DNA of 63,301 bases, filler included. It is 12 parts of 12 records of this genome, joined end to end, with 100 filler letters (N's around TTAATTAATTAA, not from the genome) between each part and the next. Parts side by side here need not be neighbours in the genome. Positions count along the whole stretch, not along the records: positions 1 to 4,364 come from SRR7504441_10317; 11 more parts are not named here. One strand, written 5' to 3'. A program made the translations under genes and the position numbers. Of the stretch, positions 1-63,301 are shown one piece after another (position 1 is the first letter of the stretch; each line of letters begins with the position of its first letter). The notes under the pieces were generated by a model that ran no database searches, had not been told where the DNA came from, and saw nothing but the letters and a program-made list of their open reading frames with translations.

Positions 1-435
1 AGGGCCCCCTTACTATCGAAGAACACAACACCGGCCGGGCGATCCGACCGGGCTGGCCGCGTCGGAGGAGTCCGAGAGACCTCCCAGGTCCGGGGAGAAA
101 TGTTGCGCTCCACTCGCCATCCCGATGAACTGAGATCACACCCAGTTGACCACACCTTGTTAACAACCCCATGACACATAATTATGCTACATGTACTGCT
201 TTAGTACATCAGTCGCAATGTTTTATTAATTTAAGGATCCATGCACGAGTAATGCACGAGTAGATTAATTTTCATCATGTACTGTCCCAGGAGCACACGT
301 CAGGTAACTGGTTGCTTGCAAAGTTCTCGGCAATTGCGGTAGCCGTCAAGCTCGGTGTGAATAGTCGAGAGGTAGAGCACTATGCTCTGGGCAACTGCGA
401 CACCAAAAAGCTTAACCTGTCTTCTAGGGCCCACC

Positions 436-3400
436 CTAGGATGACTGAACTTGCCTGTATGGCTTTGGTCGGTCTGAGCGCCTTCGCTTGTTCTGGGCCG
501 AGCCATCCGTGTATTTCACTACCTTGTAGAGTATCACAGAGAGCACTGGGTTGTCTGTCCATGATGCACACCTGCCAGCGCACACACCGTCAGCCGACTC
601 TAGCAGCCTGCCTCACCCAGATGGCAGCTGATAGACGCCCAAGTACTGCAAGTCCATAGGGAGAGCGCAGAGAGGTTTGGGAAGGTCCTTGGCGACTATC
701 ACCATCGTCCCTTCTCGACACCTGCTAGCGTACTGAGCGGTGCTCACGCCTGATCGTACGTACCATGCGGATATCCGCTGGCTCACTTCGCAGTTGGTGT
801 TGTGCGTGAAAACGAAATTGTTGACAAAGATGCAGTCAGCGCGCTCGTAGTTTGACCTTTGCTGAGGATCCAGAAAGTCGGCACTGACAAACTCGAGCTG
901 CCAGCCAGCACGGGTCACTTACTACACAAAAGCTCGACACTTGCCTTAGATTCCACCGGGATTATGCAATGGTACTGCTGAAAGAGGTGCTTGCTGACCG
1001 CTTCTTTGCTCCAGCTGTTAGCAAACTGCGAACAGTATTCCGAGCTTTCAACTCCAAGCACATCCGCTCTGGTGAGCAGCGCCACTCTAAGTGCCACCTG
1101 TTCAGCGGGTTGGTCGAGCCATGTAAGCACACACGCCTGGCCTAGCCCGGACCCAAGATCCATGAAAAGCTTCCCTGGTCCAAGCTCGATCCCGACAACG
1201 TGCTGGAGCAGACAAAGCAGCTGGCAGGTGCCGTGCAGAGTGAGCTCGCCATACTGGTTGTCATCCATCCCTGCGAGCCCACCTCGGCCCAGCCGGGCAC
1301 AACTCGGCACCAACTGCCGAGTTTTTAGGCATCTCTTCCCAGACAATCTCGGGTCGGAGCGACTCAAGTACCACAGCCCTGAGGAACTCGGCATTCGCAA
1401 AGCATGGCATCGGCTGCTTCAGTTTCTCTTTTATGCAGCTGTCACAGTGCCAGTCCGCTACACCTGCTCCGGCCAGTCAGCTCACTGGCGAAGCCGGGCG
1501 TGCCTCGAGCCAGAGCCTCAATCTCCTGAGTTGAAATCCCCATGCAGCTTCCATGGAACCCTACCAGCGCTCGGGCAACAACAGGGCAAGCTCCACACCT
1601 TTATTGCAGATGTCACAGAGTAACATGTCTTCCGGATCCTCCTGAAATTCACCAGTTTCAGTCCATCTCAGGTCTGAGCTGTGCCTTGGAGCCGCAGTAG
1701 AGGCACTGCTGGTCGCGGATCGATAAATCAGCAAGGAAGCGCTCATCCTCTTCCTCATACGGGTTGCAGCCTCGTCGCTCCTGTGATTCCATCCTCAGGC
1801 CAGAAGAGTATACCCAGTCGCCTGATAAGTTCCAGGCAAGCTTCCTGCCATCGAGCGCATCGCTTCCAGCAGCGGACTTGAGCGCATCTTGTGGCCTGTG
1901 TCACAGTCTTAGCAGCCGAATACACCAGCCGGCACTTGGCGGCGCATTCTGACAGTCAATGAGCCAGACCAGGCAGCCAATGTATCGATTGAAGAAATTG
2001 CGGTCGAACCGGATCGGCTGCTTAGTCTCGGCGTACCGCTCCTGCACGTCTCCCTGCATGCGTGCTCAGCAGGCTATGGCCGGCCTTGTGAACCCGGCAC
2101 ACTTCTCTGATTGCAAAGTCTGAGTCAGAGGCTGGGTTGCCCGTCATGTAGCTCCGGGCTACTTGGGCCGCGCTCAGCTGCACCTGGAGCAGCTGGTGCA
2201 GCTTGGAATACCTCTTGCTCGGCTCGCCCAGTCGGTACCGCAGGAATTTAGTCTCAAGCCATATCACTGGGCCGGCCGAGATCCTGTCCTCCTCATCATC
2301 CGAGCTTGTATCAGTCTGCATAGGCCCCCAGTACACACCCCAGGCTTGAACCTGGCTTCGCTCACGCCGCCAGGACTGGCCAATACCTCCGTTAGCCGGG
2401 TGTACAGCCTCTTGCGACCAGTCTGCAGCCAGCCAACAGCACACAGAGTGGCAAAGCTATTGATATGACTGCGCCCAAATGGTCAAATTTACCAACTATC
2501 ATTCGAAGCAGGGCCAGAGACCTGGCCGCTGCGATCTGGAGCTCGCCGCAATAGGCCCGGAGGAGCACAGCCGGACACTCGGAGAACTTTTCAAAGATCG
2601 TAAAATCTTCAAGCACTGCCCAGTCGCTCAGACTAGTTTTGCGTCCAATCAGCTCAGTTGTCCCCCGTTGTGTTTTAGCCTGTGAGCGGTACGCGTGCTG
2701 ACACACGCTCAAAACTGCCTGGGCTTTGAAATCAGCAAAGGCTTGGCTTGACACACTGCTAATAATAGGGAAACCTGCTGTGCTCTGTGCTCTGGGAGTT
2801 GCTGCACAATCGCCAGCTCATCGTTTGTATTCCTCGCAAACTCCACCCGGCGCTCGAATTCGGCCACTAGCCCTTCGGGCAGCTGGATCCAGTCACCAGC
2901 GAGCCGCTTGGCGGGCACCTCTGGCTCTGGTAGCCACTCTGCTTGCCAGCACTGCTGGCTCAACTGGGTCAGAAACTCGCGACAGCCTGCCAGCCGCCTG
3001 ACCCCTGTGCCCGGCCAGCGCGCACCATTGCCGCCCGGCCGCACATCGAGCACCAGTTCGGGCCGGCCGAGACTGGCAGCGCCGGTTGGGATCAGCCGGT
3101 ACAGGTACGGCAGTGTGCTCAGCTGCCAGGGCGCTCAGCCCAAGTGCGGGCAGGCTCACCTCAGTGCGGGCCGGTGACCAGCGTTTGGTCACTTTGTAGT
3201 CGAGCAGCTGTTGCAGCTGAACCACCCCCGGCGGCCGGAGCATCTGGGCCGGGTATCCGACTGTGCGAGGCGGCTGATACTTGGACACCCACTGTGCCGC
3301 CCTCACCACGGGTGCCTTGGAGCTGGACAGCCGATCCAGAGGCCCAGCCGGTGGCTCGTGGCTGTCCGTGTTCCCCAGGCTCGGTTCGCCCCCCGGTTTG

Positions 3401-4280
3401 CTTGACAGCCGCCGATCACCCACCTGCCACAAATCGCCCGGTCGGAGCAGCGGGGGCGCCTGCTCGGAACAGCTGGTGGCTAGCGCCGGGGAGTCGCGCT
3501 CGCAATCCCACCGGTGAAGCAGATCCCGTAGCGCCGACTCGCACCTGTCCCCGCCTTCGCCCCTGGCCAAGCGGCCTATGACCAGCCGATGGCCGTCTGC
3601 TCGAGGTGTTTGGAGAGGCTGTGTATCTGCTCCACGCTGTCCAGTGCCCAAGCCTGCCCTGGGCGGCCCGCGCGGAAGACCTGGTGCCCGATACAATCCC
3701 AGCCGTCCAGCTGCCGGATCAGCAGCGCAAATAGGTCTGGGAAACATTCCGTCTCGTATTGGGTAGTCAGGTCGGCAGGCCGCCGCCTGCCGGGCCAGGC
3801 CTCCTTGTACTGCTGCGCGAACTCCTCCAGAGCCCGCAGCCAATCATGCCCCTCGCTCCTGCTCGCCGATCGGTCGGGGACCCGACGCCGCTTGGCCGGT
3901 TTGGTGGGCGGAGGTGGCTCGGTCCGCCGGGCTATTCGGCCGATGGGCGGGGCGCGGCTCCGGCAGGAGGAGGGCTGGGAGGGCGGGTCTGGGCCGTCTG
4001 CGGGGATGGCATGCAGGATTGGCGCCACCAGCTGGGCCACCTCGGTCGGGGGCAGCTGGGCTGGCAGGTTGAATTCGCCGGCCAGCTGTCTGGCCCGCTC
4101 GGGCGACAAGTCGCCGTGCGAGAGCCGGGCGGAAACCTCGCGCACCACTACAGCCTCCTGGCACCATTCCGGAAGCACTGCCCGGTGTGTGACCGAGAGC
4201 TGGAGCACAGAGTCATTCCGGACCGACAGGTCGGGGTCGCTGTCCAGCTGGCCAGCTCCAGGACAGGCGCTCATGGCCAT
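436..4280 (-). CDS. Multi-exon DOT1-like (H3K79-type) SAM methyltransferase with upstream RFTS/RFD domain and PHD finger
   Basis: Manual splicing gives an RFTS-like region (VLEDFTIF...WGVYWG...IWLETKFLRYRLGEPSKRY) and a complete C4HC3 PHD (CLYC...LLCDICNKGFHGSC...WHCDSC). DOT1 motifs follow: QYGELT, FMDLGSGLGQV, GVE, ADFLD, IFVNNFVF, ASWTDNP. Introns traced include 898-944, 1098-1136, 1464-1503, 1561-1598, 1642-1684 and 1781-1821. Exons above about 2750 and the start codon are less certain. Confidence 0.75.
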
Positions 4281-4364
4281 GACGTTAGGAGGCCGTTGTA
4301 GCAAACGAGCTTTTGGCCCATCTACAGCGGCCGTAGATCTACAAAATAAAAAGATCGGAAGAGC

Positions 4365-4464
4365 NNNNNNNNNNNNNNNNNNNNNNNNNNNNNNNNNNNN
4401 NNNNNNNNTTAATTAATTAANNNNNNNNNNNNNNNNNNNNNNNNNNNNNNNNNNNNNNNNNNNN
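4365..4464. other. Artificial contig-joining linker (N44-TTAATTAATTAA-N44); the same linker recurs at about 9271, 13025, 16312, 22415, 28236, 33372, 37488, 41332, 47042 and 58824
   Basis: Identical 100-nt N-padded cassette with stop codons in all six frames, present 11 times; genes are truncated at it. Confidence 0.98.
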
Positions 4465-7400
4465 TTCTCGTTACTGGTAGAACGGGTCTCTGCGACGCAC
4501 ATACAGACAGTGCAAGGGTTTGAAGACTTGAAGAGCCTCGTGCTGCGGATCATGGCAGAGTCGACTGCTGGCCCAAACATGGATATATTCTGGCAGATGG
4601 CGCTGGACTCAGACCATCCGTTGGCCTCGAGGAGCTCAGACTTCCTCATTGATCATGCCTGCACTTCCGGCGTGCCGCTCCCCACCATTTATGACAAGCT
4701 CTGTTCAGAGCTTAGCCACCGATCAAAGACCCAGCTTGTGAGCATACTGACCGGCATTGTCGGTAACCTCCAAGAGCAGACACAGAAGTCCGAGCATGGT
4801 AAAGCGAGCCGCGGCGATCCTTTGGAGATCACTGTCAAGACAAAGCTGTGGCAAGTGACTAACGATCCAGATCCGGAGGTGCAGTGGAAAGAGGGATGGA
4901 AGCCCTATCCTACGCTGCGTGTCCCCACCCACACCAACGCCACAGTTCAGAGTTTCACAGACTATGTGCTTACTTCTCTTGGACTAGGCCCTTCGGAGAG
5001 CTTCAGCTCGACGATGCAGTTTCCAGATGGCAACAGTGGCATTAAGCCTTTGAAACCAGGCATGACTCTAGATCAAGCGGGCTTCTCGACGTCCAGCGCC
5101 GCTATCCACGTCGAAGTCTTTCCTCGCACGATCAAGCAAGAAGGGGACCCAGCGACAGACATGATCGTGGCACTCTCACAGGAGGTCAAGCTGTACGAAT
5201 CAATATTCTCGGTGCTAGCCGGGGTCTGTTCAGACGCGGCCTGGAGCCAAGACACAGAGGCTTGCCAACTTGTTGAGGCTGGGTGGGCGCTGCTCCAGAT
5301 AATGCCGAGTGCTGAGTGTTACCTGTGCATTGACTCGGTGGAGGACTGGAGCCACGTGCTCGACTACTCTAGGGATGGATGGAAGACCATCTACACCATG
5401 CAGCGCATTGCCAATAAGCTCTGCCCAACCGATGCTAGCGACACCACCACTTGGCGCCGGAGTTTCCTGCACAGTGGCGGCTTTGGTGTGATCTGCCAAA
5501 TGCTAAACACGCTTTCGATGGACGGCGACCAGCTGCTGCCCAAGCTCGGGATTCTACCATGCCTTCGGGTCTTGGCCCATTGCGTTGACGCGGCGTCTGA
5601 TTCCGGAGTGCTAAGTCGTCGGCTTAGTTCGGCCTCCTCCGAGATGGTTCTTGATACGATCACAGCCGATCACGAGAAGCTGATTCAAAGCCTCATCGGC
5701 TTTGTCCAGCAGGACGCTAGCTCCGCAGTCCAGGCTACCGCCATCACAGCCCTGCTGTCAGTCACTGTACATTCAGAGCAAGACGGTGGCTCCCAGGAGG
5801 TGCTGTTGAATCGCGTCTTGCAAGGCGCTGTGTGGCAAACCGTGCTAGTCTCTGAGCACCGCGCTGTTCGTCAGGCAACCATGCAGCTGCTGAACCACCA
5901 CTCGGCTGCAGGTGGGGTGGTCCAGCTTGCGATGGGAGCTGTTCGGGCTGCGGTCCGCAATGGAGCAGTTCACTTGTGCTCAGAGGCGTTGAACGTTCTT
6001 CACGAGGCCCTGACTGCCACAAGAGTCTCGGCAGAAGAGCTGGGAGAGCTTTTGAGCTGGGCGGTTGGTGTCGCGAATGAGGAGCAGACGCCACTCGATT
6101 CGGCCTGGTTCGAGCTCTTACAGGCGTTGGTTATCCAGTCACCAGCCTCGCCGCGGCAAAGCCATGTGGAAACGTCGATTGATCTCACTCGTTGCACTGG
6201 CTCCACCGAATTCCTGCAGCAAGCGCTGTCCCCCACCAGCAGCGCCGTGTCACCAGAGCAGGTTCTTGACTTGACCTGGTCTCAGCTGTACGAATGTGGC
6301 TTCCTGCTTTCGGCCCCTGATTCCGCAGCAGCTACCTCGACCTTGATGGCATGTTCGGCTCAGTCGCCCAGCTTGGCCCGAAAGCTGCTCCAAAAGCTGC
6401 AAGCATTGCATGAAGCCGCCATCGCCTCGATCGGTGAACCATCCTGGGAAATGGCAGACCCTTCTGCGACCGGGGGTGGTGCAAAGCCGCGCGGGCTGGT
6501 CAACCAGGCAAATACATGCTATCAGAATTCAGTCTTGCAGCAGCTATACATGAACCCTGCGCTGTGCAACGGACTGCTCGAGCTCCAGCTCCCCTCTGAA
6601 TCCCATCCTGATATTGCTAAGATGCTGTCTCAGCTTCAGACCACTCTGCGCGCTCTTCAGAGTCGAGGCGACCGGGCGTACGACCCAAAGGCATTTGTCC
6701 AGGCGTGTGTGGGTGTCTTCTCTTTCTCGGTGTGGGCGCAGCAAGATGCGTCAGACTTTTTGAAGCAGATCATGTCGCGGGTTGAGCTTGCGGTCGGTGA
6801 ATCCAACTCGCCATTCCACGCGCTGTGTTGCATGAAAACGCAGTGGGAGTGTACAGCTCGGGACAAGCACATGGCCCCTGTCTGCAAGCTGGAAGAGATG
6901 CCGGCCGGCTCACCTCTCGATGGGTCGCCGAGCCTGTTAGGCCTTCAGGATAACAAAACTGGCGAGGTGTTGCCAGACCTTGACACCGTGTTCAGCAACG
7001 CCGTCATGCACGACCATGCATCGATGGAATGGGAGCTCAGCGAGAAAGCGATGCTCGTAACAGAAAAGCGTCAGGTCATCACCTCTGCGCCGACCGTGCT
7101 GCTGCTGCAACTAGCTCGAGTGGGCTTCGGACCCAAGGTGAGAGACAAGGTGAGGTTTGGTCACACTCTCGACTTGACCCAATATTTATCATCAGCTCAG
7201 CGGAAGCGAGGAGAGCGAGCCGTGTACCAGCTCTCGGGGGTTGTGGTCCACGAAGGTGAGTCGGCTACGTATGGACACTATTTCAGCTACGCACGTGACC
7301 GTCAGACTGGGTTGTGGCATCAGCTAAACGACATGGCGGTGTGCACCGAGGATTTGAACGACGTGACCAATCTGGAACGGCGCTGCTGGGGGGGGAAGAT

Positions 7401-9229
7401 GACAACACGCGTAAACGACCCTTTTAGCGGGAGGGTGCTGTGGCAAGAAAACTCGTGTGGTACTGGCTACATGCTGTTTTACGACAGGGTCGGGCTGCGG
7501 TCATCGGCTACTGCATGTGCCAGTGCCAGTGAGTTGCAGCTGGTGACACAAGCCTGGCATTTGCGGCTCGTTTCTTCGCTAATGACTTCCTTGCAAGACG
7601 AAAAAGACAGCCCGACAAGGCGAGCGGTATTCGAGCTCGCTGCATTGTTATTCTTCAGACTGCTTCTCCATGTCGACGTGAACGAGGGAAGAATCAAGGG
7701 CGCCACTCAGGTTTGGTCCGAGCAGCTCGGCTTGCTCTTATCAAATGGAGACCTTGGCGAGACAAAGTGGAAAGATGAGATCCTGGGCGCCATTCTGGAC
7801 TGCCCTCGCATGTGGGGTAAGGAGTGCGTCTACAGGCTACTGTTGAGTCACGCCTCGTCTGGCCGCGAGCCGGCAGAAGCTGTGCTGTCGTTGCCTGAGT
7901 CGTTATTCGAGACGAGGCCGGAGCTTAAGATTCCACCCAGCGTCTCTGCTGCTCTCAAGCTCCTGGCTGGGCGCACTGAAGGGCAGCAGGCGGCCGCAGC
8001 ACTAGCAGAGTCGATCGGGCCAGGCAAACACCCGAATGTGATAGCGCCGATGCACGTTCTTCAAGCGCTGAGTAAGCACCCTCAATGGCAGCTCTTGATT
8101 GAGACTGTTCTGATCGGACTGCTCCCGAAGGAAACGCCCGGAAATTCCCTGTCACTCCACGGCGCTTCGTATCTTGCATCCGTAAGATCGAAGGACCACC
8201 CAGATCGGGTGGCGCTCTTGCTTGAACTTGCCTCCGCATTCCCTGACATAGTACAACCCTGGCTGAAAGATCGGTCTTCAGCTGGGAAGCTTGATTGGAT
8301 CCAAGTAGTCACCACAGAAAGCGCAGAGAGGCTCATAGCATTAGTGGCTGGAGGCGAGGCGCCGATCTTGCACCGAATCTACGAGGACATGAAGCGTCTG
8401 GGCGGCTCGCTCTATTCGCGCAAGTGGTGCGAACTGGCAATCAAGCAGGGCGGCTGCACGACCGCAGCAGCTGCGCTCGCGTGGATACGAGAGCACCAGG
8501 CGGTGAGGCTTTAGAGCGCGTGGGGTTGTGCGTGTGATTAACTGCGCAGGAGCTTTGTGCCTCCGCCACGCCTCAAGGGGCGTCCGCTGAGGACCCAGCT
8601 AGCGAGCCGGAGCTCGAAAGAGCGTTCTCACTCGACACCGCCCAGCGTGTGCGGCAACAGGTCTATCAGACTGCTCTCTAGTTAGTGCGTTGTGACCCAA
8701 ATTGCGCAGATGCTTGATGAGAAGCTCTTCGATCTTTCCAAGTCTGGCGACGCGAATCTGGAAGAGATAGAGAGTCTGATCAAAGAAGGTGCGAATCTAG
8801 AGTCGAAGCACAAGCAGGGCAACAGCCAAAGGTCTGGCTCTCGGCTATCCTGGCCCTGATAGTGTGTGCAGAACCTCGCTGCACATGGCTGTGCGCAACA
8901 ACCAGCCCAAGACGGTCCGGCTCCTGCTCAGCTCAGGGGCAGCTCCGTCTCCTTCTGCAGATACGTCGGACGGCTCCTCATATGGCTGGACCCCTATGCA
9001 CAACGCGGTCAACTACCATGGCACCTCGGGTGACGGGGCGCAAGGGATGCGCCGGGGCGGGGATGATATGACCGAGATAGTCTATTTATTGATCGAAGCC
9101 CGGGCGGATTTGTCTGTCAAAATCTCCGGAACTACAACACGAGGCTACTGGATGGGGTTCACACCGTTGGATGCGGCAAACTCTCACAACAAATTCGACC
9201 TAGCTGATATTATCAAGATTTATATGTAA
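4465..9229 (+). CDS. Ubiquitin-specific protease (USP9/24/34-like, peptidase C19) with C-terminal UBA-like and ankyrin repeats; 5' partial
   Basis: Cys box GLVNQANTCYQNSVLQQLY, QQDASDF, His box YQLSGVVVHEG...GHYFSY and WHQLND. Introns 8503-8549, 8661-8709 and 8832-8871 join it in frame to ankyrin repeats (TSLHMAV, WTPMHNAV, FTPLDAA). Confidence 0.85.
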
Positions 9230-9370
9230 AACGTGCACGGGCTTATTAATTAAATCTCGTTGTGATTAGTNNNNNNNNNNNNNNNNNNNNNNNNNNNNNN
9301 NNNNNNNNNNNNNNTTAATTAATTAANNNNNNNNNNNNNNNNNNNNNNNNNNNNNNNNNNNNNNNNNNNN

Positions 9371-11091
9371 CGGGCCGGAGGAGGCCCCGGGTGAGGTCGG
9401 GGTGGCCGGGACAGTAATGCTGCTACTCAAGTGCTTCCTGGGTACCGGGGTGCTGTTCCTGCCGGACGGGTTCCAGAAGGCTGGGATCGTCCCGGCCGGG
9501 CTTTTGCTGCTCGGGACGGGGCTGCTGGCCACCTACTGCATGCTGCTGCTGCTGGAGACCAAGACGCAGCTCAAGCGCCAGCGGGGGGTGCGCCACACGC
9601 AACTAATTTAATTCATGCTGTCATGCCCATTCTGGCCGTAATAATCACGGGTGCCGAAAGGGGTCATAAGGTCATAAACCGTCGGTTGCAGGTGTCTGCC
9701 CAGAGTTATTCGGAAATAGCCGAGCTCGCTTGGGGCAAGACAGGGAAACGGCTGGTGGACACTGCGATCATCGGATCTCAGACCGGCTTCTGCGCAGTCT
9801 ACTGCTCGTTCGTCGGCTCCAACATGTCTAAGGTGTACGCGTTCGGGCTGGACGAGCAGTCGTGGGCGGCGCACGTTATTTGGATGACGGTGGCTCAAGC
9901 TTTCTTTATGATGCTGGTGTGGATCAGGAAACTCTCGTTGTTTGCCGTCACCAACACAATCTCGGTGCGTGCCGAGATCATAATCGTTTTGATTTATTTA
10001 TTCTCAGCTGAACATCATCTTCGGCTCCGTGATTCTGATCTTTGTCTGCGCTGGATACATGATAGCCACTGAAGGCGCGGCTTCGAGCGCCCGGTGGGGA
10101 GTGAATAAGGATATCCTCACCTTCTTCGGGACAGCGGTCCGGCTTGTTGGTTGCGTGCTCTGATCTTGAGCTTTATTAGGTGTTTACTTACGAAGGGATC
10201 GCTCTTGTGCTCCCGATTGAAAGGGAAATGAAGGACCGAACTCAGGCACCGCTACTATATTACTATACTAGTTATATAGTAGTATACTACTTGTGCTCCC
10301 AATAGAAAGCGAAATGAAGGACCGAACTCAGGCAGCCCGACTGGCCGCTCATCATGGGCGCTCAGGTCAAGCCTGTGGTGGTTGGCTCGATGGCCGTGCT
10401 GGTGGGCATGTTCGTCATGCTCGGGGCGCTGTCGTACTTGGCATATGGCGACAACACCAAGGTGATTGTGCTCCAAAACATCCAGACCCTCTCGGACAAG
10501 CCTGCCTGGTCCGCCTTTGAGAAGACTGTGCTCGCCGGCTACTGCCTGGCTATCATCTTCACCTATCCGCTACAGCTGGTGCCCGTTGGTCGGATATCAG
10601 AACGCAAGCTCTTTCCACCTCGCGAGATAGATGACGCCGAGCAGCAGTGCTGCACGCGCAAGTGGCAGAAGAATGCCTGGCGGTGCGAGAACGGCCGGGT
10701 GCGGGCTTAGCCGGTGGGCAGTTCGTGTATTACGTTTATCATTTACTTTGTGGCGGTGGCAACCGCCAACCAACTCGATAACCTGGTGCTCTCGCCCAGC
10801 CTTTAAGCGCTCAGCATCAGGCGCAGGTTTCGATCATCGGGGCCGTCGCTTGCGTGCCGCTGGCGTGAGTGGGTCCTGACTGCGATTTTTGATTGGGATG
10901 TCAGGTATATTTTCCCGGCGCTCTTCCATCACATGGTGTGATCTTGCACTAGGCGCTTAGTGAGCCCGGGAATGCAGGTTGTGGGGCCATCAGTGATAGA
11001 CAAAGCGATTATCATATTCGGTTGCGTTGGATCCCTCGTGTCTTTGATAGCTTCAGTCGCCGCGTGGGCAAATGCCCCGATTCAAGTGTGA
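9371..11091 (+). CDS. Amino acid transporter, AAAP/SLC36-like; 5' partial, about 8 introns
   Basis: LLKCFLGTGVLFLP, SQTGFCAVY, FTYEGIALVLPIE.EMK, FTYPLQL and PLAYIFPALFH motifs after splicing. Confidence 0.9.
10204..10334 (+). repeat. 45-bp direct duplication of an exon end plus GC donor, separated by a 41-bp AT-rich hairpin-like spacer
   Basis: 10204-10248 and 10290-10334 differ at 3 of 45 positions. The spacer contains the inverted repeat CTACTATAT...ATATAGTAG. Confidence 0.9.
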
Positions 11092-11204
11092 CGCCTACCG
11101 TACTACGTAAGCTTAGAAGCACCACGAAGCACGAGCAGCCCGGAGCAACAAATAAACCTTATACAAATAACAAATTTCAAAAATCCACCATCCAATCCCA
11201 AGTG

Positions 11205-12730
11205 CTATAATGTGTACGTGTATATCTCGTCGTCGTCACTATCGGGTTGCCCTAGAGCCGCAAAAGCCGAATTGAGCTGAATAAGCTTGATCGGCTCAGG
11301 TTCGTCCTCGTCCGGCGCCGGCATCATCGCGTCTTGTGCCTTGCGCTCCTTTTCTAGCTGCTTCGACATCGCCTTGATCTCATCCGGCTCGTGCTCCCAT
11401 AACGGCGCTTTCCGCGCCTCGGCCGCCTCCTCAGCCCGTTTGAGCTCCGCAGCACGCTTCTTGGCCTCAGCTTCTTCTCGAGCTTTCTCTCCCTTTTCTG
11501 TGATAAATAGGGTGTCGTCGAAGCCTGATGTCAAGTACAGCCCCATTTGGGCGTACTTGCGCTTCATCGCCTTATCTTCATCCCGCCGCCCTTTCTGCAC
11601 TCTCGCTATTTGATTCTGAATCGCGGCGTCCTCGGCCGGCTTGTCCAACGGGTTAATCTGCAGCGCCTAGCGCGCCAGTGAGCCCCCAGCTCGGTCCGGC
11701 CTGACCTTGTTGAGTGCGGACTCTGCCTCGTCCCAAGCAGTGCAGGCTGCCAGTGCGGCGCCCTTCCGGTAGTAAGCCTTGGCGAGGTCGGCATCCTCTA
11801 ACTCCCACAGCGCGCCCCTGATCTCCCTGAGCTCTATGACCTTATCGCAGCAAGCGATACAGTGGCTCCACACGTTCCCCTTGAGGCAAGCCAGCCCCAG
11901 ATTCAAATTGATTGCGGCAGTGATTTTAAGCACCTGCCGCCTTTCTGTTTGCCAGCCGCTCCCAAAGTCTCTCACCTCAGCTGCCTGGGTCTCTGTCATG
12001 GTCTTCAGATCGAAGAACAGCAGATGGTTGGTCGCGCACGTCCAGTGCTTGGCCGCATCCTGACACTGTCTCCACACCGGCCAGGGCTGCCTCACCCTGT
12101 ATTCTTGCGCCTTGAACGCCTCTGCCCCGCGCTGCTTCTCTTCTTCACACATACGCATTCGCTTGTAATAGCTGCACCCTTGCGTCTCCAGCACCATCCC
12201 CTCCTCTTTCTTCATCCGCTGACCCTCCCCGCTCTGGCGCGCCCAGGCCGTGCCGCACGTCCTCTCTCCGCTTCGCCCGCTCGCTAATCTTTTGATCTCT
12301 CCGCTCGTGGTTCAGGTCCGCCTCCTGCTGGGCCAGCTGCCCGTTCACCTGCCCCCGGCCCTCAAGACTGTCCGTTGGCCGGGCCGCGCCCTGGCCGTGT
12401 AGAGCTCTTGAAGACGATGTTCCAGCAGCTGCTGCTGGGCCAGAACCTCTTCGAAACTGGCCTCGGCCGCCTGCGCGGGGTGAGTGGCTGCGCATTCTGG
12501 GGCCAGTCGGGCCTGCTCGTCGAGCCACTCCTCGGCCTGGTCGATCAGCTTGTCGACGAGAAATGGAGGCAGATCAGTCTTGCTGTGCAGCCGCTTCACC
12601 GTGGTCGTCAGGCACTGCAGCGCCGCCTGCCGCTGGCCCCAACGGTGAGCGGCCGTTCCCGTAGGGCACGCGGTGCCTTGTCCCCTTTGCTGCCGGACTT
12701 GCCGCCAGTTTTTTTAGCTACGAACGGCAT
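11205..12730 (-). CDS. TPR-repeat protein (FKBP/cyclophilin-type TPR co-chaperone-like), multi-exon
   Basis: KQRGAEAFKAQEY, NLNLGLACLK...CDKVIE and KAYYRKGAALAA TPR motifs. First intron is GC-AG, 12633-12676. Confidence 0.7.
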
Positions 12731-13451
12731 TGCCAGCTGCAGTGGCTGTCAGCCCACCGCCTCGCCCACGCGCAGCCCCAGTGTTATCAAGTAATAAATC
12801 TTTTCATTATTAGTATTTAATTCAAGTATTGGATTTATGCTTGAACATGAGTGCAGCTACAGCCGTACTGCACAAATGCAATACTGTACCTGTAGCTTCG
12901 TACTTTATACATCTGGAAAAGTCCGTTTCTCGTTTCTCGCAGATTACGATGGGGGCGGGCCTCGCGGAAACAATAAACTAATGGCGCGCTATGTCAGCGG
13001 CTCGGCCTGCTCCAGCTTGCCCTGNNNNNNNNNNNNNNNNNNNNNNNNNNNNNNNNNNNNNNNNNNNNTTAATTAATTAANNNNNNNNNNNNNNNNNNNN
13101 NNNNNNNNNNNNNNNNNNNNNNNNGCCGGTGTCAGGCAGGCGCTGTTGAGTACTCGAACACAGCTGCTATTACGAAGAACGACATCGAGAATAGCTTGTC
13201 GGAAGTCTAGAAGTCGCAAGGTACATGAAGCGGCACACATCTAACCTCGGAAGAGTCCGATTGCTCACAGTTTGGAACAATCAAGTGTGATCAGCACACA
13301 ATTGCTGCCTAATTGTTGCCTGCCTGGTGTGTCATACTGAGCCAATTACCAGCTGCCTGGTGTGTTGTGGTACGAGTTCGTAGCAGAGAATCGCGCGAAT
13401 AAAAAAGTAACAGACCGCTGGCCTCGACTGCCGCCATCATCAGGGGAAGAA

Positions 13452-15266
13452 ATGGTCCGACTGGCGGTGTGCTTCCTCTTGCTGGCGGGCGGGCTGGCCT
13501 CGGACGAGCTGCGCGCCAAGCTTCAGGCCACGCTCGACCGGCACTCCGAGTTCTGGAACGGCTCGTTCTCGCTCGGCGTCCACAACGGCTCGTTCGAGCT
13601 GTCGGTGGCGGCGGGGCTCGATCGGCACGCCGACCCGAGCACCAAGCTGAGCCCGGAGACCCGGATACCGATGGGCTCGACCACCAAGCTGTACACGGCG
13701 GTGTCGGTGCTGCAGCTGGCCCAGCAAGGCGTGCTCAGGCTGGACGACAAGGTAGCTCCTCTGGTGGACCGGTACCTGGCCCACCCGATGCCCTGCAGCC
13801 AGACCCCGGCGATCTGCGCGAGCAAGTGCGTCCCACTGGCGCATTGCTACACCGAGCCCAGCCTGATCTGCAAGACGGTCACCCAGGAGCGCAAGGCGGA
13901 GTGCTCTTACTGCCTCCGGTACCTGCACTGCTTCGGCAACCAGAGCAACGTGCCAAGCAAAGTGAGCCTGAGGCAGCTGTGGGACAACCAGAGTCAGATC
14001 GAGCAGGTCACCTTCCGGCAGCTGCTGAGCATGTCAAGTGGAGTCAAGGACTACTATTACGATACTGACAACTGGTTGTACAACTCTGTGATGGGCTCGA
14101 CCCGCGACATAGAGCCACTCGAATTCCTCGCGCACATGGACCACAGCTTCGAGTTCGCCCCGGGCGCCACAACTGTGGTGCCCGCGGGCAAGCCAGGGGC
14201 CGGCCAGACGGTGCTAAGAGGCTCGTACTCTACAAACGGATTCAGTCTGGTTGGGCTCGGCTTATGCGGGCTGCTAAACCTCACAGACTGGGCCGACCTG
14301 TCGCAGCGCCGGCTGGCTTGGGGCCCAGCCTTGCCGGCCGACGACGCCACCCTGTTCCCCACCCGGGGGACTTGTCTGGGGCAGGAGCGGCTCAGCCGGC
14401 AATATACAAGCTTAGGCGGCCAGTTTGAAGAGATATCAAACCACTCCTGCCTCAACTCCTGGACCGGGGGCAACATCGCCGCCCGGCCGCTCGACGTGGC
14501 CAGGTTTCTGTACACGGTCTTCGGGACCGAGACCATTCTGAGTGAGAGTGAGCGAGCTGAAATGTTCAAACTGCATCCGATGACCGACGGGTTCGCAGCG
14601 TACGGAATGGCCTATGGACTCGGGTTGGAGGCCGAATGGAGCGCGGCTGGCGCAAGCCCGACTCATCAGTGCCAGAAATACACGATGCTCGGGCATGGAG
14701 GGCTCGACTACGGCTCGGGGGCGCCTGTGAACGGATACCTTGTCGAGTTCGGTTTGGGATTCTCTCTGGCAATGAACTCGGGGATTTATTACGGCTCGTC
14801 TGTAGCCGGAATGGCCTGTGACAGGAACTTCAACCAGCTCCCGGCTGCGTACAATTTTGCGTTGAATGACGTGCTGAATGTGCTCGCTGAGCATGTTGGT
14901 GTGTCTGCCAGCTGCCCAGTTTCGAGCTACGACGTACCCAACGCTTCATCCTGTGTGGACGCCGCCTCATTCGGCACCATGGACGGGCACGATGAAACCT
15001 GCGCCAGATTTGTAGAGTCTGTCCTGGTGAGCACCCACGGACAGGTCTCGGCCGCCACGCTGTGCGACCACTGGCTCTCGCTTGTCACTCTCTCCGAGCT
15101 TCAGCAGACCTTAGCCCATGAAGCCAAGCCCGTCAGCTACGTGCCACCGGCCGGGGTCGATCCGAATACCACTGTGGCTGTTGAGCTCTGCAGGGGTACT
15201 TGCATGGCTGCTGGCACCGGACCCTGTTGGCAAAGGGCGGCGCATAAGCCGTGGTGTGGCAAGTAG
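13452..15266 (+). CDS. Secreted serine beta-lactamase-like / penicillin-binding-protein-fold hydrolase, intronless
   Basis: Signal peptide MVRLAVCFLLLAGGLA, SxxK (GSTTK), LLSMSSG, YxN-like (YSTNGF) and GHGG, with a Cys-rich insert and tail. Confidence 0.85.
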   Translation: MVRLAVCFLLLAGGLASDELRAKLQATLDRHSEFWNGSFSLGVHNGSFELSVAAGLDRHADPSTKLSPETRIPMGSTTKLYTAVSVLQLAQQGVLRLDDKVAPLVDRYLAHPMPCSQTPAICASKCVPLAHCYTEPSLICKTVTQERKAECSYCLRYLHCFGNQSNVPSKVSLRQLWDNQSQIEQVTFRQLLSMSSGVKDYYYDTDNWLYNSVMGSTRDIEPLEFLAHMDHSFEFAPGATTVVPAGKPGAGQTVLRGSYSTNGFSLVGLGLCGLLNLTDWADLSQRRLAWGPALPADDATLFPTRGTCLGQERLSRQYTSLGGQFEEISNHSCLNSWTGGNIAARPLDVARFLYTVFGTETILSESERAEMFKLHPMTDGFAAYGMAYGLGLEAEWSAAGASPTHQCQKYTMLGHGGLDYGSGAPVNGYLVEFGLGFSLAMNSGIYYGSSVAGMACDRNFNQLPAAYNFALNDVLNVLAEHVGVSASCPVSSYDVPNASSCVDAASFGTMDGHDETCARFVESVLVSTHGQVSAATLCDHWLSLVTLSELQQTLAHEAKPVSYVPPAGVDPNTTVAVELCRGTCMAAGTGPCWQRAAHKPWCGK

Positions 15267-15531
15267 AGCCGCTGCTATTGACAGCACGTTCGTGCATTCC
15301 GATCAATGTTTACAAGTTCATTGCAGATTAAGAGCGTGATTGAGGGCAACGATATAAGGGTGTGAGTGCAATCTCCACGAATACGTACTTGAAACCAACA
15401 ACATTAATATCAATACAAGTACATTAATACCATTTACTCGCAGCCAGCTTCTCGCACGATTGCGAGGGCACTGTCCTATTGCCAATTGTCGCCAATACGA
15501 GTTCGGGTACGGTACGAGTACGAGACTTATG

Positions 15532-16261
15532 TTACACGTGTTGTACGATGTGGAGCAGCAACGAGTATGGACGTGCCACCGAAAGCGAAAGCGAGCACGA
15601 CCAGCAAGCTCTACAAGTAATGAAGAGTTCAGAGTTTAAGCAGTGATCCGGCCAGCCACTCACGTAGCCCCTCGCTCCGCGGGCTCGTCCCCTGCTACGG
15701 CGTAGTCGCCAAAAGCGACGTGCTCCGAAACCATCGCCGGGTCTGCCCCCCGTCTGTCGGCGGCGGCCAGGCGGCGGCGCACCTATCTCGGTGTACCCGG
15801 ACAGCTGGTGGTCTATTCGCATCCTGGCCTGGTACCTACCCAGAGTCCAGCGCCGGCACGGGCGGCACACCAGGTATTCATGTCCGCCATTTCCTCCTGC
15901 GTGGCCTCCCGCACCTGCCCGGACCGCTCGCCAGCGCTCAGCCGAGCAACCGGCCTTGGGTCCGAGCATCAGGCGGTCGACGCGGACCGCATCACCGGTA
16001 GGCACGAAGACGGCCAGCGGAGCTTTGCTCCCAGGGCCGAGGTACAGCCGGCAGGCGGCCGGGACGCCCGGATGGCCGAAGATCTCGCGGATGAGCTTTC
16101 GGGCCATGCGCGACTGCGACATGCCCTCCGCTCGATCGAGGCGGTGCTTAAGGCACGAGACTCAGCTTGACACCAGCCTCACGCAGTGGGCTCCCTCGTG
16201 CCTCGTGCTTTGGGTCCGCTTCCGTTAGATCGTCAGCCGCGGACAACTGGTGAGTGGCCAT
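15532..16261 (-). CDS. Hypothetical protein; exon structure unresolved
   Basis: GC-rich open frame (HRLDRAEGMSQSRMARKLIREIFGHPG...) bounded by an AT-rich spacer; no recognised motif. Confidence 0.35.
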
Positions 16262-16411
16262 GGTGCAGGTCGTGCAGGTGTCGACATGATTGTGTCGAGG
16301 TGTCTACTAAANNNNNNNNNNNNNNNNNNNNNNNNNNNNNNNNNNNNNNNNNNNNTTAATTAATTAANNNNNNNNNNNNNNNNNNNNNNNNNNNNNNNNN
16401 NNNNNNNNNNN

Positions 16412-17383
16412 TGGCGTAGACAAGAACCAAAAGCAGGATGCAAGCCTATATTTGGTGCTCTTCTTCATTGCCTTCTTCATTGTCGGAAACTTTTTCCTTC
16501 TGAACTTGTTTATCGGTGTTGTTGTCGACAACTACCAGCGAATGATGGTGGCACACTGCATAGTGATCCTGTCTATCATCTCCATTGGCTTAGATTATGC
16601 TCTAGAGGACACATCTGTCAATCCTACTGTGCTTCGCGTGATACGTGTACTTCGAATTGCCAGAATGCTTCGTTTGTTTAGAGCTGCTAAGGGAATGCGA
16701 GCTCTCATTGCAACTGTCATGAAGTCATTGCCCCAGGTGATTCCTGGCTTTCCTGGCCAAAGTCTGATCAGGTCTGATGCAGGTGTCTAACATGTCTGCT
16801 CTTCTGTTTCTCATCTTTTTCATATTTGCGTGTGCTGCGGTGGAAATATTTGGCAGGATGGGCTGTTCCGCACAATATCCCTGCTCAGGGATAGATGACG
16901 TACACTCCAATTTTAGGAACTTCCCGATGGCCTTGCTAGCGTTGTTTCGAATTATGACCGGGGACAACGGGAGTGGAGTTCTAGATGACGCGCTGCGAGA
17001 ACCTCCTTATTGCGACGGTATGCGATGCTGTGACAGCTTTTGAGATGTGCTGGCTATTTGCAGATAGCGACTCGTGCGAGTCAAACTGTTGCGCAAATGT
17101 GATCATTGCACCAATTTTCTTTTTCCTCTTTTCAACTCTCACCGAGTTTGTGCTTCTCAATGTTGTCGTGGCTGTGCTCATGACAGCGTTAGATGAAGCC
17201 GAAGCGGAAGACAATGTTGCCGCAAGCATCGAAGCTGGTAGTGACACGCCTGGTGAAGACACTCCCGTAGCCACCGTCATCGATGTCAAGTCGGACAACG
17301 ATCTAGATCGAGAAGGCGTGCGAAATCAGGCTGATGCGAAAGTAGACGCTAGTAGAGATGACTGTAAAGACGCAAAATCTTAG
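16412..17383 (+). CDS. Four-domain voltage-gated Ca2+/Na+ channel alpha subunit, T-type (Cav3)-like C-terminal part; 5' partial
   Basis: IIIS6 FFLLNLFIGVVVDNY, IVS4 VLRVIRVLRIARMLRL, ALIATVMKSLPQV, pore FRIMTGDN and S6 FVLLNVVVAVLM. Introns 16737-16782 and 17018-17063. Confidence 0.85.
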
Positions 17384-17448
17384 CAATAACTACAACATAG
17401 ATCAAATATATGTAATAGAAATGATAAAATTGTAATAGAAATCTCAAA

Positions 17449-18804
17449 TTAGGAAAGTAAACACGCATTGCAACATGCTTTTCGACCTTGCTCTGAATCA
17501 CGCATGTCTAAACGAAGGGTTCGATCTGAGAAGAAATCCGTACACTTATCCAACTTCAGTCTGAATTGCGTGGGCCCCTCCCGGCGTTTCATCTCTCGAA
17601 ACAAATTCAGCAGTCCATCTTCATCTAGTTGTGCTCTGGCCGCTCCATGCGGTACTAAGGCCGGTTCTACTGTCCCTAAGGCACCCACAATGCTCCTGAG
17701 AATAGCACCCAAGGCTTCACGGCACGCAGAAGCCACCACACACCGGGTGTTACTAGACGCGGTCCTAGCCTTGATCGCTGCGAGAATTAGGCTCACCTCA
17801 CGCAATTCATCAGCTGTCAGCCGAACCTGCCGCCACTTGTATTCTGCGCTCCGGCTGCCGAGGTAACCTGCCGCTGGTTGCTCTTCAGCATCCAGTCGAG
17901 ATCCGACTTACCGCAGTGCACTTTCACCAGCCTGCCGCCCATCAGGCCAGAATCGACCGGTCAGCGTGCCTGAACAGCTCTAGGAAGTGAGCCCTTGAGC
18001 AACACCCCGATGTCTCAAGCGCCTGCAGAGCCTGTGGATGCGCTCTCAATTTAGCCTCAACCGAGGGATCTGTTAGCAACTGCAGCCGCTGCTCCGGCAG
18101 CTCGCGCCCGGCCAGCTGCAGCTCCCTGAACAAGTCGGTCACTTGCTGGTACTCGATCAGCGTCAGTCCGAGCCGCTCTCGGCATCGGTTGAGCCAGCGC
18201 AGCACTGCGTCCCGCCCGCTCGCCTGGTCATACTGCACTGCTTGCCCACACAGATCGAGCATATAACCACACCACTCGGCCTTGCTCGTACCCTGCCCCT
18301 CTGTCGCCTCCGGCACCCCCCCGATCAGCTCGGCCATAGTCTGCCGACCCGGCTGGCCGTCTCGGCCACTGCAGTGCAGCCCGGGCGTGCTGACTGCCTC
18401 GAGCTGGGCCAGCGCCGACCGCTTAAACACCCGCCCGTCCGAGTCCCCGTCCAGCCCCTGGAACACCGCCCCCGCCAGCTCCAACACCTCCTCGTCCCGC
18501 ACCGCCGGCTCCGGCTCCGGCTCCAGTTCCAGCACCTGGTCGGGCGTCCGCTCGAGCTCCTCTGGGCTCAGCAGCCCGTCCCCGTCCCGGTCCAGCCTGT
18601 GGGGCGGCTCGCCGGGCAGCCGGCGGGCAGGCACCGACGGAACTGGCCGGCAGTGTGCCCGGCCCCGAGCCATTCAGTGAGGGTGATCCCCGCGGCCCGG
18701 GAGGCCGGGCGGGCGCGCATGCGCTGCTGGCCTGAGCGGGGCTCAGTCCGCGCAGGCTGAGGTTCACCTCGGGGCGAGCAGCGGCGCATCGGAGCCGACG
18801 CCAT
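17449..18804 (-). CDS. EF-hand calcium-binding protein, multi-exon
   Basis: EF loops DRDGDGLLSPEE and DGDSDGRV; boundaries approximate. Confidence 0.55.
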
Positions 18805-19031
18805 CAGCGCTCAGCCCACACCGCCTGACGGCTGCGCAGCAGGCGTGTCGCCGAATAACGGCACGCGGCCACGGCAGTGAAGCCCTGGCGTGCATGGACC
18901 GATGGACCGACAGGCGCCTTTCACCGTTCTTATGCGGGGTTTACATTTTGAAATCATAGGGGGGGTGTTCTACATATACCGGTAGCTATACAAGTATATA
19001 GTAGTACGTTCCTTGCACGGCCCAAAGCGGC

Positions 19032-20660
19032 TCACGTGCACGCGTTCATATCTTGCAATCGCTTGAAAGAGTTGACCTGCATCTCGTGCCCCGTCCTGTG
19101 CCCGGTCACGATATTTATATCCCGATGAAGCTTGGCGTGAATGTGTCCGTGCAGCTGCACCAGCCGCTCACGCTCGGCCTCGTCCTGCACCTTGAGTTCC
19201 TGGTTCTTACTTGACGCATCATAAGGGAAACGATGGGTCAGTGGGCTGTACTGACTGTCGAATCGTTTGCTTGACAAACGTTTGGACGGCCTATCCGTCT
19301 GTGGCTGCCGGGATCGCACCTCAGCCTGTAACCGCACGGCCTCAGCCACGGAGCAGGCAAAATTTGACCTGAAATCGAGGGGTTTCCTCTAGCCGCTTGG
19401 TGCGTGTGGCAAGGATATGATCTTGCTCCTTCTGGTAAGCCTGGTCACACTCCGGATTCCAGGGATGACGATGCGCCAGCAGATCATACGTCGGCTCCCG
19501 AATAGCCTCCCTCCCCGCATGCCGGAGTGAGTTGGGAGCGTCGGACGGCCATCCCAGCACATGTGCCTTGTGAGTCGTGTAGTACTGCCCTGCGTACACG
19601 TTCTTGTCTGTTACCGCCACCTCCGGGATGTGCAGCCACGACGGCGCGTCCGCCGACACCTGTCCTCGCGCTTGCCCGGAGGATGGTCCTCTATCTCACA
19701 GCAGTGTCCTCTATCTTGCCTCCGCCCTTGCCATAGTCCACTCTAAATCTGCCGCGGCCAGACTGCGAGATCCCTTCCGGCGGATGGGGCAGGTTCTTAG
19801 TGTACAATGGATTCCGGTCGGCGCACATGTCTTGCACAAACCTTCAAGTAGACCATGAGTCGGGCACCCAGCACAGCATGAGAGTCACCGCTGCCGGGAG
19901 TAGTCGGCGTCTTCTAACGGCTCCGGTGGGTCCTCATAGCTGCAGCCAGCTGGTGGCCGCCACTAAGCGCCCGGCGCACCGCGTGTATGCCACGTTTTGC
20001 ACAGAGCCGCCCCATCGGTGCTTGTTGGTCACTGGGCAGTGCGGGCTTTGCATCCACTGTGGGGCGGTTGAGCTCACCTGCCTGGGCTCCTCCCGGGCGG
20101 CCTGGCCCGCGCACCAGCGTGTCCGCCATCTGGACCGGGGCGTCCGCCGCATGCGCTCCCTCCACACCGTCATACTCCACTCGGGTCTTTTGCACTGACG
20201 GGAGTGACGTGAGTCTAGGCTGGTCGTCCAACCAGGCCGGTAGCTGGTAAGACTTGCGGAGCAGGTTGCGCGGCCGGGCCGGCGGAGGTTGCGCCTTCCC
20301 AATCTGATCGATCCCAGGCACTGCGGGCCCGGCCGGGGCGGCGGAGGTTTCGTGCTCGACGTGCTCGGTGGCCGGCGGCTGGATCCCACGCAGATTGCGC
20401 CTGCGGAAGCTGTGTGAGGCGCGGGCCGACTGGACACAGGCGTCGACGCTCGCCCGGCGGCAGTGCGGGCCGGTCCGCTGGCGGGGGGCGTCCTTGTCCG
20501 GATCGTCCGGCCACGAGTACGGGCTGCGCGGCCGAGTGGGCTGGGCGGGCCGAATCTGGTGCCCGTCGAGCGGGTAGTGGCCCGGCCGGCGGTGGACAGC
20601 CTCGATTCCGCAGTCTTTCCGCCTGAAATCGTCGAACACCCGCGTGTCCTCCAGCTGCAT
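19032..20660 (-). CDS. Hypothetical protein, multi-exon
   Basis: Chain of minus-strand ORFs (19914-20660, 19342-19659, 19032-19349), apparently separated by short introns; head-to-head with the HEAT gene. Confidence 0.45.
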
Positions 20661-20740
20661 CGCGTGCGGCGCCCTCCTGCCGGGGAGTCGCAATTTCGCC
20701 GGAAAATGACTAAAAATAGCCTGTTTCGGTGGAGATAGCG

Positions 20741-21835
20741 ATGCTCGGGTTCCACACGCTGCTGCTCCGGCCGGGGCACTCCCGGTGCAGCGCGCGGGGC
20801 CAGTCGCCGAGCTGCCCGGGCCAGTGCGCCTGGTCCGGCTGCCTGGCCCGCCAACGCCCGGCCACCCCGTCCTGGGCCGAGATCCGGTCGGCGCCCAAGC
20901 TCCGGCGATCCAGCCTGGCGCTGGTGCTCGGCCAGCTCAGCGGGGCCGACCAGTTCATGCCGGAGCTTCTGGCCAAGCTATCCGACTCCAGCGGGCAGAT
21001 CCGGCAGGCCGCGCTCGAGTTGCTCGCCCGGCTGCCCGCCGAGGGGCTGGCGGGGTGCGAGCTGTTCGAGCCCCTCGTGCGCTGCCTGGCCGACCCGGAT
21101 CGTTTCGTCCGGCGGGCCGGGCTGCAGCTGTGCGGGCGGCTCCCGGACTGGGCCCGGGCCCGGCTCGGGCCTCAGATCGCCGGGCGGCTGGCAGACGAGG
21201 ACCCGATGGCACGGCAGCAGGCCGGTCGGCTTCTGGTCCGGCTTCCCGGGCTGTCGGGGCTGGGCCAGGAGCTGGGGGGTCTGGTCAGGCACCCGGACTG
21301 GAGCACGCGACGGGCGGCGCTGGCCGGGCTGGGGCTGCTGCCTACGGAGGAGTTGCTGGACTGGATCCCTGTAGTCGAGGGAGCCTTGAGTGACTCTGAG
21401 GCCATAGTGCGCCGGGCGGCCGTGGAAGCGCTCGGGATGCTGCCGGGGCCGGAGCTCGGGCGAGTGGCCGGCCGGCTGGCGGGGATGCTAGGGGAGAGTG
21501 AGCCGTATGTGCTCGAGGCGGTTGTTCGGGTGCTTGGTGAGCTATCGGAGGAGCAGCTGCAGCAGGCGGTGCCGGGGCTAGAGAAGTTGCCGGAAGTGCA
21601 CGCTGGGGTGGCGGACAGCGCGAGTGAGTCGTCTGAGGAGCCGGACGGTCTTCAGCTGGAGAGTTATAAGAGCATTGAGCAGCTAGTGCTCGTGTATAGG
21701 GTGGCCATCAAGTGGCTAAGTGCAGTCCGGATGCCTAGCGTGCAGTTGTCGAGCTCGCACGGGTATACTGCGGTCGAGCTTGGCTTCAGCGATGCTAGTA
21801 GCGATGAGGCGGGTGTTGGCCTTCCTAATAAATGA
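20741..21835 (+). CDS. HEAT-repeat (PBS-lyase-like) protein
   Basis: Repeats of L..l.D.d..VRraA.eaLg.l (LSDSSGQIRQAALELL, LADPDRFVRRAGLQL, LSDSEAIVRRAAVEALG). Confidence 0.75.
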   Translation: MLGFHTLLLRPGHSRCSARGQSPSCPGQCAWSGCLARQRPATPSWAEIRSAPKLRRSSLALVLGQLSGADQFMPELLAKLSDSSGQIRQAALELLARLPAEGLAGCELFEPLVRCLADPDRFVRRAGLQLCGRLPDWARARLGPQIAGRLADEDPMARQQAGRLLVRLPGLSGLGQELGGLVRHPDWSTRRAALAGLGLLPTEELLDWIPVVEGALSDSEAIVRRAAVEALGMLPGPELGRVAGRLAGMLGESEPYVLEAVVRVLGELSEEQLQQAVPGLEKLPEVHAGVADSASESSEEPDGLQLESYKSIEQLVLVYRVAIKWLSAVRMPSVQLSSSHGYTAVELGFSDASSDEAGVGLPNK

Positions 21836-22514
21836 CTTCCAACAACTCTAATGTGGAATCGCCACCATGCTCGCCATGCTCGCGTGATCGTCACGTCATC
21901 ACGGGAATCAACGGAAGACTGAGGAGCCCATATGGTTGTTTTGAACTGCCAGCATCGACAGAGCCACGCCCCGCGTATTCTTCAGGTCCGGAGTCCGGCC
22001 CCGATCCGACTAGCACCGCCACTTTCTCGGCGTGTACTCGTACATACTCAGCGCGGTCGGCGCCGCGGCGAAGATAAGTACGAACACACGGATCCTGCAG
22101 CTCCGCTACCGTCGGATTGAAACAAACTGTAGGTATCAAAAGGCGCTGTACATCAAAGTGGTAGATCCAGTCTACCATAAGTCTACGCACTAATTAACGA
22201 TCGACCGAGTGTCTGGCCGATTCGGCAGCGCCTAAGTTAACGCCACGCTTACCGTGGCAGCCCATCCGTCGAGGTCACGAGCCCCGGTTGAGCATCGCCA
22301 TCGCGCAGCTCCAGAGCGCGCCAGCCACGGACTGCACCAGGCTCACACCGCCGCACAGCACGCCATGCAGCAGCCCCCAACTGCTTTTCTCACTACTCAG
22401 TACCAAGTACCCCANNNNNNNNNNNNNNNNNNNNNNNNNNNNNNNNNNNNNNNNNNNNTTAATTAATTAANNNNNNNNNNNNNNNNNNNNNNNNNNNNNN
22501 NNNNNNNNNNNNNN

Positions 22515-25500
22515 TGCCCGTACTACAAGGCTGAGAGCAGCAACGTCAAGCCGCGTGGCGAGTGCGTGTCAAAGCAGAAGTTCTGGGGGGAGAGGTCGAT
22601 CGTCAAGAAGGCCACTTGCCCTGGCACATATGGCCGACTGCCCTTGTCTAGTCAAGGTGGCGGTGGCGGTGGCGGTGGCAATGGAAGGACCGACACCAAC
22701 TCGAATTGCGGCCAATGGGCCAGCCAGTTCGGATGCAATGCCGGATTCGCCAGTAGGGATGGCGGAGGCACCGTAGCCGACCGCTGCCCTGTCACCTGCG
22801 CGGGCCGAACCCTGCTCTCGCAAGTACAAATCGAAGAGCATGCTACTGATGGACCTTACCCCGAATTCGTCCAGGAAGGCGTGGGCGCCGCCGATGACGA
22901 TGGTCGGTGGCCGAGCATGGCGCCGCAGTGCGAGGCAGCCGGGCATGTCTGGACGCCCGTCTGGTGGGACTCCGAACACCCCAAGACCAGCAAGTTCCAA
23001 ACGGCCTGGAAGACCCGCACACAGGCCACTGTCGGCGGATTTCGGAACGAAATCGTCGGCATGACCCCGATGAGCAAAACAGCCAACCGCGGCGGCGTTG
23101 TGCTCTCTGCTGGGGTGACTGAAGGCGCTGTCTCTTCCTGTGGGCGGGCGTTTGAAACCGGCGATGCGTGTGGGTGCCCTCCGGGGTTCAAGTTCAAGAC
23201 TGCAGCCGGCCAGTGCGTGCAGGATGCCGCCGGCACATCAGATTGCGGTAGCACGGCCTGTCGGGCTGTTGATTGACTGGTGGATGGCAGTTGGCTCGAT
23301 GCAGAGCTGGCAGAGTGTGAGAAAGACCTACGGCTTGGCGACAGCCAAAGTCACAATGGGCGGCGACTATGTGATCGGCAACGGCAACGATGTAGTGCCA
23401 AGTTCCTCAAGGTCGGTGCAGCAAAGTGCTCTCGATCCAAACGCAAAGTGTCCTCGGGGCTACACCGTTATCGAGGACGAGGTAGAATGCAGGGCTGCGG
23501 GCGCCTGGCTAGGATATAGCTCATCCGACAGGACTACATGGCCCGACATGCCTCCCGGCTGTGTCCTCAGGAAATGGGGCGTTGAAAACTGGGACCGAAA
23601 TGGACCCAAAGGCGGGCCCGACGTTGCTGTTTTCCAGGCTGATCCATCGGAAAAAACAGTATGGCCCTTCCGGTACATATGCAAGCGTGCTACAACCAGA
23701 ATGGTCGAAGAACCTCTCCAGCTACTGAGCCATTCGCCTCCAGCAGGGGAGCAGCCTATCAAGATGGACGACATGCCGGCCGTCGATGCGTCTGCTATTT
23801 CGAGCAGCCGACATTTGCTCCAGCGTCAAGACCGATATGCAGAGTGCAGGGATTGGGCCACTAACCCCCGGTACGGGTGTGACGCCAAATTCAGGGACGG
23901 ATCCACAGTAGCCAAGCATTGTCCTGCCAGCTGCAACGCCGCCCCTCCCTCGCCACCAGCAGCAAACGAGCGTAGAGAATGCGGAGGGTGGGTCAGAGAC
24001 TACGGGTGCAACGCCGGTTTCAGCGACGGAACCAAAGTGCACCAGTATTGCGCTGTCAGCTGCGCAAACAACGGAGGAGGAGGCAGCGGAGGAGGAGGAG
24101 GTCCGCCTCCACCAGCCCCAACAGCCCGTCCAACACAGCCGCCACCAACGCCACCGCCCTCACCAGTGCCGACATATGATCCCAACTCGAAAAGGAGACC
24201 CAATCCTCCAGCGGGCTGGGGTCCAGCGGGCTGCTTCGACTGCAGTGCCCAACGGCCTGGCCGGAGCGGGTGCTCGCCTGATGAGTGCAACGTAGAAGGG
24301 TCGAACTCGAGAAGATCAGTGAGAGACCCGGCCACGGGCCAATACAAGGGCTACAACGAGTGCTGCAAGGTGTCGTGTGGAACATGCCCGGCTCCAACGC
24401 CAGCACCTCCGTTGTATCAATCCTGCAATGATTACTGTAAGAAACAGAGCGACGGCTTGACCACCCTCAAGTGCACAGCTGCGTGGGAAGAGGCCCCCGG
24501 TGGCAAGTCGACCATCGAGCAACCTCAAGTCCCATGTGACCACAAGTTCGCAGCTGGCGGAGCAGCATGCAAGTGCCAGGTTGAAGGCGGTGCGACCAAC
24601 AAGAACTTCAGAAGGGTGTCCGGGTTCCTCCGGCCCAAGAAAGGAGGGGCCTGGACGTTTATGGTCTCAAACGAGGCTGGCGCTAAGCTGTACCTTGACG
24701 GCAAAGTGATTGCCACAGGCACAGGGCGCGGTGAGCAAAAGTGGGTGTCTGCTAAGCCTCAAAATCTGGCAGCAAATAGGCAAGTTTCCCTGGTGGCTAC
24801 TTCTAGGTCAGGAGAAGAGCTCGCAAGTGTAGCTATTGCAGTCAAGATGCCAGATGGCACTCTTGAAGCCCCAATGAGCACACGAGGAGCCTCCGATGCG
24901 TCATATCAACTTTGCAGCACAAAGAGTTGCGACGAAGATGTTCAAAATATCAACCCACAGACTCAAGCCACCGCCAACTGCAAGTGCAAGAAATGGTCCG
25001 ATGCTGTCAATGTGGATGCATCATCTCCGTTAGGGGCTGCAGGCGCGGCTTGCGCGCAGCCCGACTTTACTAGATTCACTGCGCCATGGTGCTTTTGTGA
25101 GCAACCTCAACAGGCAGTCGGCACGGCTGGTAAGGCGTGGACTGGCGGCACCGAGCTGACCAAACTGCTGCCCAACGCCGGTTGGACGAACAAGATCCAG
25201 CTCAAAACGCCCCCAGGCCCCTCGTGGTGCGCAAACGCTTGCTCTGAGACCAGCAAGTGTGCCGGTTGGGAATACAGCGTGAGTGGACAGGCTCAATGTA
25301 CACTGTATTCAAAGGTGGGCACGCTTGGGGATAGCACCCAGCCCTCAATTCAATCTGGGCGCTCTACGGACAAGGGAGTTCCAGTCTGGTCGTACTGCGA
25401 TGCATCGCTTGCCCCCAAGCGCGGATCACTTTTGGAGACGGAGGACGAGGACAGCTGGGTGGAGTCAGAGGTGGAAACAGAGGCCGCTGTTGCGGGACAG

Positions 25501-26901
25501 ACACCCAAAGAAATGCCAACAGTCGACTGTGTGAGCGGAGAGAGTGCAATGTCTCGAGAGAATCAGCTGGGCAACTCGCGAGGCACATCAACAAACCGCA
25601 AGGAGATGGAAGCAGCCATTCCGCACGGAGTCAACGCCAATCGTTACATCTGGAAGATGCCTGAACACATCAACGAGAACTGCGTGCTCCGACTCCGGTA
25701 CAACATTTCGACAGCAGACTATTTTGCATGGAATAATGAAGGCCAACCAATGACAGATGCACGCCACAACCAGAATCGGAACTCTGGCAGTTCAAACAGC
25801 CCAGTGGTACAGGATCCGTATCTGGGGATTGGCACCGACCCGACTAAGTCCTTCCTCTCCCTCGCAGTGAATACCAACCAGTACGGTCGCACCTTCCAGG
25901 ACCGCTCCTATGTGTTTGCAATCCGGCCCAGGCCACAGGGGATGCCTGCAACCGCCAAGATTTACAATGTTAATGTACGAGGCAAGCGCGGCAACATTGT
26001 GCAAACTTACCCTGCAGTGGAGTACGACTTTGTGCCTAACGATTTGTGCATTGACAAGGACGATTTTGTGCACTTCCAGTGGACTGGGTCGGACTACAAC
26101 CCCCAGCGCAACCCTAATGATGCTGAAGGCGGTGGCGACAGCCTCGACCAGAACCAGGCACGCAGGGCCGACCGCAGCAACATCGTCGACATGGATTCGC
26201 TCCCAAAGAAGCAGTGGCGGCGCTCTCCCAGCGGGACCGGACTCAGCGGCGCAGGTCAGCGGCATGCGGCGGTGGACTCAGGACACGCCTATCCTGCCGG
26301 TTCGTTGCAGGACTGGCAGAACCTTGACACGAAGTATACTGGCATGTTCTGGGGCGAGGATGGCAAGCCGGATCAGAAGATGATTATGAAGATGGGATTC
26401 CTGGACCAGATTGAAAACCTCAAACTGCAGGGCCAGCAGTGCCTCTCTCCCGAACAGCTAAGTCAGCTCAATCAGAATGCACGCGAGAGAGATCCGCGAA
26501 ACTGTGCCAAGCTCAATGCAGCAGGGATGGACAAGCAGACCGGCCAGCGTGGGCCTTATTTCGATGGCGGTATAGTCAAGATGCGCAAGGCGGGCCGGTT
26601 CGGGTACATGGGCACCAGAAACTACAACTTTTCCAATAGGAACCAGGCGGGCAGCATCTGTGTCAAACAAGGCACACAAGGAACTTGTGCTGCCAACGCC
26701 GGCTGTGAGGAGACAAAGGAACGCGAGCTGCTAGGCAAATTCAAAGAGGAGGACCCAACTGGCAAGAGGAAGGCAACCAAACTGGCAGACAAGAATAATG
26801 CTCACAAGCGTCTGGCGAGCGAGAGCAAACAAACCCTAAGCTTGATGGCTCAACTAGAGGCGGCAAAGGCCGAGAATGCCAGGCTCAAGAAGCAGTTGTA
26901 A
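22515..26901 (+). CDS. DD3-3-like extracellular protein with inserted ShK-like Cys modules, Pro-rich linker, PA14-like and PAN/apple-like domains; 5' partial
   Basis: DD3-3-type motifs CPYYKAESSNVK, SRENQLGN, RLRYNIST, NTNQYGRTFQDRS, NVRGKRGNIVQTYPAVEYDFVP, HFQWTGS and TRNYNFSNRNQ. Probable intron 23248-23290. Confidence 0.75.
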
Positions 26902-27159
26902 ACGTGCAATTCGTGCAAAATACTTAAAAGCAGCGCTAGCTGGGTAGCAGCTTGGTGTATTTAACATATTCACAGATTTAATTAATGCATAAACATTTAT
27001 CAGAGTCTTTGTTAGCATGACATGAGTTGCGCGCACGAGTCTTCGTGTCGGTGCAACATTAGCGCCCAAATAAGTCCGGGCTACTTCAAGCTATGTATAG
27101 TTGGTAAAGCGTCAGAATCACTTGTAAAGTGTTGGGAATTCCGTGAGCTAGCGATCGCA

Positions 27160-28235
27160 TCAGAGCAACGACTTTGAGTTGTTGACGTGCTCGTGGATCA
27201 GTTGCCTCGAGTTGTAGCTGGTGTCGTCCAGCATTTGCTCCGGCACCACGTACGCAGCCATTGTCACCGCCATCCTGCCCCCAGCTCAACCCTCCCCACA
27301 CCTCACGCACCGATCTGCGCTAGCCAGGCCGACCGGCTCCTCGTCCTCGATCACGCCCTCGTCGTCCCACTTGTGCACGTCTAGCCTGGGCGAGGGTGGA
27401 TACTCGGTGTTGGAGAATAGAATGTCGTGCGGCTGCGAGCTAGTCGGTTGGCGCAGTTCGTCATGATCAGCTGCCGCTATAGAGTTGTATACCGAGCTCA
27501 TCTCCTGTGTGTCCGACCAGCGGCAGTAGCGCATAAAGTGCCAGATCCGGCGGGGGTGGGTGAAGAGCCAGAGCAGGCTGTACGACAGTATCCCGGCGGC
27601 CAGCCCGTTGGGGATCGAATTAGTGAACGGCATGATCACAATCGTGAGGAAAGCCGGCACGCTCTTCCGCATGTGGGTCCACGGGATGTCCTGTGCGTTC
27701 TTGGCCATCATCGCCCCGATCAGCACCAGCACGGGCGCAGTCGCCTGGGGCGGGATCGCTCCGAGCATCGGGGCGAAGAAGACGGAGCAGAGGAACAGCG
27801 CTGATACTGTCATTGCAGTGATCCCAGTCCGACCACCTTCCGAGATTCCAGCGGCCGATTCGATTCCAATTATAACTGGTGTCGACCCGATCAGCCCTGC
27901 CCCGGCTCAGCAGTGGCCGCCGCCCGGGGCACCGGCCAGAACGCTCCCTATCCCGCTGCCTATGAAGCCCCAGATCCCGCCTTCGACTGCTTTCGTCTCC
28001 TCATCTACCAGAGAGGCCATCTGCGGGGAGTCAGCCCAGTGCGGCCGGCGGCCAGATGCCTTGCCGAGGCCGTACATCACCCCAGCCATGTCGAGCAGCG
28101 CCACCAGTGTGAAGGTGACGATCGGGAGTATACCTGCATCCAGTCTCAGAACCGATAGCACGGGCGGCGCACAGCTGCTGTCCAGGTTGCTGAACCCGTC
28201 GGTAACAACCCCAACCGGGACCGAATCGAGCGCCG
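27160..28235 (-). CDS. AzgA-family (adenine/guanine) nucleobase permease; 5' partial
   Basis: IESAAGISEGGRTGITA, FFAPMLGAIPPQATAPVLVLIGAMM and PAFLTIVIMPFTNSI. Confidence 0.9.
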
Positions 28236-28475
28236 NNNNNNNNNNNNNNNNNNNNNNNNNNNNNNNNNNNNNNNNNNNNTTAATTAATTAANNNNNNNNN
28301 NNNNNNNNNNNNNNNNNNNNNNNNNNNNNNNNNNNTACCGCAATTCTCCTTAGTCGGTTGGCGATACGATTGTGTAGACAAGTACGAGTTGGTACAGGTC
28401 TACATGTACCTGTACCGTAGGAGAATAATGTTCAAAGACTAGACAGGTCGGGTGACACAAGCAAAAAGCCGGCAA

Positions 28476-31400
28476 ATGGAGCCGAAGAGGAGGCGACCAG
28501 CCCGTTCGGAGGCCGAGCTGGCGATCCGGGTGCCGGGCCAGCACGGCCTGCCCCGACTGCGGCCTGCAGGCGGCGCAGAAGCGGGTCGGCAAGGCGGTGT
28601 ACGCTCAACTGAAGCGGCTTCTCCCCGGGCTTTCGCAGGGCCGGATCGAGAACCGGGACACTCGCCGACAGGCCCCGGCTTGTCGGCTGATTGGCCGAGC
28701 CGGCTTGGCAGGTTCTCGAGTCTGCCGCCAAACAGGCGAGCGCCAACTGCAGCGAGAGCCACCGCGGCCAGGTGCACCGAGCCGGCCCTGGTGGCCAGCC
28801 GGTGGCAGACCTTGTGCAACCGGTGCAACACCAGCTTGGCGGCCTGCCGGTGCCTCCCGGCGGTGCTCCAGCGGAAGATCGAGGAGCTCGACTGCGGCAG
28901 ACCACCGCCCGCCCCGCCGAGGCTGTCCGCCTCGCCGGGATCGTCGCCTCGCCGGCTGGCTCCAGTGCGCGGTGAGGCCGCTGGGTGCGCTTCGGGCGAG
29001 CGGGCGGGCAGCTGGGCCTTTCAAACCGATGCTGCCGACGCGTGAGGAGCTGTTTGGGCACGAGGCGGCGCTGTACGCGGGGCTGCAGCCGAATGAGCTC
29101 AGCCGGGAGTGGGGCCTGCCGCTGGTGCCGGAGTACTGCCACATGCACTTCCACCTGCTCCGGGCCGACTTTGTGGCCCAGTTCAGGTGCCGCCCCTGCT
29201 GGCGCAGGCCTGACGCAGACTGGGCAGGCAAGAGGTGGACCTGTGGCTGCGGCGCGGCGACTACGAGCTCCGGGAGACGGATGGGCAGGACGCTCAGCAC
29301 AGAGTGGCCGCGCTTTGCTCGGACGTGACGGTCAGCAACGCCACCGTCTGCCCGACTGGAGTGCCGGTGCTCATGCTGAGCTACACGTGCGCCGAGCCCA
29401 AGGACTGGATGGTGGGCAACTTAGTGATGCTGGTGGCCACCAAGCAGCTGGCGGACCCGGACCCGATCTTCGGGATTGTGCAGTACTCGTCGGACGGATC
29501 GGACGAGCTGGGCGTGCAATTCGAGCCGGACCAGATGCGTAAGCTGGACATGTGCGCGAGCTACTGCATGCTCGAGTCGCCCGGGTACTGGGGCGCGTAC
29601 GAGCCGGTGCTCGAGTGGCTCGAGAAGCAGGAGATCAGCCAAGTCCCGATCGCGCAGCCGCTCATCTCCGGCCGCAAGATTGCTCCGCCGGCTTATCTGA
29701 ACGAGGCTCCGATCTCGATCTCGCCGCTGTATGAAGACGCGTATCGAGTAGCAGGCAAGCGGTATGAGGCGAGCGGGGTGTGGCCTCACGAGGACCCTGT
29801 GCTGACCCACCCACCCAAGATGATTCTAGACGCCTCCCAGACAACCGCCATGCGAGCCATCCTCTCGTCCAATGTGGCGCTGGTGCAGGGCCCTCCCGGG
29901 ACTGGCAAGTCGTTCCTCGGAGTGAAAGCAGCCCAGATCTTCCACAAGGCGCTGTTTGCGCGCGGACACCTCGAGCCGATCCTCGTGGTCTGCCTGACCA
30001 ACCACGCGCTGGACCAGTTCCTCGAGGACATGCTGCCTCATATGCCTCGGCTGCTAAGGTTTGGTGGCATGTCTCGATCTACCAACGAGGAGCTCAAGGC
30101 GAGAGTGATAGGCAAGATAGAGCTCCCAGCTGGCAAGAAGGATTGGCTGCGGGCCACCAAATCCAAACTCGTCCAGCAGGCAGACTCGCTGCACAGGCTG
30201 TGGCAGATGTACAAATGGGAAGATACCGAGGCGCTGTGCCTGCTGGCCCACTGCATGCATCCAGAGTTTGTTGAACGATTCGCAGCTGCTCCTAGCCACG
30301 AGCCGAATTTGCTGGACATTAGCGAGCATGTGCGCACAGATAGACTGATCGTGGGTCAGATCCCGAGCATGGCCACAGCCGACCAGCTGGCAGCGCTCTT
30401 TGCGCAATTCGGTCGGGTCGTGGAATGCGCCTGCCAGATAGATCCACACACACAGCGCAACCCTGGGTTTGGATTTATCAGATTCGAGCGAGCCGAGGCG
30501 GTCGAGCGTGCAATCCGCGAGCACCGCAGGCGGCCGCTAGTGCTCGACAGGTCGGAGATCGTGCTGGACAAGGCAGTCGGGGCGGCGGGTGAGGGGCGGC
30601 CTGAAGAGTGTTCAAGAAAGCAGCCCTCGAGGGAGCTGACACTGCTGATGCTGGTGGAAACCATTCAAGGCTGGCTGAGGTCCTGCCAGGAGCTGGGGTG
30701 GCACTGACTGGCCGAGGCTAGGGTGCACCACAGTTGGCGAGACAAGGAAATGATCACCAGTGCATTAGACAAGGCTGCTGCAATGCCTGAGGACTTGCTG
30801 CCCAAGCTGAGGGCGGTGGCAGCCCAGCTTGAGGCTTGGATGAGCATGCTGTGCAGGTGAGTCATGATGTGCTTGGGCCATTGCTACGTGCAGACCTCTG
30901 GCAGATGCCTCTGGAGCAGAGGTGCCTCGGTCAGCCATGCACCTTGCCAGGAGCAATCGCAGGTGGTGGGCGATTAAATCTCTAGAAACTGGGTTTGCTG
31001 GTGCTCTGAATCTCGACATCAAGAGCAGGCTGCTTGGAATGCAGGCCCAGCACCAAAAGTGCGCCCGGGCTCGCTGGCTCGGCTAGCCGCTACAGGTACT
31101 TGGATGCCAAGCTCAGCTGCGACGAGTTTCTGTGTTTCCAGAAGACACCGCTTATTGGGATGACAGCGAATTACGCTGCCCGGCATCGCGCTCTGCTCCG
31201 CAAGCTCAAGGTAGCTAGCTGGCTGGGGGCTTGGGCGAGGTTGTGGGGTAGCCGAGGGTTTGTATTGTGGAGGAGGCAGGCGAGCTGCTTGAGGGTCAGC
31301 TGCTGGCTTGCCTTGCCTCGCCTCTGCTCGAGCACCTGGTGTGCAGCTCTGTTGTGAGCTGGTGTGAGCCAGGGCCAGGTGCTCATAGGCGACCACCAGC

Positions 31401-32445
31401 AGCTCCGGCCAAAGGTGAGCGACTACAAGCTGGAGAAGGACTACCATCTGGACATCTCGCTGTTTGAGCGATTGCTCGGCACCGGCGCCCGCAAGAGCTC
31501 TCTCTCCATACAGCTCCGGATGAGACCCGAGATATGCGACTTGGTCAGGCCATTCTACACTCAGCTGTACGACCACCCGCGGGCAAGCCATGCCCTGGTG
31601 AGCAAAGACTGATTCAACAGCTGGGCAGGTGCGGACTCATCCGCCGTTTAACGGAGTCAAGAGCAATGTTTTCTTCCTGACCCACACCGAACTCGAGGAT
31701 GAGGTGTTCCGCACCTCAAGCAAGCGCAACAGCCACGAGGCGCGGTTGCTGGTCAAAATGGTCGAGTACCTGGTGATCGTCAAGCGCTACGCCCCGTCCG
31801 AGATAACGCTGCTCACCCCATATTTGGGCCAGAAGCGGCTGTTCAAGGAACTTCTGGTTGAGTCGGACAACTCGAGGTGGGTGCTCCCTACGAATTCATG
31901 GCGGCGATCGAGGGGGCGGCAGGGAGGACGGTGTTTGCCTGGCGCCTCCACTCGGGCCCGTCGAGATCCAACAAGACAAACCTGGCGACCAGATGCCGGA
32001 GTCCGGCCCCAGCGAGCATGTGGTGGTGGCCACGATTGATGACTATCAAGGCGAGGAGAACAAGGTTGTGCTGCTGTCTCTGGTGAGAAGCAATGACGCT
32101 GGAAAGCTCGGATTCGTGTCCATAGAGAATCGCATTATTGTGGCCTTGTCGCGGGCGCAGCATGGAATGCTTATTGTAGGGAACGGGGCTCAGATGGCTG
32201 CAGGCTCGCCATTGTGGGCCCGCACGATTAATCAGATGACCGCAAACAGGAACTATGGAGAACGGCTCCATCTGACTCACGGACAGCTGCCGGGGGTGGG
32301 GGTGATGGTCAGATCTGCAGATGAGCTTGGTAAAGTGGTCAGTGGGGACTACAAAAATTTGCCAGTGGTACACAAAGCAACAAACAAGCGGAGGCCAGGT
32401 GCGTCTAACCCAGCGTCGTCATCCAAGAAAAAGCATAAACTGTGA
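28476..32445 (+). CDS. ZNFX1-like SF1 (UPF1-family) RNA helicase with inserted RRM, about 8 introns
   Basis: HFHLLRADF, QGPPGTGKS, VVCLTNHALDQFLE, IGMT, VEEAGE, LIGDHQQLRP, ISLFERL, QLRMRPEI, TIDDYQGEE and NRIIVALSRA. Introns include 29187-29227, 30680-30721, 30857-30893, 31059-31095, 31211-31251 and 31339-31378. Confidence 0.85.
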
Positions 32446-32877
32446 TCATCTCCAACTACGTGTAGTGACTTGTTGCATTGGGTGCTATTGCCTATAGGCA
32501 AGCTTATGTGCGTACTGTACGCACAAGTATCATGGCTGTACAAGTCTCCAAAGGCCTATATCATCGGTTGTAGGAACGGTATACTCGCAATCGTACTCGT
32601 AATAGGTTGTAGATTACGTACGTTGTACTCGTAGTGCTACCGCAATACGGCTGTAAGTCAGATCCGTCCCGGCTTTGCAGGCTATTGTGCAGGTACTCAC
32701 AGCTACTCAATGTACTTTACTATTATTGACCGGCGCAGTATACTGTAAGTATACTGCACCCTGACTCGTACTAGCGTCAGTAAGTAGTCATGGCTGCTTT
32801 CTCAACTATGTGCTGTAATAGTTTCCATCACTCGCCGGGGTACGCATCTATCGATGGGCCACGGCCTCCGTTTGGCT

Positions 32878-33280
32878 TTAGCCGATCAGTGGTAGTAATA
32901 ATGGGGTATCCTCCGGGAGCACTGCACTGGGGTCGAGGCTGTCGCCTGCTCCGGGGCCATTCCGCAGCTCACCGCCCGCCCGGCGCTGAGCATGTGGTGG
33001 CGCATCAGAAGCATCTCCGGCGGGGTGCGCTGCCCCTGGGTCGGCAGCCGCACCGGGTAATGCGCGGTGGCCGGCCGGCCCCCGAACCTGTCGTAGCCGT
33101 CCACCATGACCTGCACCAAACTGACCCAGTGCGCTCGCAGCACGCTGCCACCTGCAGCATTTGGCTTCGCAGCAGCGGCTTGGGGTGTGGCCCGCCCAGG
33201 TAAGCGTCCGATAACGCCGGCTGCTGCAGCCGGCTGGCGCGGGGCACGCGGAACGTCCCCGCCGGCTCCTCCTGAGCCAT
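32878..33280 (-). CDS. Small hypothetical protein, multi-exon
   Basis: GC-rich island with an ATG and an approximately 41-nt GT-AG intron, flanked by AT-rich spacers; no motif recognised. Confidence 0.3.
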
Positions 33281-33538
33281 CTGCTACTTGTACAGCCGTA
33301 CAGTATACTATACAATACCAGTACCGTACATTATAGTTCCAACCAATACACACTTTGCCACATAGGGTAACNNNNNNNNNNNNNNNNNNNNNNNNNNNNN
33401 NNNNNNNNNNNNNNNTTAATTAATTAANNNNNNNNNNNNNNNNNNNNNNNNNNNNNNNNNNNNNNNNNNNNCCTCCCCGAGTTAGAGAACTGCGTCGGCG
33501 CTCCTCGAACGGATGAGATTATACTCTCAATGAGACCA

Positions 33539-35233
33539 TCAAGGGATCACGGACGGCAAGCCCGAGAGCGTCGGCGGGTTCCAACTAAATTTCAGGCTGT
33601 CGATGAGGAGGCAGCGCAGCCTGTGCTGCTCGGAGACCACCGTGTCCTCCTCCAGCCGGAGCATCAGCGCGCGTTCAGCCTCGGAGGTCACTGGCCAGTT
33701 CTCTCGAGGGCGCCCGGTGGCAATAAAGTTGAGCCAGTGGCTCCTCATCCGCTGTCCTAGTGCCTGCTCCGTAGCCGACAGGCCATCAGTGCCCCAGAAG
33801 ACGAACGAATTTGAGCCATGGAAGGCGCCAAGCCAGCGCTCGAGCTTGGCGGTGACCAGGCGAGTGATCCACCGGGGCACCCAGCTATAATTGAGCCCGA
33901 ACGCCGTGACCGGGTCATGCAAGACAGCGTCAAACAAGTACCGGTACCGCCGATCTGGCTGGGCCCGCGCCACGCGCAAGGTAGGGCAGCCGAAGTAAGC
34001 GTCGGTGGTGAGCGCGTAGAATGCCTTGGCTGCGCTGCGGTTAAAGTGCTGGGGCGAGTAGAGTCCCAGAAGGGCGAGCCGCTCTGCCAGCGAGGCTGCA
34101 GGGAATAGCCGCCGCAGGGCCAGCTCCATCGCGGTTTGGGAGATTGCCGGGAGCCCTGCAAGGTTAGGGAGCAGCTCGGGGAGTGTGAATGCAAGGAACA
34201 TCGAAATGTCGTCAGAGTTGTGCCCGAGCAGCATGGGCAGCGGCTGGGCGAGTCCCTTGCTGAAGAATTCTTTAAGCGAGCTGTTCACTGGGAGCTCGAA
34301 CCCATCAGCCACAGGCACCTGCAGCGCCCGCATGCTCTGGTTGTAGACAGAGGTCTGCAGATTGAGCAACCGCACCGCCGGCAGCGCGCGAAGGCAGCGC
34401 ATCCGACCCGGTCCCCGAGCACAGCCTAGCTGGTCTGCAAACTGCTCACCGGCGGCAAAAGCCTCGGTCAAAGACATTGAAAAGTCGTTGCCGGACATCG
34501 CGATCGACTGAGCGAACAGCCCGTGAGATCTGGGGAGCGCCGTGTGCGCGTAAACGGCCATGGCGCCCGCACTCTCGCCCATGATTGTGACCCGGCTTGG
34601 ATCTCCGCCGAATCGTGCAGCGTTGTTTTGGACCCACTGCATTGCGGCCCTCTGATCCTGAATGGCCCAGTTCCCCGCGGTGCCGCTCTCATTGAGCATC
34701 TCGGGCAGCGCCATGGCGCCGAACACCCCCACCCGATAATTGAACGCGATGTACACCACCCCGTCGGCGCAGATGGCAGACGCGTTGTTCGAGTCGCCGG
34801 TGCCCGCCAGGTACGACCCGCCGTAGATGTAGAGCAGCACCGGGTTGCGGGCGGTCAGGTTTGGGGATTGGACGTCCACGGTCAGGCAGTCCTCGCTCAT
34901 GTACCCGGCCGGATCGAGCGCCAGCTCCTCCAGCCGCTCCACCCAGCCAGCCCGGATCCCGAACGCGCCCGAGTCCGGCTGCTGCATGCACACCGGATGC
35001 TCGTTCCGCGTGCCGTCCCGCACCCCGGCCCACGGGGCAGCGGGTGAAGGCGGGCCGAACCGGCGGGCGGCGGCGAAGGGGATACCGTAGAATCCGACGC
35101 AGGCCCCATCGCCCGCCGCCCCGCGCACCAGTCCACCAGGCTCGGTGCGCACCACCGGGTTCTGGGGGGCGTCGCCGCCCCTGCCGCCTGCCGCCCAGAG
35201 CAGCAGCAGAAGCAGACCACCCCGCGGGCTCAT
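33539..35233 (-). CDS. Secreted type-B carboxylesterase/lipase, intronless
   Basis: Signal peptide, FYGIPFA, SEDCL, YIYGGSY, NYRVGVFG, FGGDPSRVTIMGESAG (catalytic Ser) and GAFHG. Confidence 0.93.
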   Translation of the reverse strand: MSPRGGLLLLLLWAAGGRGGDAPQNPVVRTEPGGLVRGAAGDGACVGFYGIPFAAARRFGPPSPAAPWAGVRDGTRNEHPVCMQQPDSGAFGIRAGWVERLEELALDPAGYMSEDCLTVDVQSPNLTARNPVLLYIYGGSYLAGTGDSNNASAICADGVVYIAFNYRVGVFGAMALPEMLNESGTAGNWAIQDQRAAMQWVQNNAARFGGDPSRVTIMGESAGAMAVYAHTALPRSHGLFAQSIAMSGNDFSMSLTEAFAAGEQFADQLGCARGPGRMRCLRALPAVRLLNLQTSVYNQSMRALQVPVADGFELPVNSSLKEFFSKGLAQPLPMLLGHNSDDISMFLAFTLPELLPNLAGLPAISQTAMELALRRLFPAASLAERLALLGLYSPQHFNRSAAKAFYALTTDAYFGCPTLRVARAQPDRRYRYLFDAVLHDPVTAFGLNYSWVPRWITRLVTAKLERWLGAFHGSNSFVFWGTDGLSATEQALGQRMRSHWLNFIATGRPRENWPVTSEAERALMLRLEEDTVVSEQHRLRCLLIDSLKFSWNPPTLSGLPSVIP

Positions 35234-35346
35234 GGCTCTCCAGCCGACCGTTGCTCATCAAGCGGCACAGCGCTACCGTAGGAGCACATGCGCAGCTGGT
35301 GGCGCAGGGCCCTGCGGCGGCGGGGGAGCAGCACGCCCAGGCCCTG

Positions 35347-37487
35347 ATGGAGTCTCCACCCCGGCGGCGCAGGGCCGCCCAGCGGTCTCGGTACGCCCCC
35401 CCGCCGGACCCCTTGTGAGCGGGCCCGCAGGCGGAGTCCGGAGCAGGCTGCCCTGGCCGCGCTGCTGGCCGAGACGTCGAGCCTTCTGGCCGAGGTACGC
35501 AAGCTACACCCGAGCACCTCGCCCGAGCCAGCCAGCGAGGCGGACCGGCCGGTCCGGGCCTGCCTAGTGCGGCGGCGCGGGCTGCTGCGTGCGGGCTTCG
35601 AGTTTGAGTCGGTGGAGGTCGGGTGCGTCGAGAGGAATCAGCTGGTGCTGGTGGAGGAGCAGCTGCGGCTGGGCGGCACTGTGCGCTGCCGACTGGTCTA
35701 CCCGAGGTGCCTGCAGCGGCGAGCCTGGTGAGCGGTGCTCGCAGGCGAGGCTGGTGCTCGGACGGGGTGCTGAGTGAGGTCGAGCTACCGCACGCCACGC
35801 TGGTTGAGCTGCGCCAGGCCATCAGCGCAGGCAGGCTGCCGGCCGACAGTGGGGGGTCTCCGGCAGCGATTGGGCTCGGGGCTGGTGTGGAGGCTAGTCC
35901 GGGAGCCAGTGACTCACCGGAGCAGCCGTGGGCGAGCGAAGGACTGGCGCAAGAGCACGGCTGGCCTCCGGTCGGGGAGGAGCAGACGTCGGATACAGGT
36001 AGCGCCAGCCCAACGCCAGAGCGCGGCCGCCGGAGCCAGCTGGGTGGGCGGGATGGGGCACGTGCTGTGGGATGGGGCGACAAGCTGGCTGCTGCGCTCG
36101 AGCGAGTGCCAGCGGACATGGAGCAGGGCAATGGAGTGGCAGTTGACGTGGAGCGCAGCGGGGCCTCTGTCTGCCCGGATAAGGGGAACAAGGACTCGGA
36201 ACCGGCCGAGCGGGCGCAGCTAGGAGGCGTCGCCCAGGAGGAGAGGGGCGTTTCAGCTGGGGATGACTTAGCGGCTGCCGCAGTGGTAAAGGAGACAGGC
36301 GGGGATAGGTTGGATGCACGTGGAATTGTGGCTGTGGCGCCATGTGCAAAGGTGGATTCGGAGGTGAGGGCGAGTGGAAGCAGAGGGATGAGTCGTGATG
36401 AGGAGCTTGCGGTAGCAGCTGATGACTCACAGGCAGTGATAAACGAGTCATCGCAGCCCCAGGGGGAGTCGGTCCAGCCGGATGCCAACTGCGAGACAGT
36501 CAAGGGGACTGAAGAGACAGTAACTGGGAGTGACCAGATACGAAGGGATAGCAGACATCGGTCAGATGAACTGGAAGCCGATCTGGATGAGATGCTCAGT
36601 GTGCATATTAGTGGAGGGGATCCAAACCAAGAGAGGCCCAGATCGCAAAGCATGCCGGTACGCGCCGAAGCTCAGCTTCAGCTGGAAGTCAGTGATCGCG
36701 AGGCCGAATTAACTGAATGGCTCAAGCAAGCAAACGCCGAGCTGTGCGAGGCGCAATCCACAGCCGCCACCTCGCCCAAGCATTCTGACCAGGACAAGAT
36801 ACAACACAGGGAAATGCAAGATCACATCAAAACACTTGAAGCTGCGATTGATGAGAATCGAGATGAGCTCACTGCGGTGAAATCAACCAGAGAAGAGGAA
36901 GCTACTGAGAGCCTGGTTTTTGACAACCGCAGAAGAATGAAAGACAGAGCAATGGCGGAGGATGAAGCGAAGCAAGGTGCTGTGGAGCAGCACGAAAGTA
37001 TCCATAATGCTGAATCCGCAGCCGAGGAAATGCCTGCTAGGCAAGTGCAAGCATCCGAGACAAATAGCATCCAGCAGGCGGGGTCGTCAAGCGCAGCTGT
37101 AGAGGCGCTCACTGCTCAGGTGAAGCTTCAACTCGATGCGCAGCAGCTTCAGTTCGAAGCTCAATTGAAAGCCCAGTATGAGCAGATCCAGCTCTTGATA
37201 CAGGAGGAGGCCGACAGAAGGAAAGCTGCTGCTGATGAGGAAGCCAGCAGGAAGGCTGCCGAGGAAGAAGCGCGTAAAAAGGCTATTGCAGAGGAAGATG
37301 CCCAGAGAAAGGCTGTTGCTGCCAATGAGGAGGCCGTGAGGAAGGCAGCCGAGGAGGAAGCTCGGGAGAAAGCCGCAACGGCCTTCCTCCTGGCCAAGCA
37401 GAAGGCTGTAGAGTCAGAGATTGAGGCCAAGAGAAGGAACGCCGAGGAGGAAGCATCGAGGAAGGCAGTTGAAGAAGAAGCATCGAG
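35347..37487 (+). CDS. Low-complexity coiled-coil / E-A-R-K-rich repeat protein; 3' partial
   Basis: Long ORF 35623-37487 with repeated EEA.RKAAEEE units; start uncertain. Confidence 0.55.
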
Positions 37488-37587
37488 NNNNNNNNNNNNN
37501 NNNNNNNNNNNNNNNNNNNNNNNNNNNNNNNTTAATTAATTAANNNNNNNNNNNNNNNNNNNNNNNNNNNNNNNNNNNNNNNNNNNN

Positions 37588-39027
37588 TGCAGCCTTTGGG
37601 ACATGGCGCGAGCAAGCTGCCGAAGCGAAGCATCAGGAGGCGGCACTGAGGAGGGGTCTGATGCGGATGGTGCATGCCAAGATGGCTGCAGCCTTTGGGA
37701 CTTGGCTGGACACCGCCCGAGAGGGGCGTGAGGCCGCGCAGAAACTGCGTCGCGGGTTAATGCGAATGCTGCAAGTGAAACTTGCAGCTTCTTTTGGAAC
37801 ATGGCGAGAGAAAGCTGCTGAGAGCCGCGAGGCTTACGACCGCATGCGCAGGGCGCTTGGGCAGATGATGAACAGGGCTCTTGCTGTCGGTTTTAACACT
37901 TGGCATTTCAAGTATCAGTCTGAAAAAGAGTTACGCGAGCAGCACGAAGCTAAGATGAGGCAAGCACTACTTCGAATGCAGAATCGAGCATTAGCTGCTG
38001 GTTGGTTGAAATGGCGTTCTGATTACCTCGAGGCAAGAGCCGAAGCAGAGAGAAGGCAGCAGCTTTTGACCACAGCTGCACTCAGGATGAAGCATCGTCA
38101 CAGTTTCATGGCTTGGTCCACTTGGCAGTCCGAAATGAGATGGGGGGTCATCCGAGCAGCAAGGGCGCAACAAGCGCTGATTGAAATGGGCAAGTTTCGA
38201 TTAGAAATGGCTTTCGACTCCTGGATTGAAATTTCTGATGCAGAAAAGAGGCTTAGCACTGGCGGTGCTAAGCTAGGGGTCGGGGCGCTCCGTGAACGCA
38301 TCAAGCTGCTGATGAGTGATCCAAATTCGAAGGCCCAGTTTGAGTCAGCGATGATACACAACTTGGAGCAGAAGAACGAGGCTTCCATGCAGGAGGTTCA
38401 GGCGCTGAGAGCCAAGCTTGAGCAACAGGCTAAACCAGAGTCACGCGACGTGCGCAATCTGAAGTCAGAGCTGTCAAGAAATGAGACCAAGCTCCAGCAG
38501 TCAGAATTTAGAGAGAAAGAGCTTCAGAGGGAGGTGGACGACTTGAAGAAGCAAGTAGACCGCGAGAACGACAGAGGGGCGGGGCACAAAGACGACTTAG
38601 AAAAAATGCGAGCAGAGCTGAAAGAGGCGCATGCTCTGATCGCATCGTTGCAGGTGGATTAATAGTAAGTGCTGAGACTGATTATATGTGGCAGACTGGG
38701 AATAAGAATCCAATCAACTCAAAAGAGCTCGTCGTCTTGCGCGTGCAACTAAAGGAAGCTAAGGCAGCCCTCAAATCCAGCAACATAGAGGTGATCAAAA
38801 TGATACTTAGAGAGAAAAATAACCCCTTGCAGGTGGAAGAGCTTCGCAGCCAAGTGTCGAGCAATTCACCTACCAAGGAGAGAGTAATGACTCCTGCTAA
38901 GAAACGTGGCAACACACCCTCTAGAAGCCGTGGCAGCTCTCCGTTCCGGTCACCATCCCGCGGTAAGAGCGAGGACCCACAAATAAGGAGGATGCTAGAT
39001 CGCCTCGAGAACGCGAACGGACAGTAA
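37588..39027 (+). CDS. Sfi1-like (centrin-binding) repeat plus coiled-coil protein; 5' partial
   Basis: About 30-aa repeats L.RM....LAAAF.TW (MAAAFGTW, LAASFGTW, LAVGFNTW, LAAGWLKW, FMAWSTW), then a coiled coil. Confidence 0.65.
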
Positions 39028-39274
39028 ATGATAGCTATAACCGTATAATACTTACTACTTAAAATTGGAATCGGACGTAAACGATTTGAGTGCACTTGTT
39101 CCGTTGTTCCAGAGGTCGAGTTTATTGTAGGCCAGTGTGCACTGTAGTACTCGTATACTTACGTAGGTTACTACCGGTGCAAGTACACGGCCCCGATCTA
39201 GCCCCGATCGGGGGCCAAGTACACGTCGGTAATTGACACAGTTGATCAACAATGCATGCACATGGCGTTGCTGG

Positions 39275-41331
39275 TCAAGACATCACAAATATAGGCTCAT
39301 CAAGAACAGTAGAGGAGTCGCCATTCACCACAACCACTTGCTTCTCGTCACCAACTATTGTGCACTTTGAGAGACAGCCTCGTCCGCCATCATAGGCCAT
39401 CAGCGCAAATGTCCCATAAGTTGCGCCATCCGCAATTCGGCAGTCAGTCACTACTGGGTCGCCTCGAGTGCTAATAGATATCCCGGAGGTATGATTTTTC
39501 GAAAATGTACAGCCATCAAATTGCCCTTTCCCATTCTCAAACACAGTTGCACCTACGCTCATGCCGTCGTGAATATTGCAACAGCGAAATTCAGGATTGC
39601 TTTTGTCACAAATTGAGACCCCAGATTGGACGTTTTCATAAATGTCGCACTGACTCAACGATCCAGCGCTATTGTCAGTGAACATCAATCCGCTGTGCTT
39701 GCCATGATAGAACTTGCAGCAGTCAACAACTGGCGCAGTGCCGAAACCACGCACCTCCATTCCAGGGCCTTGGTTGTTGTGGATGTTGCATACCTGAATT
39801 GATCGATTTTCGAGCTGTGCCGCCACCGGGCTTTCGCACACAAAACCATCAGCAGTCTCGACCAGCTGGATTCCATGAACAGCTGCATCTACCTTTTGTA
39901 AAAATCTGCTGACCTCAAACCGACCCCACGCAATCCGCTCTGTCTGCCCTTCCCCTGCTTCCTGGAATAGCGTGTGGGCGGTTTCGAGAAATTCGCTCAG
40001 TGACGCCGATAGCAGAACAGAGAGGCAACAATTTTTGCACCATTTTCATGATGCTTTCGAGGCCCATCTCATCACTAGATCCATCGCAAAATCCCTGGAA
40101 TACCTTTGTCGCAATCTCAAGCATGAGGATCGAATATTTCTTCGCGTACAAGTCTGCTGCACGAGCACACACCCTGTGGCGCCAGCTAATGTTATCGCCT
40201 CCCCCGTCCATTTTTTCTCGAGTACGACTTCTCAACAGCAATCTGTTGTAGGACTGCTTGAAAAACCTGAAGAACTCGAGCAGATCCATTTCTTTTGCAG
40301 GACAATGCTTGACCTTCTCCCTCATTGCCACTTGTTGCTGCTTTAGGTCGTCCATATTGGCCCGAAATGTGCCAGAATTCTGCATCTGCCGCTGCGCAAA
40401 TTTAAGAAGGCTGTCTAATCTTTCGCCTCCAAGAGCATCCTCATTATATGCTACTAGTGAGTTGAATTCAGTCCTGAGATCTCTGAGTAAGTCGGCAAAA
40501 GGATCAGCCTGGCGCGTTGTTGAAATCGAGTGATGGGAAGGCGCTTCCGCATGCGACGGTTTGAACTCATCCCATTCAGTAGCGCTGATCAATTTGGTGT
40601 AAGGCTGATCTCCGAGCAGTTTCACAAACTCAGGAAATTCTAACACCTCCTTCTTAGCTGTGCCATAGAATCGAGCAAGCACCTGTGATACCTGTTCCTC
40701 TACACTTGCTTCAGAATCCTCGTGCTGTGTTCGCGCAATAAGCAGCCCAAGGGCCTTCCTCGAGAGTCGACGTGGCATCGGCAAGGTGTCGTTGATGGCT
40801 GATCCTCGACGTGTACCTCTGCTTTCGCCTGGGGGCTGGCCTGAAACTTTAGTAATCTCATCGCATAGTTTCTCGGCTGCTTTTAAAAGTAAGCTGGCTT
40901 GTTCATCTCTCGGAGAAATTTCTGTGGCTAGCAATGGCGCAGGATCGGGTGTTATTTCCACAGCTTGGAGCGCTGTCACAGCTCGAGAAGCAAGTGTGGG
41001 CATCTTCTTACGTAGCGGCTCTGGCACCAACACGTCGTAGGGTTGATCACCTAGCATCCTAATGAACTCAGTGAGTTGGATGGAGCCATCATCATCGGTG
41101 TCATACTTCTCTAGAATAATCCCCGCACGAAGTTTAGCCTCCTCGGGAGTTGCCTCAGCCTCACCGCACGCGACTGCAACCATTTGAACCACCTAATCAA
41201 ATAAATGCGTTAGCACAAACGAGAAAGATTGTTAACCTGACAGAGCTCAGACACTTCAAGCTCTCCAGAATCGTCACTATCCAATGTTGCAAAGAGAAGT
41301 TGCGTGGCACACGCCAGAAAACTTTCAATAT
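39275..41331 (-). CDS. EF-hand protein with C-terminal right-handed beta-helix (CASH/FBXO11-like repeats); 5' partial
   Basis: EF loop DTDDDGSIQLTEF, and beta-helix repeats CNIHNNQGPG, CDIYENVQSG, CNIHDGMSVG and CTFSKNHTSG. Confidence 0.7.
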
Positions 41332-41654
41332 NNNNNNNNNNNNNNNNNNNNNNNNNNNNNNNNNNNNNNNNNNNNTTAATTAATTAANNNNNNNNNNNNN
41401 NNNNNNNNNNNNNNNNNNNNNNNNNNNNNNNTAGAGCAAGAGGCTTGTGTACCGCGACATGGCTTTACTGAGCGTGACATGATTAATCATATTATTGCAA
41501 TTGTCAGGGCCCATGTGCAACAGTGAACACAACATTACAATCATGTCTCAACAATCATGTCGACATGTGCACATTGAGAACTCATTGAGCCCGGGACTGG
41601 CACCGTCTGACGCACACTACTGACGCTATTAATCTGGCGCTTAATCTGCCTAAA

Positions 41655-43600
41655 TCACTGTATCGAGGCGAGTGTGGCCTCTACATGATCGGTCATTGAG
41701 GCAAGCATCAGCTGGAAGTTACGGTGCAGCTCCAGGTACATTCTGTCCCAGACCGCCACCACCTCAAACACCTTGTGCTCGCACAGCGGCTCCAGCTTGT
41801 GTTGCTGATACACCCTAGGCAGCTCAGCTATCCAGTCCTCCGCCATCAGGCCTTGGGCCTGGCTTTTCTTGGCCTCCACCAGCTTGAACAGCGTGCCCAG
41901 CTGCTCCATCATCAGACTCATCTTCTCCACCGTCTGCCGGGCTTCTCGCCTCAGCCTGGCGGCCTCCAGCTCGGCCGCTCTCAGCCCTCTCTGCCGGTCA
42001 AGCTAAGCCACACCGGTCAACACCAGCCGCACACCTTAGCACTGTCCAACTCCGCCGCTGCCCGGGCTGCCGCTTCCCTCGCTGCGGCCTCCAGTGCTGC
42101 AATCTCGGCTTGCTTCTGCAGGCCCCACGCAAGCTCACACAGTGCGGCAACCCAACACACCGCTTCGAGCGCCGCCTGTGCTGCGGCCTGCGCGCGCGCC
42201 ATCTCCGCCCGCACCTCGGCGAGCGCCTGCTGACTTCTCTTAGCGGCCTCGTCCAGCTGGGCCTTGAGAGTAAGAGCGTCCCTCTCAGCGTCGGTGAGCC
42301 CGTCTTGCGGACCCAGCTCCTTCGACTTGCGGACCCAGCACGTTATAGCCGCCAGCTGTGCCTCCATGAACCAGCGAGCGGCCGCCCGGCGCATCATCCG
42401 GACCGCGCGATCCTTGGCCATCTGGTCAGTCCAGTTTTGGTGCCACTCGCTCACTGCCTCCGACATCTCCCTGTGCAGCATCCGTTTGAGCGCGCGTGCC
42501 ATTACAGCCGCAGCTGCTGCGTTAGCGTTCATCAAAAGCTGCAGTTGGGCGAACTCGGCCTCCTCGCGCTGCTTTCTGGCCAGTTCTTCTGCCAACCGCC
42601 GCTCCCTGGCCCGAGGAGTGATACGGCCAGCCACGGGAGGCCACTCACTGCTCCATCTGCTCACGGATCTGGGCCATCTCGTCCTTCAGCTGCTGGCTAA
42701 GCTCTTTCTCGGCCATGTACATCTCCAGATACTTCTGCGAGTTCTGCCGGGCCCGCTCCAGCTCCTGCCCGGCCGTCAGCCCGTGCAGCGCTCAGCTCGA
42801 CCTGCAGCAGCGCATCTCTCTCCCGCCTGAGCGCGTCCCGCTCTGCCTCCACGTCCGCCAGCGTGTTCAATGGCCGCCACAGGTACAAGCAGGCGTCGGC
42901 GACCAGATCGTGCAGCACCCGGAGCGCCCCACGCTGGTCGCTCAGCCCGTCGATCTCGCTGCACGGGCCGTGACCAGCGATGGCTGCTGGGCGCACCTGA
43001 ACTGCATCCTAAACCCGTTTTCAAACGCCCGGCCGGAAGAGCTGGCCACCGCCTGGATCGCCGTGCCCTTGTTCACCCCGACAAGGCAGACGGGCACGTG
43101 CTCGCCTGGCCACGCTCAGAGCCGCTGGCCGCCTCCCGCACCGAGCGTCTCCTTGATCTGAGGCAGCCAGAAGCCCTTGGCGTGCTCGAACGTGAGCGCC
43201 TCTTGCGCGTCGTACATGATGACTGCGCCACGTCCGCCGTCAAACCACGGGCCGATCACCGAGCCGTAATTCTGGAGCACCTGCCCGCAGGCTCGGCCCC
43301 TCACGCCAGCAGCACACGCCTGTCCGCCGGCGTCCCAGATGTCGGCGGTCACTGCGGTCTCGCTGATGGTGAACACGCGCTCACAGTGGCGTGGGCCGTC
43401 GGTGGGCTCGACCAGGCTTGGATCGGCCGTGAAGAAGTCACAGTCGGTCAGGTTGGCCAGGAACGTTGTCTTGCCCACACCGGCGTCGCCCACCACCAGA
43501 ATCTTGGCTGCCGTCCCATCATGAGCCAGCCCAGAGCCCAAGGGATACCATGCGTCTTGAGCTCATCCTCGGCGCTCTGTGGCTGGACCCCTTCCGACAT
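41655..43600 (-). CDS. Rab-like small GTPase domain fused to coiled-coil/Sfi1-like repeats, multi-exon
   Basis: KILVVGDAGVGKT, DIWDAGGQ, IMYD and degenerate G4 (VGVNKG). The spliced frame continues without a stop into coiled coil and ALKRMLHREMSEAVSEWH. GC-AG intron 43281-43319. Confidence 0.7.
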
Positions 43601-43702
43601 GGCAGCTGCAGGCGCGTACCCGCCAACTGCGGCCAAAGTTCACCAGCTGCCTGCAGGCGAACCAGGCGCGGTGCTCGCCGGCTCACCCGGGTCGGCGTGG
43701 GC

Positions 43703-44926
43703 GATGCCCCGCCGTCTGCCTGCTTTCCTGACCAATAAGACCCCGCCGGCGCCTGCCCCGGCACCCAAGCGGAAAGAGCCACCCAAGCCCAAACCGGCCG
43801 CGCCCGCAGTCCACCGCGCTGGCTCCGTCCACTTACCGGCGCATGTGCAGTGCCCTGACGACATGGTGCCGCCGTCTTGGTCCGCTGGCGGTGACTGGCT
43901 CCGGGGCAGCTAGTCGAGAAGGCGGCACCGGGTTCGTTTGACCGTGCGCAGAAGATGCTGGGCAAAGGGTCGGTCTCGGTTAGCCGGCGGAGACTGGCCG
44001 GCCGCTGAACCACCGGCAGGAGCAGAAGGAGGCCGGCCCGGGAGAGTACACCGCAATCTGCAAGGGCTCGCGTGGCGAGCGCTACGAGATTGCGATCAAG
44101 CTGGCTGGGTCTGCGGTCGGCACCGCCGTGTGCACCTGCCCGGACCAGTGCCTCCCCCCGCTTTCCCACATGGGCCCGACCTGCTGGGCCAGGCGTGATG
44201 GCTGGTGCAAGCATGTTGTTGCAGCTCTCCTGACGCTCCGCCACCCCCCACCTGGCGCAGCGCCTGCGGCCGCACCAGTTGCCCCGGTCAGTTTGGCTGC
44301 TGCGCCAGCTGATGATGCACCTGCTGAGCCTGTGGCTAACAAGAAGTTTACGCCAGCCGGGCTGCGCAAGTGGGCCGAGTCGGTGCTTGCGGCCCACGAC
44401 ACTATCCAGGAGCAGCAGCAGTCACCAGCCAAGAAGAGCAAACCGTCACCCCAGAAAAAGCCGGCTCGGACTGCACGGGCTCGGCCGCCAGCTGTGCAAC
44501 CGATGCCCCAGCCGGAGCAGGTGAGGGCCAGACCGCGAAGGCGCTCAGCGGAGGGATAGGCTGCCATGCCGATGATGTCGGCAGCGGACTATGCCGCACT
44601 GCTAGGCCAGCCCAAACCAATCCAGGCTTCAGAGCCAACCAACAAGCCGGCTGCAAACACCACCAATCTGGCCACGCCAGCAGAGTGCGGGCCGCTGGCT
44701 GGCTCGTGTGAGTAAGGCATGGTAGGGAGGAGGAGACCTCGTCTGATGACGATGCGGTTGATATATGGGATATCGCTCAGCAGCAAAGTGCAGCCAAGCA
44801 AGCCAAAGCCAAGCCGATTAGTCCACCGGCCACCAAGCCAAAACCATTAGCTACAGATTCAGCCAGCTTACCATCGTTTGATGAACTAGTGAAGGGCAAG
44901 CCCACCCTGAGCTTGGACGACATCTG
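43703..44926 (+). CDS. SWIM zinc-finger protein, multi-exon
   Basis: GSRGERYEI...CTCPD...WCKHVVAALL (CxC...CxH); flanks are Pro/Ala/Lys-rich; 3' end approximate. Confidence 0.7.
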
Positions 44927-45086
44927 ACCCATCTTCTGGGCCGTTGATACGAGTGTATTCAATGTACGTACTTTATTGATACTCGTGTTGTACATGTCAT
45001 GATCCTCGTTCAGTTACGTTCTAGATTGCACTAGAGTTTGCGTACATGTACTTTAATGTACAGTTAGTTGTATTTGAATGAATCAT

Positions 45087-46861
45087 TTAGCTCTCAAGGG
45101 AGTTCATTAGTTTGTTGCAGCCCATGGGCTTGTCGAGCTTGTTATTGTGGCACCAGGCACTGAAGGCTTGACGCGCAACCTTCTGCTTGGCCGGATCGCG
45201 CACGAACACCCTGCCCGATACAGTCAGCTAAGGCACAGTCAGGACTTGACTCACTTGATTGACTTCTGCAAGAAGCTCCTCGGCAGCTTGCCCAGCAGCA
45301 GCTGATCCTCCACTTCCCGGCCCTCCCAGGTCTCCTCTTCAGCATCAGACTTCTCGTAGAACCGCATGCATTTGACTGGGTTGGACTCCTTCTTGGTTGG
45401 GTGCCCATAGTGGATCTTACCCTGCTCTATCATGATGTCCTCCCGGCACAGAGCGTTGCCCGCAGCTGTCGTCCGCTGCTTCACTGGCGGCTGCTGCGAG
45501 CAGACCAGTTCCTCGTCCTCCTCTTCGGACTTGAGCTCACTCGCCTCGCGCTGCGCGCTGCTGCACTTGACCACAGCGTCAATGATCTGCGCGTCCGTTA
45601 GCTTGCCGTCCAGCCACGAACACCCGCACGACATGCACCGCCGCACACCACTGCCAGGACTGAGCGCGACTGTACCGTCCGCGCGTTTCTCACACCCACA
45701 AAGCGAGACTGAGCCAGCCATCTGATACAGCTGTCGAGATTCAATCCGGGCGATCAGCTTCTGGGCGGCCCGCAGATCGGGCTCGCCGGTGGGGTCGAGC
45801 CGCTTGACCTGATCCATGATTCCATCATCCATCTGCGCCAGGTACTCGGGCTTCTCCACACAGCTTGCTATTGTCTGGCCAGGACCACACCGCTCGCCGT
45901 CGGGATTAAGAGGATAGATGAGCAGGTGTGCGTGGGCCGCCAGAAGCATGTCGATCACCATCAATTCCACCTGCTTGGTACAACGGTGCTGGTACACCTT
46001 CTCGTGCATGTCGAACCGGTGTCTGAAGAAGTCGAGAGCCTCCGATGCCATCTTGCTCGGATAGCAAATCATGTGTGAGCCGTCCTCGATCCGGCAGAGT
46101 CGGGCCAGCTTGATGAACCGCCAGAAGTCATCTTTCATATTCACCCCGATGCAGTTGATCTTATCCCTCAGAAAGTAGTCAAGCTTGTCCATATCCAGAC
46201 CCGACCGCACATTGTTCACGATATCGTACAGAAAGTGTTTGCTTGGCTCACGGCCACGCCGGCTGGCCACCCCTCCTTTGATGTCGCTGCCCAGAATCAT
46301 CTCCTCGACGAACAGCACGTCCTTCTCGCTCAGTCCGTACTCAGCTGGGTCGATATTGTTCGCGGTCAGGAGGTGCTTAAACATGGCCACTGATCCCTTC
46401 TCGTGGCAGTGCCCTTTGACGCCCAGCTGGCCGATCACCCGCTCGAACACGTGCGAGAACGGCCCGTGGCCGAGGTCGTGGCACAGGCCCGCCAGCATCA
46501 CGCACAGCTGGTCGGTCTGGTCCACCCGCAGCTGCCCGCACACCAGCTCCGGCTGCTCGGCGCACAGCTGGGCCAGCAGCTCGCGGGCCAGGTGGGCCAC
46601 GCCGATAGAATGCTCGAACCGTGAGTGCACACCGCCTCGGAACACAAAGTGCGACGTGCCGAGCTGCTTGCACCGGCTCAGCCGCTGGAACTGCGGCGTG
46701 TCCATCACTCGAACGCAGAGCGCCGGCAGCTCGATTTGTCCGAGCACCGGGCACTGGCAGGTCTTGTACGCCCGCAGGTGCGACTCGCGCTTCCGCCGTT
46801 TGGCGGCCCGCCCCGGCTTGTCCTGCTTGTCCATACCGCAATCCATCAGCGTCCTCTGCAT
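45087..46861 (-). CDS. SAMHD1-like HD-domain dNTP triphosphohydrolase (no SAM domain seen)
   Basis: DTPQFQRL..CKQLG, HSRFEHSIGV, GLCHDLGHGPFSHVFE, DMDKLDY and R..MHEKVYQH. One intron near 45211-45254. Confidence 0.9.
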
Positions 46862-47355
46862 CCCAATGTGGTGGCTACGACACCTGCTGATGAGCAAGGC
46901 CCCTGTGCGTCCACCCGCGTTTTTAACGGCTTCCGGAATAAATTTTCTCCTTCCAGCCTATAGGGATCCCTACACGTACGAGTACCTACACTACAGTAGT
47001 CTACAGTACCGGTACTACTGGGAGACTTGTAAAACTCCCGCNNNNNNNNNNNNNNNNNNNNNNNNNNNNNNNNNNNNNNNNNNNNTTAATTAATTAANNN
47101 NNNNNNNNNNNNNNNNNNNNNNNNNNNNNNNNNNNNNNNNNGGCCTTGAGCCTTTCTAGAGCCCCGACTTTTTAATCAATGTACGTACTTATGCGATTAC
47201 TTATAATTATGCGATAAGCTTACAAGCAACTATTATAGCTGCGCGCATCAGCGCACGAGTAGCGTACGAGCGTACCGCCGTACCGTGACGAGCATATCAA
47301 AGTTGATACGATCAACGCTTCACAACTACCAGCTCGTCCTTGAAGCTCTGCAAGG

Positions 47356-49010
47356 TCAGACACCGATACGCGCAAGCTCGTGGCAAAGCTCTCGATCCCA
47401 ATGCTGTCCGAGCTCAAATTTTCCACCTGCAGCCGGCTGAAGAATCGGATTCTGGTCGCTCTGGTTGCTGAACGCTGGCCAGATAAATCCATCTGCTCGC
47501 GGCTCCCCATCTGCAGCTAGGCTGGTCCACAGCTGTCCGATCTGGCGCGCAAAGGAGGCTTCGGTTGGCGACCACTGGCATGAGGCGGGACTGATGGGGG
47601 GACCGAATACAAAGGTCGGCATTCCAAAGACGTATGAGATCTCTACAGTATGTGTCACACCAAACGTTGCCGGGTCGAAGTACAGATCGACGCAACCCGG
47701 GTCGGGCCAGCTGTGATTGAAGTGGTAAAAGTAGACAGGGCTGTCGTGAGCAGCTGCTGCCTCAGCCACCCAACGCATCGGGCAGACAAAGTCTAGTGCT
47801 GTTGAGAGAGCCGAAAACTGGCGTCTGTTGGCCGCAGCTTCCAAACTAGTGTTGGCGGTATGCATAGCAGGAAATAGGCGCAGCAGCGCAGGCAAAGTCT
47901 CGGGCGTGGGTCTCTTGCCGTTGGTGTACAGTGTTGCATTGATCTCTTGCACATAGCTGCTGGCGTCGAGGTGCTCGCTCCATGGAAACTGCTGGATAAA
48001 CAGAGCACTGTCGTTGGTGTTTGCTCCTGCGATCATGGGCACTCGATGAAACTGCCCACTCCGCATCATCTGCAACGGCTCGGCCGGTATGGTAAACCCG
48101 TCCACTGTAAATGCGGCCTGTCTGTCTTTGGTGGCTGCGTTATGCGGCACATTGCCCTGAACATCCAAGATCCTCTGCACACTCAGCTTTCCTAGGCAGC
48201 CTCGGCTGGCGTTCCCAGCGCACCCAAGCTGGGCCGATAGCTGCTCAGTCCGTTGGACGCTCCAACCACGGGTCCATGTGTGCGTGGTCCCTGATTGCAT
48301 GACAGCCGCACTGAACAACCGAGCCGAATCGGGAGAGACCAGGTGCTTGTGCACACTGCTGCCGCCAGCTGACTGCCCAAACAGCGCCACGCGCCGCGGG
48401 TCTCCACCGAAACGTTCGATGTGCGCTTGCACCCAGCGGAGCGCCGACTGCTGATCTAAGAGCCCTGCCACAAGCGCACGCATCACCCCCCCGCATGCCC
48501 GCACCGCGCACCCCAATTTCCAGTGGTCGAGCCTTCGTCCTCCGCAAAGCTCAGGAAGCCAAGCAAGCCGATCCGATAGTTGATGGACACCACCACCACC
48601 CCATGCTCGGCTGCCAGGGCCGATCCGTTGTAGCTCGCCTCACCGCCGAACGCCAGTCCGCCGCCGTAGATCCACACGAGCACCGGCCGGGGCGGTCCCG
48701 CGGGTGCCGCCGGCCGCCACAGCGACAGGCTCAGGCAGGCCTCGGCCGTGCGGTTGTCCGGGATCTGCCCGGGCCACTGCGGGCACGAGTCCCCCCGGCG
48801 GACCGCCTGATACGCGGGGCCGTCCGACGGCGCGTACGGTTGGCTGCGGTCGATGGGCGGCCGCCACCGCTGGGCGTGCGCATACTCGAGCCCGAGGAAC
48901 TCGTCTGCCGCGGTGAGTGCGTGGCCGGCGATTGGCCCGAGCGAGGTGTTGACCACCACGCTGGCGCCGCAGACAGCTAGCAGTAGCGACCCGAGGACGA
49001 TCGAGCCCAT
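47356..49010 (-). CDS. Secreted type-B carboxylesterase/lipase, one intron
   Basis: Signal peptide, EACL, VWIYGGG, NYRIGLLGF, GNWG|LLDQ, FGGDPRRVALFGQSAG and GVTHTVEI. Confidence 0.92.
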
Positions 49011-49172
49011 CAAGTGTTGAGAGATCGTTACGGGCGTCTGCGGCAGTGCCGCTCCAGTGGCAGCCAACCGGCCTGATGGCGCGCAGAGGGGCGCTTCGGC
49101 CGCCGGACCCGACCGAGGTGGCTGTACCTGGGCCGGCATGCTGCTGTAGCCGGCGGGCAGGCGAACAGCCCG

Positions 49173-52100
49173 ATGCGGCGCACCCACCGGGAGGCCTCCA
49201 ACCCGCACGCTGCCATCCTTGAGTGCGCCCGCCCGCCCCGCCCGCCTTTCACCCCCACACCCAGGGTTCCGCGCGCCTGCGGCCGGTACGTGGCCCCTCA
49301 GTCCAATCGCCCGGCCTGGGCTACGCGTGGCTCGGCCCAGTCGCGGCAAGCCCCGCACAGCCAGCCCGGCCCGCTGCGCTCCTGGGATGCGGGCCAGCCC
49401 CAGCCGGCCACCCGAGCCCCAGCGGCGAGCCAGCTGCGCCAGGGACCCGTGAGTGACGGCGAGGCCCGCCAGATCGCACCCCGGAAGGACCATGTACACC
49501 GGCTGAACCAAGGGGAGCTCCGGATAGACGCGGGCGGCCCAGACGCACCGACGGCCGACCTGTCGGAGGAATCGGTCAAGAGCTACCTGCGGAGCCTGAT
49601 GCGGCTGGACCACAGTGCGCCCAAGACCCACTCGGACCGGCCGGGGGAGCCGGGGGAGCTGCGGGAGCTGGGGGGGCTGGGGGGGCTGGAGGGGCTGGAG
49701 GGGCAGACCAGGCCCACGTGGCAGCCGAGTGCTGACTGGTTTGAGGCAATAGTTGGCAAGGGTTTCCGCGACCGCCGGCCTGCACCAGCCCAACAGCCGA
49801 TAGAGCCGACGTCGATCCCTTTGGATCTACCCAGCAGCTCGGTGGACGATCAGACCATCAGCAGGTGGCTCGTGCGGCGGCCCTAGTGAGCTGGCAGACA
49901 GGCGGCGCGAGCCCCAAGACCGGCCGCAGAGCTACACTCAGCCGGCAGCCAGCGCCGACGATGCGGCCCGGGCTTGGTTTGCCGGTGGTGGGGCGGGCGG
50001 CTGGTTTAGCGGCCCGGTCATGGAGCGTAGCCGGCCGGAGTTGCAGGCACTGGACCGGCTCGTGAGCCAACTGAGCCCGGCCGCCGGGGCCGGCTGGATG
50101 CACAGCTCCCAGTGCACGCCCGACGCCCGAATCCAGCTGTGCGCCGGCGGGAGGGTGCGGCTGAGCTTGGGGCAGGCGGCGGCTCGTGGACCGGCCGGAC
50201 GAGCTGGAGCTGAGCAGCGTCAGTCCTGAGGCGGGCACCATGTACGTGCTCGAGCTGCTCCGACAGCTTCCTGGCGGGCTTGTCCCACTGGAGACGGCCG
50301 TTGAGCTGGTGCGGGACCGGTCGGTCCATCAAGCGGTGCTCGCGAGTCGACTGAGCCCGGAGCGGCTGTCGTGTTGGAATCGGTTGGTCCAGCACTGGCG
50401 CGAGCTTGTCGCCAGCCGTTCGGTGCCGGGAGCGCGCCAGCTTGCGACAGTGCTGTTTGGGCTGGTGTGCCCAGAGGTGCACGCTCGGGCGTGCCGGGAT
50501 CGACTGGGCGGGGCAGTGTGCAGATCTGAAGCTGATTGAGGTGATTGAGGAAATAATTCAGCTGCAACCGGCGGCGACTGAGCCAGTCTCGTCTGCCGAG
50601 GTGCCCCCGCCGTTGCCGGGGCTCAGATCATGTGGCAGGCGGTGCGGCTGATTGGGCTGCTCCCAGTCTCTCTGCGGCATCGCCTGGTGCCTGATAGCAC
50701 AGTCGTGCGCCTGGCCAAGCTGATTCCTCTCGACAAATTGCTAGAAGCCTCTGGCCAGCTGCCGGAGGCGCATGCTAACGCGTTTGTCACGGTACGACAG
50801 GCTTTAGGCGCCATGCTGGAGCAGGCTTGGGGCCAGGCATGCGTGGAGGCGCAGGCAGCTTGTGAGACGGCTAAGCTTAGCGAGCCAGAACTGCAGGACA
50901 TTGTAGCCAGAGCTACTGGCGAGGTGGGCCTGCCCGGCAGTCGAGCTACTGTGGTCAAGGTTGGTGCAGGCCACTATCGATGCAGCCAGCATCGAGGCTC
51001 GCATGCGTGAGAAGCTCACGCAACTCTTTGTGCTACTGGACGCGAACGGTGATGGTATGCTCACCAACGACGAATTTGAGCGCGCGTGCGGCCGGCCAAA
51101 TCTGCTATTGTTACTTGGACAGGTCTGTAACTGGCCACATAAAACTGGCTTGAGCCCTAATAGGCCGTTACAACTGAGATCGCGGCCAGGTGCCTGTCGA
51201 CTCGCAGGCGAGGATGAGTCGAGCTGCGTTCATGAACTTTTTCCTCAAGCAAGTACCTGAGCAGGTGGGTGGCAAGCAGGCGCTTCAACTCGTTTCTCTC
51301 CTGTGCCAGGAGCAGGCAGCAATTTCTGATCACTCGATTCGTCCGGTTGACAGCCAAACCTTCCAACGCGAAGTCATGCGTACGTTCACGCTGATCGATC
51401 AGAACAACGATTGCCACATAAGCCCTGAAGAGCTCAGCGAAGTATGTGGCCCGACCGCCCCGCTGCTGTTAGAGGCGCTGGGGAATAATACAGTCCACAA
51501 CACAGCGGGCATCATCACGATGCAGCAGTGGACCAAATTCTGGGACTCTGTGGCACGAGAGCAGGGCGATGTGCTAGCACAGTACCAACTTGGGCTCGTG
51601 AGAGACCGGACAGTCAAAGCCACGGTGACCACCGAGCCTGTGGACGCCAAGGTCGTCAAACCAAGTCGATTGCCTCAGAAAATTGAGGACTTAGCTCTGT
51701 AAGCAGCCGCTTTGGCGAGGCGACTGACGGGCTTGACTGTCGACAGGCGGATCTTTGACGCAATAGCGGCCGACAATTCATATTCGGTTGTCGACAATCC
51801 GAAGATCGACAAACAACACTTATTCATGAGCCAAGTCAACAGCGACGACTGTGAGACTTTGCTCAGAATGTGGAAACAGACGGACCTTGACGGGGATGGC
51901 TTGATTGACAAAGACGAGTGGCTGCACATCTGCCAGCATCTCGGTCAACAGAAGCTGGAGCCGCGACTGGCTAAGATCTGGCACAACTTACAGCGGTGCG
52001 GTATAGGCTGCTGTCAGGACGGCGTAGCTGTGGTGAGAAGACAGCCGCGCCCAATTATGCAAGACGAGACAGGCGCAAGTGTGGATATTGACAGGCTGGC

Positions 52101-53490
52101 AGTGACTGTGTATGAGCTTCTCGATACAGACAGCAGTGGAGAGCTGACCAGGCAAGACATGCTAGACCAGTCTCTACAAATCGACGACGAGGTGCACGGG
52201 TTGGCTCAGGCAATGGACTTTGGCCCAGATGATAGTTTGCACCTGGAAGATTGGATCCTGTGCTGTCGAGAAGCCTCCGAGGAGAATCCAGTCGTTTTCA
52301 GCACGCTGCTGCGGCAAGTGCGCGAAAAGCTAATTCACGCCAGAATGCTAAGCACAGGCAAGCGAGCTACACCGCACCAACAGCACCCAGAGATCACAAG
52401 GCTGGCCCGCAAACTGTTCTGTTTGCTAGACCACGATGATTCGGGGGTGTTGGCTATGTGGGAAGTGATGACCTCTGTTGAGTCGGATGCTGAGGCTACC
52501 AGCATGATGCGCGAGATCGATGCTAGCTCCGATGCAAGTCTTAGCCTTGACGAATGGATGAAGCATTGGCTAGTCAAAGCTGCCAGTGATCAGTCGCGCA
52601 CTGAAATCCAGCTCCAGAAAATGTGTGCGCACCTGCAACAGATGTCTGGAAGCAAGCATCACGCAGCGAGACCTCATAATCCAAGGCTGGACGAACTTGC
52701 ATCATCTGTGTTCAGCATGCTGGATAAGGACAACTCAGGGAAACTTGTGCTCTCTGAAGTGATGGAGTCTCATATGAACGCTGGCTCACTGAGTGAGAGA
52801 GACTGGGCGCTGCAAGTGGTGAAGGACATAGATACTGGGATGGATGGCTCTGTGTCGCTCGATGAGTGGAGACAGTACTGGACCTCGGCTAAGCTTCCCG
52901 ATGACGCTATTGCTGAGGACATACTCACCAAAATCAAGCTGCAGCTGACCAGACAAGGCCTCGCACACACGTCCCCTGTGCAGAGCAGGCGAAGGATGCG
53001 CCCATCCAATCCGAGACTTGATAAGCTAGCCGATGATTTATTTGACCTGCTTGATACTGACGAGAATCAAATCCTGCAACTTGCTAATGTAGCAGAGTTG
53101 ACCCAGCGTGTCAAAGATGCAGGAAACGATACTACCGACGCCATTCGACGACTCAGCTCCATTCGAACTGCTAAGGAGGGGACCATCGACCATAAAGAGT
53201 GGAAGGATTACTGGGCTTCTGAGGAAGCCGGCGACGATGGGCAGGTTGAAATCAAATTGAAGCAGATGAGAATCGCAGTGGAGAAATCCTATGGACTACC
53301 ACAAGAGAGCCTGCGAGAGTCTACGATCGCAGAATTCGAAAAATTGGAACACTTTGCTCGAAATTCGGGTACAATGAGCCCAAAATCGCCAAAGAAGTCA
53401 CCAACTTCAATCAGATCACCCAAGGCGTGGGACGGAGTCGGTCGAAAATTGAGACACAGCCACACACTCCGCGATAGTGGGCTCTTCTGA
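49173..53490 (+). CDS. Large multi-EF-hand repeat protein, possibly with a degenerate RhoGAP-like region; multi-exon
   Basis: Many EF loops (DANGDGML, DQNNDCHI, DLDGDGLI, DTDSSGEL, DHDDSGVL, DKDNSGKL, DTDENQIL) in about 100-aa units. The intron at about 51699-51747 joins two of the ORFs; 5' linkage is less certain. Confidence 0.65.
49640..49703 (+). repeat. 9-bp-period G-rich tandem repeat within coding sequence
   Basis: About 7 units of GGGGAGCCG/GGGGGGCTG/GAGGGGCTG encoding GEP-GEL-REL-GGL-GGL-EGL. Confidence 0.7.
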
Positions 53491-53857
53491 AGTTGTAGCA
53501 TTCTTGTAGGTTCTTTTGTGGCAGCCTATGGGGTTTCTTTACTGTGATTGTCATTCGTTGTGTGTAATTACAAGTAAAACATTGCGTATATATTAAATTG
53601 TTACCAGTACTAAGTACCGTGTACAGTACTCCATACAGCTTAGTGCGAGGTTAAAATGATCATGACACTAGGCCTTGACTTAAAGCATGCCTTCAGTGAT
53701 GGTATGAACGCCTCGACGGTGAGGCATACACAGGCGGCTGCCCCACCAAACTCAGCTGCTTCTCAGGCTCTGAGTCGCTGCATATGCCCTCAGCCAGCCA
53801 TTATACAAACCAACCCGATCTGCAGGGCTATTCTAATTGCCTAGGCGTCTACCAGGT

Positions 53858-54624
53858 TTACTTGACTACCTGCAGCGCATCTGGAATCCCGTCTCGATTC
53901 CGGTCCACCCCGCTGACGATATAGTCAGGCATCCCATCCCCGTCGACATCCACTGCCACAGTGGCGCGGGGTGGATAGCTCTGTGTTGCAGTCAGCCGAT
54001 CCCGATCGAGCAGCCAGGAGCATACCTCTATTCTGCGTTCAGGGCTGCGCGAGAGCGAAGGCTCCCGTATCGCGTGCTCTATCTGCTCCGCTGGCACCAC
54101 TGAGCCCAGACCACTCCCCTGCCCGCCATTGCCGGTCAGCAGTCTGCCCGGCGATTCGACGACTCGACTGTGTGGCCGGAGCTCAGTGCAGGGCAGTCGA
54201 CTAGCCATGGCGGCCGGGCTGGGCGGCTCACCACGCTCCGCTCGAGCGCCTCTACCAACTTCTTGCCCCCCTGCGGCCCGGTGAGCGGCGGCTAACCAGC
54301 TGCCGGCTGCCTGCAGGTTGTGATTGAAGTTCTCCATGCTTTTGACGATCTCGCGCATCTTGGCCTTTTTCTGGGAGCGCAGATCCTGCCTGGCCGCTCG
54401 GCCAGCCCCGGCCGGGCCTGGTGCCCGCAGGTAGGCCAGCGGCCCCACGAATGGCTCGCCATACTTGCGGACGCACAGGTCGCACTGCTCGATGTCGCTG
54501 TCGATCTGTCGGCCGGCTGGCGGCAGCCCGGGCGGCTGGTGGCCTCTAGCAGCTCCTGTTCGAGGATGGTCCAGTGGGCCTCCAGCGAGGTGAGCACCGT
54601 TACGAGCTCACTCCGCGAGTCCAT
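53858..54624 (-). CDS. Hypothetical protein with C-terminal DxDxDG calcium-binding-like motifs
   Basis: VAVDVDGDGMPDYIVSGVDRNRDGIPDALQ at the C-terminus; short introns upstream. Confidence 0.55.
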
Positions 54625-54824
54625 CGCTGCCGGCCCGTCAGCCTGGCCGGCCCGGCCGCGCACCCGACAGCGGGGGCTGCCCGCTCTGGCTGCCCCCAAA
54701 CCCGCGACTCATCCGCGTGTCTCCAGTGCAGGGCACACCCCTGTCGCTCAGCTGCCAGAAAATTGTTGATACGATTACGAAGTTGAGCGACGGTTGTAAA
54801 AACGCCACAGATTGCGCCACACAC

Positions 54825-57800
54825 ATGGCCGATCAGTTGAATGCGTCCGCGCTGGTTGCGCTGAACAAGCGGGGACTCGACGCGGCCGCTTCGCCCTTCA
54901 GCCCAAGCCCTAGGATGTCGAGTGCCAAGAAGCGAGGTGGCCGTCTGTTCATGCCCTCCCCCGGTGTGCCCTCGGCTTAGCCCTTGCTGCCGCAGCCGCC
55001 AGCAAGACCAAGCGCTGCTCACTCGAACCGCTCCACTCAGGTGGCCAAATGACCCACGACCCCATCCGGGACGGCACTGCAGACGCGGGCCAGCTGGTCC
55101 GCATCAGCTTCCAGGCACCGACCCGGCCGCGGCGTGGCGCGAGCGGCGGCGCAGGTGACCTACCCGGTGCGCCAAGACCAGCGGCTGGTGGTGATCGGAT
55201 CACACCACGTGCTCGGAGCGTGGGACGTGATGAAGTCGGTCCAGATGACCCGGAAGGGCGACTCGAACGAGTTTTTCGTGCGCGGTCGGCCCGGCGAGGG
55301 CGAGCGGCGGGGCGCAGGTGGAGGTGTGGCTGCAGGAGAAGGTGCAGTTCGACTATAAGTACCTGGTGCTCGGGGGACAAGACGAGCCCACCGTGGTCTG
55401 GAGCAGCGACTGCAAGTCTCGGGTGTCGCAGGCCAATGGCTCAGCCGAGGCCGTCCAAGTCCAGCTTATGGCCACCAACGAGCATCGCTCACAGGCAGCC
55501 GGCCGTCGGCCGCACCGGCGAGCGCGAGCAGGTGAGCGACCGGATCGGTGGGGCGGAGGCGCTGCATGCTGGCCCGAGTCAGGAGGAGAGGGAGCGCGAG
55601 GCGCAGAGCAAGCTCGATGCATGCAAGCTCGAGCAGATGGGCGAGCAGAAGGACGCCACCATCAAGGAGCTCAAGGCCAAGCTCGAGTCGGTGGACGAGC
55701 AGCGCAAGACCGAGGCAGTGAACCGGCAGGCCGACCTGGAGTGCGTGCCGGGCGGGGTGCGGCTTGCTGAGGCTGGGGACAGCATGCTCCGTGGCAAGCT
55801 GAGTGAGATGGGCAAGGGGCGAGAGAAATTAGAGCGGGAGAGCCAGATGGCTGAAGACAAGGTGGGCTCGAGTGCAGGGTGGGACTGAGCTGTGGGGACA
55901 GCTGAAGGAGAGTGAGAACAAGTACAGTGAGCTCGAGAGGCAGCTGGAGGAGGTCAATGAGGCTAAGCAGAAGGTTGAGGCAGCGGCCGAGTCAGGGAGC
56001 CAGCAATGGGAGCAAGAGGCGCAGCGCGAGAAGCAGATGCGGTTCGAGATCGAGGACGCCGCCAAGCGAAGCCGGGCGGACTATGAAGAGAAGATCGGCT
56101 CCCTCGAAGAGGCGGTGTCCAAGGCGACAGCCGAACTAGCCCAGACAGAGCAGCAGGTGCTGGGAAGGGCCCGGGCCAGACTCAGCCCGTGGGCAGGTGA
56201 AGCAGCTCGAGGGTGAGATTCAGGCGAGCACAGACTGCAACAAGCAGCTGCAGGCCGAGGCGGCGGCCAAAGCAGAGCAGCTTACTCAGCTGGCCCAGCT
56301 GCAGCAGCAGGAGGTGGCGCAGCTCAAGCAAGGGCTGGAGCTGATGAAGAAGGAGATGATAGAGCAGCTCGAGAAGGTCAAGGAGGAGGAGACGGTTTGT
56401 GTCCGGTGTGAGCTGTCGACTGACTTGTTGAGCAGGCTAAGGCCAAGGCTGGGCTGGATGAGCTAGCCGGGAGGCTCAGCCAAGTGCAGACCAAGTGTGA
56501 GAAGCTCAACAGCGAGCGGCGCAAGCTGCACAACGAAGTGATGGAGCTCAAGGGCAACATCCGAGTGTTCTGCCGGATCCGACCGGCCAAGGAGGAGCAA
56601 GAGGTCTGCGTGCAGCAGTCCGGTGACTCGATGAACAGCCTGACAACCATGGACACCAGCAACGCCAAGGCCAAGTGCCAGAGCTTCGAGTACGATCACG
56701 TCTTTGGGCCAGCCACCTCCAATGCGCAAGTGTTCGACGAGGTACTCTCAACCGCCCCCCAAGTGCGCTGACTCTGTCGACAGGTGGAGCCACTCGTGAC
56801 CTCCGTGCTGGATGGATTCAACGGGTGCATCTTCGCGTATGGCCAGACCGGTTCCGGCAAGACGCACACGATGATGGGTACCCAGCAGCAGCCTGGTGTC
56901 AACATTCTGGCGCTGAAGCAGCTGTTTGCTGAGACTGCCAACTGCCACCATCGCAAGTTCTCACTGTCGGTGTCGCTGCTCGAGGTGTACAACGAGACAA
57001 TCCGCGACCTGCTCACCACAAACGAGACCGGCGCCAACTTGGAGATCCGCACTGGGCCACAAGGCCAGTACTGCCCGGATGCAACTATCCAAGGTGTCAG
57101 TGGGATGGATGATGTGAGGCAGCTGATGGAGATTGGCAACGCCAACCGGTCGACTGCAGCCACCAACTGCAACGAGCACTCGTCGCGGTCGCACTGCCTG
57201 CTATCTGTCTACATTGCAGGTGAGCACCTCAAGACCGGTGACACTGTCTCCTCGTGCTTGCATCTGGTCGACCTGGCCGGCTCAGAGCGGCTGTCGAGGT
57301 CCGGTGCCACAGGCGACCGTGCAAGGGAGGCTCAGAACATCAACAAGTCGCTGTCAGCTCTGGGCGATGTGGTGATGTCCCTGTTCAACAAGTCGAATCA
57401 CGTGCCGTATCGCAACTCAAAGCTCACATTCCTCCTGCAGGATGCAATTGGTGGCAACTCCAAGACGCTGATGATGATGCAAGTCAGCCCGTCGACTCCT
57501 GATTTGAACGAATCGATGTGCACTCTCAAGTTTGCGCAGCGTGTGCGCGGAGTACAGGTCGGTGTTGCGACAAAGAACGGTAACAGCGGCGAAGTGGCTA
57601 AACTCAAGGAGGAAGTCACAAACATGAAGCGATCCCTCTCCGACAAGCAGGCCGAGCTCGAAAAGCAGACAAGGCAGATCAAGTCTCTTCAGAGCAAAAT
57701 CAACGCCGCCGACTCGGCCAACCGCGACCTGCAGTCAACCAAGATGGAGACGAAAGACCTATCGAAGCAAGTTGACCAGCAGGAGCGCGAGCTGGCTAAA

Positions 57801-58694
57801 GCTGCGACTGAAAAGAAGAACTTGGAGGCCAAGCTAGAGAAGCTTCAGAAGAAGCTGAGCGATGAGGAGTCTGGGCACAAGGGCGACTCCAAGAAGCTGG
57901 AAGAGATGGAGGCCAAGTACAGGGATCTGCAGAAGCGCAACGAGGAGCTTGCAGCAAAGTGCGAATCCAAGCAGTCGAGAGCTCTAGTGAAGCAAGATGA
58001 AGATAATGAGCGGTTCGCTGCCCTGGAGGCCAAGTACAGCAATCTGCTTGCCAAGAATGGAGCGCTGGCAGAGAAGTACGACAGCGCGTCAGCCAAGGAG
58101 AAGGAACTCATGGCAAGAGTGGAGTCCCTTGAGGCTGAGCTCGCCGAGTCGAACAAGCCAGAGTCTCGGGCTGAGTTTACTGTCCCAGATTCTCCGTCGG
58201 ACAAGTTTGCTGTGTTGTTCGGTTCAAAGGATGAAGAACGGCGCATGTCACCGAAGAGGACAGCGATGGATGCTGCCCCTGTGGAATCGCCTGCTCGCAA
58301 GTCAAGGAGGAAGAGCAGTCTGACCCCTCGACGCGAGAGCGAAGCCAATGAGATGAAGGATCAGCTGCTGGCCTGGCAGGAGAAGAAGCGCGAGCTCAAT
58401 GCGTCCGGCGGCAAGCTCGGACTGGAGGAGTTGCAGATTCCTCAAGATAAGGAGAACGGCAGGGGCCAGCGTGTAAAGACGGCTCGCGCGAGACTGAGCA
58501 CCGCCCAAGCCCCGAGCGGGACCGGCACTCCCAAGGGTTATCGTCCGGGTAGCCTGACGACAGCGGTCGCAGCACGGAGGAAGTCGAACGCGCACAGAAA
58601 TGCCCAGAGGGTTCCAGTCAAGCCTGCTCCGTACAGAGGAGGGGCTAAGCGAGTGCAGAAGCCGGCTGCGGAGGCTTCACGATTCCGTTTCTAG
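54825..58694 (+). CDS. Kinesin-14 family motor with N-terminal CBM20 starch-binding domain and coiled coils, 8 introns
   Basis: Introns 54964-54995, 55115-55154 (GC), 55278-55317, 55495-55531 (GC), 55741-55782, 55862-55901, 56157-56196, 56395-56435 and 56742-56783 give one open frame. 55741-55782 is in-frame and optional. Motifs: CBM20 VIGSHHVLGAWD...FDYKY...VVW; kinesin-14 neck RRKLHNEVMELKGNIRVFCRIRP; motor GQTGSGKT, SSRSH, LVDLAGSE, HVPYRNSKLT. Confidence 0.85.
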
Positions 58695-58923
58695 ACGGAT
58701 TTCATTCGGTAATTCTGCAGATCCAAACTGATCGCTGCACACACACAGATGTCAAAGACGCGCCTCGGTCGCGTCTTCATCATACAGTACACGTCAATCA
58801 ATCAAAGTCTTTATTGCATCCTANNNNNNNNNNNNNNNNNNNNNNNNNNNNNNNNNNNNNNNNNNNNTTAATTAATTAANNNNNNNNNNNNNNNNNNNNN
58901 NNNNNNNNNNNNNNNNNNNNNNN

Positions 58924-59142
58924 GTTCACCCCGCCTGCCCGCGGTCGGCCGCACGGGCTGCACGGGCCGTACCGGCGTCGAGCAGGCTGAGTAGCTTCAT
59001 GTACTCGCCGGCGTCGATGTAGCCGTTCTCGTCGGCCTGCCTGGGCTCAGCCGGCGGCCGCTGCACAGGCCGACGCACGTCAAAGAGCGCAAACACAGCT
59101 TTGAAGTCCGCTGGAGCAGTGCCCGCTGGCGCAGTTGCCATG
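58924..59142 (-). CDS. EF-hand protein, 3' partial
   Basis: FKAVFALFD|ADENGYIDAGEY across a short GT-AG intron. Confidence 0.6.
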
Positions 59143-59321
59143 CCAAAAACGTCTGTGATGTTGCAGGGATGCCCAACCTGCATGCAATGATTGTCGTGAT
59201 TGTGCACGTGCGAGAGGTACTATATAATTGTATAATTGAGGTAATGGTCGGAAGGTATTGGGCAATAAAATACTGAGTAGCTCTTGCGAGTTCACAATAA
59301 TTGTAAGTACTAAATTGCATG

Positions 59322-60427
59322 TCATAATGAAGACGCGGTCACTTCAAAGTTCACACTTGTGAGGGGCTTATTCTTGCGGAACAATTGCCACCAATGCTCG
59401 CCGACCGTAACGTCCTCGAACAGCCGCGCACCTAATGAGGCCGGCGAGCTGATCACGTTGTCATAATCAGCGTTGCGAAAGTAGACAAGTGTGATCCTGG
59501 ACAACGACGAGAGCTCCGGTGGCGGCAACGGCACGCAGTGGAGCGGAGCAAACCAGCGGTTATTCGATCGCTTCTGCATGGGCTCGCCGATGATCACAGT
59601 CAGACAGTCCGGCCTGTAAGCCACCAGCTCGGGCACAAGCACATCGTCCCGGCCTGCCACAGCAAGGTGCGGGTGGGGGAACGTGCTATCTGGAGCCAAT
59701 ACACTGAAATCAGTGAAGTCCTTATGGGCGCTGATCCAGTGCTGCCCAGGTCTACTGTCTCGGTATGGTGCGAGGTACCAGTTACACCTGAACAGCGCGT
59801 CACGCAGCCAGCCGCATGTGTGGACCTCAATTCAGAAAAGTGCCTCGCGTGCAGAGATTCAAACGCATCGGCAGGCATTGACAGCGCTACAGCCATCAGC
59901 GAATAAACCTGGCGGCACAGCACCTCCATCTCGTCACTGTACGCATGCCAAGAGTCCTTCAAGGCCTCCCCAACAGCCCCCTCCGGCCAGCGGTTCTGAG
60001 CAAAGAATCGGCCGTCTGCACTCTCAGCTTGATAGTACCGCGCCTCGCCGGGGTCCAGCGACAGCAACGCAGCTGGCTCAGAGCACGGATGCGCTCCTAC
60101 AGTGAAGCTCTCCTTCCGGTCGGGACTACGCGATCCGCGGAACGCGGTCATGTTGGCGCTGCGCTGGAGCCCGGAGCCGTAACAGACCCATCCGCGCATG
60201 ACGCCGTCGACTTTGGGGGCCGAGAACTGCTCCTTCTGCCGGTCGCTCAGCGCGAACAGCCCGCGGGCGGCGTGGTGGGCTCGATCGAGCGCCGCCTGGA
60301 CTCGGGGGCTCAGCCGGAGGTGGAACAGCCCGCGGCTCGACAGGGCGGCGTCGACGAGCCCGGGCGCTGCGGCGAGGTCGTCGAGGTCCACCACTGGAAT
60401 CTGCAGCGTGCTCGAGGGCCCCGCCAT
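59322..60427 (-). CDS. 2-oxoglutarate/Fe(II) dioxygenase, isopenicillin N synthase-like family, one intron
   Basis: IPVVDL, FALSDRQKEQ, PDRKESF and NRWP. After splicing, HKD...H metal triad and R-I-T (RxS-like). Confidence 0.85.
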
Positions 60428-60501
60428 CTCCGGGCCACCGGTCACCGCTCCTCCCGTCCGGCAGTCCGGCAGTCGGTGCCGTGGTAGAGCTGCAGCTGAC
60501 G

Positions 60502-61872
60502 ATGCTGCGGTCGCTTGGCACCCGGGTAGCCCGGCGGACTCTGGGACGAAGCTGCAGCACCGAGAGCGGCGCGCTGGACGCCTACTCGCGCTGCGTGGTC
60601 GGGGTGCGCCTGACCGTGCCGGATCGGCCTAGCGGTGGCAGGTGGTCCAGTCGGCCGGGCCGGCGGTGGTTCAGATCCAGACTGAGCAATTCGGCCGCCC
60701 AGGGCCGGCCGGCACCGGCTCCGGGTTCGTGGTGAGCGGGGATGGGTACATTGTAACCAACGACCACGTGGTCACCCAGGCCGAGCGGGTGGAGGTCCGG
60801 GCTGCCCAGCCAGGCCACCGAGGCGCGGACAGGTCAACATGGTGGACGGCCGGAAGATGCCGGCCGAGGTGGTAGGCACCGACCCACCCACCGACATCGC
60901 GGTGCGCCAGCCCCCCCGCCGCCGAGCCAGCCGGACGCAGCTGCTTCGAGTGGCCGCCAGCGCGCTGCCGGCGGTCAGCTTCGGGGACTCGAATCAGGTG
61001 TGCCGCTGCCGGCACCAAACCTCTGAGCGGCCGGGCAGCTGTGCGTCGGGCAGCTGGTGGTGGCGATAGGCAATCCGCTCGGGTTTAACAGCACAGTCAC
61101 TGCGGGGGTGGTCTCGGCGACCGCCCGGTCGATGCGGTCTCAGTCGGGGCGGCTGATCGACAACATCATCCAGTCGGACGCGGCGCTCAACCCGGGCAAC
61201 TCGGGCGGGCCGCTGCTCGACTCGGCCGGGCGGGTGGTCGGGGTCAACACGGCGATCATCCAGGGGGCCAACGCGATCAGCTTCTCGGTGATGGGTTTGC
61301 ACAGCTGGTGCGAGCGAGCTGCAGGTTCCTTCCAACACGGCCCAGTGGGTGGTCTCCGAGCTGATCCGGCACGGGCACGTGCTTCGGGGGGCGCTCGGGG
61401 TGGTCGGCGGGGCCAAGCCGATCGGGACCGCGCTCCAGATGCGACTCAAGCTGCAGCAGCCGTCGGTTCCGCAAGTGCACCAGTTGGCGCCCAACAGCGC
61501 AGCGGTGGCTGCTGGGATCAAACCAGGCCAACTGGTGGCAATGGTGAACGGCGTCGGTGGGCGCGACCAAAGGGCCGGCCGAGCGGGGGCAGGGGTGAGC
61601 TCGATGGACGAGTTGTTCCGGGAGCTGAGGTGGCGAAGCGCCGTGTGTGGCTGGTGAGGTTGTCGGGGGCAGCACTAAGCCACCGGGTACTGAAGTGATG
61701 CTGACCGTGCTGGACGCCGACGAGAGCAATCTGCGCAACATCAAGGCGGCAGCCGGATCGGAGGCCCCAACTGAGCTTGCGGCAGGTCACCTTGACTGAG
61801 CTGCCTAAAAAGTCTGGGATCCAGCCTCAGAGGCCGCACATCCCTCGCCTCACCAATGACGGATCCGAATAG
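60502..61872 (+). CDS. HtrA/DegP-family trypsin-like serine protease with PDZ-like C-terminus, about 8 introns
   Basis: [16 protein letters not shown] and [16 protein letters not shown]. Introns 60604-60641, 60795-60832, 60902-60940, 60998-61038 and 61288-61324. Confidence 0.9.
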
Positions 61873-62175
61873 CGAGCCGACCCACTACAATGCGTGCAAA
61901 TAACACGATGCTCATGTCAATGATAATGATGATTGTACGAGTACATGTTGGCCATACCAACTCATATACGTACGAGTAACCACGATGTTCATGATGACAT
62001 TGAACAAACTCGCAAACTACATGTATATAGACTTTTTGTGGGTTTTATCTTGATTGCTGTCCTCTCGAGCCTAGATCTAGGTAACAAACGTACCCTTTCA
62101 GACCTAGTCCGTCACTGGGACTAGACTCACCCCAAGCCTGCTGTCTTGCCGTCACGAGCAAGACCTCGTCTAACC

Positions 62176-62905
62176 TCAGCAGTTCTTTTGGCACGCTGCT
62201 GCAGCTTGCATCTCACTCGCTCTCTGCAACTCAGTGGCCATCTCCAGTCGGGCCTCGTCGATCAGCTGCCTCATTCTGTCCTGCTGTTGCCCCGCTGGCA
62301 GCCTCTCCACTAGCTCCTGCTCCCACCCCGTACTCAGCAGCGCACGACCCATGCATCTACCGGCAGCGTGTCGATCGCTGCTGCGTATTTGGCCTCTGCG
62401 CCCGGGATATCCCCTCTCGCAATCAGCTGCTGTGCCCCTTTCTTTGCCTGTGCGAACGCCACGACCGCCGCCTTAAGCTGCTTCTGCGCCCGGTCTGCTC
62501 GGCGCCCGGCCGCGTCCTAGCACCCCGGGGTCATCCACAGCCAGACAGCACTCTCACCGCAATCTTTGCCCGAGTCGCTTCCTCGTCCGCCCCGTCGCAT
62601 TCAAGCGCCGCCTTGAAGGAGACCTCCGCCGCATCGTAGTCCTCTACTCCCACTTGGGCCTCGCCCCGCCGGACGTAACCTTTCGGCCAGCCCGGGGCCA
62701 GCTCGATGCACAGCGCGGCGTCAGCGATCGCAGCGCCCCATTCGCCCAGCTGGCAGAGCGCGGCGCTCCGATTGCTGTGGTAGGTCTTCTCCGGCTGCGG
62801 CGCTAGCGAAATGGCCCGGTCGAAAGCCGCGACGGCTGCCTTGAGCTCGCCGGCCTTGAAGTGCGCGTTGCCCTCTTGCTTGGCCTGCTCGGCCGCCTCG
62901 CTCAT
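62176..62905 (-). CDS. TPR protein (STI1/Hop/SGT-like N-terminal TPR)
   Basis: AEQAKQEGNAHFKAG, YHSNRSAAL and PGWPKGYVRRG; two short introns. Confidence 0.8.
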
Positions 62906-63053
62906 CGCTCCCGGGGTGTGTGTAGCGAGGTCTCGGGCCGTGTAGCGAGGGGCTGTAATGCAGTGGACTCGGCGGCCGAAGGGCCGAGATGAAGCCGTTG
63001 GGACCAGCGCTGCACACCGAGTGCCACACCGCACCTGCTGGGGAGGCTCTGGA

Positions 63054-63301
63054 ATGGCCGGCGGCGAGGACGCCGACGAGCAGATGAGCGGGCAGATGGC
63101 GTGGGCGGCCGACCGGATCCGGTCTGTATGGGCGGCCCGTCCGTGGGGCGCCGAGTTCGCGCGGCTGCGCGGGCAAGCCCGGGCGATTGCGTCCCAGATC
63201 CCGGGGCTGTCGTCGCGGCAGGTGGACTTCGCCTGCAGCGGCGGCGGGTTTAAGAACATGTACGCATGCGGCGTAATGTCGGTGCTCGAGCAGCTGCACC
63301 A
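63054..63301 (+). CDS. Patatin-like phospholipase N-terminus; 3' partial
   Basis: Plus-strand frame reads FACSGGGFKNMYACGVMSVL (Gly-rich patatin loop). It is absent from the ORF track because it runs off the end of the window. Confidence 0.55.
   Translation, partial: MAGGEDADEQMSGQMAWAADRIRSVWAARPWGAEFARLRGQARAIASQIPGLSSRQVDFACSGGGFKNMYACGVMSVLEQLH

Follow-up and report, generated by a model that had tools for sequence, protein, structure and literature searches.

Does the minus-strand gene at the start of the window, by which we mean the whole 63,301-nucleotide stretch of DNA analyzed here, encode a DOT1-type histone methyltransferase that carries its own chromatin-reading parts? The well-studied DOT1 enzymes, to our knowledge the sole non-SET histone lysine methyltransferases, receive their targeting from other molecules, namely, H2B ubiquitin and adaptor proteins. 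DOT1L and Dot1 are guided by partners such as AF10 as well as by H2B ubiquitin, and we know of no PHD finger or RFD on the same chain as their catalytic core in yeast or animals. A sequence-only reading of the locus had nonetheless proposed that a DNMT1-type targeting region (RFTS, or RFD), a PHD finger, and a DOT1-like domain are fused in one protein. The answer that we favor, with a probability of roughly 0.6, is that this is a nuclear gene of a marine eukaryote, expressed and spliced, whose product comprises, from the N to the C terminus, an N-terminal region, a divergent DNMT1-RFD-like region, a PHD finger, and a DOT1-type SAM-dependent lysine methyltransferase, and that it would act as a self-contained reader-writer.

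A spliced gene with very small introns

The coding model ends at a TAG stop codon at 436 to 438. When 12 RNA-backed and 4 inferred introns are removed (Table 1), no internal stop interrupts the reading frame between 4280 and this stop codon, which bears out the single frame that had been drawn through the RFD-like, PHD, and DOT1 parts. The RNA set consisted of 11 contigs from four runs in four studies, all of them marine metatranscriptomes, with three libraries being poly(A) or oligo-dT. Ten of the 11 contigs shared 99% or more identity with the window. The RNA contigs gave 10 splice joints, and loose contig ends provided two further introns (2054 to 2093 and 1098 to 1136). RNA coverage of the coding model spans 496 to 2826, and the exon structure is established from 436 to 2826. 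Farther 5′, at 2827 to 4360 (about 1.4 kb), there were no RNA contigs in the four runs, which has no bearing on the 5′ exons either way. Spliced transcripts of the gene occur in four independent marine metatranscriptome studies, which indicates that it belongs to a living, geographically recurring organism.

The gene probably reaches farther 5′ than the span originally proposed for it (436 to 2760), with its start at about 3243 or about 4280. An alternative ATG is present at 3241 to 3243, and upstream of 4280 the frame is still open as far as the contig end at about 4351.

The introns are tiny, with a median length of 40 nt, and their GC content of 60% equals that of the exons. All 12 RNA-backed introns end in CAG. 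We counted 14 introns within 436 to 2775, rather than the approximately 11 that had been estimated. The count of five GC donors was correct: that of 898 to 944 by the alignment tool, those of 1464 to 1503, 1642 to 1684, and 1781 to 1821 by a +1 shift within the stated ambiguity, and that of 1098 to 1136 by loose contig ends.

Two other ideas about the locus were rejected. The tiny introns had suggested an origin on a Mamiellales "outlier chromosome," but the introns of such chromosomes are AT-rich by definition, with less than 43% GC (PMC3879977), compared with 60% here. A ubiquitin hydrolase ORF at 4465 to 8511 was considered as a divergent neighbor and discarded because it is on another contig, past a spacer. 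An Rfam search of the whole window gave no match.

TABLE 1 Coordinates of the coding model, its introns, and its protein domains along the window (X labels refer to the RNA evidence)
Feature	Position	Strand	Evidence or remark
Whole coding model	436..4280	-	17 exons, 16 introns, 1049 codons; 5′ end uncertain
Intron, 38 nt, GT-AG, inferred	3545..3582	-	Frame only
Intron, 37 nt, GT-AG, inferred	3123..3159	-	Frame only
Intron, 77 nt, GT-AG	2698..2774	-	RNA joint, X2
RFD-like region	1952..2631	-	Exons 2522-2697, 2387-2468, 2094-2351, 1936-2053; colinear with RFD part of P0001; Pfam matches
Intron, 53 nt, GT-AG	2469..2521	-	RNA joint, X3
Intron, 35 nt, GT-AG	2352..2386	-	RNA joint, X3
Core of Pfam DNMT1-RFD match (profile positions 82-119), includes IWLETKFLRYRLGEPSKRY	2157..2270	-	24.4 bits, cut-off 22
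Intron, 40 nt, GT-AG	2054..2093	-	11 loose letters of X4 record 10 = 2095-2105
Intron, 40 nt, GT-AG, inferred, RFD frame to PHD frame	1896..1935	-	Frame; GTGCCG start; CAG end
Intron, 41 nt, GC-AG	1781..1821	-	RNA joint, X2, +1 within ambiguity
PHD finger, C4HC3, over four exons	1435..1705	-	Pattern in spliced model; ligand-for-ligand alignment with P0001 PHD
Intron, 43 nt, GC-AG	1642..1684	-	RNA joint, X2, +1 within ambiguity
Intron, 38 nt, GT-AG (TAG end), inferred, within PHD finger	1561..1598	-	Frame and gap-free alignment to P0001 PHD
Intron, 40 nt, GC-AG	1464..1503	-	RNA joint, X4, +1 within ambiguity
Intron, 40 nt, GT-AG	1271..1310	-	RNA joint, X4
DOT1-type methyltransferase domain	520..1268	-	Exons 1137-1270, 945-1097, 764-897, 617-721, 436-571; Pfam and PDB profile matches
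SAM-binding motif I, FMDLGSGLGQ	1137..1166	-	Family profile aligns with DOT1L FVDLGSGVGQ
Intron, 39 nt, GC-AG, in frame	1098..1136	-	15 loose letters of X3 record 6 = 1082-1096
Intron, 47 nt, GC-AG	898..944	-	RNA joint, X2, given as CT..GC on + strand
DOT1 hallmark motif CIFVNNFVF; DFL ahead at 868-882	808..834	-	Profile aligns with DOT1L DFL...FVNNFAF; Pfam 26.6 bits
Intron, 42 nt, GT-AG	722..763	-	RNA joints, X2 and X6
Intron, 45 nt, GT-AG	572..616	-	RNA joint, X6

An uninterrupted relative with the same domain order

When 1.84 billion representatives were searched with phmmer, eight proteins reached an E value of ≤0.001, the best of them being P0001. Five of the eight (P0002 and P0004 to P0007) are repeat proteins that were judged spurious from their sequences and left out of the Pfam scan. 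P0001 is encoded as one uninterrupted ORF of 514 residues with matches to PHD (33.2 bits), DNMT1-RFD (24.9 bits), and the start of DOT1 (16.3 bits). In a two-file BLAST comparison, P0001 and the spliced model were colinear across the RFD, linker, PHD, and DOT1 parts, with 160 of 478 residues identical (33%; E = 2e-80). P0001 is an ortholog from a second organism in which the domain order is conserved. The architecture RFD-like to PHD to DOT1 is supported by Pfam matches above the cut-off, by RNA-backed splicing, and by the same order in P0001, although its RFD match is narrow and partial. Each of the three refuting outcomes named with the sequence-only reading was looked for, directly or approximately, and none of them was seen.

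Among billions of database proteins, the relatives found were this one ortholog and four fragments, and the RFD-PHD-DOT1 family looks rare. Word-indexed protein searches, with the RFD ORF piece against longer proteins and with P0001 against proteins of similar or greater length, returned only P0001 itself. No relative was found in the JGI metagenome contigs or the viral contigs that were scanned, and protein-atlas look-ups produced no usable match.

A divergent DOT1 domain with intact motifs

Pfam profiles were applied to single ORF and exon pieces. Three of the 12 ORF pieces had an above-cut-off match, and the other nine had none or a chance-level match; three of nine exon pieces matched, one of them below the cut-off. 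This last piece, 1137 to 1268, scored 21.5 bits on its own against DOT1 (PF08123; cut-off 23). The same profile gave 26.6 bits on 616 to 918 and on 766 to 897 and 25.6 bits on 918 to 1418, and the DOT1-like catalytic domain that had been placed at about 500 to 1270 was thus recovered. Nor does the methyltransferase group outside the DOT1 family: DOT1 was the only Pfam methyltransferase family matched, and the top PDB matches were DOT1 enzymes. When DOT1 profiles were compared with the PDB, the top 18 of 26 matches in one case and 17 of 17 in another were DOT1L, yeast Dot1, or other H3K79-specific chains, with E values of 0.016 to 0.33.

The DOT1 alignments keep the motifs DLGSG.GQ, G-V/I-E, DFL, and F-V/I-NNF.F, so that both the SAM-binding and the hallmark motifs are intact. 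The post-I acidic residue is present in LGVE, which aligns with GVE of DOT1L, and the DFL block, which reads ADFLD in the window gene, aligns with DOT1L together with CIFVNNFVF. The domain belongs to the same catalytic family as DOT1L, yeast Dot1, and trypanosome DOT1A and DOT1B (PF08123; H3K79 or K76), with two pieces above the Pfam cut-off and with aligned motifs. It differs from DOT1L and Dot1 in being very divergent, as the PDB E values indicate, and in its C-terminal position behind reader domains. Within the last two DOT1 exons, where the C-terminal strands closing the lysine channel would be expected, an S-W-T motif is visible at 520 to 570, which may be the counterpart of that in DOT1L.

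This divergence bears on what the domain does. It could act on another histone residue or on a nonhistone target, or it could be a catalytically dead binding module, rather than carrying out H3K79-equivalent methylation. A phmmer search with the first half of the domain found no canonical DOT1 protein among 1.84 billion representatives at an E value of ≤0.001, and the last two DOT1 exons (619 to 720 and 439 to 570) had no Pfam match at an E value of ≤10 and no PDB match. In addition, brown-algal DOT1 subfamilies have diversified with new domain associations (PMC13076208), and histone marks and their writers correspond poorly across eukaryotes (10.1101/2021.11.30.470311). We nevertheless regard a different target or a loss of catalysis as somewhat unlikely, since SAM motif I, the post-I acidic residue, DFL, and FVNNF are all intact in alignment with DOT1L, and H3K79-specific enzymes are the only PDB families that rank above chance-level matches. 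The presence of a PHD finger on the same chain also argues for a histone context.

A complete PHD finger

All eight zinc ligands of a PHD finger are present in the spliced model with canonical spacing (C-x2-C-x11-C-x2-C-x4-H-x2-C-x17-C-x2-C), almost exactly where a complete finger had been predicted (about 1435 to 1705). The finger is split over four exons, and the separate ORF pieces, scanned singly, gave no Pfam PHD match. The finger of P0001, whose eight ligands all align with those of the window finger, scored 33.2 bits against PF00628 (cut-off 24). Its best PDB matches were the PHD fingers of UHRF1 (E = 3.4e-6) and ATXR5 (E = 1.7e-5), both of which read the unmodified H3 N terminus. UHRF1 is a ubiquitin ligase and ATXR5 is a SET-domain H3K27 methyltransferase, whereas the full C4HC3 finger of the window gene precedes a DOT1-type domain.

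A partial match to the DNMT1 targeting domain

The RFTS-like region, which had been located at about 2100 to 2620, scored above the cut-off of the Pfam DNMT1-RFD profile (PF12047; cut-off 22), with 24.4 bits on exon 2094 to 2351 and 23.0 bits on the minus-strand ORF piece 2025 to 2456. The margin is narrow, however (1 to 3 bits), and the match is limited to profile positions 82 to 138 of 144, about 40% of the model. The exon at 2524 to 2697, where the N-terminal half of the RFD would be expected, had no Pfam match even at an E value of ≤10. The attached enzyme also differs, being a protein lysine methyltransferase here and a cytosine-5 DNA methyltransferase in DNMT1 and plant MET1, and only part of the RFD is detectable. 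Mammalian RFTS domains bind zinc at a C-x2-C at the start of the domain; no C-x2-C was seen at the start of the RFD-like region.

A match of this extent, in which only 38 to 58 residues align to the 144-position model, might reflect the chance sharing of a short strand-plus-helix motif by a lineage-specific region, in which case the region would not be a true homolog of the DNMT1 RFTS/RFD and the protein would be a PHD-DOT1 enzyme with some other N-terminal part. The exon without a match and the lack of anything usable in the protein atlas are in keeping with this explanation, as are the E values of the DNMT1 matches in the PDB (0.09 to 0.62). Searched alone, P0001 had DNMT1 as 2 of the 60 PDB matches listed, with E values of 0.091 and 0.23. 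An AlphaFold2 model of P0001, for which the alignment consisted of three window exon pieces, gave no confident fold: its mean pLDDT of 37 and pTM of 0.24 are too low for fold comparison.

Several observations speak for homology instead, and we consider a chance resemblance unlikely. The window gene and P0001, despite sharing only a third of their residues, each score above the curated threshold over the same stretch of the profile. With the PHD finger excluded, an RFD-only profile gave 11 PDB matches, 10 of which fell at a single equivalent position in the RFTS of DNMT1-type enzymes. These 10 included the two RFD copies of one 1507-residue DNMT1-type chain and were weak (E = 0.13 to 0.62). Of the MAFFT alignments, A1 and A3 have several short exon pieces misplaced, and A3, which was used as a profile, was possibly weakened by one misplaced row. 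Finally, the low-confidence P0001 model (pLDDT 37) places strands at 121 to 216 and then long helices at 224 to 332, which is the order of the RFTS lobes.

Probably one gene across the RFD-PHD boundary

The fusion could also be questioned at the joint between the RFD-like and PHD frames. RNA contigs tile this boundary and do not place the RFD-like exons on another transcript, but one contig keeps the joining intron at 1896 to 1935. If this intron is kept, a TGA at 1901 to 1903 closes the RFD frame, and an ATG at 1885 to 1887, directly downstream, could start the PHD-DOT1 frame. The locus would then hold two same-strand genes or cistrons, one for an RFD-like protein and one for a PHD-DOT1 protein, and the fused frame would be a product of the inferred intron. 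Processed RNA that retains 1896 to 1935 does exist, in that X4 record 10 is continuous over 1869 to 2054 and yet spliced from 2054 to 2094, and no RNA joint excises the segment.

Two separate genes are nonetheless very unlikely, because the equivalent boundary in P0001 is read through within one ORF with both flanks conserved, and because a stop-to-start gap of thirteen bases would be extreme for separate eukaryotic genes. The segment itself also resembles the proven introns: its 40 nt equal the median of the set, it starts with GTGCCG, the first six bases of the RNA-backed intron at 1271 to 1310, and it ends in CAG, as do all 12 RNA-backed introns. Its excision restores the exact phase needed by the RNA-proven intron at 1781 to 1821. 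X2 record 2 begins right at the acceptor, at 1895, preceded by two letters unmatched in the genome, and both mismatches of the retaining contig to the window (1917 and 1928) fall within the candidate intron.

A possible reader-writer of a histone-core mark

Taken as one protein, the enzyme would methylate a lysine of the nucleosome core equivalent to H3K79, and its own reader parts would bring it to particular chromatin or activate it there. The PHD finger, which is most like those of UHRF1 and ATXR5, may bind the N-terminal tail of H3. The RFD-like region may act as it does in DNMT1, where the domain either binds a histone that carries ubiquitin or methyl marks or gates the catalytic part. 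The result would be a self-contained reader-writer, in contrast to canonical DOT1 enzymes, which depend on H2B ubiquitin and separate partner proteins.

Such a protein could link H3K79-like methylation with replication or maintenance marks, as the sequence-only reading had also suggested. A more specific version, which we offer as a long shot, is that the protein would follow the plan of DNMT1 and serve to maintain a mark on the histone core: the RFD-like region would read replication-coupled H3 ubiquitin (or a PAF15-like factor), the PHD finger would hold the new, unmodified H3 tail, and the DOT1 domain would restore H3K79-type methylation behind the fork. If this were true, a histone mark would be inherited through a loop whose targeting logic has until now been associated with DNA methylation. 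More generally, a DOT1 enzyme with its own PHD finger and DNMT1-type targeting-like region would be a natural experiment on how a core-histone mark can be linked to marks on the tails, and perhaps to replication. It would also mean that the RFD module had been put to use in a setting other than DNA methylation. The presence of RFD-like, PHD, and DOT1 parts in one chain is a rare pairing of parts that are each of an already known kind. Because of this, and because domain shuffling is common among protist chromatin proteins, the worth of the finding is limited for now.

Related domain combinations

In the literature, we found no paper pairing "Dot1" with "RFD domain," and among the matches listed for RFTS together with DOT1, none concerned a fusion, as judged from titles and the starts of abstracts. 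DOT1.2 to DOT1.5 of brown algae, which are neither animals nor fungi, are likewise diversified DOT1 proteins that have gained new domain partners; the words RFD and PHD are absent from the main text of that report (PMC13076208). Among the group D PHD proteins of Brassica rapa, one of nine has a DNMT1-RFD domain, and no DOT1 domain is listed in the part of the PMC6814106 table covered here. On the evidence of that table, RFD and PHD domains exist together outside DNMT1.

Expression and exon-intron structure

Parts of 300-4300 are present in six public runs, all of them marine or seawater metatranscriptomes and five recorded as RNA. We aligned contigs from four metatranscriptome runs of four studies (X2, X3, X4 and X6; polyA or oligo-dT selection in three of the four libraries) to window positions 200-4360. 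Eleven contigs aligned, 10 of them at least 99% like the window, and together they provided 10 splice joints (see table). For the three joints shifted by one base, the placements given are the only ones that preserve the frame. Two more introns are supported by loose contig ends matched to the window by eye, bringing the RNA-supported total to 12, all with CAG at the 3' end. With four inferred introns added, the minus-strand frame is open between an ATG at 4278-4280 and the stop codon TAG at 436-438, giving a model of 1,049 codons and no internal stops. Its introns are 35 to 77 nt long (median, 40), with a GC content of 0.60, compared with 0.61 in the exons. In this they differ from the small introns of Mamiellales outlier chromosomes, described as AT-rich in the accessible part of PMC3879977. 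This is a single spliced, expressed gene. The sequence-only reading had proposed about 11 introns, five with GC donors; all five donors were recovered, and the number of introns between 436 and 2775 was corrected to 14.

Introns, PHD finger and spacers, in window positions
Feature	Position	Strand	Description
Intron	572-616	-	45 nt, GT-AG, RNA joint, tool's placement
Intron	722-763	-	42 nt, GT-AG, RNA joint, tool's placement
Intron	898-944	-	47 nt, GC-AG, RNA joint, tool's placement
Intron	1098-1136	-	GC-AG; from X3 record 6, whose 15 loose letters match 1082-1096
Intron	1271-1310	-	40 nt, GT-AG, RNA joint, tool's placement
Intron	1464-1503	-	40 nt, GC-AG, RNA joint, shifted one base within stated ambiguity
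Intron	1561-1598	-	inferred; inside PHD finger
Intron	1642-1684	-	43 nt, GC-AG, RNA joint, shifted one base within stated ambiguity
Intron	1781-1821	-	41 nt, GC-AG, RNA joint, shifted one base within stated ambiguity
Intron	1896-1935	-	inferred; links RFD frame to PHD frame
Intron	2054-2093	-	from X4 record 10, whose 11 loose letters match 2095-2105
Intron	2352-2386	-	35 nt, GT-AG, RNA joint, tool's placement
Intron	2469-2521	-	53 nt, GT-AG, RNA joint, tool's placement
Intron	2698-2774	-	77 nt, GT-AG, RNA joint, tool's placement
Intron	3123-3159	-	inferred; added to model
Intron	3545-3582	-	inferred; added to model
PHD finger	1435-1705	-	split over four exons
Spacer starts	4365 (to 4464), 9271, 13025, 16312, 22415, 28236, 33372, 37488, 41332, 47042, 58824		11 spacers

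The RNA contigs differ from the window by single bases at 1917, 1928 and 2642, which is probably strain variation. The difference at 2642 lies in exon 2522-2697 and, by codon reading, would change Arg to His.

Relatives of the gene

We searched 1.84 billion representatives exhaustively with phmmer, taking 108 residues of the DOT1 region as the query, and obtained eight matches at E ≤ 0.001. Five were rejected as unrelated repeat proteins, judged from their sequences. The remaining three are relatives: P0001, a candidate ortholog, and P0003 and P0008, short fragments whose cluster mates are P0009 and P0010. Word-indexed protein searches, metagenome scans, viral scans and protein-atlas look-ups gave no further relatives beyond P0001. 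P0001 (514 residues) is encoded on a single 3,542-base contig. Its one uninterrupted open reading frame (ORF) matches the Pfam families DNMT1-RFD (24.9 bits; cut-off, 22) and PHD (33.2 bits; cut-off, 24). DOT1 is matched in its first part, at 16.3 bits, a score below the cut-off because the ORF ends there. The spliced model is colinear with P0001 from upstream of the RFD-like region, via the linker and PHD finger, into DOT1 (160 of 478 residues identical; E 2e-80; two-file BLAST). Sequence comparison thus indicates that the order RFD-like, PHD, DOT1 is kept in a second organism. The Pfam matches, the RNA splicing and the order in P0001 all bear out the sequence-only reading of an RFTS-like region, a PHD finger and a DOT1 domain in one frame of a spliced gene, one that is rare in databases and expressed in the sea.

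P0003 and P0009 align to the latter half of the DOT1 domain, with 55 of 129 residues identical. Both carry an insertion of 28 residues, located a few residues ahead of the site of window intron 898-944; the insertion resembles a longer intron that was retained at, or close to, a conserved position.

The proposed joint between the RFD and PHD frames

None of the ten RNA joints from the four runs supports removal of 1896-1935, and one contig (X4 record 10) runs unbroken over 1869-2054 and so retains this segment. If it is retained, the upstream frame ends at a TGA at 1901-1903, and a PHD-DOT1 frame could begin with the ATG at 1885-1887. Against this reading, the segment is 40 nt long, equal to the median of the set, opens with the same six bases as the proven intron 1271-1310 (GTGCCG) and has a CAG 3' end, and removing it yields the exact phase needed by the proven intron 1781-1821. 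Further, X2 record 2 starts at 1895, which is the first base of the exon, and carries two letters there that disagree with the genome. The retaining contig differs from the window only at two positions (1917 and 1928), both within the segment. The strongest argument for an intron is that both flanks are conserved in the uninterrupted ORF of P0001.

Domains of the predicted protein

Twelve stop-to-stop ORF pieces were scanned with Pfam. Three had family matches above the cut-off, all on the minus strand: 918-1418 and 616-918 to DOT1 (25.6 and 26.6 bits; cut-off, 23) and 2025-2456 to DNMT1-RFD (23.0 bits; cut-off, 22). The other nine had none or were far below the cut-off, and no methyltransferase family other than DOT1 was found among the 12 pieces. 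By exon, 766-897 scored 26.6 bits (DOT1 profile positions 104-145) and 1137-1268 scored 21.5 bits (positions 21-55). An alignment profile covering the first half of the domain had 26 matches at E ≤ 10 among all PDB sequences. The top 18 and one more were DOT1L, yeast Dot1 or other H3K79-specific chains (E 0.016-0.87); the other seven were phosphoethanolamine methyltransferases and profilins (E 0.29-0.92). With a profile of the second half, all 17 PDB matches were DOT1 enzymes. In the PDB alignments of the family profiles, FMDLGSGLGQ, LGVE, DFL and CIFVNNFVF of the window are aligned with the corresponding DOT1L motifs, so that DOT1 membership holds on four features. The last two DOT1 exons, which would form the end of the lysine channel, had no match in the Pfam or PDB searches. 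Family scores, profile searches of PDB sequences and motifs agree with the earlier assignment to DOT1, and the catalytic core is apparently intact.

The proposed PHD finger has a complete zinc-ligand pattern in the spliced model (C-x2-C-x11-C-x2-C-x4-H-x2-C-x17-C-x2-C). P0001 had 79 PDB matches at E ≤ 1, the best 60 of which comprised 58 PHD fingers and two DNMT1 chains. Among these 60, the nearest solved relatives of its finger were those of UHRF1 (E 3.4e-6) and ATXR5 (E 1.7e-5), which read the unmodified H3 N-terminus.

The RFTS-like region stands in part. It passes the Pfam cut-off in both the window and P0001, but covers only part of the profile (positions 82-119 of 144 for exon 2094-2351, at 24.4 bits, and 82-138 for P0001), and the exon upstream has no Pfam match. 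The two DNMT1 matches of P0001 among its best 60 lie at residues 207-260 (E 0.091 and 0.23). With an RFD-only profile (PHD left out; one row misplaced), 10 of 11 PDB matches at E ≤ 10 were DNMT1-type enzymes at one equivalent RFTS place, including both RFD copies of a 1,507-residue chain; the eleventh was PrgZ. This specificity is striking, and the statistics are weak (E 0.13-0.62). The AlphaFold2 model of P0001 has a mean pLDDT of 37. Because of the partial match, the weak PDB statistics and the low pLDDT, we call the region RFD-like; that it is not homologous to the DNMT1 RFD is unlikely, though a chance to be reckoned with.

Predicted function and comparison with the literature

By analogy with its families, the DOT1 core would methylate a lysine on the nucleosome face and the PHD finger would tether the enzyme to the H3 tail. 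The RFD-like region, if it acts as in DNMT1, may bind a ubiquitin- or methyl-marked histone or gate the catalytic domain. As an interpretation, the sequence-only reading is supported in its architecture and only in part in its RFD identity; its link to replication or maintenance is a hypothesis. Judged from sequence, the gene combines known chromatin modules in a new way and has a predicted function.

Among the papers listed in a literature search, judged by titles and abstract starts, none concerned an RFD-DOT1 fusion. In the accessible part of PMC13076208, DOT1 subfamilies of brown algae are reported to have novel domain associations; "RFD" and "PHD" are absent from its main text, and its figures and supplements may hold overlap. 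One Brassica PHD protein is listed with a DNMT1-RFD domain in the available text of PMC6814106, so RFD and PHD do occur together outside DNMT1. As far as its accessible text goes, 10.1101/2021.11.30.470311 mentions DOT1 homologues in Mimiviridae and notes that, across eukaryotes, histone marks correspond poorly to the enzymes that write them.

Contig context

The 11 spacers, each of 100 bases (N44-TTAATTAATTAA-N44, with stops in six frames), lie between separate contigs. The window is thus about 12 contigs of 3 to 12 kb, and gene order over the spacers is meaningless. The gene's own contig (1-4364) ends in a 13-base AGATCGGAAGAGC (4352-4364), preceded by an A-rich run. We take this to be the start of an Illumina adapter and hence an assembly artefact; the 5' end of the gene may be truncated.

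Rfam gave no match in the window. An intronless ORF of 1,349 residues at 4465-8511 (+) encodes a domain of the ubiquitin carboxyl-terminal hydrolase family (UCH, 131.7 bits), in contrast to the 16-intron candidate gene; it was rejected as a true neighbour, lying on a separate contig past a spacer. Type-B carboxylesterase ORFs occur on the minus strand at 33542-35254 (280 bits), 47359-48639 (203.7 bits) and 48486-49826 (113.1 bits); the latter two overlap in different frames and may be one gene with a frameshift or intron. Long open frames on the plus strand encode a kinesin motor (56772-58691; 325.8 bits), an EF-hand protein (51703-53487), a HEAT-repeat protein with cohesin or condensin HEAT matches (20720-21832) and a beta-lactamase-family protein (13341-15263), all ordinary eukaryotic genes.
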